Assembly (NCBI RefSeq): GCF_902713615.1 | Contig: NC_052148.1 | Coordinates: forward strand, 210,460,263-210,524,262 | Direction: 5' to 3' | Source: Scyliorhinus canicula | Lineage: Eukaryota | Length of the DNA: 64,000 nucleotides | Shown here: piece after piece, positions 1 to 64,000 of the stretch | Numbering within the stretch: the stretch's first letter is position 1 | How the letters are laid out: each line of letters opens with the position of its first letter | Translations under genes and position numbers: made by a program | Notes under the pieces: generated by a model | What the model was told of the DNA's origin: nothing | The model's database searches: none | What the model saw: only the letters and a program-made list of their open reading frames with translations

Positions 1-188
1 CGTCATGACGCTTGTAATGTAGAGCATAGGAATGGATTGCGCATGCGCAGATCGCTTTTCCTTTACTGTGCGCTCTTTGCTCAACTGCGCATGTGCGGTT
101 TGTCGTGCATGCGCAAACAGACTTTCCTTCACTGTGCGCATTTTTCGGAACTGCGCATGCGCGGCTCCTTGCGCAAGATGGCTGTCAG

Positions 189-530
189 TCAAACTGCCGT
201 TTGCTTCTGTTGCAAGTCTATCTTTACCTCGTGGTGAGTAGAGGTGCCGGTTTTACGGATTTCTGTTGTGTGTACCTCGCAGTAGTTTTCAAACTTGTCC
301 AGGACTGTCTGGAAGTCTCTCTTGTCCTGCCCTTTGGAGTACTCGAAGGAGTTGAAGATTTCTGTTGCACTTTCACCCGCAATGGTGAGTAGAAGATCTA
401 TCTTCTCAGCATCGGCCACACCATCTAGCTCGGATGCCACCATGTAAAGCTCAAATCGCTGCTTGAATGCACGCCAGTTGGCACTGAGATTGCCGCGGTA
501 CCTGAACTGCTGAGGAACCAGAATCTCGAT
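189..530 (-). mobile_element. gag of an older Ty3/Gypsy LTR retrotransposon, interrupted by the provirus
   Basis: GNLSANWRAFKQRFELYM...KIDLLLTIAGESATEIFNSF is a typical Gypsy gag N-terminus. Removing 531-10395 restores ATG ATC GAG ATT CTG GTT CCT (MIEILVP) from the ATG at 10398. Confidence 0.85.
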
Positions 531-1497
531 TGTTGCTCGTTCTACTGTTAGTGTGATTAACACGCCTCCATTTAAAGGACATGTGCTTAACACTGGTTTG
601 GCTCTGTATCTGTATTTATACTCAGGAGTCGCCAGGTGCCATAAGAGACACCGTCACAAGTTATCAAGGTCAAGTTCAAAGCAATAAATCTAAACACCGA
701 TCAGTAAGTCCAAACAATTAGTGTTTATTATAACAAATATAATAAATACTCATGCACACGCTAAAAGACTAATACTTATTCCTACTATTCAACGACTAAA
801 TACTTATCTAGAAAGGAACAGGCAAGGTCAGGGGGGCAAGGCCTTCGTCCCGTTCTTGGTCTGCAACTTCTGGTTATTAAGTCGGCAAGTGTATAAGCAA
901 CGCCTGGGTCACGTAGCGATCGTTGTTTTGGCACTTACTGATAGATGGCTGATGCTCAACGGCCGCTGATGAAAGACAGGGTCTGGAAGCTGGGGTCAGA
1001 GTCTGGAGTCAGGATGCAACAGCCTAGGCCGGAGTCAGGAAGCAACAGACCGAATCATGTGTGGGACCTTTTTTTTATAGGTCCCAGGAGGTCCAGGTCC
1101 CCTTGGGGCGGTTCCCTCATCGATTGGGTCTTTCCCGATCGATACGTTTTGAACTCCCCTATCCTGGGGTCGTTTCTCGATGGCTGGGGCGGTTCCTCGG
1201 GGTCACTATTCTGGTTTCTCTGGCGCCATCCTGGCTGGGTAGCTATAGAAAAGTATCGATTGATACTTAAAATGTTTCTATTGTATCTGGGACTGGGCCG
1301 GTATCACCTCATTAGTATGCAGATCGCTTTCCTATTTGCACCTTTGGCTGAGTTTCTGCAACTGCCTTGAAACCGGTTTTGTACGTGCAAAAATGCTAAA
1401 TGCTTCTGCAAGCTGTGTGTCCTTACTATGGCTGTTTTTCCCTGTATTCTTTGTGGTTCTCCATTTTGTAGACTGGTGTCCATCTTAGAGGGCTAAA
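531..1497 (-). repeat. 3' LTR of the provirus
   Basis: Aligns end to end with 9425-10391, with about 29 differences by manual count (~3%). On the minus strand it ends CAACA and begins TTTAG rather than TGTAG (G>T change). It follows the PPT. Confidence 0.96.
724..729 (-). terminator. Polyadenylation signal of the 3' LTR
   Basis: Minus strand AATAAA (plus strand TTTATT), conserved in the 5' LTR at ~9618-9623. Confidence 0.65.
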
Positions 1498-1508
1498 TTC
1501 CCTCCTTG
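1498..1508 (-). promoter_or_regulatory. Polypurine tract
   Basis: Minus strand AAGGAGGGAA directly abuts the 3' LTR. Confidence 0.8.
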
Positions 1509-1885
1509 TGATCCTCACGAGAAATTCTGAAGGATCACCTATGTATGGTTCTTCTATGTTACTTCGATTTCCTTTGGGTTCCTTTTTGGGTTCCCTGACC
1601 TTAGCAAGTTCCTGGGCGTCTACTCTGTCCTTAACTATGGCAAGAAAATTTTAACTCACATTTTCTACTTGGCGCTATGTCAAAGGGGACTTGCATTACC
1701 AATATTCGGGAACCTCTATCTATCACAATTCCTATTCTCATCTTACTTTAAACATTTCATCACATTCTAAAGTCTTATCCATTCACACCACAGTACATGT
1801 CGCTTTCTGACTCGGCAATCGAGTTCAGAACCATATAATACATCAGTGTCTCATTTTTATTTACATATGGCTATAAATACATTTC

Positions 1886-2233
1886 CTATGCATCAAGGGG
1901 TTGGGGGGATTGGTGAAACCCGAAAATAGGGGATTGAACTCCGTAAATGGTTGAGGGGCAGGAATGGGAGGCTCTCCTTTTCCATTTCCTCAACCTGAGG
2001 GTCTGTACTATGATGCAGAGAATTGCAATCACCAACAGTGATTCAATCACATACGACATCGAGTACCAGGTCATGAATTTCGTGCACCAGGTCTGAACCT
2101 CACTGATCAGTGCTGAGAATGGAGAAGTCGATGTGTGGGAAACATTAACGGCGGGGGTCGCGGGGGAAACATGATTTGCTTCAACATGCAAAAATACAAC
2201 AATATTTAAAATAAATAGGTAGGCTTCCATCAT
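1886..2233 (-). CDS. 115-aa predicted type-I membrane protein in the env position (function unknown)
   Basis: ACCATGATGG Kozak context; hydrophobic N-terminus (YLFILNIVVFLHVEA); S/T/P-rich ectodomain with an NVS sequon; hydrophobic segment VIESLLVIAILCIIVQTL; polybasic RLRKWKRR; no internal stops. Confidence 0.6.
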   Translation of the reverse strand: MMEAYLFILNIVVFLHVEANHVSPATPAVNVSHTSTSPFSALISEVQTWCTKFMTWYSMSYVIESLLVIAILCIIVQTLRLRKWKRRASHSCPSTIYGVQSPIFGFHQSPQPLDA

Positions 2234-3160
2234 GGTCTTCTTTGTTCTCTTCCTTCTCTTCCTTTGTATGGCCGATCCTTGCCGTGAACCCTCCGACTGT
2301 TCGAAAGCTATGGGATCAAGCACAGTATCTGTCAATACACAGTTTAATATCTGTACTGTTAGTGTATCTGTCCTCTCATTCGAATTGACCCTTAAATGAA
2401 TGGCCAAGTCACACCCTGTGACTCCCCTCATTTTTTTTTTCAAATGCAAATTTAGGAGCAGATATACACCTAACAACTTTTCTACTGCGAGCCGTCTCGC
2501 AGGCTTTGCGATTTACCATCCGAATGTTCCTGGATGTAAATAGCATGTGGGATGGCTGCCGAAGGGCTACCTAAAGAAAAATGAAACCAAATTTTGAACG
2601 AAAAGGTCGAATGAGTTGCGTATGGGCCGCTACGGGTAAGATTTGAACGGGATCCCCGGGTAAGACGTGCTGTGCCGTACCCGAGCTTGGCTGACCAAAG
2701 GGGTTCTCAGACAGGGCGGGTCCTCAGTGCCGTTTGTCCGCTACCTGAGCAACCTGAAATGAACGGGTATGAATGTATTCATCGTGGGATTGCAGCCTCT
2801 ATTCACAGAATAGAGGGGTACCTGAAAAAGAAGGGAGGAGCCAAGATGCTCCAACATCCGAAAACAGATTACAAGTCGTGAACTTTGTCGGTTCACCAGA
2901 GGATACTTAACTGAAGTTCTCAGAGGTATCTGCGGATAAACTAACGTGTGTGCGAGGCGGTCACAAGCTTTTCAGCTGAAAAGAAGATGGCCAACCTCCA
3001 ATCAAACCTTTAACAAACAACAAAGTGATCTGATCTCCAATCAAACCCTTAATATTATCAAAAAACAAACAAACACAAACAAACAAAACATACGTGCAGG
3101 TTCCATCAGAAAGGATATCGCTTCCCTCAAGCGGTTCCTCTTTTACATCATCTGGACACC

Positions 3161-6100
3161 TCACTTCTCCTCTTTCTCTGTGAACAGGGTCACAAAGGGG
3201 TTGCCGTATCGGGAGTCAGACATCACGTCTTCCTTTTCTCCCGGATCCCACACTCTTGTGTGGATCAGGCACGCGATCTGTGCATTATGTGACCGGGGGT
3301 CACTCTCATCCTTGCGGACAAGTCTCCATGAATTGTCCCTTTGCCAAATTGTGGTATCTAAGTTTGAAGGGGCATTGTCGGTGTCGTCGGGGTCGGGTGG
3401 TGGGTCTAGGTATTTAACGTAGGTGACCTCCATGGGGTCACTGGAGTCGGGGTCGAAGTCGTTGAAGTGGGGGCTGTAGGGTGGAGTTCTGTGGCTGTCC
3501 TCAGTTTCACAGTCACTGTCGCTGTCTCTGCTGTGGCAGCTTGTGGGCGTTTTGGGGCGTGGTCTGAAGTCAGTGGACGGCGTCATGGGCGAGTCCGATG
3601 AGGAACTGGTCTGTGAGGGGGATGGTGGGAATGTGTCTCTAGTGGGCGGGGCGAGATGTTCTGCTGCGTCTAGCAGGACATGGTGTGTGTGGTTAGACTG
3701 TGTTCCATATGCCTTCAGTTGGTTAATATGAAACCACGCAGTCTTACCATTGGGGTATTTTATTCTATAAATGGAGGGGCTAATTTTGTCCGAAATTGAA
3801 TACGGGCCGGAAAATTTAGGTGCCAAAAAGCTGCTGGGGTTATAAACAGATAACATTACCTGTTGTCCAACCTGAAATTCTGTGGGGTGTACGTTCTTAT
3901 TAAAGCAAGCTGTGCTTTGTTTTCGTCTTTTTCCCAATTTTACTGCGGCTGCTAACTGTGCAGACCTCACAGTCTCAACTAGGTCTTTGATTGCCTTCTC
4001 ATGTGTGAGGGCCGTCACTTCGGGGCTAGTCATGTCCAGTCCTAAAAGGAATTCTGTACCTTTCATAGGGCGTCCGGTCATGAGCGTGTGTGGGGTGAAT
4101 CCTGTGGATGATGAAACCGTGTTGCGGATGAACATGAATGCGAATGGGAGTACTGAATCCCATGTTGAATTGTTCTCCTGAACTATTTTTCTAAGGGTCG
4201 ATTTTAGGGTCCGATTCATGCGTTCGACTGGGGGTGATACGCAATGTAGAAATTTTGTTTAATGCCAAATATTGTCAGGACGTTCTGCATGACCCGTCCT
4301 GTGAAGTGAGATCCCTGATCTGCATCTATACTTCTCGGGAGACCCCATCTCGTGAAGATGTGGTGGGTCAGGATCTTTGCAGCTGTCTTAGCTGTATTGG
4401 TTCATGAGGGGAATGCCTCTACCCATTTGGTAAAGGTGTCTATAACGACCAGAACATATTTATAGCCATTCCTACAAGGGGGCAATGGTCCTATAAAATC
4501 GATCTGGAGGTTAGTCCAGGGGCCATTAACTGGTCGAGTATGTCTAAGTTGTGCCTTTTTCGAGTACCTCTCCGGGTTATTTTGTGCACAAATTAGGCAA
4601 TTCTCGATGTAATGGGTCACATCGTTTCTTAAATTTGGCCACCAACAGAGTTGCCTGAGGTGCCTTGTGGTCGGGTCGATCCCTTGGTGTCCATGACTGT
4701 CATGGAACAAGGCAATCATCTGATTCCTATTCTGTTCCGGAACCACATAAAGTTTATCCTTAATGATCACACCCTCATGTGTGGTCAAAGCGTGTCTGAA
4801 CGTATCGTATTGGTGCACAAAATTTCCTTTAAAAATCTCCCTGAGATCTCTATCCTGCTTCTGTGCCTCAACTAAGTCTTTAATTTCCGTCTGTGAGACC
4901 TGAACTGCACTCACAGGGGCGCTAGCTGGTGCGCCAGCTGGGGGTGTCCAAAAGTGTCCTCGCCTGGAACCTGCTTTTGCCAGTGCATCGGCTTTTACAT
5001 TTCCAGGGGGGGATGACCTATGGTGACTTCTAACTTTGATTATGCCATACGTCCTATCCTTTGCCTTCTCTAGGATATGGCGGAGTAATGGGGCTGATGG
5101 AAGGGGCTTCCCGTCCGCGGAGACAAAACCTCGTGTCCTCCACAGGGGTAGAAAATCTGTTAAACTGTTACAGACATACAAACTGTCCGAATATATGTCT
5201 GCCGGGCTGGGAAACGAATCTGGGTGGTCCACTATGTATGCGATGGCCGCGAGCTCTGCTGCCTGCGCGCCTAAGTGTCCTGGTAATTTTAAAGAGATTT
5301 CTTCTAATGCGCGACCCTGCGCATCCTCAACATAGATCCCGCATCCAGTGATGCGTTCTCCATCTAAAACTGTGGATGAACCGTCCACATATATTTTCAG
5401 TGGGGCACACGTGTCTGTGTGCTGGGGGCTCTGGCTTGAATTCCCTATCTTTCTGGGGGGTGTCTTTGCTATGAAGGTTCCTGTGTTGTGTAGGGGTGCT
5501 ACAATTTCACATTCATGGGGCTGTCCTGGATATTGGAGGTTGTCGGCTAAAAATGTGTGTGTCCTGGTCCGTTTAACTGTGATGCCCCGTCCTTGTAAAA
5601 GTAACGTCCATCTAGCTGCTCTAATCTGGCTAACTGAACCGTCCTTCAGTCGACCGGCTAGAAGTAACTGTGTGGGGGTGTGCTCGGTCAAAATGGTGAT
5701 GGGATTGAGTCCGGTAATGTACGCAAAGTACTGAACTGCCCAAAAAACTGCTAGGAGGTGCCTCTCGCAGGCTGAAAATCCTTGCTCTACGGGGTCTAAA
5801 AGTCTGGAGGCATAAGCCACTGGTCTTAGCTGCTCGTGCCGTTCCTGGAGTAGCACGGCCGAGAGGGTCAGATCTGTGCTCGCTACCTCTATTGCATAGG
5901 GGGAGAGTTGGTCTGGGACTTGTAGCGCGGGTGCTGCGCTAAGGGCTTTCTTTAAATCTTCCACAGCCTCTGTATGCTGCGGAAGCCATTCCCATGGGGC
6001 TCCTTTCTTAAGGAGGTCTGAGAGTGGGGCTGCCTTTGTCGCGAAACCATCGATATGGTTCCGACAGTAACCAACCAGTCCTAAAAACGACCGGAGGGCT

Positions 6101-7041
6101 GAAACATTCTGGGGAAGGGGCAATTTGACAATCGAATCAATCCTTTTGAATTCGATCTCGCGTTTGCCGTGCGTGATGACTGTACCCAAATACATCACTT
6201 TGTTCTCTAATATCTAGGCCTTTCTGGGGTTAACTTTACATCCGATCGAGGTTAAAAGTTCCAGGAGCTCGGCCAGAAGCGTAATGTGCTCTGCCTTTGT
6301 GTCTGTCTGCAGTAATAGGTCGTCCACATACTGTACCAGACATTCGGGGCGGGAAAATTTTACTAAACCATTTGCCAGCTGTCGGTGGAAAATGGAGGGT
6401 GAATTGTGGAATCCTTGTGGGAGGCATGTCCACGTATACTGCTGTCCTTTAAATGTGAAGGCAAATTTGTACTGGCACGCCTTTGCCAATGGGATTGACC
6501 AGAAGCCATTGCTAATGTCCAAAACCGTGAAGAATTTTGAGTGGAGTCCCTGTTTGAGCATGGTCTCGGGACTTGTTGCTACCGTGGGGGTTACTTTGTT
6601 GAGCTCCCGATAATCGATGGTCAGGCGCCATGATCCGTCGGGCTTTCTCACTGGCCAAATAGGTGCATTATTGGTCGAGGCTACTGTCCTAAGTACACCT
6701 TGCTCCAATAAGCTATCTATTACTTTTCCTATTTCTCCCTCTGCTTCTAGGGGAAATCGGTACTGTTTCTGTGGTCGGGGGTCAGGTCCGGTAACTTGAA
6801 CTTGTCCAGTCACTCTGCCGCAGTCATGCCGGTGACTGGCAAATGCTGTCCTGTGTTTATTCAAAACTGTCCTAACCTGTTTGCCCGTGCTAAGCGTGGT
6901 CGGGTCGAAACAATAGTCGCCTACTGCGCTAATCCTATTCGCATACTCTCCTACTGTGAGAGTAGCGGGTGCTCTGTCTGATTTTGCCATTCGCCAGACA
7001 CACTGGTTTACTGGATCGAACGACAGGCTATGAGCATTCAT
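3161..7041 (-). pseudogene. pol: pol: reverse transcriptase, degenerate RNase H tether, RNase H, integrase with long C-terminal tail
   Basis: RT motifs LDISNGFW, LPQGFHNSP, YVDD. In-frame TAG at 6214-6216. RNase H motifs YVDGS/AELAA/SDS/ADALA. IN motifs HHCC, QIDFIGPLP, ERMNRTLK, GPY. Frameshifts near 4402 and 4230. Confidence 0.95.
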
Positions 7042-7368
7042 GAAATCTATACCCAGTATGTGTTCTGCTGTACGGGGTAGATTAACTAATGCAACGGGGT
7101 GTCTGGTGGAGATGGTCCCTAGCTGAATTGCTACGGGGGCTGTAATGTGTCCCTGCTGTGAGTGTCCTGTAAAACCGCTGAGTGTAATGGTGGATGTGGT
7201 CGGCCACGTGTCTGCCTGTGCCGTGGTGGTGGAATTAATTGTGGTGCGGGACCGTCCTGTGTCCCAAAGTAACTCTATGGGCTTCCCTCGAACCTTTGCT
7301 GTGACTACCGGTCTCCCGGATTGGTCCCAGAGGGTGTCACAGACCCAAGTGGGGGAGCCCGAACACTG
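7042..7368 (-). pseudogene. pro: Aspartic protease domain (not shown in the ORF track because it has no start codon)
   Basis: Manual translation is open and in frame with gag and RT: ...PIELLWDTGRSRTTIN...EHILGIDFM. Confidence 0.9.
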
Positions 7369-9114
7369 TCAGTCCGTTCCGTCCACATTGGTCTGTCCTG
7401 ACTGTATTCCTATACTGTGAATAGGCTTCGCTCTATTTCTGTTCAGAGTGCCTGTCTGCTGGCCTCTCTGTGATCTTTGGGGTGCATTGCCTTCCTTAGC
7501 AAAATGTCCTAACTGACCACAGTTGTAGCATTCCTGCGACTTCTGTGGAGGGCTGTTCTTCCCTTCGTTTACCCATGCGGGGTTTTGGTGCGCTCTCACT
7601 GCCTGAATGTCCGCTGCAGCCTGAGCTTCATCTGGGGTCTTTATTTTAATTTTGCCCTGAACCGATTGTTCCCAAGCGCGGGACAATCTTTTCAGAACCC
7701 ATTTCTCGTTATGGGCCTCCTCTGAGGGGTCGTAACTATTGCAAGCACTCTGTCCTGCATCTGTGGCATGGGAGATTATGGTGCGTGTCCATTTAACCAT
7801 GTTGTCACGGTTCAAACGCGCTCGGTTTAATTCGCCAAAAACTGCAGTGAAATGGATCCACAGCCTTCCTGCAAATGTTGTGGGATGCTCTGTTCTCTTT
7901 TGTCTGCATTTATTTCGTCCTTCAACTGGATCTCCTCTGTTATACCCTATTGCACCTAAAATGGAGGTGTGCATTTCCTCTAGTGTGCCTCCTCCAACGA
8001 TCTGTGGGTCGGGGAGGGCTGCTACTACGGATGGGTCTAATCTCAGAACCGTGAGCTTAACCTGCTCTCTATCGTCCAGGCCGTACATGGTCGCCTGCTG
8101 TTTAACATTTGCGAAAAATTGGTGGGGGTCTCCGGTGGGGAGAAACGGAGTGATTTTCTCACACGCGTCCCTGAGTTACGTTACAGTTAAGGGGGTGGTG
8201 TAGGTGATATCGGGTGCGCCGTCTGTGGTTGCCTTTCTTTGGGTGGTGACTGGGTTCATAGGTGCGGATGCTATCTGATCTGTGGGGGGTTGGGGTGCTC
8301 TCCTTTTCTGCTGCGCTGCTGGTGCACATGTTCCTTGAACATAGCGCTGCGCTGTCTCACTCAGTTCCTGCCAGTCTGGGGCATTCTCCTCATCTAACTG
8401 CGTTCCAAAGGTGCTTTGGAACCCATTCTGCACTGAAAGCAACAATTGCAGCTCCGCAATCTGCTGCCTACATTTTGCATGGTCTACTGTGCTCTGTCAT
8501 TGCTCAGTGGTGGCAGCATGGAGTGCTCTTAAAGCTGCCTTTAGGTCAGAGCATTGCCTCTGCAATGCCTCTACCTGCTTTTCCGATTCCTCTCTTATCA
8601 GGACTTCACGTTGCACATCTTGGTAGGCTTTTTCGTATTGGGTCTGGGAACTGCTCCGATGGGCTAGACACGACTGATGTGCCCTCTTGGCATCATCCAC
8701 CTCTCTACCCTTCTCTGTCAGCTTCCCTCTTAGTTCTAAGTTTTCCTTCTTGATGTCCCTGACATCCACTTTACTCATTCTATTCCTCTCTTCTAACTCT
8801 GCTCGGAGCGTCCGAACGACCTCCTCAGTGCCTCGCAACTGTGCCAAACAGGACACGATTGCCATCGGCTTGCGTGCTTTACTCGGATTTTTCTTATGAA
8901 TTTGAGAGAGGTTCTCCCACCAAGTATGTCCTATACTCCCGGGACCTGTCTCCTCATTCATACAGAACTCATTCCAAAGGGGCCATCCCTTTCCTTTCAG
9001 ATACTTGCGGAGTTCCAGCTCCCACACGGGCCACTGACCTATTCGGCTACTGCTGGTCGCTGCGACCAAGAACTGCTCTGGGTTCATGAGGCGCTCCATT
9101 GCCTGCATGGCCAT
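7369..9114 (-). pseudogene. gag: gag (coiled-coil N-terminal part, capsid-like region, single CCHC-type knuckle)
   Basis: ORFs 8497-9114, 8176-8445 and 7369-8088 are all in one frame, broken only by TGA (8497-8499) and TAA (8176-8178). Knuckle CYNCGQLGHFAKEG has the last Cys changed to Gly. Confidence 0.88.
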
Positions 9115-9399
9115 TTTCTCTTTCTTACTTAAATTTGGAACAGGGGGTGTTGAGGTAATGTTTTAAAAGACGGGTAAGGCTTTTGCTATGTTCCGCTTAA
9201 AAACTCCTGACAGTTCGTCGCAACTAAAAGCTCTCAGGTTAACCTTACAACCCTGTTAGTACGCATGCACAAAACACACTTCCGAATTATCGTTATTGGT
9301 TTGAACACCTTGACCACTTGTGATTTTTCCTTTTTTCCAATCAGATTTCTAATTCAAATTTCTGGGTTCTTACGGAGTGGGGGTGCCACTTCTAATTGC

Positions 9400-9419
9400 G
9401 TCCCGTCTGAGAGTCGCCA
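9400..9419 (-). promoter_or_regulatory. Primer-binding site, tRNA-Arg(UCU)-like
   Basis: Minus strand TGGCGACTCTCAGACGGGAC starts 5 nt after the 5' LTR. The first 10 nt are complementary to the ...AGAGUCGCCA 3' end of vertebrate tRNA-Arg(UCU), recalled from memory. Confidence 0.7.
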
Positions 9420-9827
9420 CTAAATGTTGCTCGTTCTACTGTTAGTGTGATTAACACGCCTCCATTTAAAGGACATGTGCTTAACACTGGTTTGGCTCTG
9501 TATCTGTATCTATGCTCAGGAGTCGCCAGGTGCCGTATGAGACACTGTCACAAGTTATCAAGGTCAAGTTCAAAGCAATAAATCTAAACATTGATCAGTA
9601 AGTCCAAACAATTAGTGTTTATTATAACAAATATAATAAATACTCATGCACACGCTAAAAGACTAATACTTATTCCTACTATTAAACGACTAAATACTTA
9701 TCTAGAAAGGAACAGGCAAGGTCAGGGGGGCAAGGCCTTCGTCCCGTTCTTGGTCTGCAACTTCTGGTTATTAAAGTCGGCAAGAGTATAAGCAATGCCT
9801 GGGTCACGTAGCGATCGTTGTTTTGGC

Positions 9828-9833
9828 ACTTAC
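9828..9833 (-). promoter_or_regulatory. Candidate major splice donor inside the LTR R region
   Basis: Minus strand TCA|GTAAGT about 135 nt downstream of the TATA box, present in both LTRs. Confidence 0.5.
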
Positions 9834-9966
9834 TGATAGATGGCTGATGCTCAACGGCCGCTGATGAAAGACAGGATCTGGAGGCTGGGGTCGGAGTCTG
9901 GAGTCAGGATGCAACAGCCTAGGCTGGAGTCAGGAAGCAACAGACCAAATCATGTGTGGGACCTTC

Positions 9967-9975
9967 TTTTTATAG
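9967..9975 (-). promoter_or_regulatory. LTR TATA box (U3)
   Basis: Minus strand CTATAAAAA, conserved in the other LTR (~1072-1080), upstream of the LTR AATAAA. Confidence 0.65.
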
Positions 9976-10788
9976 GTCCCAGGAGGTCCAGGCCCCTTGG
10001 GGCGGTTCCCTCATCGATTGGGTCTTTCCCGATCGATACGTTTTGAGCTCCCTTATCCTGGGGTCGTTTCTCGATGGCTGGGGCGGTTCCTAGGGGTCAT
10101 TGTTCTGGTTTCTCTGGCGCCATCCTAGCTGATTAGCTATAGAAAAGTATCGATTGATACTTAAAATGTTTCTATTGCATCTGGGACTGGGCCGGTATCA
10201 CCTCATTAGTATGCAGATCGCTTTCCTATTTGCACCTTTGGCTGTGTTTCTGCAACTGCCTTGAAACCGGTTTTGTACGTGCAAAAATGCTAAATGCTTC
10301 TGCAAGCTGTGTGTCCTTACTATGGCTGTTTTTCCCTGTATTCTTTGTGGTTCTCCATTTTGTAGACTGGTGTCCATCTTAGAGGGCTACACGATCATCT
10401 TGCGTGGGTGCTGTTGCTGGTAGTCACGGATCTTGCTGAGTTGAACTATATAGATTCAACAGGCACTCACTGGTAGCATGTTGTGTTATGCTTCTTCATG
10501 TAGCATAAGCAGCTTCCTTGATGTATGCTTTGACAAAGGAAGGTCCAGACTTTGTAATGAGTTCAATATGTTTATTGAACTATTAACACAGTTCTTAAAT
10601 GAATTCGACTCTCCTGCTAATCTAACTGTAGTAGCTCTGTCTTACTAAACCAGTCTGCTCTAAGCCACGTGTTGGGTGTGATGCTTCTGATCAACCCTGA
10701 TGTACTCTCTGGATGTCTGTCTGTGGACAGAGGCACAGCATGTGTGCCCTGTCCTTTTATATGGGTTGTGTAATGCCCCCTTGTGGTA

Positions 10789-11144
10789 ATCATAGAATCA
10801 TAGAATTTACAGTGCAGAATGAGGCCATTTGGCCCATCGAGTCTGCACCGGCTCTTGGAAACAGCACCTTACCCAAGCCCATACCTCCAACCTATCCCCC
10901 TAAACCAGTAACCCCACCCAACACTAAGGGAAACTTTGGACACTAAGGGCAATTTAGCATTGCCAATCCACCTAACCTGCACATCTTTGGACTGTGGGAG
11001 GAAACCGGAGCACCCGGAGGAAACCCACGCACACACGGGGAGGATGTGCAGACTCCGCACAGACAATGACCTAAGCCGGGAATCGAACCTGGGACCCTGG
11101 AGCTGTGAAGCAACTGTGCTAACCACAATGCTACCGTGCTGCCC
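10789..11144 (-). mobile_element. HE1-like tRNA-derived V-SINE
   Basis: tRNA-like head GGGCAGCACGGTAGC, B box GGTTCGATTCCC, core GGGTTTCCTCCGGGTGCTCCGGTTTCCTCCCAC, (TTCTATGA)n tail. Confidence 0.88.
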
Positions 11145-11209
11145 AAATAAATAACTTCACCTTTCTCCCCATTGAAATTCATCTACCATCTCCCTGCCCA
11201 CTCCATAGT

Positions 11210-11528
11210 ATATCATAGGATATCATAGAACATACAATGCAGAAGGAGGTCATTCGGCCCATCGAGTCTGCACCGACCCACTTAAGCCCTCACTTCCACC
11301 CTATCCCCGTAACCCAATTTTGGACACTAAGGGCAATTTATCATGGCCAATCCACCTAACCTGCTCGTCCTTGGACTGTGGGAGAAAAACGGAGCACCCG
11401 GAGGAAACCCACGCAGACACGGGGAGAACATGCAGACTCAACACAGACAGTGACCCAGCAGGGAATCGAACCTAGGACCCTGGCGCTGTGAAGCCACAGT
11501 GCTATACACTTGTGCTACCATGCTGCCC
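11210..11528 (-). mobile_element. HE1-like SINE
   Basis: Same head, core and tail motifs. Confidence 0.85.
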
Positions 11529-11825
11529 AAACATTATTGTGTCATGTTCATCATTAATTCCAGATCTTGCATTGAGCTTTAAATTCCATCACCTGTCATG
11601 GTGGGAATCGAACCCGATTCCCCAAATCATTATCCTGGGTCTCTAAATAACTAGGCCAGCAGGAAATGCCACAATGCCACAACCTGCTGTCGGCTAAAAT
11701 GCCACCTCTGGATGTCCTGATTATCCATTGGTTGTGTCCTGTTGTAATGACCCAACTAGTGGTTACTTAGTTGCAGTGTATTTACATTAACCCCTTGTGT
11801 ATTTACAGTGATGCATATCACCGCA

Positions 11826-11971
11826 GGAAGGGCCTCGGGTGACATCCTGAGGCCAACCCGACAACGTAGAGCATCCGCAAAACAGCGCCGCCCCTGATTT
11901 TGGCGTAAAAAATGATTCTCAGACCAATCAGTGAACGCGATTTCGCCATCGCCGCTCGGAGAGCCCAGCCC
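11826..11971. mobile_element. One end of a GC-rich MITE, cut off by the Gypsy LTR
   Basis: Terminal GGAGAGCCCAGCCC resembles the TIR family of the MITEs below; it joins L1 RT sequence on the right and the LTR end on the left. Confidence 0.55.
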
Positions 11972-14900
11972 AAAGTATTCACGTGAATGCTGGCAGTAGG
12001 GTCTTTGTACAGCAAATGGATCAATGAGACAAATTTTTGGCTGAATCCAAATATTTCAAGAATCTCAAACAAGTTGTCCCATTCTACCCTGTCAAATGCT
12101 TTCTCTGCTTCTGGAGATAATATCACCTCTGGCTTGGGTGCAGGAGAGGGAAAAAGTATAACATTCAAAAGGCAACGTATATTAGCTGATAACTGATGAC
12201 CCTTTACAAAGCATGTTTGGTTCTCTGAAATTATGCTTCGAAGGCAAGATTCCAACCAGAGCGCCAAAACATTAGTGAGCAGCTTTACATCGACGAGCGA
12301 GATGGGTTAGTATGAGCTGCATGCGGTCGGGTCCTTGACCTTCTTGAGGAGCAAGGAAATAGACGCTTGAGAAAGGGTTGGAGGCAATGAATCGTGGGAT
12401 AAGGAGTCGCTGAACATATCTAACAGCAAAGGCGTACATTGTTCCAAATATTTCTCATAAAACTCGATTGGAAAGCCATCTAGGCCAGAGGCCTTACGAC
12501 CAATGTATTTAAAATCTCATTGTGGTGAAACGTGGAGGTCAACTCACAACTCTTGACTGTTTCAACAGGTGGAATGGGCAGGCTGTCCAGAAAATCAGCC
12601 ACGATCGACTTGTCGATGGGAGGCTCAGATTTATACAGGTCACCGTAGTGGGATATAAAAGCCGCATTGACCTGGAGTTGGGCAGAAACTAAGTTGCCCC
12701 CCGGGTTGAAAACTGGCGGATCTCACCGGAGGTCAATTGCCATTTACGTTGGTGTGCTCGAAGACGACTGGCCTTCTCCCCATATTCGTAGAAAGTACCC
12801 CTGGGGCGCTGTTGCAGACATACAGCCTTATTGGTGGTCAGTAGCTCAAACTGGTCTACACCTTATATCTACTTGCATATAATTTCGATGTGGGATCGAT
12901 TGAGTACTGGTGACCTACGTCTAAAATGGAGTTCACTAGCCTCTGTTGTACTAATTTAGTCATCTTTAGCACGTGTCCTATAAGAAATAATTCTCCTCCT
13001 GAGGACGGCCTTAAGAAACTCCTAAAAACTGGAAGGGGAGACGGAGTCGGATCTATTTAATTTAGTGTAGTCGTCAGTAGAGGTGGACAGGCACTCGCAA
13101 AATTTTGTAGCGGCCAACATAGTAGTATCCAACCTCCAGAGTGGACGTTGGGTGGGGCTGGACTCCAGCAATAAATCAACAAAGTGTGAGGCATGGTCAG
13201 AGATTACAATTCCTGAGTACTCAGCTGCCTCTATCGATAAGAGGAAAGCCCGATCTAGAATGAAAAAAATCAATGTGAGAGTTTGCATGGTAAACGTGCG
13301 AGAAAAAGGAGAAATCTCTCTCATTCAGATGTTAAACGCGACCAGAGTCTACCCTTCCCAGCTGTGCCATGAAGGAAAACAAAGCCCTGGTCACCTCCAA
13401 TGGAACAAAGATTTTGGGTTATGATTGATTCAATGTTAGGTCCAGAACACAGTTCGGGTTGCCCCCGAAGATAAGATGGTATGTGTCAAGGTCGGGAAGG
13501 GAAGACAACAAAGAGTTGATGAAATTCATATCATCCCAATTAGGGGCATAAACGTTAAGCAGAACTATTGGGTGTTCAATAGGGAGTTGCATATGAGTAC
13601 GTATCGACCATTTGGCTCAGCCACAATCTGGGATAAGGATAATTTAACTCTTTTGTTGATTAAAATCGCTGAGCCCCTGGCCCTGCTACTAAAACTAGAA
13701 TGAAAAGCTTGCCCAACCCATCCTTTGTCCAGCGTGGTCTGATCTTGAATGCATTTCTTGTGAAAACAAATATCAGAATTTAGGCTCTTAAGATGCACAA
13801 ATGCTCTCAATCATTTTACAGGGCCATTCAAAGCCCTAATGTTCCAGGTGATCGGTCAGATTGGAGGTCTCCCGGCATCCTGAAAACTGGATCAGCCATT
13901 GCCAAGGAAGGATGTTAAACAAGGGGCACTGCGAAAGCAAAGCAAGATTAACCAAGATGGTCACCAAGTTAAGTCACGAGACTCAACAAAGCGAAACAAG
14001 CAGACACCATCAGTAACTAACACTAAAACACACTCCCCCCGCCCCCCCACCCAACCCAAATACGCCATTGAAGTCGAGCAGATCCACACCCAAAAGCAAA
14101 TGGAACGGTGGCAAACAAAAACTTAACCTCAAACATACAAACAGCAGAACACAACTCAACAAAAACTCTTGACCATTTTTAAAACTATTATGAGCTGCAG
14201 AAGACTCTTTAACATCACTCCCGTTAACTAATATATGTTAGCAGGGAGACTCCCAACTGGGGAGAAAAAAATTATTTAACTTAGAGCGCCACAACGGCGA
14301 CTGGAAGCTGCACCAAATGGTAATAACAAAACGAGAGAAAATAGGTTATTGTAGGGAGCGGACAGTAGAAATTCTTCATATATAACTACGGTCATCAAGA
14401 ATACACCCAAACAACAGACATGAAAAGTGCCCATGCAGTGAGCCATGGATCAGATTAAGCGGAGCACAAATTGTGCTTCTGGACAAAGGAGTCTGCATCT
14501 CCCAACGAGTCAAAAAAATAGTCTTTTTCACAGAATGTTATGTGAAGACCACATGGATAATGAAGTTGACTCCATCGGGTATTCCATTAGACTAAATAGG
14601 GAAGATTTCTTGGTTACGTCTACACTCATGTCCTGGTATAATCTGATAGAGTGGCCTTCCCATGTAAAATCCTGGTGCTCCCTTGCCCATCGAACCATCA
14701 ACTCCTTCTCCTCAAAGCTGTGAAACCTTGTGATTACTGCGCGAGGAGGATCTCCAGTGTGAGGCTTGGGCCAAAACTAACGGTGGGCCCAGTCTAATTC
14801 TGGGGGTCATGGAAGTATGTTCTCACCCACCATTTTGTGAAACATATCTGAGAAATGCTGAATAGGGATGAGGCCTTCTATCCCCTCCAATCAACCACAA

Positions 14901-15424
14901 CACAAACATTTTGCCTTCTGGATCTGTTCTCCAGGCCGTCCAGCTTGGATGTTAATGTCCTGTTATCCTTGATCACAACGGCAAGGTCGGACTTCAAGGA
15001 GGAGATCCTATCATGATAGTCAGACAATGCAGACTCCATGTCCTTGATTATGGCTCCTTGTGCTTCAACTGTCTGGCTGGTGATCTCGAGAGCTGAACGA
15101 ATGAACCAAGGCCTCCTCGATTAATCTTTTAAGATCCAAAGTCCAACATTTGTTGAGTGCTTCGGCCGTTAGTGGGCTGGCTGAATGAGAAGCTGCTGTG
15201 ACCATCTTGCCTCCAGTTGATTTGTGGGAGGTTTCAGTCTGCCATCAAAATTCGGGCCGATGTCCTCCCTTGGACATTGTAAAGATGAAGGAACTCTGCC
15301 CAGTTAATTTCCAGACTTGTTCCAGTAAGTTTCCGGGGTGCCGAGAAAAAGCGTAAAAAGGTCAGGTTTCAGCGGGAGCCATTTTGTGCGTATCTCCCCC
15401 TCAGATCATGCCACCGAAAGTCCC
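11972..15424 (-). mobile_element. Degenerate L1/Tx1-clade LINE (5' end, ORF1, endonuclease, start of RT)
   Basis: RT fragment IISENQTCFVKG...EKAFDRVEW; endonuclease fragments (TWNIRALNGP, RGSAILINK, ISDHA); ORF1-like region at ~14450-15300; many stops. Confidence 0.85.
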
Positions 15425-15587
15425 TCTTTTTTTCTAAAAAGAATTCTGGCTAATCAAAACACACTAGTCTACAGCAGTTAATATGTTGCACCTTTGAAGG
15501 ATACAGGAGATACAGGCCATGATCATACAGCCTCTTCGCCCCCTACTGAGCGCACGTGAGATTTACGATGCTTGGGACACCTCATAA

Positions 15588-15962
15588 GGGGCAGCAGGGT
15601 AGCAAGGGGCAGCAGGGTAGCATGGTGGTTAGCATAAATGCTTCACAGCTCCAGGGTCCCAGGTTCGATTCCCGGCTGGGTCACTGTCTGTGTGGAGTCT
15701 GCACGTCCTCCCCCTGTGTGCGTGGGTTTCCTCCGGGTGCTCCGGTTTCCTCCCACAGTCCAAAGATGTGCGGGTTAGGTGGATTGGCCATGCTAAATTG
15801 CCCGTAGTGTCCTTATAAAAAGTAAGGTTAAGGGGGGGGGGGGTTGTTGCATTACGGGTATAGGGTGAATTCGTGGGTTTGAGTAGGGTGATCATGGCTC
15901 GGCACAACATTGAGGGCCGAAGGGCCTGTTCTGTGCTGTACTGTTCTATGTTCTATGTTCTA
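15588..15962 (+). mobile_element. Young HE1-like SINE subfamily with (GTTCTAT)n tail and duplicated head
   Basis: Near identical to the minus-strand copies at 52294, 58983 and 60050. Confidence 0.9.
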
Positions 15963-16689
15963 TATCTTGTTGATCTCGCGAGACATAGCAATCTGGATTT
16001 CGTCCTGACTGGGCAGGATCCAGATTTGCATATTCAAGTGAGCAGCAAGGTACACTTAAATATGTCTGCGCCGGAGCATCCCAAGGCCTGGAATCAAACC
16101 CCCATACCCAGGAGAACTTGCTGCGGTGCAGTTTAGCCCTGGTATCCACAAAGATGTAATCGCACTGGGGGAGGGGGGGCTTTTGGCAGAGTGGTGGTAC
16201 CCTGGCATCCCCACTACCTTGGCACTGGCACCCTGGCACTTTGATGTGTTCAGCCAGGGGTTGGAGCATTCAGATCGGTGCACGGCGTTGATCCATATTT
16301 TGCCATGACACCCAGTTCTCTGTCCCATTGGTTAATGCGATCCGGGAATCCCGGAACGGAGAATCCCACCCATCGACTTTGAGCTAATAGTGTGAGTCTT
16401 AATCTGAAATCTCCCTCATCAAAGCTGAGGTGCTTATGGTTTAAAAACTCACCAGAAGATCTCAGGTGCGATTCTCCCAAATAATGACTACGGGTGTGAT
16501 TTAACGGAAATGAAGCAGAGACACGTGTTGAGCCCATTTAGCCGGGTGTTACCCAGCACTCGCAGCAACGAGAAAGACGCTGCTACTTAATAGGACTATT
16601 TATTTTGGGGCCCCGCTGAGGCAACACTTAGTCTCATTTCCTGCACAGAGGATCTCCGATTGTCAGTGCAGGAAGAGATCGTGGTGCCA

Positions 16690-16841
16690 TTTAGAGTACC
16701 CAATTAAGCGGCAATTTAGTGTGGCCAATCTGCCTACCCTGTACATTTTTGGATTGTGGGGGCGAAACCCATGCAAATACGGGGAGAATGTGCAAATTCC
16801 ACACGAACAGTGACCCAGAGCCGGGATCGAACCTGGGACCT
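16690..16841 (-). mobile_element. Short SINE fragment
   Basis: B box and V-like core (CAGTGACCCAGAGCCGGGATCGAACC on the plus strand). Confidence 0.7.
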
Positions 16842-17220
16842 CATCATCGGCGGTGCCATTTTTAAATGGCACCCAGTACTCAAGATCCCCCAACATATCC
16901 CCCCGAACCCCCCAACATCACTTATAAGGTGATCATCGAGCCCCCCCCTCCCCCACTTAGTAAAGGCAGCCCCCCTCCAGGTCCGATGCACGGCGTGGGC
17001 AAAACACAACCTGGCACCTTGGCACTGCCAGCCTGGTACCCTGGCAGTGCCTGTGCCTGACTAGCAGTGCTACCTGGGAACCTATAATGGCTAGGATTTA
17101 CATTGCAACATTTCGCAAGATCACATTCAATCTCATGAGGTATTGCTAGTCAGGTAGATCCTGAGAGCGGGGTCACCCGGCTTCTATCGGCCTTGCTGCA
17201 CAGCGGCGAGCTGCTTTTCA

Positions 17221-17382
17221 ATCCACCTACCCTGCACATCTTTGGGGTGTGGGGGTGAAACCCACACAAATACGGGGAGAATGTGCAAACACCACACGGA
17301 CAGTGACCCAGAGCTGGAATCGAACCTGGGACCTCGGCGCCATCAGGCAGCAGTGTAAGCAACTGCACCACTGTGCTGCCCA
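17221..17382 (-). mobile_element. Short SINE, 5' part
   Basis: tRNA-like head GGGCAGCACAGTGG plus B box. Confidence 0.7.
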
Positions 17383-17779
17383 CTACCTTTTTAATGTCAG
17401 ACTATGTTGTCAACTCGGGGGCAGGACAATGAGAAGAGTAATTTTATGCCTCCTAATTTGGATAACACCTATTAAAAGTCAGCAGCACACGTGAATCTCA
17501 TGACACCCGATTTGCATTTGTTTAAAGGTGGTGTGCACCAGCTAGATTTGTGCAATTGTCTGTAAGGTCAGTGGTTTTCCTCATTTAATTCTACAGCACT
17601 AGGAAGGGGAGCAAGAGGATGGCAGTTTGCACGGAGACTCAGACCTGACAAGGGTGAATCAGTGTTAAGGGGGGTGGGTTTGTGGAGTGGAGTCAGGAGC
17701 ATGGAGGAGTGGAGGGGGGATCCAAAGAAAACAAGGGGTGGGGTCATAGAGGAGTGATGTGGGAAGGGGCCTTGTATAC

Positions 17780-20700
17780 ACCCCACGGACATGAGAGATC
17801 AACCCCCCTCTCAAGCATATGGTGTTCCTCCTCCTCGCCAATCAGCTTCGGGGTTTCTCACCTCCCCCTCCAACAAACATAACATGGGCCCTGCCCCCAC
17901 TGGGTTACCCTAGAGGGTCCGCCACAGCACTGCCCCGGCACATGTTGGCACTGCCGGGTTGGAGGTGCCAACCTGTGCCAGGGCAGTATGAGGACATGTT
18001 CCTCTTCCCTCTGGTGTTATACGTACTTTTGTGCCCCTGGGGGATCCCTTCAACTGGTTAGGAGGAGTGGCTGCAGTGGGAATGGTCAATTTAGGTAAGA
18101 AAATGAAAACAAAATGAAAATGATAGGCTTAAAGGATGGCATCAGTGCTGCCCAAATGTATGTCTATCTCACGGTGTTGGCTGGCAGAGTCCTTGCGGGG
18201 CTTTGAGTTCACCTCCAACATTTTACTTATGCCTGCTGAGAGTAATCTTGGATATTGCCCTTTACAATGCGTAGAAGAGTGGGCCGGATGAGCTTGCAGG
18301 TTCTGCCAATTCCCTCCGAGAAGCAAGTACGATACTGGACACTTGCACAATCATTCAATAAAGAATGATTACAAAAACACAGCATTGTTTCATTCCACAA
18401 TAAAGGAAATGTCTCTAATTCCTTTGTAACCATCAATATGTGCCACCTCGTTAGTGCTACATTGTTACTCCATCTCTTTGGGTCATGATGACTGGGCAGG
18501 TTTTAATTTGTGGATGATTGAAAGAAGAAAATCAGAAGGAGGTCGGTGTAAAGGAAGTGGGGGAGGGTTGGAAACAGGAGTTCCATGTTCACAGCATCTG
18601 CAGTTTCTTATTATGTCAGAAAGCAGATGAGGATAAGCTGCGAATTGAGAGGGGGAAAAAGACAGGAAGGTGACATTATCCTCAGAGTGCTTAGTGACAT
18701 TGGATGCCATTGTCTTTGCCACCACCAACCCCATGATGTGGAAAGCCATCTCCTCCATGTGGTTCAGCAGATGCAGGTGTTTATTTATTCCATCGAGCTC
18801 TTTGAGTGTCACCCTTACCTTCATGGAAGAGGGCAGAATATTAGGTGATCATGCGGTTGCTGAATGTATAGATCATAGACTTGCCACAGCTGACTAGCTG
18901 GAGGTATGTGGAGGCAACGAGAGGTAGGTTAGATTCTTGCATGATCAGTTAGTGTGTGAGGGTGAGGTGGAGTATCTGGATGTTTGGTGTTAGCCCTGAG
19001 TGGCAGGGAACTTTTTAAATATCCTTTCTTGGGAAGGCTAGCATTTTGTTGCCCATCCCTAATTGAACTACTGCAGATGGGAAAGTGATAGGGGTGTGGT
19101 GCATTGCGAATTTTGTGAGGTTGGTGGTTTGGTCGGTAGGACATGTTGGAGGTGATTCTGCGCCCACTTCAGCTGTCAGCCAAAACAGTGGTGCAGGCTT
19201 AGAATCTGACGAGAGTCGGGAAATGAGATTCTAACTGGCGACATCTTGTTTCCTTTTTGTTTTTTGGAACTGAATCTACTATTTTATTTTCTGGCTTATT
19301 TCATAGGAAGTGGAAGCAGCTTCATTATACAGTGCACTGTGTGGCTACATGAGCAGGGAGTTTAATTGTAAACCTGCTCACAACATGGGATTTAGAATCT
19401 AGAGAATTCCCTTTATACATTTGACTCTACGAATGGTCTCTTTGGTTTTAAAGGTGACGTTGGCCATTGTTGTGAGTCTCTGGAAAGCTGCCAATATATG
19501 CTGTCCTGGTATGCCTGGGCAACAGGCAACATTCTAGCCACGTTCACATCTTGGTATGAGGGAACCTGACTAACCCTCTCCATAATCTCTGCCCTGGATC
19601 CATTGGTCAGTTTCCCATGGGAGGTGCACTTGTCATCCCCTATTAGGTGACCATTTTGGGCATGTTAGTCTTATTGAAGAAAGCAATATTACTGACTGGG
19701 GGTGGACTATAGGAGCCAGAATGGGGGTGACGTCCCTCCGGAGGAGCTGGGGCTGGTGATGACAGTGTCAACAGAAGTCACAGCTCATGCCCAGCTCTGC
19801 TGGTGCATGTGTGCATACTGCTGTGTCCGTATTGTTTTATCTATTATACCCATGAAATGTGTCGTTCCAGAATGATCAGAATCTCCAGGGTAACCTTGTG
19901 TTGGAGAGATGAGGGATGTTTTTCACAAGATCAACTTTCATGAGAAGGTTTAAGTGGAAGCTTCATTTGTTAGATGGAGGCAGAAGGGCAGAATGAGGAC
20001 ATAATATTTGAGCTCAAAGAAAGGCTGTTGTTAGAGGGGGAGAAACAAAGGCCAGTGCTTTGAGAATGGAGCAGTGGTTGAGGCGTTTGTGGGTGACGTT
20101 TACTGTGGATTCACAGTGAGTGCTCTCCTGATCATATATCTGGAGATGCAATCTGGCTGGACGGCACAGAGGGCCTTTCCAATACCTGCTTGGAGTGGGA
20201 AACAGGATAATAGGAAGCAGACTGACCGCGACCAATCTGAGGAGTTTGGCCATAGTTCAACCCTCCTCGGAAGGCAGAAGAGGATCTTTGGCTGTGATCC
20301 TCTTTTGTCATCACTGTTCCTGGATGCTGGCAAACATTGCTTATTGCACCGGCAATTAGACTGGCTTGCACATGCTGCACAGATCTGCTATCTGGCACTT
20401 CTCCACCCATTACAGGCTGGTGAACTAGGTGACTTTGTGAGGGAGAGATCTCGTTTCCTGACTCTCACCAGTGACGTAACGAGGTTCATGGCAACAAAGG
20501 GGTGAGAATCTCATTTTAATGGAATTGCAAACATTTTAATCTCCTTATCGAAATCCTGCTCTCACTGAATATTCATATTGACGAGGTTTACAACAGGTTT
20601 GGAAAAGTATGAATCAGTCAAATGGATCCCCCCTCCCCCAAGGGTGCACAAGTAAGTATAAATCCAGAGAGGTGGGGCAAGTTGGTGCAGTGGTTAGCAC

Positions 20701-21135
20701 TGCGGCCCAAGGAGCTGAGGACCCTGTTCGATCCTGGCCCCATGTGGAGTTTGCACATTCTCACCCTGCCTGCATGGGTTTCACCCCCACAACCCAAAGA
20801 TGTGCAGGTTGAGTGGATTGGCCATGCTAAATTGCCCCTTAATTGGAAAAAAATAATTGGGTACTCTAAATTTATTTAAAACAGTTTTTTTTAAATAACC
20901 CCAGAGGGAAGAGGAACATGCCCTGGTACTGCCCTAGCACAGGTTGGCATCTTTAACCTGGCAGTGCCAATATCTGCCAGGGCAGTGCTGTGGCGGACCC
21001 TCTAGGGAGACCCATTAGGGTCAGGGTTCATGTTATGTTTGTTGGAGGGGGAGGTGTGAGCCCCAATGCTGATTGGTGATGGAGGAACACCCTATACTTG
21101 TGCAGGGGTGGGGTCTCTCAAGTCTGTGGGGAGGG
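17780..21135. repeat. Pair of ~280-bp inverted repeats (17780-18060 versus ~20610-21135) enclosing about 2.5 kb
   Basis: For example CCCTAGAGGGTCCGCCACAGCACTGCCC versus GGGCAGTGCTGTGGCGGACCCTCTAGGG. The right arm is split by the SINE at 20673. Confidence 0.8.
20673..20893 (+). mobile_element. Short SINE inserted in the right inverted arm
   Basis: SINE head and core; approximate flanking duplication ATAAATCCAGAG / ATAACCCCAGAG. Confidence 0.75.
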
Positions 21136-22336
21136 GGGTGGTTTTCTGTGTTGATCAGGATGCCTTTTTAAAAAAAGAGATCTGTGGAACTAGCATTGCT
21201 GACTCTGTGGAACGGACCTTGCCAGTTCTATCTGGTCCTGCCCCGCCCTGCCACAGTGAAGGCTTAAACCATGGCCCCCCGAATTTCTTTCCCCAGAGTG
21301 GCTCAAAACCTGGACTGAAAATTTGGCTGTACAGCTTGAGAGCTACTTGCCAGGTTTCCGTCAGAGCCTGACGCACTGAAAAAATATGGACAAATTTTGC
21401 CCATCATCTGAAGGTGCATTCACTGACATTTACAACTGGTGACACTGCTGATAGGTTCTTGGGTCCAGACACCAGGAAGTGAGCTCCCTAGCTATCTGCT
21501 CTCATTCCCTTCCGAAGATGGGCCTTGAGAGCCTCCTGGGATCCCTTAGATCCTTGACTTTTCTCTTCCTTTCAACCTCCGCCACTCATGTCTCCAACAG
21601 CATATCCATCAGATTGAAACTGTTTGCCTTTGCCATGGTGTTCCATGTTGCAAATTGCAGCCAAATTATTCAGTGCAATTTTCCTTTTGGACAGACGGCC
21701 TTTAAGAAGAGCAGGTTGGCTGTGCTGGTCTGCCTCTCGCTCAGCTGAACGCATAGGCAGCCAGCCTTATGAGAAGCACTCTAATCTATGCTGCAATCAT
21801 GGTAATGTGGTGAGAACAGCAAATTTATGTCCTGTCCATCTCCGATGGCAGGTCATTAACAGCAATCCTCTGCACTCAGAAAATGAGGCGAGCAAATTGT
21901 TAGCCCACAGTCTCCATGTCTGCATGAACTGGTTGGGCCAAATAGCCTATTTCTGTGCAAAATATTCTATTTCATTAGCATCATCCCTTTAATATGCCAA
22001 TTGTTTTTACCATTGTGTCTAATAAACTTGATCTAGTTCCTTAATAAATTAATGTTAAATGTACGTCTTGATGAAATATAACATATTAAGAATTTATGTG
22101 GGTGACATTACATATTCCACTTGTGGCTCTGGCCTTTCTTGCTCATCAGTTACCAATTGCAGGATATAAATTGCATCAAAAAACCTCAAATCTTTATCTT
22201 TAGCTTTTCACACTTTGATCAATGTGCCAATGCAATATTGAACAAATTTAAAAGCAGCAATGATGAAAAATCATACCGTGGAGTTTTTCACATGCATGTC
22301 TTTTGTAACTGAAGTTATCTGTTTGGCTTTTACCAG

Positions 22337-22517
22337 ATATGCAAATATGATTATGTTGAGATCCGCAGTGGCCTTTCATCAGATTCCAAGCTTCATGGGA
22401 AGTTTTGTGGGACTGAAGTGCCTGAAGTTATAACATCCCAATACAATAATATGAGGATTGAATTCAAATCTGACAATACTGTTTCAAAGAAAGGATTCAA
22501 GGCCCATTTCTTTTCAG
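22337..22517 (+). CDS. TLL1: Tolloid-like protein 1 exon (C-terminal half of CUB3), 181 nt
   Basis: AG/GT boundaries; translates [60 protein letters not shown]; phase-compatible with the next exon. Confidence 0.95.
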
Positions 22518-23075
22518 GTAGGTTAACTGGACAGATTGTTGAGCCTCACATTTGCAAACAAGATATTCAAGAGATATCACAAACTGTCAGGATGTTCAAC
22601 TAATACTTTAAAACCTTTAATTTGGTTACAGCGGTTTATGACACTCATACTGTAATGCGCATATAAAATCAGAATTGCCTGTTTTATGGGGGTCTCTTTA
22701 GTTAATTGGTTTATTTGACTATTTGTTTTGCTCAAAAGAGTAGAAGCCTTAACTGAAGAGTGGTGAGAGGAATTCCACCATCTCAATTAAAATTGTGTGT
22801 TGAGGCTCATATGTATTAATTTGTGATTTCATCATTGTAGGCTTACATTAAGTTCCAAAAGTTATAAAACATTGAGTGTTTTAAAGCAGACTGGGTAGCA
22901 ATCCAACACTTTGAATCGACAATCTATTTTTCCACGGAATGGTGGAGATGATCTACCAAAGCTCACTGTGAAGCATGGGCAGAAGGAACAGCCATCAAAC
23001 GAAGGATCTACTTGGGATGCATCTTCCTGTAGGTTGTTTCTTGAGCAATATTGTAAGAAACCTGGGTGCAGGTCA

Positions 23076-23078
<3 letters not shown>

Positions 23079-23125
<47 letters not shown>

Positions 23126-23150
23126 CCCCCCCCCCCCCCCCCCCCCCCCC
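23079..23150. repeat. (CT)n microsatellite followed by a poly-C run
   Basis: Directly visible. Confidence 0.95.
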
Positions 23151-26100
23151 GCTCTCCCCAGGAATGACATTGCATGGCAAAACCAAAAGAAGGAAATCCA
23201 AAAAGGAAATACAGTATTTCGTCACAGATGACTTCTTTTCAGCAGAGTTCTTGCTTCTCTTCCAATCCAATATACTAGGATGTGGTTACTGCCTACGATA
23301 ATGTATTATTGCTGGGATAATGCTTCACAAAGGCACAGTTATCCTTCAGGAGTCTGAGAATTTAATGAGTAAGCAGATGTGCCCAGATATTGTATACAGA
23401 AATCAAGATGGTTTTGGGGTCATTAGCGAGTTTCCATCCCTGCGGTACAAATGCATTAGCTATCTCTTCAGAATGTCACTTCGCAACTAAAGTGGCTCAC
23501 TTGAAAAAAGGCTTCTAAGTATGAACCTGACTAATTTTTGTGCTTTTAAAACCATGAATCTGCTTTAATTATTTAGTTTCTTCTTTGGTCAAGAATTTCC
23601 TTGCACCTGCTCTTTGCCACACTTTTAGCAAAGCTATGGTGGTGGACCCTGGACCTGCTCTAATGTTATTCTCATTTGTTTCACTTTTCTTTTGTATCTT
23701 TTATGTCTGATTCCTCCATTTTCATTGTTTAATTTTTTAAAATGTGCCCTCTGTATTCTAACCTACAATTTGGGTATGTATACATTAATGATGCAGACTC
23801 TGTCGTTTTGTCTCAATAGCAAAACAGTTTTAATTTACTAGTTGTTTACATTGCTAATTGATGTATTCAACAATTAATGGCAGGATTTAGAGGACTAATT
23901 TTTGCTCTCACTGTTCATCCCCAATCAAAATCTAGCTCCTCCAGCAAACTTTCCCTGAACCCCTCACTTTGCCACATTGGTAATCAAAATCCCCATTATG
24001 ACCAACGGGCACAGGACCACAACAGGAGAAAAATGACAAAGAAAGATCCAAAGCAAAGATTAAGAAGGCTAGAAGTGAGAAATAGAAAAGGAGAAAATGG
24101 AGAGACGAGCATTTGAGAAAGAGGCAAGCTGTCGAGGAACAGAGATAGTCATAAGAGAAATGGCATAATAAGAGGAGACAGAAAAGTACAATAGCCAAAG
24201 GAGATACAAACTTGAAATTTCATCTGTAAAATCCATTTGGATGGTGTAAAGATCTAGAAAGACAAATGAGGTGGGCCTTCCGTTGATTTCTCACCACCCC
24301 CCCCCCCAGCCACCCAATCCTAATAAATGGCCACTTTAATTTTCCTCCAGTGACCCTGCCACAGTCTGGATCTGCTCACTTTCACCCCTTTTTATTGCCT
24401 GTAGGTAATGGCAGAAGGATGTGGTTTATTAGTCCCCACTATTTTACCTCTATTTATGCTGAGATCACAAGCTCCAACTTTACAAAAAAAGGAATTTGAG
24501 ACCTATGCAGTGTCCAAGAGGTGGGACAGAATGGTGAAAAACAACGGTCACCTTTTCCGCAGGAGTGTACAAGACATTACAATAATGAGTACTGAGTATA
24601 ATGTAGAATGTAGCTGCTTAAGGGAGTGATTTGTGCAAAGAAGAATGGAGGGTCATCACACCTCAGACAAGGAACAAGGTTGAGAGACAGGACATGAATA
24701 ATTAGGAATAACCTCAGCTGTTAACCAAATGTATAAAAGAATATCAGGCTGAGGTGATATATGGGCCTAAACATTTGCACAGATGGAGAGGCCTTTGCGA
24801 AAATGTTGCCAGATCCCAATTCTGGAATACCCACTCCCTAATCTGGCTCCCATCATTTTTGTGGGGAGTGGGTGGTCGGGGGTAGGGAATGAGGGTGCGT
24901 GTAAACAGGTGGCAGTCAAACTTTGGACATTCATGATTTATGGAGGAAGTCGTACATGCTAAAGTGCATCTGCCTTAGTTGATTGATCTTCACAAGTTGG
25001 GAGTGGAAAATAAGCCCATTAGTCCTTTTCCTACAAGGTCTAAACTTACCAAAGTTCTTTGGAGAGTTGGTGTACCCTTTTGGATATGATCCCTGGACAC
25101 CTTTGGGAGAAGTCTGATGCCCTTTGAGAATTTTAAAAGTAACCATGAATGTGTGTAAAAAAGATAAACAAATTAATTGGAATTGTTAAGCTCATTAGAA
25201 CTGTCAAAAGAAGCAGTCAACTTGTCAAAACATTTAAATCACTTGCCCTTTAAATATTTTTTAAAAAACTGTCAAGTGTTGGAAAACAACAGTACTTGCT
25301 ATTTTATTCTCTCTGCTGACATAAACCTGAAATTGCCATTGCCATTACAGGATTAGTGCTGCATGGATGATTTCACAACCGATCATTATTGCAAGAGGGT
25401 TTCCTGTTAGTTTAGTTTGATTGTCAGCTCTAAGTGCTTAAGTCTTTGAAGTGAGACCATGAATACAAATGATTATTCTCAAAAGGGATTAAAGGAAGTC
25501 AAATGTACTTTAAAAAAATAATTAGTGTTTTTTTCAATAGTGGATTAATCAATAGACACTTAAGAAATGTATTTAATCTCCACATAACGCCTGATGTCTG
25601 CCTATGGTGGATACTTGGTGAGTTGGCATGGGATTGTAAGAGCAAACGGTTGTGGGAGGAGGCATCGGTGACCATGGCACCAAATTGGCAGAGGAACAAT
25701 AAAGGGCCATGGGGGTGGGAGGAGGGGCATAAGTTGGTACACAGGATGTAGAATGCTATGAGGGTAGGTGGGGGATCTGCAATTGCATGGGTTTGCATGG
25801 ATGACACATTGTATGTGGCGAAGGTGAGGGGTGCGTCCTGGAGAGTGGTTTCTTTAGTTTCATTCTTTTTTTCACAGCTGGGATGAAGTGCATTTTGGCA
25901 AGCCCGCCTCTACACCTCACAGCCTCTGGTTGCCCTCAAACTCTTTCCAGGGGCAGAGGAATGACTCCCATAACCCCACCTCCCCACAATGAAAATCTGA
26001 ACTTCTGAGGCACTTCATCAGGAGTCGACTTCATGGAGCCAGGAGTTCTCCTGACTCTGCACACCCAACACAGGGAGTGAATGCAGGCCATGGAGTTAGA

Positions 26101-26355
26101 TCCCTGATCAGCCATGATTTGATTGAATGGCAGAACAGGCTCAGAGGGTTAAATCATGTACTCTGTTCCCATGTTCCAATAGGTAGTTCGATCAGTGAAA
26201 CTGTCTTTATCTGTGACCTCTTGTGAGATGAACACTTAACATGCTTGCATTTTTCTGTCTGCTTTTTTAAAAGATAATTCACCACTTAAAATAATTGGAT
26301 TTAAGGCGTGCTCCAAAAAGCAAACAGAAGACTGTCATGCATGTTGTCTCTTGAC

Positions 26356-26389
<34 letters not shown>

Positions 26390-26410
26390 CCACACAATAA
26401 TTTATTGACT

Positions 26411-26771
26411 ATAGATTATCATAGATTATCATAGAATCTACAGTGCAGAAGGAGGCCATTCGGCCCATCGAGTCTGCACCGGCTCTTGGAAAGAGCACCC
26501 TACCCAAGGTCAACACCTCCACCCTAACCCCATAGCCCAGTAACCCCACCCAACACTAAGGGCAATTTTGGACACTAAGGGCAATTTAGCATGGCCAATC
26601 CACCTAACCTGCACGTCTTTGGACTGTGGGAGGAAACCGGAGCACCCGGAGGAAACCCGCACACACACGGGGAGGATGTGCAGACTCCGCACAGACAGTG
26701 ACCCAAGCCGGAATCGAACCTGGGACCCTGGAGCTGTGAAGCAATTGTGCTATCCACAATGCTACCGTGCC
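26411..26771 (-). mobile_element. HE1-like SINE
   Basis: Core, B box and tail motifs; preceded by a poly-C run at 26358-26388. Confidence 0.88.
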
Positions 26772-28552
26772 CGTGCTATAGTCGTTTGCCAGTTGGAGAT
26801 AAAATATGACAAAATTTAGATACGTAAATTGATGTTTTACTCTCTTTGGTCAAATAATCTTAACATGTGTTGCATAGTAAAACTAAAAAAAAGCATCAAT
26901 AATTTATCCTGAAATAATCTGACAAATTTTAAATTAATACTGAGGTATAAGTCAACCTTTGTTATGTTGCTTGTTTAGTCAAAGTCTTTACATGAATACA
27001 AGAAGTAATTTTTGAACCCTGGTTTCAAAAGAGATAATCCACTTCAGAACAATCAGTATGCACTCATCTCTGGTGCCATTTTGGTACGTTTTCTTCCACA
27101 GACAAGAAAGCACCATGCAAAGAGAAAATTTTTGTTTTTGAATCTTGCAAGAACTTGATGCAGGTTTCCCCTTCCAGCCGAGTACGTATTACTGACAGAC
27201 TGGTGGCCTCTGAGAGTCTCAGAGGTACGACCACATGTCCACTGATTGGTTGACATCTAACACAATTTTTGGGCTGGATCTTTCATTATGTGGGGACTGA
27301 CGCATCCATTCAAAACTGGAAGACTGATTTCTGTTCAACACCAGCAAAAATATATTTTCTGCCAGGACAAACCATTTATTTAAGCAAATTATTCCACCAT
27401 TACAGAATATATGCAGATCTTATTTCATGGCCACCAAGAAATGCAATATGTTTAGCTGATAGTTATAAGATAATAAGAAAAGTTGCTGAATAAATATGAT
27501 TTGTCATTATACAAAAGGACAAACCTTTATGTACAAAACTTCTTTCGTTTTATAAGCTTTTTGAAACCCAATCATTTTACCTACAGTTAGTCTCTTAATT
27601 CATTCCCAGCAAACCATTTATTATTTTTATTAATATCAGATGAAAATTTGATATATTATGATCACCAGGCTCAATGCATTCATTTCATCTTTCCCTATAT
27701 TTGTATGATTGATTACTGAACAAATTGAGAATCCTGGGAATTTTTATTTTGCTCAAATGCTCCCACCTGTTTTAGTATTTAACAGTCCCCTGTGCCTCTC
27801 ACTTCCCTACATATTGAAGTAATAAAGCCTATTTCATCATTAAACTGAGTGTCAGAAACAGTCAGCCACTTTTGACCAAATGGACGAACCATCCCGTACC
27901 TGACCTGAGAGATGATGTAGAATGGTGAGAGTTGACTGCCACTCATGGAATGGCTGCTAATAATATTTTTGGCTTTTCTCCCCTGTAGTGAGTTTTGTGG
28001 CTGTTTTATGCAGATTCCAGGAGTTATATCTTCTGTGCTAATATTTGCTTCACCTCTAACACAGTTATACTTTTATTAAGGATTAGTTTAAATAAGCAAC
28101 ATCATTTGCTAAAATGATGCCTCGATCAGTTGGTCTGTTTGAAGTGAACAAGATTTTTTTTCTTCTAGTTCTTAACACCTGCTGGCTTATATTGTGTGCT
28201 TACAAAATGTCCAGATTCATTTAAACATAATGCACTATCAAGCACTTTAAAAATTACACATGATACGAACAAGCAAGACTGAGCTGTCCCTTGCTAAGGA
28301 GACTATAAACAGCTTGGAGCCATTGCCAAATCCAAAAGCTTCTTTTCATGCCTGCTTGATGGATTGGCAATTGTAGGAGAAAGTGCAAGCTTAATAGTGA
28401 ATGGGTATAGCTAAAGCAAAAGGTGTACTATGGGAAGTCGGACCTGTGCTTTAGTTTACCTTTCTGGATGAATACACAGGCATATTTTCATCCTTACCTA
28501 AATGTTTAGGGCTATTAGCTCATAAGTACATATTGTATCATCCTTTTTGCAG

Positions 28553-28678
28553 ATAAAGATGAGTGTTCTAAAGACAATGGTGGCTGTCAACATGAATGCA
28601 TCAATACAGTAGGAAGTTATGTGTGTCAGTGTCGAAATGGATTTGTACTACATGAAAACAAACATGACTGCAAAGAAG
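28553..28678 (+). CDS. TLL1: TLL1 exon (calcium-binding EGF-like domain 2), 126 nt
   Basis: AG/GT boundaries; (D)[41 protein letters not shown]. Confidence 0.95.
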
Positions 28679-28941
28679 GTACGTGTTGTTATTTGTTAAA
28701 CAAGAATAACATACTTATTGTTTGATGGTTAACCCAAAAGGGAACTGGTTAAAATAACTTGGGTATCATTTTCCAGCTGCTTGACACATGCTTCCAAAAT
28801 AGGATATCATAAAAAATCATGCAAACTGACGTACTGTTTCAGAATCATTTGAATAAGAACTAAAACAATGCTGCTTATGTGATTAGCTGTAATGTTTGAT
28901 GTTGGTGTGATGTCAGAAACCTGAATGTAGTCAAAGGCAAG

Positions 28942-29569
28942 GGCTGGGATTCTCCGGTGGGGGGGGGGGGGCGTACCGGCGCCAAAGAGTGGCGTGAACC
29001 ACTCCGGCGTGGGCCACCCGGAAGGTGCGGAATCCTCCGCACCTTCGGGGGCTAGGAATGGTTGGCGCCGTGCCAACCAGCAGCGAAGGGCCTCCGCCGG
29101 TGTGAGTTGGCGCACGTGCAGGAGCGCCAGCTTGTTCCCCGAATCGCTGGCGTGATTCCTGCGCATGTACAGGGCGTTTCTTCTCCCCGCTGGCCATGGC
29201 GGAGCTTTACACAGGCTGGCATGGAGGGAAAGAGTGTCCCCATGGCACAGGCCCCCCCACAGATTGGTGGGTCCTGAACGCGGGCCAGGCCACCTGGTCT
29301 AATTCACGCCGGCGGGACTGGCCAAAAACGGGAAGCCGCTCGGCCCATTGGGGACCGGAGAATCGCCGGGGGGGGGGGGGGGGGGGTTGTCACTGCCAAT
29401 GGCTCCCGACCGGCGCGGCGCAATCCCCGCCCCTGCCAAAAAACCGGAGCCTGAGAATTCAGCAGCCAGCGTCAGAGTGGCGAGGCGGGATTTACGCCGC
29501 CCCCCAGTGATTCACGCCGCCCCCCAGTGATTCTCCAACCCGGCGGGGGGGGGTCGGAGAATCCCGCCT
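28942..29569. mobile_element. GC-rich MITE (probably PIF/Harbinger-related)
   Basis: 14-bp TIRs GGCTGGGATTCTCC / GGAGAATCCCGCCT; 3-bp TSD AAG. Confidence 0.8.
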
Positions 29570-31168
29570 AAGGTCTTTCCAAAGTGTATATTATTAAAGT
29601 GCTGTCTATCAGTTTAATGACAGGACCACCAAAAATACGTTCTGTTCTATCAACATCGTAATTTTGCATGTGGACTGGGGCAGAGTTATGTCAATTTTAC
29701 AACTGTAAAAGATGTTGACAAAGCACTGCATAAATGTCATATATATATATGGATCCAATTTTGCAGTTTACAAAACAGAAACATGGGATGCAGCTACTGA
29801 CTGCTTGTTTTGTGAGACTATTTATGTTCCCTCATCAGTGAATTGGAAAAACATCTCCAGCAGTTGGCACGTACTAATGGATCACTGGGATTAACAACAT
29901 TTGTATAGTTTATAAGGAAATTTCTGTTATTTCTGTTATTATTATTCCTTTGTGGAACTTTAGATAGTGAGGATTACACGACAGATGAGACAGAAGCTTC
30001 ACTTTTATACATAAATTTTATGATCTAAATTATTTTTAAAATAGCAACAAATCTACCATTTGCCTATTTTCGAACAGAAATTGTTGAACAATAATGTTTT
30101 AAAGTTGACATGTTCAATTTCTCTCTTTATATGCACCAGGGCAATAATAAGAAACAATTCAGCATATTTAAATACATATATTTGTGAAAGGCTTTCTGAG
30201 GGCTCAGTGGGTACTACTGACTATTCAAATGCATCACTTCAACCACAAGAACTGCTGCGAAGCTTTCATTTAATAAAAAGTGAAATCAAACAGCGACATT
30301 ACACCACTGAAATTCTGCCTTGGCCTTTCCAACGATTAATCATAGCCTTTGAAAATACAATATTGTAATTTGAAACAGGACTGAAGAAGCCCTCACAAGG
30401 CCCTTTGATATGTGATGGGGTAATGGTTAGTTCTCAGCTTCATCACATCTGTAACAGGAAGGAATATAACAGCTGTTAAATAATGTGCAATGCACAGCTG
30501 AATTTCCAATAGATGTTCCCAGCGGGTGAGGATTCCTGCCAGGAGTGCAAAATTGAAAAAGAAGCCTTATTGTCAATTTATTGCCTAAGTAGTAACAATG
30601 TTTCTTTCAATCCCACAATTCCTATTTTCTCTGGAGAAATAACATAGATACATTTAAAGGGATGCTAGATGGAATAGAAACAACATCGAGGGCCGAAGGG
30701 CCCGTACTGCGCTGTAATGTTCTATGTTCTATAAGTTTAGACAAAGTAGATTGGAAGAAGTATCATGAAGGGTAAAACACCAGCACAGATACTTTGAGCA
30801 CAATTTTTGTCCCATGTAAAAATTAAGCTTTGGGTTTTTGAACTTAATGGATTATTAACATATTAAGAATTGGTGGAACTGTTAATAAAAAAATTGACAA
30901 TATCTGCATGGTACCAGGAAGGTAGAAGGTAGATTAAAAGACGAGGAGAGCTGAATTGAGCTCTGTAGTGTTTATTACGTAGATGTTGCATGGCTAACTA
31001 ATGCTTTGGCAGGCTGCGGCACCCAGGGTCGAATTTTACAGGCCCCAGCGACTTACGTGGCTGTCGCCAAGCCTGCTGCCCTATTAAGGATGATGGCCTA
31101 CCTTGTTAAAGGGAGTCCTGAGCTGTAACTTTTGAGTTATGACAGTTAAAGTCAGCAGATCATGTACT

Positions 31169-32003
31169 GGCCGAGGAAAATCTAACCCAGTACAAAAGCA
31201 AAATATGTTCTAATGATAGGTCATTGACCTGAATATTAACTCGAGCTGGGATTTTCCAGTCCCGCCTTATTCCCACCAAAAGTCAATGAACCTTTGGCTG
31301 CCTCTCCAAATTTTCCGTCCCGTCTGCGCCTTTTTTTCGTGCCATGATTAGGAGTGGAAAATCCTGGCCTCCCGATAGATCATGTAATTTTATTTAATGA
31401 ATCATTTCTTCACTTGAAAACAGTATTAATCATGTGCCTATTTGTTTCCATTCCAAAATTTTATCAAGTATCTTGCCTCACCAAAGAAATTCCAATTTAG
31501 GTTTTCATCTATGCAAAGAAGCCATATGATATTCCTGATCTCAGTTGGCCACATATGTAGAGATATCCAACCATAAGAACGTTTCAGATAAACACGGGGC
31601 AGCATTTTAAACAGAAAATGTTTTTCAGTCCATTAATTTTAATGATGGACAGTTGCGTGCGGTGCACCTAAACTGGGGGAGGGAATGTCAGGCATGTATA
31701 TATGTAAACTTAGCCCTATCTTTCCCCCTTTTAAAGTGAACAAGGTAAATCTTTTGTAAATAGTAACAGAAAATCCTGGAAATACTCAAAGTGGGGCAGC
31801 ATCTGTAGAAAGTAACAGAGGCCGGAATTTTCCAGTCCTAATCACGGCGGGAAAAAAGTCGCAGACGGGACGGAAAATTTGGAAAGGCAGCCAAAGGTCC
31901 ATTGAATTTTGGTGGGAATAAGGCGGGCCTGGAAAATCCCACCTCGAGTGACCTATTGTTAGAACAGATTTTGCTTTTGTACTGGGTTAGATTTTCCTCG
32001 GCC
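31169..32003. repeat. Inverted duplication with arms 31169-31371 and 31818-32003
   Basis: The arms are reverse complements over ~190 bp apart from one ~17-nt indel; each contains a mini-MITE plus its flank. Confidence 0.9.
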
Positions 32004-32009
32004 TGCCAG

Positions 32010-34140
32010 CAGTGAATCTGTATTCCTCAAACACGCAGCAGAGAAGAAAGCAGCAGAGACCCTTTTGAGGGTAGTAGGAGAAAGAGGCCACTACCAGTAA
32101 CCACAATGTAGGACGAAGGGCACAAGAAGTAATACTTGTAATAAAGAAATGGCAATAATTATGGGTGATTTTAATCTACATATAAACTGGAAAAAATGGA
32201 ATTGGCAGCAGAGCCTAGATGAGGTGTTCATAAAATGCTTTTGAGAGAATTGTTTTTGAGCAGCACATTCTTGAACCAACCAGAAAGCAAGTTACAATGT
32301 TACAGGAATAATTAATGTCCTCCGTGATGGCACCACTCGGTAGCAGCAACCACAGTATTAATGAATTTTACATGCAGTTTGAAAGGGAGAAGAGTGGGTC
32401 TGAGATTAGTACTTAAATAAGGGCAACCATGTGGGCATGAAAGTTAAGCGAGTTGAAGTGAACTGGGACCCTGGGCCGGGGGATAGATCAATAGAGAAAC
32501 CATGGCAAACATTTCAGGGGATATTTCGGAATACTCCGAATGATTCTATTCCTACTATAAAGAGAAAGGGGAGGACCTACCATCCGTGGTTAACTAATGA
32601 AGTTAAGGAAAGCATCAAACTTAATGAAAAAAACATACAAATGCGGCATGGTGAGTGACCAGTCGGATGGTTGGTCAGAAAATAAAGAATGGCAGAGAAT
32701 GACTAAAGGTTAATCGGGGAAAGAAATGAGAGAATGAGAGGAAGATAGCTAGAAATGTAGAAACAGACAATAAGAGTTTTTGCAGGTATTTAAAAAGGAA
32801 AATAGGAAGTCAAGTGAGTCTTGTTCCTCTAGAGAGTTAGAATGGGAAGTTAATAGTAAATAATAAAGAAATGGTGTTGAATTGAACAAGTATTTACTTC
32901 TGTCTTTAATATGGAGGATACAAAAAACATTCCAGTAAATTTAAAACTCAGGAGGTGGAACGGAGAGAGGAACTTTGTGAAATTTCAATCATTAGTGGAG
33001 CAGTACTGAGTAAACTGATGGAGCTGCAGGCTGATAAGTCTCTGGGTCCTGAAGGACTTCAACGTAGTGTCTGAAACAAGGTGGTTAAAATTTGCTAGAT
33101 TCTGGAAAAGTTCGATCAGACTAGAAAGTAGTAAATATAGGGCGGGATTTTCCCACCACACTGCCGCATGTTTTTCGGTGGCAGATGCAGCCCGCCAGTG
33201 GGATCTACCATTGCCAACAGGGTTTACCATTGACAGCACCCCTCATCGCCGTGTTGGACCGGGCATTCCCGCCAGCGTGAACAGCCGGTAGGTCCTTCCC
33301 ATAATCTCTTTTTTCAAGAGTGGCACGGTAGCACAGTGGTTAGCATTGTCGCTTCATAGCACCAGGGTCCCAGGTTCGATTCCCGTCTTAGGTCACTGTC
33401 TGTGTTGTGTCTGCACGTTCTCCCTGTTTCTGTGTGGGTTTCCTCCGAGTGCTCCCGTTTCCTCCCACAAGTCCCAAAATACATACTTGTTAGGTAAATT
33501 GGACATTCCAAATTCTCCCTCTGTGTACCCGAACAGGCACCGGAATGTGACAACCAGGGGCTTTTCACAGTAGCTTCATTGCAGTGTTAATGTAAGCTTA
33601 CTTGTGACAATAAAGATTATTAGAAAGAAGGGAGGGAAGCAGAAAATCGGGTGCTCCGGTTTCCTCCCACAGTGCAAAGATGTGCAGGTCAGGTGGATTG
33701 GCCATAATCAATGTGCAGGGGTTACAGGGATAGGGAGGGGAAGTGGGCCTAGATGGAGTGCTCTTTCAGAGAGTTGGTGCAGACTCAATGGGCCGAATGG
33801 CCGCCTTCTAGCTGTAGCGATTCTATGGATAGTCAGTGAGCGTGACATGGGAAGGTGTGAGAATCGATCATTTAAGGAGGTTATAGCTGGGCGCTTAGAA
33901 AAACTCAAGTTATTCAGAAAGAGTCAGCATGATTTTGTGCAAGGGAAATCATGTGTAACCAATTTATTAGAGCTCTTTGAAGGTGCAACATGTGTCGTGG
34001 ATAAAGGGGACCCCGTGGTTGAGTTGTACTTGGATTTCCAGAAGGCATTTGATATAGTGCCACACAAAGGAAAATAAAAACTCACGGTGTAGGGATAACA
34101 TTTCAGCTTGGATAGAAGATTGGCTTGCTGGCAGAAAACA
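32010..34140 (+). mobile_element. Old CR1-clade LINE ORF2 relic interrupted by a MITE and SINEs
   Basis: MGDFN-like motif, HPWLTNEVKESIK, SQHDFVQGKSCVTNLLE, YLDFQKAFD. Confidence 0.8.
33319..33622 (+). mobile_element. tRNA-derived V-SINE with a different 3' tail (TGTGACAATAAAG)
   Basis: Head and core as in HE1; the tail resembles that of the element at 54586-54766. Confidence 0.75.
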
Positions 34141-34250
34141 GGGGCTGGATTCTCCGTTTCAGGGACTATGTCCACTATGCCATCGGGAAAACTGTGGCCT
34201 TTATGCCAGAAAAACTGGTGTCAAAAGGCCAACATATTCACAGCCCTGCA

Positions 34251-35021
34251 GGGGGCGAGCAGGGAACCGTCGTGGGGCTAGCAGGGAGCCATCATGGGGC
34301 TAGCAGGGAGCCGTCGTGGGGCTAGCAGGGAGCCGTCGTGGGGTTAGCAGGGAGCCGTCGTGGGGCTAGCAGGGAGCCGTCGTGGGGCTAGCAGGGAGCC
34401 GTCGTGGGGCTAGCAGGGAGCCGCCGTGGGGCTAGCAGGGAGCCGCCGTGGGGCTAGCAGGAAGCCGTCATGGGGCTAGCAGAGAGCCGTCGTGGGGCTA
34501 GCAGGGAGCCGCCGTGGGGCTAGCAGGGAGCTGCCGTGGGGCTAGCAGGGAGCCTCCATGGGGCTAGCAGGGAGCCGCCGTGGTGCTAGCAGGGAGCCGC
34601 CGTGGGTCGAGCAGGGAGCCGTCGTGGGGCTAGCAGGGAGCCATCGTGGGGCTAGCAGGGAGCCATCGTGGGGCTAGCAGGGAGCCATCGTGGGGCTAGC
34701 AGGAAGCCGTCATGGGGCTAGCAGGGAGGCGCCATGGTGCTAGCAGGGAGCCGCCATGGGGCTGGCAGGGAGCCATCGTGGGGCTAGCAGGGGGCCGCCG
34801 TGCGGCTAGCACGGAGCCATCGTGGGGCTAGCAGGGAGCCATCATGGGGCTAGCAGGGAGCCATCGTGGGGCTAGCAGGGAGCCGTCATGGCGCTAGCAG
34901 GGAGCTGCCGTGGGGCTAGCAGGGAGCCGTCGTGGGGCTAGCAGGGAGCCGTCGTGGGGCTAGCAGGGAGCCATCGTGGGGCTAGCAGGGAGCCGTCATG
35001 GGGCTAGCAGGGAGCTGTCAT
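34251..35021. repeat. 22-bp G-rich minisatellite (GCTAGCAGGGAGCCGTCGTGGG), about 35 copies, inside a MITE starting at 34141
   Basis: Period 22 visible (unit starts at 34321 and 34343); MITE TIR GGGGCTGGATTCTCC at 34141. Confidence 0.95.
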
Positions 35022-36360
35022 GAAGCTCACAGCTCCAGCTGCAGATTCGGCCCCCCGCACGTCCGGGTCAGAGGCCCCGCATGCGCACGGTAGCAGCCTC
35101 GTGGGAATGTGCCGTGCTCCATGGCGGACTCAGACTGCGGAGCTGCACTGTGGAAATAGTGCCCCCTACCGGCCGGGCGCCTGTTGAAAGCGTTCCCCCA
35201 GCGGTTCTCTGCGCTCGATGGGCTGAGTCCCTCCGGCGTCATTTGCGTATTGTCCTACCCGGCGGGACCTCGGCGTTCTAGGTGGGGTGCTCTTTCAGAG
35301 GGCCAGTGCTGACACAATGGTCTGAATGGCCGCCTCCTGCACTGTCGTGATTCTATGGGGAAAAGCGTGGGGAATATGGGAAATGGGTGGGTGTGTTGGC
35401 TCGAGCAGCTTACCTTGGTGTTCAGTGGCGTCCTGGTGGGGGGCAGTGGGAGCTGACTCCAGGGGGGTGCCTCCACGGTGGCCAAGCCCGCGATCTGGGG
35501 CAACCGATCGGCGGGCGGGCTCATTCTGGGGGCGCCTATGTTCCTCCGCGCCGAGCCCCTTAGTGCTCGGCCATATTGCCTGGGGGCCGGCACGGAGACG
35601 GCCGTGGTGCATATGCGTGAACCCACGCCAACCGTAGCGGGAGCATGCGCTTACCCAGGCCGGCTGTGGTGGGTCGGCTTTCGGCGCCAGAGCAGCACTC
35701 CGGCGCCGTTCTAACCCCCGAGGAAGGGGTGAATGCCTGGGCCCAGAGGCCCGTTGATGCCGGCGTCAACACGTGTCTCTCAGCCAATAATACATTTAAT
35801 GAGGAATTTGACCAGGCACTATTTTCATCCCTCCACTGAGTCTGCCCAGTGCCATGAAAATCCAGCTCTGTATGTCTAATTGCTGCCTTCCCAGAACTTT
35901 CACCCAATGTGCAACTGGGCTTGTGCCTGTCACTGATTTCAGGTTTGTACTAAAGTAAAGTGGGCAAGGTTATTCACAGCCTCTCACATTATAATGCCTA
36001 TGCTTTGGCAAAGAGTTATCCAGACTCAAAACATTAGTTCTGCTCCCTCTTCACGGATGCTGCCAGGCCTGCTGAAATTGCCCACTATTTTCTGTTTTTG
36101 TAAAGGCTATGCTCGTGGGCAATCCAGCATGCAAACATCCAATGAAATAAGGTGCTATGGCCTGGTCTATATGGATCCCTACTGATGGATGGTTTTGCAG
36201 GGATCCCAGATTCAGGCTTAAGCAGAAGAGTAATGTATTTTTATTGATGCAGTCAGAGCCTTTTGGTCTCCAATATATTTTTTAAAAACTTAATGTATCC
36301 AATTCTTTTTCCAATTATGGGGCAATTTAGCATGGCCAATTCACCTACCTTGCACATCTG

Positions 36361-37085
36361 GGCCGGGATTCTCCCCTACCCAACGGGGCGGGGGGGTTCC
36401 GGCAGGATGGAGTTACGTGAACCACTCCGGCATCGGGCCGTGACAAAGGTGCAGATTTCTCCGCACCTTTAGGGGCCAAGCTCTAATTTTGAGGGGCTAG
36501 GCCCGCGCTGGAGTGGTTGGCGCCCCGCCGGCCGGCGGGAAAGGCCTTTGGTGCCACGCCAGCCGGGGCCGAAGGGATTTCGCCGGCCAGCGGAAGTCCG
36601 AGCGTGTGCCGGAGTGTCAGCAGCTGCTATCTTCATCCCCGCGCATGCTCAGGGGAGGGGGTCACTTCTGCGTCTGCCATCGTGAAGACGATGGCGAACG
36701 CGGAAGGAAAAGAGTGCCCCCACGGCACAGGCCCGCCCGCCCATCGGTGGGCCCCAATCGCGGGCCAGGCCACCGTGGGGGCACCTCCCCCGGGGCCAAA
36801 TCCCCCCGCGCCCGCCTCAGGACCCCGGAGCCCGCCCGCGCGCCGCCTGGTCCCGCCGGTAAGGTAGGTGGTTTGATTCCCGCCGGCAGGACCGGCATGA
36901 CAGCAGTGCGACTTCTGCCCATCGCGAGCCGCAGAAACCGCGGGGGGGGCCCCACCGACCGGCGCGCCGCGATTCCCGCCCCCACCGAATCTCTGGTGCC
37001 GGAGACTTCGGGAGACGGCAGGGGCGGGATTCACGCCGGCCCCTGGCGATTCTCCGACCCGGCGGGGGGTCGGAGAATCCCGCCC
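36361..37085. mobile_element. GC-rich MITE
   Basis: TIRs GGCCGGGATTCTCC / GGAGAATCCCGCCC; internal similarity to 28942-29569. Confidence 0.8.
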
Positions 37086-37689
37086 TGGTTTCTAATGATA
37101 CGAGTAAGGTCAGCTCAGAAGATAGAAAATACAGAGTAGCCTAGACTGACCTATTTTTACATTTAATTGCTACACTCATTAAATGTTTGCAAGCTCCTGT
37201 CAGGAGGTAGGCTGGCTTTAGTATTACCTCTGGTTACACATGTGGCCTGTGGGATAAAATTTATGGAAGTCCTCTTTCTCTTTGGCACAATGCAATTGAG
37301 GTGGACTAAACCATAAAGGGAATGAAATTTATCCTAAGACCACAAATATAAGATGGCATTGATGTTCACCTAAACCTATTTGAATATACTCCCATTTTCA
37401 AGTAACACACCCTGAGTAAATCCATTGCTCGGCTATAATGTCAAAAGAAATAAACCAGGGATAGTTGAATGCCTCGCAGTTGGGTTATTCAAATATTAGT
37501 CTACAAATTCTTTATTCAGTATTTTCATGAAGTCATTCGCATTTCTATTAAGCTAGCATGGATATAAACACATTCATCATTTGTGGACTAATATTCATTG
37601 ACCCAAACATTATACTTTCAAAGAAATGCGGCTATTGAATTTGAAATTTAGCATATTTTCAGTTCTTTGAAACCGTTTCCGTTCTTTTA

Positions 37690-37965
37690 TGCTTGTATGA
37701 AATAACGGGGTCATTCATCACAGAGAGATGAAGGTTTTTACTTGAGGGTTGTGAGCCCTTGGACTTCTATTTCCTCAAAAGGTGGTGGAAACCGAGTCTT
37801 TGAGTCTTTTTAAGGCAGCGGTAGAGAAGTTTGTGATTAGCAAGGGGGTGAACGGTTATTGGGGACATTGGGGATAGACAGGAATGTAGAGTTGAGGTTA
37901 CAATCAGATCAACCATGATCTAATTGAATGGCGGTGCAGGCTCGAGGGGCCAAGTGACCTACTCT
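37690..37965 (+). mobile_element. CR1-like LINE 3' end fragment
   Basis: Typical 3' region ending AGATCAACCATGATCTAATTGAATGGCGG...CTCGAGGGGCC. Confidence 0.65.
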
Positions 37966-38253
37966 TAATTAGTGTATTTGTTTGCCATACAGCATAGGCA
38001 AAAATACAATTGTTTAAAATAACAAATTAAATGTGGTTATGTCAATCTAGTGCTTCTTATTAAATATTTTCTCCCATGACATTGGAAAATATTCTTTAGA
38101 TTTTGATAATGAATGACTTATTTTTGCCATTTATATTTTAACCTTTTACAGTGCCTTTGTGAATAAATTCTTCCTGCTTATGAATATAATGTGACCATAG
38201 CTATATTGTCGCTATGCTCGTGAAATAATTGCTCTTGTTACTTTCCATCTCAG

Positions 38254-38381
38254 CTGAATGTGAACACAAGATCTACAGTGCCACTGGTATCATCACCAGT
38301 CCCAATTGGCCAGATAAATACCCTAGTCGCAAAGAATGTACATGGGAGATCTTAGCAACTCCAGGTCACAGAGTGAAGATA
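38254..38381 (+). CDS. TLL1: TLL1 exon (N-terminal half of CUB4), 128 nt
   Basis: CAG/GTAAGT boundaries; (A)[42 protein letters not shown]. Confidence 0.95.
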
Positions 38382-38584
38382 GTAAGTTTTTGATTATTAA
38401 AGATACTTCTGCCAACTACACTTCTTTCAATATTACCACTGATTACAGGGACTGATTGTATATATTAGACTTCATGGCTGGGCGAACCATACATGCTTCA
38501 ATTGTGTAATGAGTGGAATTTTACATCTCTCACTGAGAAGGTGGGTGGGAAGGGGTTAAAACTGAAACCATTTCCAGAGATAGT

Positions 38585-39206
38585 GGGCGCGATTCTCCGC
38601 CCCCCCACGCAGGGTGGGAGAATAACGGCAGGGCCTCCCGACATTTTTCACGCCCTCCCGCTATTCACACCCAACCCACGCCACGAATCGCCGCTCGCCC
38701 GTTTCAACACGGCAGCAAACACACCTGCTTGCTGCCGTCGTGAAACGGGCGCCAGATGCCCGTTTGAGGCATCTGGGGGCCCGATTGGCACGGCAGTACC
38801 ATGGCCGTGCCAAGGGGGGGCATAGGCCCGCGATCGGTGCCCACCAATCGCAGGCCGTTGGTCCGTAACGGACGCACTCTTTTCCCTCCGCCGCCCCGCA
38901 AGATCAAGCCGCCACGTCTTGTGGGGCGGCTGAGGGAAAAGACGCCAACTGCGCATGTGCGGGTTGGCGATGTCCAACCTGCGCATGCGTGGCCGACGTC
39001 ATCGGCCTCGTCAGCCGTCGTGACGCTTGACGTGCGGCCTTTACAACCGTCGTCAAGGCCGCGCCGCCATGACGCACGGGGCCGCGCTCCTATCCCCGCC
39101 CGGGGGGGGAGAATCGGCCCCGGAAGTGGACGTGACGTCTGCCGTGGGTCACGGCCTGTCCCACGGCAGCCTTTACGATTCTCCGCATTTGCGGAGAATC
39201 TCGCCC
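38585..39206. mobile_element. GC-rich MITE
   Basis: TIRs GGGCGCGATTCTCCGC / GCGGAGAATCTCGCCC; TSD AGT on both sides. Confidence 0.88.
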
Positions 39207-40674
39207 AGTAACTTTTAAGATAGTGAATCATGCCTACTACAAGGTTTCCTGAAAAGACAGGTGGGGCCGATTTAATGTTCATAAGTCACAGCTTGATGGT
39301 GTCATTGGCACCGCAATACAATATTCAAATCAAAGACCGGGAAACCCCAAACTACCTGTGCATGGTGGGAGAAACACTGCAGGAGAAACCAAAAGGCCAG
39401 AAGAGCCTGCGGTAAGACCCCAAAAATTACCGCAAATTATCTCTGTAGGAGTGCTCCCTCCAGATGTGGCAAGGAAGCTTTGAGCCTCCTCAATCCCAAC
39501 TTTCCCTGATCCTGATCGCACAAGAATCTCTCTCCCACAGGGTTTTGGCTACATTTTTCTGCCACCAAATTACCACTCCACCCATTAGCCAGGTAATGAA
39601 TCTGGATTTATCTGATTGTAACCCTGCAGTTAGAATTGGCAGTCTTCACATCCAAAAACTTGCTGGTGTGCCGCCATTAATGCCACCAATTAAAAATGAG
39701 AATAAATGTTTCTGAATCAAAAAGGCTTATTTAGCTTTTCCATTATGCAAAACCGCAGAGGACAGCATTTTGGCAAGTCAACTATGAACTGCCATACAGC
39801 CATTGACATTAATAACAAATGGAAATACCATAAAACTTTGTACTTTCTGTTGATTCTGTTTAATCTATAAAACACTAAACAGCATATTCACGCTTTGGTA
39901 TTTTCAAAATAAGAAAGAACTGAAGTTGCAGCACGAGGTTGAAAGAACCACATGGCAAATTTATCTTGTGGTATTGGGAGCTTAAAATGACAAACTGGAG
40001 CAAACAGAGGTTTCCCTCCCCAATTAATGTAAACTGAGAAGTACCTTTCATCACTGGGAGAGTGTAAATAGCTTTACTCTGTGCATAAACTCATACCATG
40101 TATGGTCCAGGGGTATTTGATGATATTTACTGATCTTGTCCAAAACTGGATCTAATTGATGTATATTTCTTTGGAATATAAAATATGTTTAACTATATTT
40201 AAGTGATTTGTAAATTTTTGCCTCATCGTATGAGTTGGAATCAACACTTGTTTTGAGTACTTGAGGATTAATGTATATTTCTTAATCCAGACAAAATAAT
40301 GCACTCAACTCTTGGTTCCGATCAAATACTTTCTGCAAGCAATTTTCACGTGCTGTTGAAATTCAGAATTTGGTTGTGGAACTCCTTTTCAAGGGCAGCT
40401 ATTAGTATAGAGTGCAAACCACTATTGATTTGGCTGGATGCCACATGGAATTAGGTTAAATGGGTTTTCTGTAAGGGATTCAAAATGTGGTATTAACAGT
40501 ATGTTGTATTTTACTACTTTCAGTTATTAATATGAGGTGCATCTTAATCTCTAGTCTGCTGCTAAAACTAGAAACTATAATTCTAAAAAAAGAAATGTTA
40601 TCAATTCAGCATCAAATTGTTCCTTTGCAGTTTGTACCGCATGATCAGGAAGGATCAGCCGTCATTATGTTTTT

Positions 40675-43600
40675 ACTTTTTAAACAATATTTTTATTGAA
40701 AGATTTTCATTTTATGACAGACAGACATCACACACATAGTCCAACTATACAATAGCATCTGCCAAGGGAAATAAAAACAACACAGAAGTCATAATAATAG
40801 CAAAAAACAGAAAAAGAATGGGTAACAGAAATAGGTATTATACATTTTTGAACTCATTCTAGACACTATGCAGTTAAATATACACTTGTGCTGTACATTT
40901 TGCTGGCGTGGTCTTTATTAGCAGATCGTGACGGGCGTGGTAACTTTATGGTTTGAAGAAAAGAAAAAAACTCTGATGTCACCTATGGGGGCTGGGGGGG
41001 GGGGGGGGGGGGGTTGGTTTTAGTCCCCAGCACGCAGTACACTAGGGCAAGGCCCACCAAGGATGGTGAGGTCTCATCTGGAGAACTTGCCTTTCTTTTG
41101 GGGTTTGCTTCTGTAGTGCTGCCCGTGGGTCCCATGCCCCAATTGCAGAGTACACATATCGCTTCCCCTGTGTGTTGGGTGCTACCTCCTCTCCACCACC
41201 CCTCCCACCTCTCTTCCCATCTTCCAACAATCTAGATTAACCCCCCCCCCCCACCCTCTCCGAGTTGCTGGTCAAAAACAGGTCTTGGCTGATGAATTTC
41301 CTCCGTGTGTAGAGGAAGCCTTCCTCCGACCCCCCAATGGCGAATGTTATTTTCTCCAGTTTCAGGAATTCCGCTAGGTCGGACAGCCAGTCTGCGGCCT
41401 TGGCTGCCTGCGCTGCCAACTTCCATCCGAGCAGGAGTCTCCCCTGGACAATCAGAGAGGCGAAGGCCAGGGCGTCAGCCCCTTTCCCCATGAAGAGCTC
41501 TGGCTCCTCCGACATCCTGAAGGCTGCCACTAAAGGACATGGCTCCATGCTCACCCCTACGAACTTGGACATGGCCTCGAAAAAGGTGGTCTGAAACCCA
41601 ACAAGGATGGCCGGACCTCCCCGGCACCGCTCACATTTATCTTTCACCTCTGGGAAGAACCTGCTCATTAGTGTCCTAGTCAAGTGCGCCCTGTGCCCCA
41701 CCTTTAGCTGCGTTAGGCTCAGGCGGTGAGTTCACCTTATTAGTGTCTCAATCCAGAGTCCTCCCCCTAACTTCATGCCCAATTCCTCCTCCCTTCTTTC
41801 CTGTATCTCGTGCAGTAGGGTCCTTACATATTCTAACATTTGCCCGTATATGTTGGCACATTTAACCACCCCAACCTGTCCGTCACTAACATTCTGCCTG
41901 GTAGGATGTGTCCGGATAGCTGGGGGAATGTTGCAGTCTCCTTGTGGAGGAAGTCCCGTAGATGTAAGTATCGGAGCTCATTCCCTTTCGGGAGCTGGTT
42001 TTTCACTGTTAGGTCCGCCACGGTCGCTATTCTACCCTCGACGTGCAGGTTTCTTACTGTCTGCACCCCTTTGTCCTTTCTCCACGTTTAATAGATAGCA
42101 TTTATTTTCGATGGATGCATCTAAGGTTTCTGCAGAAGGGGACCACAGCAGACATGTTACCAAATTTCTTGAAGTGGTGTCTGAGCTAATTCCAGGTCCT
42201 TAGGGTAGCCACCACCACCGGGCTCCTCGAGTACTTGTCTCGGGGGAATGGGTGTGAGGCAATGGATAGTGCGCGGAGGGATGATCCAATACAGCAGGTC
42301 TTCTCAATCAACACCCATTCCGCATCCGGGTCTCCCAGCCACCCCGACACCCCCTTCTGTGTTTGCTACCCAGAATGGTAGAATAGTTCAGCAGGGTCCA
42401 AGCCTCCCATGTTCCGCCTTCTTTGTAGGATGCTTTTGTTGCTCTTGGGGTTCTTTCCAGCCCACACAAACGCCATGATTAACTTATCCACCTTGGTGAA
42501 GAAGACTTTGGGGATGAAGAGGAACAGGAATCTTGGCAACACGTTCATTTTTCTTGTCTGCACTCTTCCTGCCAGGGAGAGCGGGAACGAGTCCCACCTC
42601 CGCATGTCTCTCTTTATCTTCTCCACTAGGCGAGACAGCTTCCACTTATTGTGCTGTGCCCAGTCATGAGCTATCTGGACCCCCAGGTATCGGAACTTGG
42701 TTTGGGCCAGTTTGAAAGGCAGCATTCCCAGCTCCTCTCTTCACCACTGGAGGTTCACCAGGAAGATTTCGCTTTTGCTCAGGTTAAGTTTGTATCCCGA
42801 GAAGATTCAGAACTCCCTCAAGTATTCCATTATCTTTCCCATGCTGGCTGGGGGTTTGCAACTTAGAGGAGCAGGTCATCTGCATAGAGTGAGAATCTGT
42901 GCCCTCTGTCTACCCTCTAGATACCTCTCCATCCCTTCACTGATCTGAGAGCGATAGCCAGTGGCTCAATTGCCAGGGCGAATAGCTACGGGGTCAATGG
43001 GCTTCCCTGCCTCGTGCCTCTGTAGTAGCCAGAGCTGGTGGTGTTCGTCTGTATGGTCGCAATGGGAGCGCTGGACAGCAGTTTCACCCACGAGGTGAAC
43101 CCTGACCCAAACCCAAAACATTCCAGTACCTCCATTCGACTCTGTCAAAGGCTTTCTCTGCATTCAGGGAGCTGATGACTTCTGATCAGCTCACCACCTC
43201 CCCGCATGGGGTCATGATCACGTTTCAGTAGGCATCTGATGTTCACCGTTAGCTGTCTGCCCTTGGCAAACCTGATCTGATTTTCTGTGATTACTTCTAG
43301 AAACCAACTCTCCAGTCACCTTGCCAGAGCCTTGGACTTTGGCATCAGTGTTCTGTAGCGTGATGTGTTTATGTGACCAAACGCTCCGTCGGGTCCTTGT
43401 CCTTTTTGTGGAAAAATGATAATGAGGCCTGTGCCAGAGTGAGTGACAGGACACCCTCGACAGTGAGTCGTTGAACATCTCCTGCAGGTGTAAGGCCGGT
43501 CCTGCCGCAAACGTCTTGTATAATCCCACTGGGAACCTGTCCAGTCCCGCTGCCTACTCTGACTGCATGGAGTTAATGCTCTCCATGACCTCCTCCAGTG

Positions 43601-43772
43601 CCTCTCTCTTTTCCTCTCTCACCGCTGGTATGTCCAGCCTGCCCAGGAATTGTTTCATCTTCGCGTTCCCCTCGGGGGCTCGGAGGTGTACAGTCCCCCA
43701 GTCTCATCTGGAACTGTGACGAATGTACTGTTCCTGTCCCTTACCTGTGTTAGCTCCCTTGTGGCCGCCTGC
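40675..43772 (-). mobile_element. 5'-truncated degenerate L1-clade LINE (ORF2 RT and C-terminus, 3' UTR, polyA)
   Basis: Fragments FRYLGVQI, PLSLAGRVQT.KMNVLPRFLFL, CERCRGG; AATAAA and A-rich end near 40680-40700. Confidence 0.85.
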
Positions 43773-46624
43773 TTAGATTCACTCCCTCGCTGGGCATGAA
43801 TCTGTTTACGTCGCCAACAGCGGGGTGCTGGGAGATGAGATTTCACTGTCGCAAATCTCGTTATGGCCCTCTCGCGAAAGTAAAGTGGCCATGACAGGAT
43901 CTGCGCCCAGGGCGAATGGATCCTGAAAATTTCCAAGTGCCACTTTCCAGAACAGTGCTGCTGACAGGTCTTCATTCTTCCTTAATCATGATTCCCACCC
44001 ACTGTGGTCGACAGGGCTCTCAACTGTGTGACCCATCTCCTGCACCTTTGCGCTCATCCCTTTCCCTCCCTCTCAGGACCTGGATAGGGTCTTTGTTCTC
44101 AGTTTTCACCTCACCAGCCACCGCATTCAAAGAATCGTCCTCCTCCAGTTCCGTTGACTCCAGCATAATGCCACCACCAAACCCATCTTCACCTCACTCC
44201 CCTTGTCAGCATTTCGCAGGGACCCTTCTCTTTCGGGATACCCTGGCCCACTCCTCATCAACCCCAACACCTCACCCTCTTCCCACGACACCTTACCATT
44301 CAATCACAGTAGGCATAACACCTCTTTATTTCCTCCCTGCTCACCATTCCAGAGCCTAAACACTCTTTTCAAGGTACTTGTCCTCTGGCAGGGTTGCACC
44401 CTGGCACTGCTGGTGCTGGCCTGGCACCTTAGCAGTGCCACTCAGGTGTCAGAATTGGCACTGCCAGGGTGCCAGATGGCATTGCTAATGTGACAAGCTG
44501 GTATTTTTTGCTTGCCGGTGATTGGGCCTGGGGGTGCCCTGTGCATGTGAGGTGACGTGGGGGGGGGGGGGGGGGGGTGCAAGGACCCCTTATAGCTGAA
44601 ATGGGGTTTTGTGGGGGTCCGGGAGTCACGCACAGGGGTTCAAGAGATCAGAATGTCATTTAAAAATGGCGTCCCAATCTCTCCTTGCATTGAGGAGTTT
44701 CAGCGAGCGGGATTTCTTAGTGCAGAAAACAGGACTAAGCATGGCCTCGGCCACACGTTCCCCAGTATGGGCCTGCATCTAACCGGAGTCACGTTAGATA
44801 GTGTTGTGTTTCCCGGCTCTCAGGGTGCCGTGAAACACGTGGCTAAACGTGCTTGCTATGGGACATGGGTCCCATTTGGTTCGATCGCACCTTATAATCA
44901 CAAGATGAGAATATCCATTTGTTATTGCAAATCAACTTGCAGATGCATGAGTTACTCTATTTGTAAATATGACTTCAGGCTAAATCCTGGATACGAAATT
45001 GCTGAACTATGAGTGAGTAGTTAGATTTCGAAAAATAAAGGATTTGGAGAACACTTCAGCACCATTTAGCAAGAAAGCTTAATTTTCTCATTATTTTAAG
45101 TGCAGAAAACATTTGGATTAGCCTCTGGGCTAAATTGAGAATATTTAATTTAAACATAAGGACCACTCTGGTCACCAGCTGTGAAAGTTTACCTACTAGT
45201 TACAGCACCAAATATAAAATATTCAGGTTCTTGTACTTAAACCCAAGTGCTGAGAAAATTCTCACAAGGGTCACAAAATATAAATAACAATTACCTCTTT
45301 CAGAAAGTAATGTTTAAATACTGCAGAATCACAAACGCTTGAGGTATTTCCAACTTTATTGTTGAGCAGTAATTGGATGAGCTCAATAAAGGGTGGCCAA
45401 TAATCCACTCAACCATATTACTGCACAGGTGACAGATATGAAGATCTACCCCATTGTGCCTGGTTCTCTGCTGGAACCATCCTAAATAAGTCCTATTACT
45501 CCATGTTCTTCCCATAACCCAGTACCTTCTACTGCATCAAATATTTATCTATCAGATTCACGAAAACTGCAAAGAAGATACTGACCTTTAAATGCATGTT
45601 CAAGTCTACTTTCTAAGTGGCTTGAGACCCTATAGGTGATGTTTGCCTAAATGGGAACTGAGCGCTGTTGTATTATGTAGAATTGCACAGATTATACGGC
45701 ACAGGAGCAAAACATTCAGCCCACTCCACCTATGCTGGTGTTTATACTCTGCACGAGCCTTGTCCCATTTCATCTGCTTCACTTAGCCTTTCAGAATTTT
45801 CTATTTTCATTTGTCTCGTGTTGTCCATCTCATATATCCCTTGCTGAATAATGATGAGCATCATTTTGGAACAATAAAAGCAAGTCATTGAATGACATCA
45901 GCCTATGGAAACAATTATACATTTAGTTTCATTGACTGGTTGGTCTGTATCTTTCCAGCTATGTTATAAACCACAAGGAAAATAGCACACTCTCCTAGGT
46001 TACCACAGGACAGCCAACTTGCAGTGTTCTATAGCATTTTTTAAAAGCATGGTTGGCTATCTCATCTATAATATCAGTAAACTATATGGCCTACCTGTTC
46101 CTGCCACTTTTAATACAATTAAATGATAGCTTTCTGCGTAATAAATATGGTAATAGGAGGAAACTGCATAACACTGTCAAAGCAACACCACAAAGATTAC
46201 AAGCTGAAGATTGATCATTGCTTTACTTCCCAAACACTTTCCAGGAACATTTTTGGTTTCTGCTCCTGGGATCCTTCATTAGCCTGGGCACAGTGAGCAC
46301 TAAGAAAGCAAATGGGATATCCACAATGGAACCCATTTGATTTTCAACATACTTAAATGAATGGACTGAAAATCAGACACCTTCATGCGGGATGTGGCTT
46401 TCTTCCCCCTCAATTTTCTTGTATTCAACTTGTCCAGGCAGTCACCAAGGTACAGGAACAGGAAAATTAGAGCTTCAGAGAGTTTCATTTTTTATAGTGG
46501 CGATCATTTGTTTATTAATCCACCCCTCATTCAATTGCAGAGCTGAGGGATTTGGTCATGATCTGAGGTTGATAGTTGAGGTAAAGGATTTGTGATGTGG
46601 AGTGTGATATCAACGAGAACAATA

Positions 46625-46843
46625 AAAGTCGCCTTAGTCCCAGAGGACCATAGGTTGCTCTCCCCTTTGAGAGCTGACTAGTAGGGATTTAACCTGAGGG
46701 TCACCACACCCCAAGTGAGGGACAAGATTGAAAAAGCAGGGCCTTCATGGTAACCTAAGCTGGTGTGGGAATTGAACACATGCTATTGGCATTCCTTTGC
46801 ATCATAAACCAGACATCCAGCCAACTGAGCTAACCAACCTCCC
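46625..46843 (-). mobile_element. tRNA-derived SINE of a third family
   Basis: Minus strand head GGTTGGTTAGCTCAGTTGG (A box) and GTTCAATTCC (B box). Confidence 0.6.
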
Positions 46844-47127
46844 ACTAGAATGATAACTGCCTTGCATACCACCATGTTTGAAGGACAGTGATTGAATCTT
46901 GAACTTTTAAAATCCAAAAGATCATTGATTCACCACAGATGATGCTCAAAGAGGTTTCATTGAGTTGTGATATAAAGGTTAAAGTACGCAGCCTGCTCAC
47001 TACTTATCTGTTTGTTGAGCAGGATATTGTGCTGTGTGGAAAATAACTGGGAAGCTGACTATTAATAAGCTACGTGATGGATGCCCGCTACCTGATGGGA
47101 AACATGTCTATAGTTAGGACATACATC

Positions 47128-47455
47128 AGCAGCACGGTAGCATTGTGGATAGCGTAATTGCTTCACAGCTCCAGGGTCCCAGGTTCGGTTCCGGCTTGGG
47201 TCACTGTCTGTGCGGAGTCTGCACATCCACCCCGTGTGTGCGTGGGTTTCCTCCGGGTGCTCTGGTTTCCTCCCACAGTCCAAAGATGTGCAGGTTAGGT
47301 GGATTGGCCATGGTAAATTGCCCTTAGTGTTGGGTGGGGTTACTGGGTTATGGGGATAGGGTGGAGGTGTTGACCTTGGGTAGGGTGCTCTTTCCAAGAG
47401 CCGGTGCAGACTCGATGGGCCGAATGGCCTGCTTCTGCACTGTAAATTCTATGAT
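47128..47455 (+). mobile_element. HE1-like SINE
   Basis: Head, core and tail motifs. Confidence 0.88.
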
Positions 47456-48277
47456 TACATCTGTACTATCTTAGTATGTCATTCTACAAGATGCCTCAGA
47501 ACATGAGGCTATCTGAAATCACATACTGGACAGTGTCTTCAATATTATAGATTAGTAGTTTGCCTGATAAAACGTGAAGTTTAATATTCATGTTTGGGAC
47601 TGGATTTGTGGGGGTGATGGAGGACCTCGTTAACTGGTCAGAGAATGTTCGGGATGGCCCATTGGAAAGGTGCTTGATAAAGAAGGACCCCCAGCCCAGG
47701 AGACCGCTATTTGCTGGGCAATCTTTCGAGGGGGTGGGGAAGCCATGCAACCCCTATAATGCCTGAGGTATACTACTAACTTGCTGAGGTTTGAGGAACA
47801 GCGGGCACTAGTTGACTTATTAATTAGCCTAATGGACATCCTGCCACCAGTGACTGAGAATCCCACATCAGCCTCTTCTGCCTTCCTACTTAACCGTGGA
47901 AGGTTTTCCTGTCATTGGGATACCGACTTGGGCTCTCTCCTGTGATGAAGTGCTGTCAGGGTTCCCGCCATGACGAATTGCATTAAGTTCAGCCTTTAGA
48001 ATCTTGCTCTTTGGAGATTAGGTCACACACTTACATGCAAAGCAGCATATTGCTTATTTTATGATCAAGGTCTTCAATTCACTGCTTGAGTCCATCGTGA
48101 AACTAAAACATCAAATTGAATAAAATCTCCAACATTTTGCTGAAGTCTTCCTGACTGTCAAGTCCCAACTAATTTCCCCTCGTGGTGATTGATCTAGTTT
48201 TTGATAAGCATTATTATTGTGCAATACAAGTATGTCAGGAGAAACCATTTCACAGTCAATTGTGTTTTTCTTCCTAG

Positions 48278-48491
48278 GCTTTTAATGAATTTGAGATCGA
48301 ACAACACCAGGAATGTGCTTATGATCATCTGGAAGTGTTTGATGGAGAGACGGATAAATTTGCAATCCTGGGACGATTCTGTGGCAGCATCAGTCCAGCT
48401 CCTGTCATTTCCACCGGAAACAAAATGTTTATCAGATTTGTTTCAGATGCATCTGTACAGAGGAAAGGTTTCCAGGCAACTCACTCCACCG
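48278..48491 (+). CDS. TLL1: TLL1 exon (C-terminal half of CUB4), 214 nt
   Basis: TAG/GTAAGT boundaries; [71 protein letters not shown]. Confidence 0.95.
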
Positions 48492-50012
48492 GTAAGTTTA
48501 GCTAGACACTGAAACTTGAGGACATTTGATTTTACAGCGACATCTTCATAAAGATTAGTTGTTTTAGTCAATAAAAGATGTCTTTCCCTCAAATATCGAA
48601 GATGTACCGTAGGTAGAGTGAGAAATAGCAATAATTTGGGAGATCATAGAGATGTCTGTCCCTTTTATTTCTGTCATCTACATGGCCTTAGCTTTCCATA
48701 CTGTGCGTGGCCATTATTAATTATCGTTGGGTTGTGTTATCTTATCTCCATTAATGGGATCACATCACTTGCTTTAACATCTGTGTTTCTGAACTTCAGA
48801 CATTTAATATTACACATTTTGGTGTTTAATAGTCTACTATTTTGATGTATGCTATTTATAAAATGAGCACAGGTCCATTATGTTTAATGTAGTGATTGGA
48901 TTTGCAGCCCCTATCACAAACGTTACACCAAACTTTATCTCACTGCTGACCACACTATTATTTGTGAGCAATGGTAAATCCAAAGTGCACTATACGCCTC
49001 AATATTTAACCATGGTATGTCCATTATAAAATTTTTGAGTGAGTTGTAATATTCCATTTCAAAATGAATGGAAAAGCAATTATCAATCTCTGTATTTGAG
49101 AGTTTTCTGTTGTTAAAAGTGCCCACCGCTGTCGTCTGCACCTGTTATGCTTTTAGGTAGAGCTGAAATAAAAAGTGAAAATGCTGTGAGTACTCAATAG
49201 GTCTGATCTCATTTGTGGAGCGAGAAACAGAGGCCTGATTTCTCATCCCCATGTCGGGTTTGCCGAGTCGGGGAATGGCGGGCAAATGTCCGTTCGTAGG
49301 CCAGATGTCCGTTCGTAGGTCAGATTTCCGTTCAGTGTGGGGTGGGAAGCGAACTGAAACAGGGGTTGGGGCAGGCGGCTTGGGGACGAATGCATAGGCT
49401 GCCGGGTGCAGAGGCAGGCGGGGTGCAAGGCCTACCTCTGTGTTAGAATTAGAATTAGAACAGTACAGCACAGAACAGGCCCTTCGGCCCTCGATGTTGT
49501 GCCGAGCAATGTTCTGGTATTGTGTTTAAAGAAATAATCCATGTATGATCATGTTCACTTCTAACAATCCCAAAGGATGCCTTACCTTTTCCAAACGTTT
49601 TCTGGGACCATATTCCTAGCTATCCATGTGAATTCACCAAGTTCTGACCTCTTACTGTTCTAATCTGCACACTTTGGATTCCACACTCCTATTTCCCAAA
49701 ATCTCACTTCAGTGGAGACGGTTGGTTAAATAAATGACCAACTGCCTCTGCAAATCATGCATGTGCGAACGTCTCGCCCCCAGAAAGATGGGAAATGCTG
49801 GGTTCGGGGGCAGGATGTGGGAATTTTGGCCATTTCTCGAATTCCCGCCACAACGGAAAGTCTGTCCATCGTGGCGACAGTCTGGGCCAGAGTTAAAGTT
49901 TAGAGTTAATGACCTTTTGTCGGAACACATTTCAACTGACTATTGTCAATTTATTACTGATTTTCTCTGTGTCAGCCTTTCATGTCGTAAGACAATAGTT
50001 TGCATCATGCTT

Positions 50013-50368
50013 CATAGAATTTTATCATAGACGTTACAGTGCAGAAGGAGGCCATTCGGCCCATCGAGTCTGCGCCGGCTCTTGGAAAGAGCACCCTACC
50101 CAAGGGCAACATCTCCACCCTATCCCCATAACCCAGTAACCCCACCCAACACTAAGGGCAATTTTGGACACTAAGGGCAATTTATCACGGCCAATCCACC
50201 TAACCTGCACATCTTTGGACTGTGGGAGGAAACCGGAGCACCTGGAGGAAACCCACGCACACTCGGGGAGGATGTGCAGTCTCCGAACAGATAGTGACCC
50301 AAGCCGGAATCGAACCTGGGACCCTGGAGCTGTGAAGCAATTGTGCTATCCACAATGCTACCGTGCTG
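50013..50368 (-). mobile_element. HE1-like SINE
   Basis: Same subfamily as the copies at 26411 and 47128. Confidence 0.88.
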
Positions 50369-50632
50369 CACTGTGCTGGTCAAGGCTATGTTAAACATCG
50401 CCCAGTGTGGCTCAGGAGCCCCATTTCATCCCGGCAGTTTCTGCACATTTGCTGTAATGGGCTGAGAAGGTGCACGATTCGCTGGCTTCTGTTTCCTCTG
50501 GACCCTCTGTTCCTACAGCTGTGCTTTTCTTTCCTGCTCGCCCTTTCGAATGTCCTTTCAAACAGACTATTTGGGCTAATTTAGTCATATATCAGTAAAT
50601 TTCTTCATAAAATATGTTTCCATTGTATAATT

Positions 50633-50937
50633 TGGGCGGCCCAGTGGCATAATGGTTAACACTGCTGCCTCAAAGCGCCAGGGACCGGGGTTTGATTCCG
50701 ACCTCGGGTTACTGTCTATGTGGAGTTTGCACATTCTTCCCCTGTCTGCGTGGGTTTCCCTTGGGTGCACCGGTTTCCTCCCACAGTCCAAAGATGTGCA
50801 GGTTAGGTGGACTGGCTATCCTAAATTGCCCCTAGGTGGGGTTACAGGGATAGTGTGGGGGATGGAGCCTAGGTAGGGTGGTCTTTCAGAGGGTGGGTGC
50901 AGACATGATGGACTGAACATCCTCCTCCTGCACTGTG
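50633..50937 (+). mobile_element. Older HE1-like SINE
   Basis: Diverged head and core motifs. Confidence 0.78.
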
Positions 50938-50962
50938 ATCCTCTCTGATTCAATTCTGTGCT

Positions 50963-52850
50963 AAATTGATTGATGGATTGATTTATTGTCACATTTACCG
51001 AAGTACAGTGAAAAGTAATTTTCTGCGGCCAAACTGTACACAGTACATAAACAGTGGACAAAAAGAATAATAGACAAAGTACATTGACTAATAATTGGTT
51101 ACAGTCCGGAACAAGGGCCAAACAAAGCAAATACATGAACAAAAGCAGCATAGGGCGTCCTCACGTCTTACAGGGAACAGATCAGTCTGAGGGAGACTCG
51201 TTAAGGAGCCTATTAGCTGTGGGGAAGAAGCAGTTCCTATGTCTGGATGTGCGGGTCTTCAGACTTCTGTATCTTCTACCTAATGGAAAGATGTGGAAGA
51301 GAGCAAATCCTGAGGGGTCTCTGACAATGTTGTCTGCCTTCCTGAGGCAGCGGGCGGTGTATACAGAATCAATGTGAGGGTGGCAAGCTTGTGTGATGCA
51401 TTGGGCTGAGTTCACCACACTGCAGTTTCTTGCGATCTTGGGCCAAACAGTTGGTATACCAAGCTGTGACGCAGCCGGGTAGGATGCTCGCGAAGGCACA
51501 TCTGTAGAGGTTTGTGAGAGTCGATGCAGACATGCTGAATTTCTTTAGCTTCTGTAGGAATTGTTGTGCTTTCTTGACTGTTGCATCAATGTGAGTGGAC
51601 CAGGACAGACTGTTGGTGATGGTGACCCCACCAGGAACTTAAAGCTATCAACCATCTCCACTTTGGAGCCATTTATGTAGATGGGGGCATGTGCCGTACT
51701 ACGCTTCCTGAAGTCGATGATCGGTTCTTTGGATTTGCTGACATTTAGAGAGAAGTTGTTTTCGGTACACCATGCAACCAAATGATCTATCTCCCTTCTG
51801 TAGTCTGACTCGTCATTATTTGAGATACGACCCACCGCAGTCGTAACATCCGCAAACTTATGGATCGAATTGGAGTTTAATCTTGCCACACAGTCGTGTG
51901 TGTTTCAGGAGTACAGTAGAGAACTAAGCACACATCCTTGTGGGGCCCCGATGTGGAGGACTATTGTGGAGGAGGTGCTGTTGCCTAGCCTGACAGATTG
52001 TGGTCTGTTGGTGAGGAGGTCAAGAATCCAGCTGCAGAAGCAGTGGTCAAGTCCAAGATTGCAGAGTTTGGCTATTAGTCTTGTCAGGATAATGGTGTTG
52101 AAGTCGGAGCTGTAGTCTATGAACAGTAGTCTGACATAGGTGGCCTTGTTGTCGAGGTGTCGTGTGTTGATTGTAGGGGCAGGGAGGTAGCATCTGCTGT
52201 GGATCGGTTGCGGTGATAGGCGAACTGCAATGGACCGAGACCGTCTGGGAGGCTGGCGTTGATCCATCTCATGACTAGCCACTCAAAGCATTTAGAACAT
52301 AGAACATAGAACAGTACAGCACAGAACAGGCCCTTCGGCCCTCAATGTTGTGCCGAGCCATGATCACCCTACTCAAACTCACCCTATACCCGTAACCCAA
52401 CAACCCCCCCTTAACCTTACTTTTATTAGGACACTACGGGCAATTTAGCATGGCCAATCCACCTAACCCGCACATCTTTGGACTGTGGGAGGAAACCGGA
52501 GCACCCGGAGGAAACCCACGCACACAGGGGGAGGACGTGCAGACTCCACACAGACAGTGACCCAGCCGGGAATCGAACCTGGGACCCTGGAGCTGTGAAG
52601 CATTTATGCTAACCACCATGCTACCCTGCTACCCCTACTACCCTGCTACCCCTGCTACCCTGCTACCCCATTTGATGATAGCAGATGCCAGGGTCACCGG
52701 TCGGTAGTCATTTAGGCATGCTATCTTGTCTTCTTTGGTACTGGTATTATGGTGGTCTTCTTGAAGGAGGTGGGAACCTCGGAGCGAAGAAGTGAGGTGT
52801 TGAAGATGTCTGCGAGTACATTCGCCAGCTGGTCTGCTCAGGATCTGAGG
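50963..52850 (-). mobile_element. Rex1/Babar-like LINE RT fragment
   Basis: [53 protein letters not shown]; short (ATTG)n tail at ~50966; split by the SINE at 52294. Confidence 0.8.
52294..52669 (-). mobile_element. Young HE1-like SINE with tandemly amplified head
   Basis: Near identical to the copy at 15588; repeated CTACCCTG units at 52620-52669. Confidence 0.9.
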
Positions 52851-53610
52851 GCTCTCTATGAAAGGCAATTTCCTGCCTTTATGTTTCGCTCTTAAATTTG
52901 AATGTATAATCAGAATTTTTAAAGTTACAAAGCATCACAACTCAGCAGCTTTCAGATCCAATCAATTGATTAAGTTAAATTTTTGTTCAGCCGTAAATTT
53001 CTGCAGTGCTTCATCCATAGGCATCACCATAACATAAAGTTGGGCCATGCACTTGCTTTCAGGGAGACCACAATGTGAAGTGATTCACTCAGCCTCAGGA
53101 GCAAAGCAATAGTAGTGGCAAATACCACCCTTATCTGTTTCTCTAACCCCCTACGTTCACCCCCCCCAGTAACAGTTCCGTTAACTGACAAGGCATCATT
53201 CTCTGGAATTATTTCCCCCTCCTCCATAAGACCCTCTTTAAAGCCCACCTCTTTGACCAAATTTTTGGTTGTTCCTCCTAATTATTGGTGGGCAAGATTT
53301 TAACTCCCTCAAGCGCCGACCACTCGGAGAGCTAAAATCAAGCCAAATTTCTCTTTTTTTTAGTCCAACTATTTTGCCTTTCAACCCTGTGAATTACTTT
53401 GCAACATTTTCCCGACATTAAATGTACTACATCCATGGGCGTCGTCATTTTAGATGCGGAGTCAGGTACTGTATTTTTCCACCTCCCATTGAAACTCCTT
53501 TAATTTCAATAGAATTGGACGTCTGCACTGATAATCATTAACCAGTGTGTGGTGTAATAGTGCCACCTTGTGGCAATGGTTATTTTAACCTTCAGTCACA
53601 TTTTTCTTGT

Positions 53611-53968
53611 GGGCAGCATGGTAGCATAGTGGTTGGCACTATGGCTTCACAGGTTCGATTCCAGTTCAATTCTTGCCAGGGTCCCAGGTTCGATTCCTGC
53701 TTGGGTCACTATCTGTGCAGAGTTTGCACGTTCTCCCCGTGTCTGCCTGGGTTTCCTCCGGGTGCTCCGGTTTCCTTCCACAGTCCAAAGATGTGCAGGT
53801 TGGGTGGATTGGCCATGTTAAATTGCCCTTAGGTTAGATGGGGTTGCAGGGTTACGGGGATAGGGTGGAGGTGTGGGCTTAAGTAGGATGCTCTTTCCAA
53901 GACCCGGTGCAGACTCGATGGGCCGAATGGCCTCCTTCTGCACTGTAAATTCTATTTCTATGTCTATG
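53611..53968 (+). mobile_element. HE1-like SINE
   Basis: Head, core and tail motifs. Confidence 0.85.
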
Positions 53969-53975
53969 TCTTGAG

Positions 53976-54120
53976 TTGAAGATTGTAACAGTAATTGAAG
54001 ATTGTAACAGTATTTGAAGATTATAATAGTAATTGAAGAATGTAATAATAATTGAAGATTATAATAGTACTTGAAGAATGTAATAGTAATTTAAGATTGT
54101 AATAGTAATTGAAGATTATA
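53976..54120. repeat. 19-bp AT-rich minisatellite (TTGAAGATTGTAACAGTAA), about 7.5 copies
   Basis: Period 19 visible (unit starts at 53976 and 53995). Confidence 0.9.
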
Positions 54121-54585
54121 GCTTCACGGAATCACCAAACTCCAAAAATAAAAACAGATTAACATATTTCTACAAAGTAGATTATATTCCCTTGCATTTA
54201 ATACTTTAGTGTGATCTCTAGTTGGCAAAATGGCACATTTGCAGTTACTATGATGTCCAGGTTAAGAAAATTAAGAAAATATGCAAAGCAGCGACCAATG
54301 GTGAAAAAGCAAAATATGCACATGTTGGAAATTGAAAATAAAACCAAGAACGCTGGAAATAGTCAGCAAGTTAGGGAGTTCTCCAAACATTGGGCACGAT
54401 TTTTCTGGCCCATTCGACGTTGGTGCTGTATCTTGCACAAGGGTGATAACAGACTTGCGCCAGTGAGATCTTGGTCTGAGACCTTCCCTGACCCCTCTCA
54501 CTCCCACACCCAGAAGTGACGTGATCTGGGCGTGAATCTGAATTGCATTAATTTAAGTGAATTTAAATATAATTATGATAAATAA

Positions 54586-54766
54586 AATGAAAATGAAAAT
54601 TGCTTATTGTCACGAGTAGGCTTCAATGAAGTTACTGTGAAAAACCCTAGTCATCACATTCCGGCGCCTGTTCGGGGAGGCTGGTTCGGGAATTGAACCG
54701 TGCTGCTGGCCTGCCTTGGTCTGCTTTAAAAGCCAACGATTTAGCCTAGTGTGCTAAACCAGCCCC
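54586..54766 (-). mobile_element. Short tRNA-derived SINE
   Basis: Minus strand head GGGGCTGGTTTAGCAC, B box GGTTCAATTCCC, tail TGACAATAAG. Confidence 0.65.
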
Positions 54767-55177
54767 GGTAATTAAATGGCTTTGCGCTGTACCTTCCAGC
54801 TACGAGTGATGCCGTCGTCCCCCCCCCCCCCCCCCCGCGACGGTGTAACATCACGACAGCAGCACAATGAGGCCCTGTGGTTGAGGGTCAAGGTTGGGCA
54901 GTGCACCCCGAGCACCCTGGCAGTGGCAGAGGGCAGGCCAGAGGGCATTGAGAGGGGCAGGGAGGGTGCAAACTCTTTCCTATTGGGGGCGGTTGCTTCA
55001 CCTTATGTGTGATGGGAGGAGCAAGGCGTGCGCGTTGGAGAATGCATGGGGGAGGGTTGCTGGTACGCGAGGGGGGAAGAGTGACTCCGATAGGTGGGGG
55101 GATCGCTCCGAAGCTTGTCGGGGGTCCTCTATGGCCATGGGGGAGGGTGGGGGGTGAGAAGGAGTTCAGTGTTACAC

Positions 55178-55638
55178 AGAACATAGAACATACAGTGCAG
55201 AAGGAGGCCATTTTGGCCCATCGAGTCTGCACCGACCCACTTAAGTCCTCACTTCCACCCTATCCCCGCAACCCAATAACCCCTCCAACTTTTGTGGTCA
55301 CTAGGGGCAAGTTGTCATGGCCAATCCACCTAAATGCACGTCTTTGGACTGAGGGAGGAAACCGGAGCACCTGGAGGAAACCCACGCAGACACGGGGAGA
55401 ACGCGCAGACTCCGCACAGTGACCCAGCGGGGAATCGAACCTGGGGCCCTGGTGCTGTGAAGCCACAGTGTTATCCATTTGTGCTACCGTGCTGCCCATT
55501 AGATAATCATGGAATTCCTACAGTGCAGAAGGAGGCCATTTGCCCCATCGAGTCTACACCCATACACCAAAGGAAAACCCCACCAAGGCCCACTCCCCAC
55601 CTTATCCCTGCAACCCCACAACTCCACCTAACCTTTTG
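55178..55638 (-). mobile_element. HE1-like SINE (55178-55497) plus an adjacent SINE tail fragment
   Basis: Core and tail motifs. Confidence 0.8.
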
Positions 55639-58600
55639 GAGATGTTGGGGGCCTGGTCTGGGATTGTGACAGACAGAGAGGAGAAATGAAAAGGAAATGG
55701 ACAGGTGGAAAAGATCTCAGAGGGGCAGAGAGAAAAGAAGTAGAAGGAGTGAGGAAAATCTGTTCCTGATTGGTGCACCCATATACGTTGGCGTCCCGAT
55801 CTCTGTGTAGCCAGGTTTGGTGACTTTATGTGGCCTTGCCCCTCCAAAGTGACAGCGCTAAACATAACCCCCGATTTTGTTTTTCCCCTGCCAAATGTCA
55901 GAAAGATTTGGCCAGAAAACTGGCGAGAAAGACGTTTTCAGTCAGAACCTGACACTTTGCCATGCTTTTGGAAAATTCCATCTATTAACTCTGTTTTTTT
56001 TTCTCTCTCTGTCTCTATGTATATATATTATATATATCTCCATAAATACTACCTGATCTGCTGAGTATTTTCAGTATTTTGTGCCTTTATTAGAAATTAA
56101 CAGCGCTTTTTCAGGACCTTAAATGCTGAAAATGTGTCAGTGATGACAGAAAAATGGCACTCTCGCCATTGACGATGATCTTTAATGTAAAGCAGTATAC
56201 CTATACCTCTGGACATCTAATGATATCATAGATGTGCATTTTCATGTGTCTCAATGACTAGAATGTTACCCCTTTTACACTTAATGGCATAGAACATGGA
56301 ACATACGATACTGAAGTGTTATTGTCAATGGCTCAACCTGTTTCCAAGATTGGTAGCTCTTGATTTGGAATAACTACGAAAGAAAGGCAAATAAGGAAGT
56401 GTGTTGCACAGTTGTTACAGGTAAATATTTTGAGTGCTAACTGCATGAGATGTCAAGAGTTCAGTAGCACACTGATGCTGCAAAACGCTTCTGTCCTGTT
56501 TAGCGTGTCATTCAAGTCATGGGGCTACACTGAGCCTAGCTTGATGTCAGATCATATTAAAGACGATGTGCCTGGGGTTTAATGGGTTGTCATTTTTAAT
56601 TTTGACCATTAATGAGGCTTTCCAGATGGCAGGTGACAATCTATAAAGACATGTTTCAGTAAAGACATGAGAAGGGTTACAGCACCCTCTACTGTTCCAA
56701 TTGATGAACTAGATCTGATGCAGAATTGACATCCAGCCCAATTTTCTTCTAATACTAAATGTATGTTCCAGTTTGAAATAGTTTCTTAGCTAGCTGTAGA
56801 GTACAGATTCTGACTGTCCCTTCCAAACCTCTTTAATGTCTATGTTGTTCATGCGTTGCTCATTCTGCCCTATTTGCTGGATGTTTTTCTATTCCCAAAC
56901 TTAGCAAATAACCTTTTCTAGAAGATTGTTCTCCAGTGGTTCAGGAATTCAATTGTCAAACATTCAAAACCTGAGCTCTAGACTCTGTTAAAATAACTAT
57001 TCACAGACTGGCCATGGTGAAAGTAAGTGATAGTTGGAGTGTTATGTTTTGCCGTAACCTCTTTGGGTTTGGAGGCGAGAATTGGTTGGATCTCCTGCTT
57101 CCACTGATATCTAGTTACTACTTCTGTATGTGTATATGTGTAAGGTGAAGACAGGATTACACAGGAAGATAGGAACAGGAGGAGAATGTTCAATCCCCAG
57201 AACCTCTTTCACTTACAATTAAACCATAGCTGAATCTGATTCTTACCTCTATTTACCCGCCTTTAATTTTTCAATGGCTGCAACAGCCTCTTGGGGGAGA
57301 GAGTTCCAAGTTCCCATTACCCTTGGCGCAAAGAAGCATTTTGTAACGCCTAATTTTAAAGTTACGCCCTCCCCGACTACAGAAAAAAAGATTTTAACTG
57401 ACCTACAAAATTCTTCAACGAGCTTGCTCACCTCATTTAATAAACCTTTAACGTTCCAGACAAAAGGGGATGCAATGGAACTCTACAAGACCTGCCCTCA
57501 TAATTTAACCCTTTCAGTCCCTGTGCCATTCTGGTGAATACAGCCCCGTGAAGGCTAAATTATCCTTGCTGATGTGTGGTGCCCAGAACCGAGTGCAGCA
57601 TCTCATCTCTCACTGAAGAGCCTGTGCTTGCTGTTGTTGTTATGGACCTACACTTGAGTAATGACGGCTTGTGAAATATCAAGAGGTCAATGGGTGCCTA
57701 AGGACCTGTGACCCAAGACACCAGGGAGTCAGCACCTTCAGCAATAAGTTAAAGTTATCATGCGAGAATTCATTGCCTTCAGAAGAAAAATCAAAAGTTA
57801 ACCCTTCTGGTAGTATGTGCCATCTCATTTACTTTTTCAACAGCTGGCAGTAAAGTGGAAGGATAAATAAATTCTGAAGATAAAATTTTAAAAAGACAGG
57901 TTGCTTTAGATCAATCTGATATTTTGATGGAACCTATTTAGAAATTGCATTGGACAAAAATAAGAGCAGCTTATGGTTTCTTTGTTTTTTGTGCACATTG
58001 AATATATTTGGTTGACTTCCAAGGCAATATATGGATAATTAGGAAATCTCAGCAGTTGCCACAACAATGCATGAACACAACAGTTCTAAAAACAACATGC
58101 ATTTGTTGGCCAATCATATTATCAAATTTGCATCAAGACAAATTCATAGAATCATAGAATCCCTATAGTGTAGAAGGAGGCCATTTGGCCCATCACGTCT
58201 GCACCAACCCGCTGAAAGAGCACTCTACCCAGATCCAGTGTGGAGTGATTTAGGTCACTTGTAGACCATGCAGATAAAAGCCATGAGGACAGCTGTGTAC
58301 TTTCCGCAACCCTGAAGTATGACCACAGCCCATAGGAAAGCCAAATTTAAAATGGCTACAGGTCATTCACTACATCACCTGAGAGCTTTTTCTAAACTTT
58401 ATTTGAGCTCTTGTGATGTTAGCAGATAGTGGCTATAATGTCAAATCAGCATGAAAGTGTTGAAAAACAGCTCTCCACGTGTCCGAGCAGACTAATACGA
58501 AGCTCTACGGCGAGTAACAGGGCAGCCAACACTTTAACTTAGAACTGTCAGCCCTTCACTGCTGCAGATTGGTATCGGCCTGAGACTGCTACATATATTT

Positions 58601-58982
58601 TAACTGGTGCTAAAATGTATATGTGATCAGCTTAAGCACTAATCATATTTTGGATTCGGGTACATTGAAGTGGGGTATGCTTTCTGTTATTAAGTTGCCT
58701 GTTGACATTTTTGAAACACAAGACGAACATTTTGTGATTAATCTGGGTTCATTCCGACGGTGAAATTTAAATGTTGGAAATACGCTGCCAAAACACAGCT
58801 GTTCATCTCCCTAAATCACGCTGAGACCAAACATCAGCCAACAGCTGCTTTCTATTATCGTTCTTTACTTCTGTCTGGCAGCCTTTTACAACTTTGGTGT
58901 GATCTGTTTTATGTGAGAGTTTCAATTAGAGAGTGTTATCTACTGGCCACGCTGTGCCCCCGTCCGGTGCAGCCCGGTTGGT

Positions 58983-59339
58983 ACATAGAACATATAGAAC
59001 ATAGAACAGTACAGCACAGAACAGGCCCTTCGGCCCTCAATGATGTGCCGAGCCATGATCACCCTACTCAAACCCACGTATCCACCCTATACCCACAACC
59101 CAACAACCCCCCCCTTAACCTTACTTTTATTAGGACACTACGGGCAATTTAGCATGGCCAATCCACCTAACCCGCACATCTTTGGACTGTGGGAGGAAAC
59201 CGGAGCACCCGGAGGAAACCCACGCACACAGGGGGAGGACGTGCAGACTCCACACAGACAGTGACCCAGCCGGGAATCGAACCTGGGACCCTGGAGCTGT
59301 GAAGCATTTATGCTAACCACCATGCTACCCTGCTGCCCC
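58983..59339 (-). mobile_element. Young HE1-like SINE
   Basis: Near identical to the copies at 15588 and 52294. Confidence 0.9.
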
Positions 59340-60049
59340 TGCATGCCGGGAGAGATGTCTTCCGGGATCTACGCGGCTCGGCACGCCTCGCGGGATCAAC
59401 CGTGATCTCGTGAGACACTGCGTTTTGAACTGTGGGTTGGATCAGTATTTGGTAAATCTGCATATTTGAATGAGGCAGCTAGTCTTACTCTAATAGGCAT
59501 CTCCCTTATCTACAGAGGCTTTGGGATCTAACCCCTTCGTCTTGGAGACCTTGGGTGAGCGCTGTTCAGTACTGGTCCCCGCAGACGGAACGGTACTTGG
59601 GTGTGGGGTCTCCCAGGAGGTCAGAGGCCCCCAAGTGGTTTCCGTCTGGGTATGATGGCACCCTGACACTGCTGGTGCTACCTGGGCACCTTGGCACTGC
59701 CAGCCTGGCATACCATACTTAACAAACTTATTTATAGGGCAAGATTTAACGGGAGTAAAACAATCCCATTATGGACGTGTTTAGCGAGATGATTCTCGGC
59801 ACCTGCAGCTTTTAAAGGGACTCATTATTTGACATTGGTGAGGAACTTCCCGGTGAGGTCGCACTTACCTTAATTGAGCTTGTCAGTGCAGAAAGAAATC
59901 CAGGCCCCATTTTAAAATGCTGCCCCCGCCCCTATCTCTCGACCCCCCTCCCCCACCATGTCTTCCGGCCTCCACCCCCCCCTTGCCTCACCCCATAAGG
60001 GCGAGAACCCCGGGACCTGATTCCTGGCATGGGCAACCTGGCACCCAGG

Positions 60050-60388
60050 CACATAGAACAGTACAGCACAGAACAGGCCCTTCGGCCCTCGATGTTGTGC
60101 CGAGCCATGATCACCATACTCAAACCCACGTATCCACCCTATACCTGTAACTCAACAACCCCCCCCTTAACCTTACTTTTTTTTAGGACACTACGGGCAA
60201 TTTAGCATAGCCAATCCACCTAACCCGCACATTTTGGACTGTGGGAGGAAACCGGAGCACCCGGAGGAAACCCACGCACACACGGGGAGGACGTGCAGAC
60301 TCCGCACAGACAGTGACCCAGCCGGGAATCGAACCTGGGACCCTGGAACTGTGAAGCATTTATGCTAACCACCATGCTACCGTGCTGC
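60050..60388 (-). mobile_element. Young HE1-like SINE
   Basis: Same subfamily as the copy at 58983. Confidence 0.88.
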
Positions 60389-60838
60389 CTTGGGACTGCC
60401 AGCATGGCACCCTGGCAGTGCTACCCTTGAAGCCTGGCAGTGTCTGAGTGACACTGCCATGGTGCCCAGCTGACAGTGCCGTGGTGCCCAAGTGGCAGTG
60501 TGGATGCCAAGGTATCGTCCTGCCCAGAGCCCGACTACCCGGGGGCCTCCGATGGCCTGTGAGACCCCCACCCAGGTTCCGTTATGCCTGGTCCACATTT
60601 GTGTCCACCAATGCTAAACAGCACCATGGCGAGGACTTCCAGGCACTGCCGTTCGTTCCCGGGCCTCGAGAGCATCGGGCGCCAACACATTTATCTGAGC
60701 ATCACTGGCCGACGTGGTGACGCGACGAGGCCTATCAGTCGTGCCAATAAACTCTAGATTAATTTCTTCAGAAACTATTTATCAAGCTGTGAAGGACATC
60801 ATAAGCATTCAATGTGGAATAAATCTGGTTGAGTCACT

Positions 60839-61523
60839 GGGGGCGATTCTCCGCTCCGCGGCCCAAGTGCCCGTGCTGTTGTGAACGCCGTCGCGTTTCA
60901 CGCCGTCGTGAGCAGGGCCCGGGCACGAACTATTCTGGCCCCCACAGGGGACCAGCACGGTGTTGGAGTGGTTCGCGCCACTCCAGCATCCCTACGCGGC
61001 GCCAAATGGGTGCCGCGCCAACCCGTGCATGCGCAGTTGGGGCAGCTCAATCCTGCACATGTGCAGTTGGGCCGCGCCATCCTGCGCATGCGCATGGAAC
61101 TTCTTACAAGCGGCAGCCCCGACGCAAAATGGCGTGGATGTTCAGGGGCCGGCCGCGGTGGAATAAAGGCCCGGTGGTGGGAGAGGCCAGCCTGCGCCCC
61201 CCGGTGAAGAAGCCCCCCCCCCCCCCCCCCACTCCCTCTCCCCCCGTCACAGGCCGCCCCCCGAGCGTTCCCGCTGGCAGCGACCAGGGGTGGATGGCGC
61301 CAGTGGGACTCTGTCGTGACGGACCGGCCTCTCGGCCCATCTGGCCGGAGAATCGCCACTCGCCATTTGCAGAGATTCTCCGACTGACCCGGCGCGATTC
61401 GCGCGCCGCTTGTTTTGGGGGGGTGGGAGAATCACGTGCGGGGGTTGGGGCACCGTGGCGCGATTCACGCGGCGCCCCGGTGATTCTCCCACCCGGCGTG
61501 GGGGTGGGGGGAGAGTACCGCCC
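60839..61523. mobile_element. GC-rich MITE
   Basis: TIRs GGGGGCGATTCTCC / GGAGAGTACCGCCC; TSD ACT on both sides. Confidence 0.85.
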
Positions 61524-61591
61524 ACTATGTCTAATTCTGCAATTCTCCTTGTGGGTTTTGAGTACTGGTAGATGAGGACTAGGTTTATAGT

Positions 61592-61815
61592 TAGAATCAT
61601 AGAATTTACAGTGCCAAAGAGGCCATTGAGACATCGAGTCTGACCTGGCCTTAAAAGAGCACTCTACTTAGTCCCATGCCTCCACCCTATCCCCATAACC
61701 CGGTACCCCCACCTAACCTTTTGGACACTTAAGGGGCAATTTAGCATGGCCAATTCACCCAACCTGCACATCTTTGGACTATGGGAGGAAACCGGAGCAC
61801 CTGGAGGAAATCCGC
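61592..61815 (-). mobile_element. HE1-like SINE 3' half, truncated where the CR1 begins
   Basis: Tail and core present, head absent. Confidence 0.75.
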
Positions 61816-61824
61816 AATGACACG

Positions 61825-64000
61825 GATGGGATAGGGATGGGAACCGATGCAGGAAGTTGGAAGGTAGTAAAACAGGGACAGAAGCAAAAGGAAGTAAAGG
61901 GGAAAGTGCAAGACAGAGAAGACATAGTCAAAAATCAAAAAGGGCGACAGTACAAGGTACAGTGACTGAGGGGAGCTCAGTGAATAGGCCCAGTAATACT
62001 AAAAGGAGTAAAACTGGAGATGTTAAGATTCAAAACAGAGGTAAAAAAACCAACATAAGTGTACTTTACCTGAATGCTCGTAGTATTCGGAATAAAGTAA
62101 ATGAGTTGATGGCGCAAATCATCGTGAATTACTATGATTTAGTGGCCATTACTGAAACATGGTTGAAGGATGGTCACGACTGGGAGTTAAATATCCGAGG
62201 GTATCAAACTATTCGGAAGGACAGAGTGGATGGTAAGGGAGGTGGTGTAGCTCTGTTATTTAAGGATGACATCCGGGCAATAGTTAGGGATGATATCGGT
62301 GCTATGGAGGATAAGGTTGAATCCATTTGGGTGGAAATCAGGAATAGTAAGGCGAAAAAGTCACTGATAGGAGTCGTCTATCGGCCACCAAATAGTAACG
62401 TTATGTTGGGGCAGGCAATAAACAAAGAGATAACTGATGCATGTAGAAATGGTACAGCAGTTATCATGGGGGATTTTAATCTACATGCCGATTGGTTTAA
62501 CCAGGTCGGTCAAGGCAACCTTGAAGAGGAATTTATAGAATGTATCCGCGATAGTTTCCTAGAACAGTATGTAATGGAACCTACGAGGGAACAAGCGGTC
62601 CTAGATCTTGTCCTGTGGAATGAGACACGATTGATTCATGATCTCATAGTTAGGGATCCTCTCGGAAGGAGCGATCACAATACGGTGGAATTTAAAATAC
62701 AGATGGAGGGTGAGAAGGTAAAATCAAATACTAGTGTTTTGTGCTTAAACAAAGGAGATTAAAATGGGATGAGAGAAGAACTAGCAAGGTAGACTGGGAG
62801 CAAAGACTTTATGGTGGAACAGTTGAGGAACAGTGGAGAACCTTCCAAGCGATTTTTCACAGTGCTCAGAAAAGGTTTATACCCACAAAAAGGAAGGACG
62901 GTAGAAAGAGGGAAAATCGACCGTGGATATCTAAGGAAATTATAAGGGAGAGTATCAAATTGAAGGAAAGAGCATACAAAGTGGCAAAGATTGGTGGGAG
63001 ACTAGAGGACTGGGAAACATTTAAAGGGCAACAGAAAGCTACTAAAAAAGCTATAAAGAAAAGTAAGATAGAGTATGAGAGTAAACTTGCTCAGAATATT
63101 AAAGCAGACAGCAAAAGTTTTTACAAATATATAAAGCAAAAAAGAGTGGCTAAGGTAAATATTGGTCCTTTAGAGGATGAGAAGGGAGTTTTAATAATGG
63201 GAGATGAGGAAATGGCTGAGGAACTGAACAGGTTTTTTGGGTCGGTCTTCACAGTGGAAGACACAAATAACATGCCAGTGACTGATAGAAATGAGGTTAT
63301 GACAGGTGATGACCTTGAGAGGATTGTTATCACTAAGGAGTTAGTGATGGGCAAGCTAATGGGGCTAAAGGTAGACAAGTCTCCTGGCCCTGATGGAATG
63401 CATCCCAGAGTGCTAAAAGAGATGGCTAGGGAAATTGCAGATGCACTAGTGATGATTTACCAAAATTCACTAGACTCTGGGGTGGTCCCGGTGGATTGGA
63501 AATGAGCAAACGTGACACCAATGTTTAAAAAAGGAAGTAGGCAGAGAGCAGGAAATTATAGGCCAGTGAGCTTAACTTCGGTAGTAGGGAAGATGCTGGA
63601 ATCTATCATCAAGGAAGAAATAGCGAGGCATCTGGATAGAAATTGTCCCATTGGGCAGACGCAGCATGGGTTCATAAAGGGCAGGTCGTGCCTAACTAAT
63701 TTAGTGGCATTTTTTGAGGACATTACCAGTGCAGTGGATAACGGGGAGCCAATGGATGTGGTATATCTGGATTTCCAGAAAGCTTTTGACAAGGTGCCAC
63801 ACAAAAGGCTGCTGCATAAGATAAAGATGCATGGCATTAAGGGTAAAGTAGTAGCATGGATAGAGGATTGGTTACTTAATAGAAAGCAAAGAGTGGGGAT
63901 TAATGGGTGCTTCTCTGGTTGGCGATCAGGGATCCGTGTTGGGCCCACAATAGTTCACAATCTACATAGATGATTTGGAGTTGGGGACCAAGGGCAATGT
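61825..64000 (+). mobile_element. Relatively young CR1-clade LINE ORF2 (APE endonuclease plus RT), disrupted and running off the window
   Basis: LYLNARSI, ITETWL, GGGVAL, MGDFN, SDHN, KSPGPDGMHPRVLKE, NYRPVSLTS, YLDFQKAFDKVPH; stops/frameshifts near 62762 and 63505, and a deletion near 63928. Confidence 0.92.

Follow-up and report, generated by a model that had tools for sequence, protein, structure and literature searches.

A damaged provirus of a large env-less catshark retrovirus family, very probably basal and loosely SnRV-like, with a small putative membrane-protein gene at the env position

Snakehead retrovirus (SnRV, L058) and the SnRV-like or clade Huo endogenous retroviruses (ERVs) have been reported previously (PMC12193657, PMC6001957, PMC4977317). 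The SnRV Gag carries a coiled coil at its N terminus and a single zinc knuckle (PMC2717909), and the virus encodes several small ORFs (PMC12193657) in addition to an env. SnRV-like ERVs are known from chimaera (PMC4422223), and an env-less one is known from frog (PMC4131045). CmiERV lineage I of the elephant shark (PMC4422223), an SnRV-like cartilaginous-fish ERV of about 9.6 kb, is defined by its env homolog and has short LTRs. The lokiretroviruses and Odin (PMC7947760, PMC9040795) have a dual RNase H, which is normal for retroviruses (PMC7947760), and in some cases an smc-like coiled coil; Odin has no env, the Loki env is paramyxovirus-F-like, and Loki is reported in 0 of 3 carpet-shark genomes. 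In Drosophila, env-less LTR elements of the MDG1 group encode sORF2, which, like the reovirus FAST proteins, is a small single-transmembrane (TM) protein with a juxtamembrane basic patch and a short ectodomain that carries an amphipathic motif (10.1101/2025.03.14.642691, PMC12945298). Transfer of cores from soma to germline has been shown for sORF2, and the myristoylation motif is missing in 2 of 6 sORF2 proteins (10.1101/2025.03.14.642691).

The window analysed here is a 64,000-nt stretch of the genome of the catshark Scyliorhinus canicula, and it carries a provirus on the minus strand. Our literature search found no report of this family or of a vertebrate ERV in which a small TM gene stands in for env. 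The features are listed below.

192..530, minus strand: interrupted frame of the older LTR element hosting the provirus, a putative Gypsy-like gag judged by motif
527..530: target-site duplication CGAT, left copy
531..1497, minus strand: 3' LTR, 967 bp
1498..1510, minus strand: polypurine tract directly adjoining the 3' LTR, common to close copies
1886..2233, minus strand: small ORF of 115 aa at the env position
2571..2976, minus strand: splice-acceptor-like sites at 2976, 2822 and 2571, with the AG common to 14 of 14 close copies
3161..7368, minus strand: pro-pol in the gag frame, with protease, RT, tether, active RNase H, integrase and a low-complexity tail
7369..9114, minus strand: gag, 581 codons, with N-terminal coiled coil, capsid fold and one zinc knuckle, ending at the TGA at 7371-7369
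about 7530-7489, minus strand: gag zinc knuckle, incomplete in the window copy
9402..9419, minus strand: primer-binding site (PBS) for tRNA-Arg(UCU), separated from the LTR by a 5-nt spacer
9425..10391, minus strand: 5' LTR, 967 bp, TG...CA termini, with a TATA-like box at about 9974 and AATAAA at about 9623
10392..10395: target-site duplication CGAT, right copy

The two LTRs differ at 27 positions over 967 bp (K2P 0.029, 2.9%), in agreement with the divergence of about 3% given in the first-pass annotation. A 4-bp target-site duplication was found in 7 of 9 listed family copies, the window copy included. The PBS of the window copy matches tRNA-Arg over 10 contiguous nucleotides. Two of the 17 PBS-bearing copies are identical at 18 of 18 positions to a host tRNA-Arg(TCT) gene and four more match it at 16-17 of 18; this host gene was located by a pattern search, since none of the 30 loci from an Rfam tRNA search was an Arg gene. 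No matching host tRNA was found for a second PBS variant of the family. The annotation had called the proviral structure intact. The LTRs, target-site duplication, PBS and gag-pol layout show that the provirus is real, but it is not intact: this copy has four premature stops, an in-frame loss of 12 nt near 6591, a pol frameshift near 4231 and the incomplete knuckle. The stops at 8499 and 8178 in gag and at 6216 in pol are private to the window copy (found in none of the 17, 16 and 16 other copies, respectively, that cover these positions), and the pol stop at 4404 also occurs in 3 of 17 other copies.

Pfam matches were obtained to zf-CCHC, the protease, RVT_1, RT_RNaseH and RT_RNaseH_2, RNase_H, Integrase_H2C2, rve and the SH3-type C-terminus, and the integrase has the HHCC and GPY motifs followed by an SH3-type C-terminus. 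The protease and RT motifs reported earlier were all located in the pol frame, with WDTG at 7266, LDISNGFW at 6522, YVDD at 6330, and QKQY and PQGFHNSP inside the 6214-7368 frame. The zf-CCHC match upholds the reported Gag zinc knuckle, but not as a complete one in this copy. Two RNase H-like domains are indeed present, but only the second retains the catalytic residues (YVDGS/QAAEL/YSDS/ADAL). The first lacks the D/E/D residues, which three Gypsy rows of the alignment retain, and we therefore consider it to be a degenerate tether. Likewise, gag and pol do share one frame, but an in-frame TGA at 7371 separates them in 18 of 18 close copies and 13 of 14 divergent copies. This family-wide codon is a natural stop, implying that Gag-Pol would be produced by its readthrough. 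UGA readthrough junctions are known from aquatic retroviruses (PMC13517186). The RNA 3' of the gag stop can form a long hairpin, but its z score is only -1.76 and 11 of 200 shuffles were equally good. Both gag and pol are also under selection across the family. A natural catshark relative of Gag, folded from its single sequence, gave a pLDDT of 42.

The conserved 115-codon ORF at 2233-1886, the most unusual part of the element, is absent from the first-pass annotation. Its product is predicted to have a signal peptide, an N-glycosylation sequon, an S/T/P-rich stalk, a W/C amphipathic segment and a single TM, after which six K/R within 15 residues precede a short tail; the topology was judged from hydropathy only. 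Variants shared between copies comprise 14 synonymous and 3 non-synonymous changes (ω 0.07; p 1e-6 in a binomial test and 2e-4 in a Fisher test with the non-coding flanks), as against synonymous-to-non-synonymous ratios of 0:17 and 2:16 when the remaining two frames are read, and the median dN/dS across 17 divergent copies is 0.21. The sequon, the pre-TM amphipathic segment (muH 0.47-0.58) and the basic patch (4-7 K/R) were found in 20 of 20 rows, the pre-TM moment of the window copy being marginal against shuffles (355/5000). These patterns indicate that the small ORF is almost certainly a real gene under purifying selection. The 66 codons upstream of 2233 show no selection signal and their open-frame lengths differ between copies, and we therefore placed them outside the gene. 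The acceptor-like sites occur in only 10 of 19 sampled loci and are separated from the small ORF by ATGs; RNA reads did not show their use, and three raw-read runs and one contig set contained no splice joint leading to this ORF.

The family is spread over hundreds of loci in the genome, and other copies are transcribed from the sense strand. Two genome searches with the small ORF each gave at least 150 scored matches. The nearest relatives of Gag and of the small ORF are catshark proteins, and a protein library search found no small-ORF relatives outside catsharks; among its five library matches, P0040, which is a repeat in an FHF-complex protein of a fish, was discounted as spurious. The small ORF has no Pfam match above the cut-off, its Atlas leads are all below 0.9, and it could not be linked by sequence to FAST, sORF2 or any family.

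In the window, the interval from pol to the 3' LTR contains no env-sized frame, and no env was found in 36 other loci (17 close copies and 19 picked by the small ORF), nor any env frame in family loci that could correspond to the F-like env of Loki. The earlier description of an env-less or env-replaced, deep-branching element of a cartilaginous fish stands. The pol tail lies at most 1.0 kb upstream of the small ORF in 19 of 19 sampled loci, which leaves no room for an env there, although these loci were chosen via the small ORF, so that env-bearing relatives without it would escape. Three close copies have no 3' part; two of them carry LINE-like frames there and the third has no frame of at least 110 aa. 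A search of the genome with the SnRV env, run without a positive control, found nothing. Because env loss is common in ERVs, the missing env is no bar to membership of Retroviridae.

The headline of the first-pass annotation, an intermediate between Ty3/Gypsy elements and retroviruses, is contradicted by the trees. The RT tree places the element on the canonical-retrovirus side (support 100/99), apart from the Loki-like and Gypsy rows and in one group (96/89) with the ERV Pols of frog and coelacanth and unnamed ones, and the tether tree agrees in placing it inside canonical retroviruses (97/90). The closest Pol relatives are the 'NYNRIN-like' ERV Pols of frog and coelacanth (P0001-P0003, P0005, P0007) and the unnamed P0008, with RT identities of 54-58% (58% for frog ERVs), compared with 50% for SnRV, 40-43% for Loki-like and 36-40% for foamy RTs. 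AU tests rejected a grouping of the core with Loki-like RTs (p 0.0009-0.0015, with 3-4 Loki-like proxies as the Loki side) and with foamy RTs (p 0.008). Grouping with SnRV was not rejected (p 0.30 and 0.33, and 0.058 in the widest version), and an SnRV clade was not recovered in the RT tree. The integrase tree has no resolution at its base. The trees were built under LG+G4 with no mixture model, from a reference set without ERV-L, Odin, fish foamy-like and most class II sequences.

SnRV resembles the element in its Gag coiled coil, single CCHC, gag-stop-pol arrangement in one frame, tether plus RNase H, and LDISNGFW in RT. Both also have an arginine-type primer site, that of SnRV being an Arg site different from tRNA-Arg(UCU). 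However, the SnRV gag stop is TAG instead of TGA, its Gag can be aligned with that of the family only at the knuckle and coil, its integrase and tether are distant, it is not sister in any tree, and it has the env that the catshark family lacks. CmiERV lineage I has a similar polypurine tract (CACAAGGAGG) but differs in its env homolog and short LTRs. ERV-Spuma.0-Sca of the catshark (PMC10699275) has a similar total length but is another family, with 866-bp LTRs, a 2.3-kb gag, a 2.9-kb pol and a 1.3-kb env in the foamy clade. ERV4 (PMC4299795), with its 5-bp target-site duplication and no zinc finger or GPY/F, was set aside because our family has a 4-bp duplication, a knuckle and GPY, and Troyka was excluded by its termini and target-site duplication (PMC12440569). 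Ty3/Gypsy was rejected because the RT falls outside Metaviridae and a tether accompanies a second, active RNase H.

A lokiretrovirus/Odin-type or foamy-like intermediate would nevertheless account for several observations. The integrase and tether score 153 and 70 bits against Loki-like Pols, compared with a tether score of 28 against SnRV, whose integrase is absent from the top 45; the RNase H falls in a group holding foamy and Loki-like rows (98/86); and the Loki-like P0055 has the same SH3-type integrase C-terminus. Foamy RTs are the best solved-structure matches, a ranking that is uninformative because the structure database contains no SnRV-like RT. The suggested lokiretrovirus link is matched by the tether and integrase scores, but not by RT, where the grouping is rejected (p down to 0.0009 with the Loki-like proxies, Odin lying outside the trees), Loki-like rows are excluded as in the tether tree, and LPQG and LVQYVDD replace the SRWP / PFGYxNSP signature of Loki and Odin rows. 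The RT motifs had also been likened to those of foamy viruses; LDISN, however, appears in the alignments of the Odin paper in the SnRV row only, and two of the three places shown in the Loki supplement are likewise SnRV. A zinc knuckle and a same-frame stop are not foamy traits, and Spumaretrovirinae were rejected on these features and the AU test, with fish foamy-like ERVs outside the trees. We regard such an intermediate as very improbable. The RT and tether trees, the AU rejections and the SnRV-type layout argue instead for a basal ERV, very probably in a loosely SnRV-like grade of canonical retroviruses.

With the same placement, the small protein might be a shrunken env or an accessory protein that anchors Gag at membranes, counters a host restriction factor or blocks superinfection while the element retrotransposes in germ cells. 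Its ORF occupies precisely the env position, with acceptor-like sites ahead of it, its signal peptide, N-glycan and Trp-rich pre-TM segment are env-like, the env-defined chimaera ERV has a similar polypurine tract (PMC4422223), and env loss has precedent among SnRV-like ERVs (PMC4131045). However, hhalign gave a probability of 0.3% to the SnRV env C-terminus, i.e., no similarity; no furin site, heptads or CX6CC were found, nor longer forms among the 19 loci; and it is less obvious what a purely intracellular element would gain from a surface glycoprotein held at dN/dS 0.07-0.21. We give this reading appreciable but minority weight. Infection with an env-bearing helper virus in trans, the small ORF being an accessory gene like the small 3' ORFs of SnRV (PMC12193657), is compatible with the selection on gag and pol, which would also fit reinfection, but seems improbable given that neither the 17 close nor the 19 ORF-picked loci contain an env and that the SnRV env query, lacking a positive control, found none. 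The predicted protein has the size (within 60-210 aa), single TM, polybasic patch and amphipathic motif of sORF2 and FAST proteins. It differs in having a predicted signal peptide and N-glycan, in lying 3' of pol and in having no myristoylation motif (0 of 20 rows); FAST proteins are not known to have a cleavable signal peptide or N-glycan.

Overall, we lean slightly towards the reading that the provirus is a broken copy from a large env-less ERV family of a basal SnRV-like grade, whose small predicted membrane glycoprotein likely aids passage between touching cells; taken by itself, a role in cell-to-cell transfer like that of sORF2 or FAST is our best guess but somewhat less likely than not. 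LTR-driven RNA would be translated into Gag and, by readthrough of the TGA, Gag-Pol; tRNA-Arg(UCU) would prime reverse transcription, and the integrase would generate the 4-bp target duplications. The small protein would be translated from a subgenomic RNA, produced by splicing or in another way, that we did not see, and would then travel to the cell surface. That selection acted on it while the family spread implies that replicating lineages needed it, and with no env the simplest need would be for cores to cross a membrane, e.g., from soma to germline.

An env-less ERV would be expected to behave as an intracellular retrotransposon in which no sequence after pol is under selection. Here, a small surface-type gene is kept under purifying selection across subfamilies with near-saturated synonymous sites, which points to an undescribed step in replication. 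The element is also a well-preserved, full-layout shark member of a poorly classified, short-branched grade (with frog, coelacanth and turtle relatives). In the RT and tether trees this grade takes a position between lokiretroviruses and the named genera, and it bears on the rooting of Retroviridae and the timing of env gain or loss. It is rather unlikely that a vertebrate retrovirus lineage near the Retroviridae root lost its env and, equipped with a 115-residue mini-fusogen that carries cores directly from one cell to the next, colonised hundreds or thousands of germline loci in the shark; if true, it would be a vertebrate counterpart of sORF2 and, for a true retrovirus, the first infection route that needs no envelope.

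The provirus interrupts an older LTR element. The frame at 192..530 has no Pfam match, and an LTR of this older element lies at 10479-10790, with a 94% twin about 2.1-2.4 kb to the left of the window.

The element is an env-less provirus on the minus strand, with a small open reading frame (ORF) at the env position:

10391 to 531, minus strand: provirus, bounded by LTRs and the duplication CGAT
2233-1886, minus strand: small ORF of 115 codons, at the env position

The LTRs (967 bp each) differ by 27 mismatches, 20 of them transitions (K2P 0.029), in agreement with the ~3% divergence in the first-pass annotation. This fixes the insertion age only weakly, at about 65 Myr with an assumed rate quoted in PMC4422223 and about 10 Myr with the faster assumed rate quoted in PMC10699275. 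The main coding frame runs from 9162 to 4219 (minus strand) and is interrupted by six stops; a second frame holds the remaining pol to 3161. Pfam identified a zinc knuckle, a protease, a reverse transcriptase (RT), two RNase H-like domains, an integrase (IN) and an SH3-type C-terminus, and a structure match in the Atlas predicts a capsid fold for the C-terminal half of Gag. Both RNase H domains annotated previously were thus recovered, but the first lacks the catalytic acidic residues that Gypsy rows keep and is therefore the tether. Damage was scored by aligning 17 other copies (out of 20 scored candidates) to the window. Three stops (8499, 8178 and 6216) occur in the window copy alone; a fourth, at 4404, is shared with 3 of the 17. 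In the same alignment the window copy shows a frameshift around position 4231 and has lost 12 nt near 6591. The description of a complete, intact provirus therefore holds for the LTR pair with its CGAT duplication, but not for the coding region with these lesions.

At 7371, all 18 close copies have the stop TGA, as do 13 of the 14 divergent copies having that region. It is the natural gag/pol boundary. Gag and pol do share one frame, as proposed, but are split by a family-wide stop, which is presumably passed by readthrough. PMC13517186 describes UGA at the gag/pol junction of SSSV, ZFERV and a toad ERV, and UAG at that of snakehead retrovirus (SnRV). The element matches the SnRV layout: a coiled-coil Gag, one knuckle, a stop and then pol in frame. 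Variants common to copies indicated that gag and pol are under strong purifying selection, with w 0.01-0.12, and 0.18 in the pol tail.

To place the element, we used the SnRV record L058 (10,688 nt) and natural reference records; length and RT motif served to class reference rows as foamy, gamma, epsilon, delta or caulimovirus, and published signatures to class others as Loki-like. The RT tree comprised the window and 80 of 187 RT domains, redundant Gypsy sequences and near-copies being omitted. The window fell within canonical retroviruses (support 100/99). Separate from it were four Loki-like rows (100/99) and Gypsy (100/100); its own cluster (96/89) included frog, coelacanth and unnamed ERV Pols, and SnRV formed a nearby branch, not the window's sister. 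AU tests on a 55-row RT subset, with groups named after the tree was seen, rejected grouping of Loki-like rows with the window (p 0.0013) or with two window-containing groups, the core (0.0009) and the basal grade (0.0015), and of the core with foamy viruses (0.008). They did not reject grouping of SnRV with the core (p 0.30) or the basal grade (0.33), nor the widest Huo-like set (0.058). These results contradict a position intermediate between Ty3/Gypsy and retroviruses. As for LDISN, the supposedly foamy-like RT motif, the alignments of the Odin paper show it in the SnRV row alone; Loki and Odin rows have SRWP and PFGYxNSP.

Other domains were less uniform. In the tether tree, too, the window was retroviral (97/90), its grade branching below the SnRV, foamy and class I rows. 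In the RNase H tree it grouped with foamy and Loki-like rows (98/86), a grouping like group I of PMC7947760, and the IN tree did not resolve its position. For both IN and tether, Loki-like Pols gave better scores than SnRV did. We read the likeness in IN, tether and RNase H as ancestral similarity retained by a basal grade that evolves slowly. Long-branch effects may contribute, and ERV-L, Odin, fish foamy-like and most class II references are absent from the trees. By its sequence, the provirus belongs to a type already known, the basal, loosely SnRV-like ERVs. Such ERVs are on record from a chimaera (PMC4422223), their clade Huo across all vertebrate groups (PMC6001957) and an env-less one from a frog (PMC4131045); PMC4299795 treats the set as unclassified. 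Gag relatives at 70-77% identity are Scyliorhinus proteins, as are the credible relatives of the small ORF, which makes a catshark the likely host. The closest Pols, P0001-P0005, are annotated "NYNRIN-like", and mammals may have received their NYNRIN/CGIN1 retroviral domains from a donor related to this grade. The frog Pol model P0002 continues, by eye, into a signal-peptide and Ig-like stretch (residues about 1200-1331), perhaps an env start; it gave no match to SnRV env.

The product of the small ORF has a hydrophobic N-terminal stretch, followed by the sequon NVS, an S/T/P-rich stalk, a W/C segment, a single predicted TM spanning about residues 58-76 and a basic patch. The variants that its copies share are 14 synonymous and 3 non-synonymous (w 0.07; p 1e-6 and 2e-4), as against 0:17 and 2:16 in the other two frames; the flanking non-coding DNA gave w 0.6-1.1. 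Across 17 divergent copies its median dN/dS was 0.21 at dS 1.7; gag, RT and IN gave 0.07-0.13, and the pol tail 0.47. The sequon, an amphipathic pre-TM segment and 4-7 basic residues were present in all 20 rows, and a myristoylation motif in none. At all 19 sampled loci, chosen by the small ORF, the pol tail lies at most 1.0 kb upstream, so that an env would not fit between them. Three acceptor-like sites upstream are kept in 14 of 14 close copies, but sites of this type were found at only 10 of the 19 loci. A full HMMER scan of 1.84 billion proteins returned five matches, four from catshark, and all four credible relatives are Scyliorhinus proteins. The TM and basic tail also form the C-terminal end of a predicted catshark HEPACAM2-like isoform (P0039, XP_072365112.1), possibly through exonisation or a gene-model artefact.

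In reinfecting ERVs, selection on env is read as a sign of a role in spread. Selection on variants common to copies implies that lineages that kept replicating retained the small protein, which, by the same logic, aided spread. Beyond the observed layout, primer match, natural stop, selection, copy number and family transcription, the element would rely on readthrough of the gag/pol TGA, expression of the small ORF from a subgenomic RNA and a small protein at the cell surface. The env-less MDG1-group LTR element with sORF2, whose capsids are described as moving from soma to oocyte (10.1101/2025.03.14.642691), likewise has a small TM protein with an ectodomain amphipathic motif and a basic patch. 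By this analogy, we tentatively suggest an sORF2-like role in cell-to-cell transfer. Nearly as likely, the small protein may instead be a shrunken env or an accessory protein; the signal peptide, the glycan site and the missing myristoylation would fit this about equally well, although our comparison found no similarity to SnRV env. FAST proteins differ in these same three features. The element's interest lies in a selected microprotein replacing env, which the papers found by our literature searches do not describe; the family may already be in Dfam, Repbase or paper supplements.

The family is large and transcribed. At least 150 small-ORF matches were scored among 5368 genome candidates, at least 150 among 6943 with a divergent small-ORF relative as query, and a search with part of the LTR scored at least 40 among 3553. 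The 18 loci sampled from the divergent-relative search were all 45-57% identical to the window's small protein and therefore represent other subfamilies; close copies have LTR pairs mostly 97-99% alike. Most reads of two stranded poly(A) runs were oriented as element-sense RNA would be, with maximum depth at 2610-2906. Only 5 of 986 and 11 of 2681 reads were at least 99% like the window copy, indicating that other family copies are the RNA source. No splice joint was seen in the reads, and the joints listed look like subfamily variants. At L011 and L013, LINE-like endonuclease/RT frames replace or interrupt the 3' part of family copies.

A pattern search found intron-containing host tRNA-Arg(TCT) genes, one of which matches the primer-binding site (PBS) at 18 of 18 nt in two copies and 16-17 in four more; the window PBS matches over 10 contiguous nt. 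Of the 17 copies that have a PBS, nine (L005, L006, L009, L010, L012, L013, L015-L017) carry a second variant, which matches tRNA-Arg over just 3-7 contiguous nt; a search of the host found no tRNA for it. At four loci selected by tRNA pattern (L048:1498-1545, confirmed as a family member, L051, L056 and L057), the match extends at least 39 nt and crosses the splice junction that mature tRNA-Arg(UCU) carries. The word at this junction lies about 60 nt into the leader (window 9347-9356) and is kept in 13 of 25 other copies. Probably this is a leftover of tRNA that was copied beyond the usual 18-nt stop.

The provirus sits in an older small LTR element (192-530 and 10392-10790; also L139:2589-2900), at about the second codon of its gag-like frame; the two LTRs of this element are 94% alike. 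A SINE-like repeat occupies 10788-11529, with many dispersed copies on both strands, and the window also contains tandem arrays of 22-bp and 19-bp units (34120-35100; 53957-54158).

Follow-up and report, generated by a model that had tools for sequence, protein, structure and literature searches.

Organisation of the element

The window, a 64,000-nucleotide stretch of the genome of the catshark Scyliorhinus canicula, contains an LTR element on the minus strand (10391..531) with the same 4-bp target-site duplication, ATCG, at both ends (Table 1). The gag (zinc knuckle) and pol domains were assigned by Pfam, with zf-CCHC at E 4e-6, and the primer-binding site is presumably that of tRNA-Arg. A GTAAGT motif lies at a position comparable to the predicted splice donor in 13 of 16 LTR stretches scanned from subfamilies C, D and E. 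The window copy is dead: gag and pol each carry two premature stops and the integrase one frameshift, five lesions in total. The TGA between gag and pol is an additional stop that was not counted as a lesion, being found in all four of the other copies printed. The gag end reads TGA CGG TGT (7366-7368, minus strand), where the first nine bases match the coltivirus readthrough site, a context unusual for a retrovirus; PMC13517186 lists the TGA-CGG context for type II readthrough, including the coltivirus site. The integrase has a long Ser/Pro/Asp-rich extension with a terminal conserved Trp motif (3161-3600, minus strand), which is common to the env-bearing family G and was not seen in the older family F. 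The insertion site (189-530 and 10392-10700, minus strand) resembles, by eye, the leader/gag region of another LTR retrotransposon, and tRNA-derived SINE-like repeats follow at 10800-11500.

Between the end of the integrase (3161) and the 3' LTR (1497..531), in the slot usually taken by env, lies an open reading frame of 115 codons. All other minus-strand frames in this gap are shorter, which bears out the initial annotation of this DNA, where the frame was described as the only coherent one, and in the start accATGATGG the second ATG is flanked by A (-3) and G (+4), the good Kozak context claimed there. The frame is free of stops, again as claimed, alongside the five lesions of gag and pol. 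Because the intactness of a single copy proves little, the evidence presented below is taken from the whole family. The AATAAA that immediately follows the stop codon is present in 47 of 50 subfamily A and B copies and in all eight C, D and E copies; it sits upstream of the 3' LTR, and RNA reads run beyond it.

Table 1. Features of the catshark element in the window, and residue ranges of the predicted 115-aa protein
Feature	Position	Strand	Remarks
5' LTR (TG...CA)	9425..10391	-	97.1% identity with 3' LTR over 966 nt
Predicted splice donor GTAAGT, in LTR	9828..9833	-	about 140 nt downstream of TATA box 9974-9968
Primer-binding site TGGCGACT...	9402..9419	-	
gag	7366..9114	-	coiled coil, CCHC zinc knuckle, no Gly2; terminates at TGA-CGG with pol in the same frame
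pol	3161..7368	-	protease, RT, tether, RNase H, integrase
Candidate distal splice acceptors	2930..2990	-	AG at 2977-2976 and 2931-2930; RNA depth increases here
Conserved non-coding block	2486..2795	-	predicted hairpins; 67-80% identity to diverged E copies
Purine tract resembling a central polypurine tract	2421..2441	-	also before env in the env-bearing sister family (by eye)
Predicted env-type splice acceptor	2308..2333	-	74 nt upstream of ATG, then a GA-rich stretch; motif precedes env in family G
Mini-Env ORF, 115 codons + stop	1886..2233 (2233..1886)	-	in the env slot
AATAAA	1860..1866	-	immediately 3' of the ORF stop codon
Polypurine tract	1498..1507	-	identical motif in family G
3' LTR	531..1497	-	paired with 5' LTR
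Signal peptide (predicted)	residues 1-19		
S/T/P stalk (predicted)			sequon at N30
Amphipathic Trp helix (predicted)	residues 43-57		
TM (predicted)	residues about 58-79		
Polybasic stretch (predicted)	residues 80-87		RLRKWKRR
Tail (predicted)	up to residue 115		

Features of the predicted protein

Hydropathy and helical-moment analysis recovered the features that had been read from the sequence at the outset: a signal-like N-terminus, an NVS sequon, a Trp-containing amphipathic stretch, a single TM and the polybasic RLRKWKRR. N-terminal hydrophobicity is maximal at residues 6-15, in a stretch finishing in V-E-A, and signal cleavage would fall after residue 19. In all subfamilies this hydrophobic stretch is predicted to be separate from the TM and to finish in an A-x-A-like end. 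The sequon is N30-V-S, and the amphipathic helix at residues 43-53 has a helical moment of 0.59. The AlphaFold model (helix 2-20, coil, helix 38-91) agrees with these features at modest confidence (mean pLDDT 67.5). The mature protein would thus have one TM and an ectodomain of about 38 residues beyond the predicted cleavage site. An SU domain, furin site, fusion peptide and heptad repeats are absent from the 115-aa protein and present in the env of the sister family. A complex prediction with three copies of residues 36-115 gave a score of 0.01, which is no answer.

The cysteines differ in their conservation. Cys50 is found in 58 of 58 copies and Cys39 in 55 of 58, the window copy having a private change at that position; Cys39 is absent in subfamilies E and H, and Cys92 in subfamily D. 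The initial annotation drew attention to a Cys within the TM: the single helix stands, but this residue, Cys73, is not invariant, being missing in 4/4 subfamily D and 1/4 subfamily C copies. The tail motif is conserved across subfamilies. Gly2 is found in none of 11 aligned ORF copies, so that the motif for N-myristoylation is absent.

Database searches with the ORF gave little. Pfam returned weak matches alone (TMEM156, E 0.013; Meckelin, 0.047), a word-indexed database search returned none, and the ESM Atlas held no match at 0.9 or above. No donor was found among 1.84 billion representatives, where the five credible matches are all catshark models containing the same ORF; a repeat protein (P0022, E 7e-4) was rejected as a homologue on grounds of composition. 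Neither this ORF nor any natural anchor-only Env under selection is described in the accessible parts of the literature compared, which includes PMC11379458, PMC7412173, 10.1101/2023.10.26.564294 and PMC12440569, with Repbase, subscription journals and preprint supplements outside its reach. The ORF is thus apparently undescribed, as the initial annotation supposed, while the element itself may already be catalogued.

Copies, subfamilies and age

The genome contains 1,366 exact matches to a 21-mer of the ORF and none to its reversed control; the count is a lower bound, as the 21-mer does not fit diverged subfamilies. Fifty copies retrieved via the ORF have a common layout behind it, and none of the 50 has a full env at its position. 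To avoid the bias of ORF-based retrieval, 20 copies were also chosen by pol. The ORF is at the same place in 18 of these, with identities of 36-88% over tblastn pieces, and the remaining two, both interrupted in the integrase, belong to an older family. The subfamilies were named A (which includes the window copy), B, C, D, E and H.

Identity between paired LTRs is 98.8-99.8% in subfamily C (5 pairs), 99.6-100% in D (4 pairs) and 89-97% in E (6 pairs, one further E alignment having been left out as not an LTR pair), and the mini-Env is still selected in subfamilies whose LTRs are 99.4-100% identical. Many copies have a pol open over about 1,410 codons, so that copying of the family has been recent. 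Full-length ORFs were counted in 19/30 copies of A, 20/20 of B, 4/4 of C and 4/4 of D, counts that are biased upward because the B copies were drawn from stop-free matches and a frameshifted C copy (L064) was excluded. The ORF is broken or shortened in the other 11 of the 30 A copies. Nine of the 30 copies in the A list (L007, L013, L014, L018, L024, L026, L027, L029 and L030) are pol-less derivatives that resume at about window position 3109 and retain the non-coding block and the ORF, with gag just upstream in six of the nine.

Purifying selection on the protein

Between subfamilies, the dN/dS of the ORF (Nei-Gojobori) is 0.16-0.31 in 12 of 12 pairs, with upper bootstrap limits of at most 0.50; these pairs share branches and so are not independent. 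For residues 44 to the end the ratio is 0.04-0.22, one pair being saturated. The corresponding values for pol are 0.07-0.11, and the dS values of ORF and pol are of the same order. One pair within subfamily E gave an ORF dN/dS of 0.57 (0.32-1.17).

A comparison of fixed and private changes was made on 58 copies of subfamilies A-D, with the commonest codons compared between subfamilies and private changes defined as those confined to one A or B copy. There were 38 replacement (N) and 56 silent (S) differences between subfamilies against 78 N and 35 S private changes (P = 4e-5). The private changes are close to neutral, with a silent fraction of 0.31 against 0.28 expected, and together with the deficit of replacements between subfamilies this indicates that selection acts on the copying lineages and on the protein. 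By region, the differences between subfamilies number 3 N and 27 S in residues 44-78, 16 and 14 in the tail, 10 and 8 in the signal peptide, and 9 and 7 in the stalk; purifying selection is thus strongest on the Trp helix and TM. The reading frame and its features are maintained to a dS of about 1.6 and in a second species. A frame that was not conserved, or evolved neutrally among copies, had been named at the outset as what would undo the case for a gene; alignment of the family copies shows the opposite, family-wide.

Non-coding signals and expression

The non-coding block upstream of the ORF has 167 invariant columns among 11 copies and is far more conserved than silent sites. Two-sided changes in its hairpins occur in 3 of 60 pairs, which is little covariation, and the block has no match in Rfam. 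Part of it is common to the env-bearing family G. It is possibly an RNA export or packaging element.

In RefSeq models from two catshark species, host sequence is joined to the ORF close to the predicted acceptor, which suggests that host transcripts may splice into the acceptor of the element. The ORF or its exon forms the end of five catshark models (P0017-P0021), among them HEPACAM2-like and prostaglandin EP3 receptor isoforms.

The family is transcribed in sense. In two oligo-dT runs one strand of the ORF bin was covered to a depth of 39.6 and 101, and the other to 1.0 and 2.5, respectively; this is the bias that sense RNA would give if the library is stranded. Reads at least 99% alike to the window number 5 of 1,390 and 31 of 4,711, and loose ends match subfamily D by eye; as so few reads are this similar, expression is demonstrated for the family and not for the window copy. 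A search of sequencing runs for the family listed no matching run on record as RNA. Depth increases five- to six-fold across position 2980, a step that can come from pol-less derivative copies or from the 3' bias of oligo-dT priming. Spliced reads joining LTR to ORF, which the initial annotation had put forward as a check, did not appear: no such joint was listed in four runs, most of whose reads had under 95% identity to the window and derived from other subfamilies, with LTRs too divergent to map. In run X21, 23 reads exit the LTR at about 9837, near the predicted donor, into one sequence that is absent from the stretch used for mapping; these possibly represent an LTR-driven chimeric transcript or a difference between subfamilies.

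Relationship to known retroviruses

Its reverse transcriptase (RT) suggests that the element, which was recently active, is a class III-like (spuma/ERV-L-like) endogenous retrovirus (ERV). The best PDB match of the RT is foamy virus Pol (E 3e-42, against 2e-22 for MLV), its motifs resemble those of ERV-L by eye, and the database proteins closest to it are 'NYNRIN-like' Pol of frog and coelacanth, at 39-51%. The element resembles the class III/foamy-like ERVs of fish, frogs and sharks (PMC5512871, PMC5210030) and snakehead retrovirus in this closeness of its RT to foamy virus Pol among solved structures, in its dual RNase H and in its 4-bp target-site duplication; in the ghost shark, pol alone was detected (PMC5512871). 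The catshark element differs from foamy viruses in the CCHC knuckle of its Gag, in a gag read into pol through TGA-CGG, in having no bel/tas-like genes and in its reduced env. A true foamy virus (Spumaretrovirinae) is ruled out by the Gag zf-CCHC match and by the gag TGA being in frame with pol.

Two other groups were considered. ERV-Spuma.0-Sca is likewise a spuma-classed catshark ERV, of about 9 kb (PMC10699275), but is likely not the same family, since its description gives another LTR start (by eye), an 866-nt LTR, a shorter pol and a 1.3-kb env CDS. Lokiretroviruses and Odin elements have in common with the catshark element a dual RNase H, and Loki env resembles paramyxovirus F, as the env of the catshark sister family may (PMC7947760, PMC9040795). 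Membership of the Lokiretroviruses is nevertheless unlikely, as the RT is unlike, by eye, the presumed Loki row beside KoRV in the published alignment, and there is no full env, where Lokiretroviruses have an F-like one and sometimes also smc; Loki was found in 0/3 chondrichthyan genomes in PMC7947760.

Env-bearing relatives and the origin of the ORF

In loci of the older family F a decayed gene of about 2.1 kb lies behind pol. It has a signal peptide, a Cys-rich region, a basic cleavage site, and a hydrophobic plus heptad stretch, followed by a Trp-rich segment, TM and basic tail. Pieces of this long env-like gene were found in 12 of 14 F-family loci examined, and at least 149-150 places in the genome are related to it. 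It has no meaningful match in Pfam or PDB, and a language-model search pointed to F-type fusion proteins (0.92, with Baculo_F in 32% of members), a lead of low recognition. All env copies observed are old and broken. Well over 100 decayed copies of an unmatched env, possibly F-type, belong to families F and G (loci L087-L098 and L107-L156), and the env of these families is a shark retroviral envelope lineage not described before.

Family G is the closest of the env-bearing families. Features found both in G and in the small-ORF families are the integrase tail, the polypurine tract, the LTR start and part of the non-coding block, and the acceptor motif that directly precedes the small ORF directly precedes env in G. 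In an integrase DNA tree (natural stretches from 25 of 26 copies, L092 having been dropped, 837 columns, F root assumed), carriers of the small ORF form one clade (support 99) that is sister to G (93). A protein tree of the integrase, which was set aside, unlike the DNA tree grouped subfamily H with G (support 79).

The ORF matches a profile of 19 family G env ends over 64 columns, with a probability of 82% and P 1e-5, and none of 150 zone-preserving shuffles reached its score (34.4, against a maximum of 24.4); this significant match was obtained after G had been chosen as the nearest env family. The matched residues, 44-107, take in T-W-x-[DT]-x-F-x-x-W, then the TM, then T-x-x-x-[RK]-[RK]-W and finally the tail; the alignment requires a single 10-residue gap. 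A profile of eight env ends drawn from both F and G, which are more distant, gave no significant match (P 0.031, the score being reached in 24 of 120 shuffles). No similarity between ORF and env was found at the DNA level (three matches at E 3-7), and homology of the signal peptides was not detected (at best 4 of 500 shuffles, in one of 18 pairs). Run over the env loci, the ORF profile gave weak domain matches (best E 0.14), with four of the ten best non-self matches on env TM ends. No decayed env was found in the non-coding gap.

An env reduced to its end occurs elsewhere in this genome. In eight of 30 loci (L135, L139, L143, L145, L147, L150, L155 and L156), named family M, the ectodomain has been lost and the env end retained 61-62 nt behind the acceptor, with an in-frame start after the acceptor in none of the eight copies. 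This deletion is independent of the small-ORF lineage and shows the route by which such a deletion can occur. Many further env matches start at the same point as family M.

From the alignment, the shared acceptor motif and the tree, residues 44-107 are very probably homologous to the env end, with a single origin of the small-ORF families beside the env-bearing ones. The existence of a sister-family env, the alignment of residues 44-107, the common acceptor and the position of the clade together suggest that the ORF is probably not a new gene but likely a mini-Env lacking the receptor-binding and fusion parts. The initial annotation, which saw the ORF as replacing env, was thus right in recognising a small membrane glycoprotein gene, here found to be conserved and selected; that this gene is unrelated to env is not supported. 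Its alternative, a deletion product of a full env, is likely correct because the full env of the sister family has a membrane-proximal end homologous to the C-terminal half of the ORF; this product is under selection and is not decaying.

Proposed function

The interpretation that we favour, at somewhat less than even probability, is that the mini-Env, retained by purifying selection with its signal peptide, Trp helix, TM and tail, gathers Gag capsids at the membrane and aids their transfer. A spliced mRNA from the LTR donor would yield a type I glycoprotein with a glycosylated stalk, keeping those parts of Env that contact membrane and capsid. Its tail would bind Gag or trafficking proteins, capsids would be gathered at the plasma membrane and their passage to a neighbouring cell eased, and the Trp helix may contribute membrane bending or hemifusion in the manner of the VSV-G stem. 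The final fusion step would likely be completed by host machinery at a contact between soma and germ line, which, granted the origin from env, we regard as about evenly balanced; the germ line is the likely destination because no other transfer would bring a genomic parasite a selective advantage. In all three long gag frames checked, Gag lacks both Gly2 and a PTAP, PPxY or YPxL late domain (two more copies yielded fragments). Foamy virus Gag is without a membrane signal and Env is required for budding (PMC3705266). Two precedents speak against the proposal: in foamy viruses the contact with Gag is made by the leader peptide, not the tail, and ERV-L and other elements lacking env are not known to need a protein of the mini-Env type for replication.

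The nearest functional parallel is the VSV-G stem (VSV-GS), a short membrane-proximal ectodomain from which the fusion core has been removed (PMC2823649, citing Robison & Whitt 2000 and Jeetendra et al. 2002). This stem with TM and tail boosts fusion by other proteins, supports low-titre transduction and gives mostly hemifusion (PMC2823649). The mini-Env resembles it in its membrane-proximal ectodomain of about 40 residues, its native TM, its tail and the lack of a fusion core. VSV-GS was engineered in the laboratory out of a class III fusogen, whereas the mini-Env is natural, likely derives from a retroviral env, is predicted to be glycosylated and has been selected across more than 1,300 copies. 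Truncated ERV Envs co-opted by hosts are also known: Refrex-1 and suppressyn are Env fragments retained under selection, at single host loci, with the ectodomain kept and the anchor lost. In the mini-Env it is the anchor that has been kept and the ectodomain that is gone, and selection has acted along the lineage of the element itself.

The layout of reovirus FAST proteins, to which the initial annotation had likened the ORF, would fit another reading, in which the mini-Env became a stand-alone fusogen that fuses a somatic cell to the oocyte and passes capsids, its amphipathic ectodomain possibly closed by a Cys39-Cys50 loop and acting with the TM and polybasic tail. FAST proteins have no cleaved signal peptide, and their TM is a reverse signal anchor. 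The comparison holds for size (115 aa, below about 200), the one TM, the ectodomain of about 38 residues, the polybasic stretch and the amphipathic helices flanking the TM; it fails for N-myristoylation or a conserved palmitoylated Cys (Cys73 and Cys92 are absent in D) and for the signal peptide, predicted here to be cleaved. FAST proteins and sORF2 of the insect (Drosophila) element MDG1 are likewise small single-pass proteins with a short amphipathic ectodomain and a juxtamembrane polybasic stretch (PMC11952523, PMC12945298); sORF2, sometimes encoded behind pol, belongs like the mini-Env to a host LTR element without a full env, and localises to invasive protrusions into the oocyte (PMC11952523). 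From both, the mini-Env differs in its lack of a myristoylation motif, its predicted cleaved signal peptide, its N-glycan site, its likely env ancestry and spliced expression, its vertebrate host and its retroviral rather than Metaviridae pol. That the Trp helix and TM are the segments most strongly selected, and that a Trp of env has become the invariant Cys50, which suggests a new function, argue for fusion. Against it, the conserved N-glycan site and S/T/P stalk would keep membranes apart, Cys39 is missing in E and H, the TM Cys varies, and the VSV-G stem gives mostly hemifusion (PMC2823649). We consider a stand-alone fusogen unlikely, and it is equally improbable that a vertebrate retrovirus made a FAST-like micro-fusogen from its own class I envelope by deleting the fusion core and spreads by direct transfer between cells from soma to oocyte.

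In other retroviruses, small TM proteins with conserved tails act as restriction antagonists. The mini-Env, whose tail motif is conserved between subfamilies and which has env-bearing relatives in the same genome, might similarly counter a host membrane restriction factor, as Vpu or glyco-Gag does, or poison the Env trimers of related viruses via its TM. The env copies observed are old and broken, however, while the mini-Env is still selected where LTRs are 99.4-100% identical, and a purely intracellular element would escape a block to budding or entry; such a defensive accessory role seems doubtful, no more probable than the fusogen. Glyco-Gag acts against SERINC5 (PMC13517186). Capture of a host or foreign gene, which would have replaced env behind the old acceptor and converged on the Trp-rich juxtamembrane segment, would fit the non-significant test against the mixed F/G profile and the missing DNA and signal-peptide homology, and language-model look-alikes (TMIE and influenza M2, 0.82-0.85) are leads in that direction. 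The order-specific match exceeds what composition gives, flanking the TM on either side and extending through the tail, and the searches above found no donor; we rate capture as distinctly improbable, below either of the foregoing readings. An env remnant with no function, passed on by a few master copies or retained for an RNA signal, has a precedent in family M, and 11 of the 30 subfamily A ORFs are broken or shortened. The 3 N and 27 S changes in residues 44-78, and a frame and features kept to a dS of about 1.6 and in a second species, speak against it; an RNA signal would not give a pattern in which silent sites change freely while residues stay. We regard this last possibility as very remote and largely refuted.

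Implications

On the established view, ERVs that lose env discard it or let it degenerate and then copy within one cell. The lineage carrying the mini-Env has kept the anchor of env alone, under strong selection, has reached more than 1,300 copies and is young and transcribed, while every full-env relative observed is broken; this suggests that there is a third state, intermediate between an infectious retrovirus and a retrotransposon confined to the cell. As a full env, a non-coding deletion of it (family M) and a selected mini-Env are found in one genome, that of a shark used in the laboratory, these steps are directly comparable. The lineage also offers a natural test of how the membrane-proximal region, TM and tail act when separated from the rest of a fusion protein, studied so far in engineered constructs, and a traceable origin for proteins of the FAST/sORF2 type. 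If the mini-Env does prove to be a fusogen, it would show that the membrane-proximal part of a common Env can give rise to FAST-like proteins.

Follow-up and report, generated by a model that had tools for sequence, protein, structure and literature searches.

Two RNase H-Like Domains in the Pol Gene of a Young, Abundant, Env-Less Endogenous Retrovirus of the Catshark Scyliorhinus canicula

Introduction

The reverse transcriptase (RT) of retroviruses combines a connection, or tether, with an RNase H domain (Malik and Eickbush 2001, as cited in PMC7947760 and PMC4408406), and the tether was proposed to orient the hybrid for the RNase H in HIV-1 and MLV (PMC4408406, PMC10508981). A dual RNase H is in itself textbook knowledge, being common to all retroviruses, lokiretroviruses and Odin, and tethers that are still recognizable as Gypsy-like were already published. 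The tether of a lokiretrovirus was reported to be 32% identical to the RNase H of Ty3 (PMC7947760), matches to both RNase_HI_RT_Ty3 and RNase_H are listed for lamprey endogenous retroviruses (ERVs) in the supplement of PMC10699275, and the formation of the tether was traced to the ancestor shared by Odin, Loki and canonical retroviruses (PMC9040795). The elephant shark is known to harbor ERVs related to the snakehead retrovirus, SnRV (CmiERV lineage I; PMC4422223), and the ERVs of "clade Huo" are described as spanning all vertebrate groups (PMC6001957).

The stretch of DNA analysed here, referred to as the window, comprises 64,000 nucleotides of the catshark Scyliorhinus canicula (GCF_902713615.1 NC_052148.1:210460263-210524262). 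Its first-pass annotation proposed that a dead but recognizable Gypsy-type RNase H, followed by an active RNase H of the retroviral type, is an unusually little-eroded snapshot of tether formation. We describe the element that carries the two domains, its family in the catshark genome, and its place among retroelements.

Results

The element and its family

The pol gene that encodes both RNase H-like domains belongs to an LTR element of 9.9 kb on the minus strand (Table 1). The two domains lie within one ORF of 603 codons (4402-6213) on that strand, and both score above the Pfam cut-offs, so that the presence of two such domains is real. The Pfam domain order is PR-RT-RT_RNaseH-RNase_H-IN. With gag-pro-pol and the integrase last, LTRs, target-site duplication (TSD) and polypurine tract (PPT), the element has all the parts by which a canonical retrovirus or ERV is recognized; it is an env-less element of ERV type that is not assigned to any genus of Retroviridae. 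Pfam places a CCHC zinc knuckle in gag (7533-7492, minus strand), and gag is open as a frame of about 550–630 aa in many other copies. The same gag-pol TGA followed by C was found in 15 of 16 copies, among the copies listed.

Table 1. Features of the LTR element, in positions of the window
Feature	Position	Strand	Basis
5' LTR (TG...CA)	9425..10391	-	self-comparison and ends
3' LTR	531..1497	-	self-comparison and ends
Target-site duplication ATCG, 5' side	10392..10395	-	sequence
Target-site duplication ATCG, 3' side	527..530	-	sequence
Primer-binding-site-like sequence, starts TGG, 5 nt past LTR	9402..9419	-	sequence; inferred from position
Polypurine tract	1498..1507	-	sequence
gag, two stops in window copy; weak N-terminal coiled-coil matches	7372..9114	-	ORFs, Pfam
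TGA in frame at the gag-pol junction, likely read through	7369..7371	-	ORFs
Aspartyl protease domain	7036..7305	-	Pfam gag-asp_proteas/RVP
RT fingers/palm/thumb, motifs LPQGF and YVDD	5990..6720	-	Pfam RVT_1
Connection/tether (domain 1), degenerate RNase H fold, terminates in PHEC	5509..5928	-	Pfam, PDB matches, alignment, model
RNase HI (domain 2), D-E-D-H-D, predicted active	4966..5403	-	Pfam, PDB matches, copies, model
Integrase: H2C2 finger, core, SH3-like C-terminus and low-complexity tail	3161..4743	-	ORFs, Pfam
ORF3, 115 aa, at usual env place	1886..2233	-	ORFs, copy comparison, hydropathy

The window's own copy is dead because of stops in gag, RT (6216-6214) and integrase (4404-4402), together with a frameshift in the integrase near 4230. 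By self-comparison, its two LTRs are 97.1% identical over 966 nt (26 mismatches, 2 gaps). The LTR divergence of 2.7% corresponds to an age of roughly 6 to 60 million years with the per-site substitution rates of 2.2e-9 and 2.2e-10 a year quoted in PMC4422223, which are borrowed rates from which that of the catshark may differ.

A search of the catshark's own genome (4.2 Gb) returned 38,425 first-look candidates, a figure that is not a copy count. The 123 candidates that were scored are all 95–100% identical, and many lie inside an open pol of 1411 aa; a second subfamily has a pol of 1408 aa. Most LTR pairs of 28 full-length loci are 98.7–100% alike, and the TSD is 4 bp long in the window and in six of the eight scorable copies. 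In each of four RNA runs all 30 bins have reads of the family; those of the three single-end runs are mostly sense, provided that the runs are of the usual reverse-stranded type. The family is young and abundant and has many open pol frames.

Domain 1

In the HMM scan that the first-pass annotation had suggested, the models for both domains scored above their cut-offs: 79.8 bits (RT_RNaseH_2) and 66.8 bits (RT_RNaseH) for domain 1, and 57.9 bits (RNase_H, E 1.7e-15) for domain 2. The catalytic sites of domain 1 were placed by alignment to two Gypsy proteins that have a single RNase H, P0004 and P0005. At site 1 the Gypsy motif TDAS aligns with VAST, one residue away from the register (TDAS to EVAS) given in the annotation, and the first Asp is replaced by Ala (5883-5881). 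At site 2, EKE corresponds to ERH, which confirms the annotated change of Glu to His (5760-5758). The change of TDH to TEH at site 3 (5685-5683) is likewise real, but Glu is still an acid and nothing acidic was lost there. At site 4 the Asp is present (ADNL, 5544-5542). Domain 1 is therefore without two of the four catalytic acids, and the loss of acidic positions claimed for the whole domain holds for sites 1 and 2 and fails for sites 3 and 4. The PHEC motif with which the domain was said to end is there (5520-5509), just outside the boundary at 5533 that had been assigned to it; most retroviral tethers aligned have H-x-C at this place.

Whether these substitutions are fixed in the family, a question raised in the annotation, was addressed by tallying residues copy by copy, with no consensus made. 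Ala at site 1 and His at site 2 were found in 29 of 29 other copies that were picked by similarity in this region, a set biased to conservation, and in 20 of 20 copies ranked by a 79%-identical relative, P0001. All of 20 full-length loci, six of which overlap the 29-copy set, have Ala at site 1, with His (19) or Asn (1) at site 2. Among 20 loci ranked by ORF3, 16 contain the region; site 1, covered in 14 of them, is Ala in 13 and Val in one, and site 2 is His in all 16. The sets ranked by P0001 and ORF3 and the full-length loci lessen the bias to conservation without removing it. No copy examined in any set has the Gypsy acid, Asp or Glu, at site 1 or site 2, and a catalytic D/E/D was thus not seen in the family.

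The acids at sites 3 and 4 are nearly fixed across the family copies, and TEH also occurs in the 79%-identical relative. In the 27 other dual-RNase H proteins aligned, site 3 is never acidic and site 4 is never Asp. Among relatives the residue at site 3 is T, S, P, H, K or C; since this site varies freely, the catshark Glu may be secondary. Two tethers of gammaretroviral type retain the Asp at site 1 that the catshark tether lost (VDE in MLV).

In a sequence search of the PDB, the tether matched the RTs of MLV and XMRV with E values of 1.5e-10 to 2e-9, versus 0.005 for the RT of Ty3. Modeled by AF2 on its own (pLDDT 85), the tether shows strands and helices in RNase H-like order. The model gave Z-scores of 16.4 with MLV RT (rmsd 1.8, 122 residues aligned), 15.2 with CaMV RT, 15.1 with foamy virus and 12.0 with Ty3 (rmsd 1.8, 95 residues), these values being a re-ranking of Foldseek's top 1000. 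Judged by sequence and modeled fold, the tether is nearer to the MLV connection than to the Ty3 RNase H. Alignment, fold and Pfam support the annotated identity of domain 1 as a degenerate RNase H of Gypsy type that corresponds to the retroviral connection, or tether.

Domain 2

The four acids attributed to domain 2 are all in place, D (5385-5383), E (5256-5254), D (5187-5185) and D (4989-4987), and a His is present as well (5025-5023); DEDD with His is the pattern of the cellular HI type. Almost every copy retains these acids; the exceptions are single changes scattered among the copies. The best match in the PDB sequence search was the foamy-virus RNase H (E 2.5e-9). In a two-domain AF2 model (pLDDT 85), which spans residues 451-749 of foamy PR-RT, domain 2 matched human RNase H1 with a Z-score of 19.5. 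It is a full RNase HI and is predicted to be active.

Selection on pol

Between the subfamilies (window against eight of eight loci), the tether has a dS of 0.55 and a dN of 0.025, a ratio of 0.045; the ratios of RNase H, RT and integrase are 0.033, 0.068 and 0.026. All-pair dN/dS values among 19–21 sequences, which were selected by similarity in the same region as the 29-copy set, are 0.04–0.12, and the ranges are 0.045–0.06 for the tether and 0.03–0.04 for RNase H; the samples were partly picked by protein similarity, which biases the ratios low. Constraint on the tether equals that on the RT, and purifying selection on it is strong.

How Gypsy-like is the tether?

With the Pfam model PF17917, tethers of the catshark family score 65–67 bits. 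Fourteen near relatives (drawn from P0002, P0011-P0020, P0022, P0023, P0029 and P0030) score 53–90, none of those scanned falling below 53, and five tethers labeled Loki-type by their CPFGY motif score 63–79. P0027, labeled SnRV-like by two motifs only, scores 46, ten tethers of epsilon or gamma type score 28–49, and two true Gypsy RNases H score 123–127. Identity to Gypsy P0004 is 33% for the catshark tether, 24–33% for relatives, 29–31% for the Loki-type and 19–27% for class I; with 27% identity to P0005 as well, the catshark tether is at or near the top among 28 tethers in identity to Gypsy RNase H. The two separate domain trees proposed in the annotation were both built and are poorly resolved at the base, so that they cannot date the tether. 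In the tether tree the catshark element, its relatives, Loki and Gypsy form one basal polytomy, with class I tethers far further from Gypsy; the acids at sites 3 and 4 may have been retained or regained.

From these sequence comparisons, the tether is more Gypsy-like than tethers of gamma, epsilon and SnRV type, and not more so than those of close relatives or Loki type. "Unusually little-eroded" is a fair description against the former (65–67 versus 28–49 bits) and does not stand against the latter. We attribute the Gypsy-like look to slow divergence of the tethers of the early-branching group and of Loki.

Could the element still be a recent or arrested intermediate of tether formation, less eroded than others and perhaps with residual metal or nucleic-acid binding through the site 3 Glu and site 4 Asp? 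The scores above class I and SnRV-type tethers, the rank in Gypsy identity, and the nearly fixed acids at sites 3 and 4, with TEH shared by the 79%-identical relative, are in its favor. However, relatives and Loki-type tethers score equally or higher and reach 28–33% identity to P0004, no examined copy retains either of the two most critical acids, fold and sequence are nearer to the MLV connection, and the site 3 Glu may be secondary. A tether dN/dS of about 0.05 is that of a stable, conserved domain, and PMC9040795 places tether formation before Odin, Loki and canonical retroviruses diverged; "snapshot of tether formation" is not supported. An intermediate is improbable, and we conclude that the element is not a recent one.

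Placement among retroelements

A first homologue search with the tether-RNase H region, which covered proteins of 331–1056 aa only, gave ten matches. The search with the RT gave 309 proteins; among the 120 matches listed, the best are 52–58% identical and comprise "NYNRIN-like" Pols of frog, coelacanth and Xenopus and unnamed contigs, with turtle and bird elements ranking after them. The closest database relatives, at 52–58% RT identity, all have both RNase H-like domains. The catshark RT motifs LPQGF and QYVDD resemble the SnRV row of a published RT alignment (PMC9040795, supplement 2), as in class I; no named SnRV reference was found among the viral contigs searched.

In an LG+G4 tree of 44 RTs the element falls in a 31-row retroviral clade (100/97), set against the Loki-motif and Gypsy rows, and within it in a grade below P0027 and class I whose internal order is weak. 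The 44 rows are a set of 68 minus redundant rows and the long-branch P0025, P0028, P0092 and P0130, and a quick mixture-model tree of all 68 agrees (SH-aLRT 97). The trees contain five to six Gypsy rows and were built without foamy, ERV-L, class II, Odin and CmiERV rows. Direct sisterhood with P0027 alone was rejected by the AU test (p 0.02). The RT thus sits on the canonical retroviral branch, its position inside the early-branching retroviruses being left broad by the sampling.

These results bear on two other origins. From its architecture, the element could be guessed to be a lokiretrovirus or Odin-like element that lacks env; cartilaginous fishes, absent from the lokiretrovirus hosts listed in PMC7947760, would then be added to the host range of that group. 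A dual RNase H without env is found in Odin, domain 2 is nearest to the foamy RNase H (Loki and foamy form RNase H group I in PMC7947760), the top database matches are named NYNRIN-like and the Loki integrase was reported close to CGIN1/NYNRIN, and the integrase has H2C2 and SH3-like parts as in Loki-motif proteins. The guess was ruled out by RT motifs and trees: the published Loki and Odin rows carry [CLM]PFGY, the eight Loki-motif RTs are 37–39% identical to the catshark RT, and grouping the element with them was rejected (AU p 0.009). This reading is hardly credible and already largely refuted.

We give next to no credence to an independent gain of the second RNase H by a Ty3/Gypsy retrotransposon, like that of plant Tat or oomycete Chronos and Archon. 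It would agree with the lack of env, the strong Gypsy-type Pfam matches, the SH3_Tf2-1 and Integrase_p58_C matches, and the Asp kept at site 4 as in the gRNH of Tat (PMC4408406). Yet the RT groups with retroviruses, and the AU test, on trees with five to six Gypsy rows, rejects a grouping with Gypsy (p 0.002); the added RNase H has the His of the fungal and metazoan type instead of the archaeal Arg of Tat, and the tether terminates in the retroviral H-x-C motif. The element does not combine a single active Gypsy-type RNase H with an RT in the Gypsy grade, as Ty3/Gypsy elements (Metaviridae) do.

Neither the family nor ORF3 is described in the literature searched, mostly open-access papers on lokiretroviruses, SnRV-like and shark ERVs, ERV4, catshark ERVs and env-less ERVs that have a small transmembrane protein, with Repbase and Dfam outside the scope. 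The family is apparently an undescribed member of an early-branching group of ERVs.

ORF3 and the missing env

No env-sized ORF was found: in all 28 full-length loci, no sense ORF after pol and before the 3' LTR exceeds 182 aa. An F-like env of paramyxovirus or pneumovirus type was not detected in the element by Pfam, in the full-length loci or in the ORF3 scan. The usual place of env holds ORF3, which is full-length (about 113–118 aa) in 24 of the 28 loci. Its product would have an N-terminal hydrophobic stretch (predicted signal peptide), an NxS sequon, and a hydrophobic 19-mer predicted as a TM helix at about residues 58–76, with six basic residues in the next 14 and then a short tail. Its dN/dS is 0.21 at a dS of 0.65 (seven of eight loci, not chosen by ORF3) and 0.14 in the C-terminal half (copies not chosen by ORF3).

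HMMER against 1.84 billion representatives gave five matches to ORF3, four from Scyliorhinus (two species) and one, P0135, a false match driven by a repeat, and Pfam contains no family for it. Matches in the Atlas (TMIE, flu M2) were all below 0.9, of low recognition and at chance level. RNA depth rises about fivefold over the ORF3 region, and no splice joint from leader to ORF3 was seen in the four RNA runs with either reference.

ORF3 may be a selected remnant of env, an accessory protein or a minimal fusogen, the last similar to what was reportedly suggested for env-less elements of flies (PMC11952523). The boldest version is that ORF3 replaced env, as a single-pass membrane protein acting as minimal fusogen or cell-contact factor through which a provirus without env moves from cell to cell and attains a very high copy number, in a lineage that alone keeps two ancestral RNase H-site acids in its tether. 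Purifying selection on ORF3 across the subfamilies and in two catshark species forms part of this version, which as a whole we hold to be unlikely. Reovirus FAST proteins are short transmembrane proteins with a basic tail. ORF3, short, single-pass and with a polybasic tail, fits such a protein by hydropathy and charge; however, it has a predicted N-terminal signal peptide, which to our knowledge FAST proteins lack, and no sequence link was found, so the likeness is a lead only. Env-less LTR retrotransposons of Drosophila with germline infection were described in PMC11952523; they are env-less like the catshark element, with no sequence link found.

Discussion

The observations are in all likelihood explained by an ordinary retroviral RT layout in a high-copy, env-less ERV of an early-branching group, which probably spreads by intracellular retrotransposition. 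The polymerase is followed by a predicted non-catalytic tether, which would derive from an ancestral Gypsy RNase H, and then by a predicted active RNase HI of cellular type. An RNase H without its first Asp and its Glu has no two-metal catalysis. With these two residues replaced, the tether presumably cannot hold two catalytic metals; it would then be inactive and domain 2 active. The role of the tether would be structural: as a linker it would hold the RNA/DNA hybrid in position for domain 2 downstream, by which the template may be removed and the PPT primer made. Pol probably arises when ribosomes read through the in-frame TGA, and since there is no env, amplification probably proceeds by retrotransposition inside the genome. 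A pure linker leaves unexplained the near-fixed site 3 Glu and site 4 Asp, absent in 27 of 27 other aligned proteins with a dual RNase H.

The value of the element is modest and lies in a young, abundant family with many open pol frames in an early-branching retroviral group. It shows Gypsy-like tethers surviving within the canonical retroviral branch, and a rate of erosion that differs greatly from lineage to lineage. The odder feature is not the tether but the small, conserved, predicted membrane protein at the place of env, and ORF3 is of larger potential interest. If it were a true substitute for env, there would be a second cell-to-cell route in vertebrate retroviruses, and a fusogen would make the element a vertebrate parallel to the infectious retrotransposons without env in flies. 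Were ORF3 instead an accessory protein or an env remnant kept by selection, it would still inform about the loss of env during ERV amplification.

Another LTR element of the catshark, ERV-Spuma.0-Sca (PMC10699275), is also about 9 kb long. The start of its LTR (first 400 nt, compared by eye) and its ORF layout differ from those of the present element, the domains listed for it do not include RT_RNaseH, and it is likely a different family. ERV4 (PMC4299795) shares with the catshark element a place in the grade of ERVs outside classes I and II; as described, ERV4 has an env and a TSD of 5 bp and lacks a zinc finger in gag, in contrast to a 4-bp TSD, a CCHC knuckle and no env here. Lokiretroviruses (PMC7947760) and Odin (PMC9040795) have in common with our element the dual RNase H, a tether recognizable as Ty3-like and a second RNase H of foamy type, and Odin is env-less too. 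Unlike lokiretroviruses, the catshark element has its RT outside the Loki-motif clade and no F-like env, and its RT motifs, compared by eye, are unlike the published Loki and Odin rows.

The retroviral RTs of known structure (MLV RT, 4MH8 and 8WUS; foamy PR-RT, 7O0G and 7KSE) have the same domain order and folds, likewise with a degenerate first domain, DEDD and His in the second, and H-x-C closing the connection. In sequence the catshark tether is more Gypsy-like than the MLV and epsilon tethers; the site 1 Asp that the MLV type keeps is lost in it, while its sites 3 and 4 are acidic. From class III and SnRV-related ERVs it differs in being env-less, in its very high copy number and in not being sister to P0027. 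It nevertheless shares with these ERVs and the NYNRIN-like Pols P0011-P0030 (frog, coelacanth, Xenopus, turtle and bird), the nearest of which are 52–58% identical in RT, the same RT motifs, the H2C2 integrase and the CCHC knuckle of gag, and P0011-P0030 have the same type of tether, with ExxLL, TxHxP and PHxC.

ORF3 and the region downstream of pol

In the position normally taken by env, the endogenous retrovirus (ERV) carries ORF3, a predicted type I membrane protein of about 115 residues. ORF3 is intact at full length in 24 of the 28 full-length ERV loci, and comparison of ERV copies gave a dN/dS of 0.21–0.22. Its homologues were found only among predicted proteins of Scyliorhinus canicula and S. 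torazame (4 of 5 hits), and in one Scyliorhinus predicted protein the homologue is fused to a HEPACAM2-like gene model.

Immediately 3′ of pol, RNA depth increased about fivefold in three oligo-dT runs (L091, another copy of the family, 7485–8940; window 2391–2984). In run X21, the depth was 27–50 over pol versus 109–245 beyond it. No splice joint was seen in the RNA reads at this rise. Its possible sources are a subgenomic transcript, copies with internal deletions and 3′ bias.

Among 20 loci chosen by ORF3, four (L062, L065, L067 and L070) lack a tether/RNase H where the usual spacing would place one, which suggests that they are internally deleted (non-autonomous) or rearranged copies. In one copy, about 1.4 kb of additional sequence separates pol from ORF3 (L094, 7401–8987); an env-sized ORF was sought in this extra sequence and none was found.

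Gag-pol junction

Gag and pol share a single reading frame interrupted by TGA (window 7369–7371; loci L031–L050). The following codon is mostly CGG in these loci and CAG in the window. Such a context is known as a leaky-stop signal; the stop used in MLV-type read-through is TAG.

Surrounding sequence

The ERV insertion lies within an older gag-like frame, which is probably part of another LTR element interrupted by the ERV.

Features of the window
Feature	Position	Strand	Remarks
ORF3	1886–2233	-	env position
Older gag-like frame flanking ERV	30–530 (frame 189–653)	-	'NLSANWRAFKQRFELYM...' type
Short interspersed repeat, tRNA-like end	10790–11530, 15600–15840, 26420–26780, 47120–47460, 50015–50840, 52280–52640, 58990–60390	both	many copies
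LINE endonuclease/RT-like fragments	11818–13424	-	
Tandem array	34120–35200		22-bp unit, at least 34 units, GC-rich

Relatives and NYNRIN/CGIN1

Among the matches listed, the nearest Pol relatives (P0011–P0030, from frog, coelacanth, Xenopus, turtle and bird) are annotated as "NYNRIN-like". The early-branching ERV group of these proteins is a candidate origin for the RNase H-integrase portion of mammalian NYNRIN/CGIN1, described as Ty3/Gypsy-derived in PMC9447858 and as Loki-related in PMC7947760.
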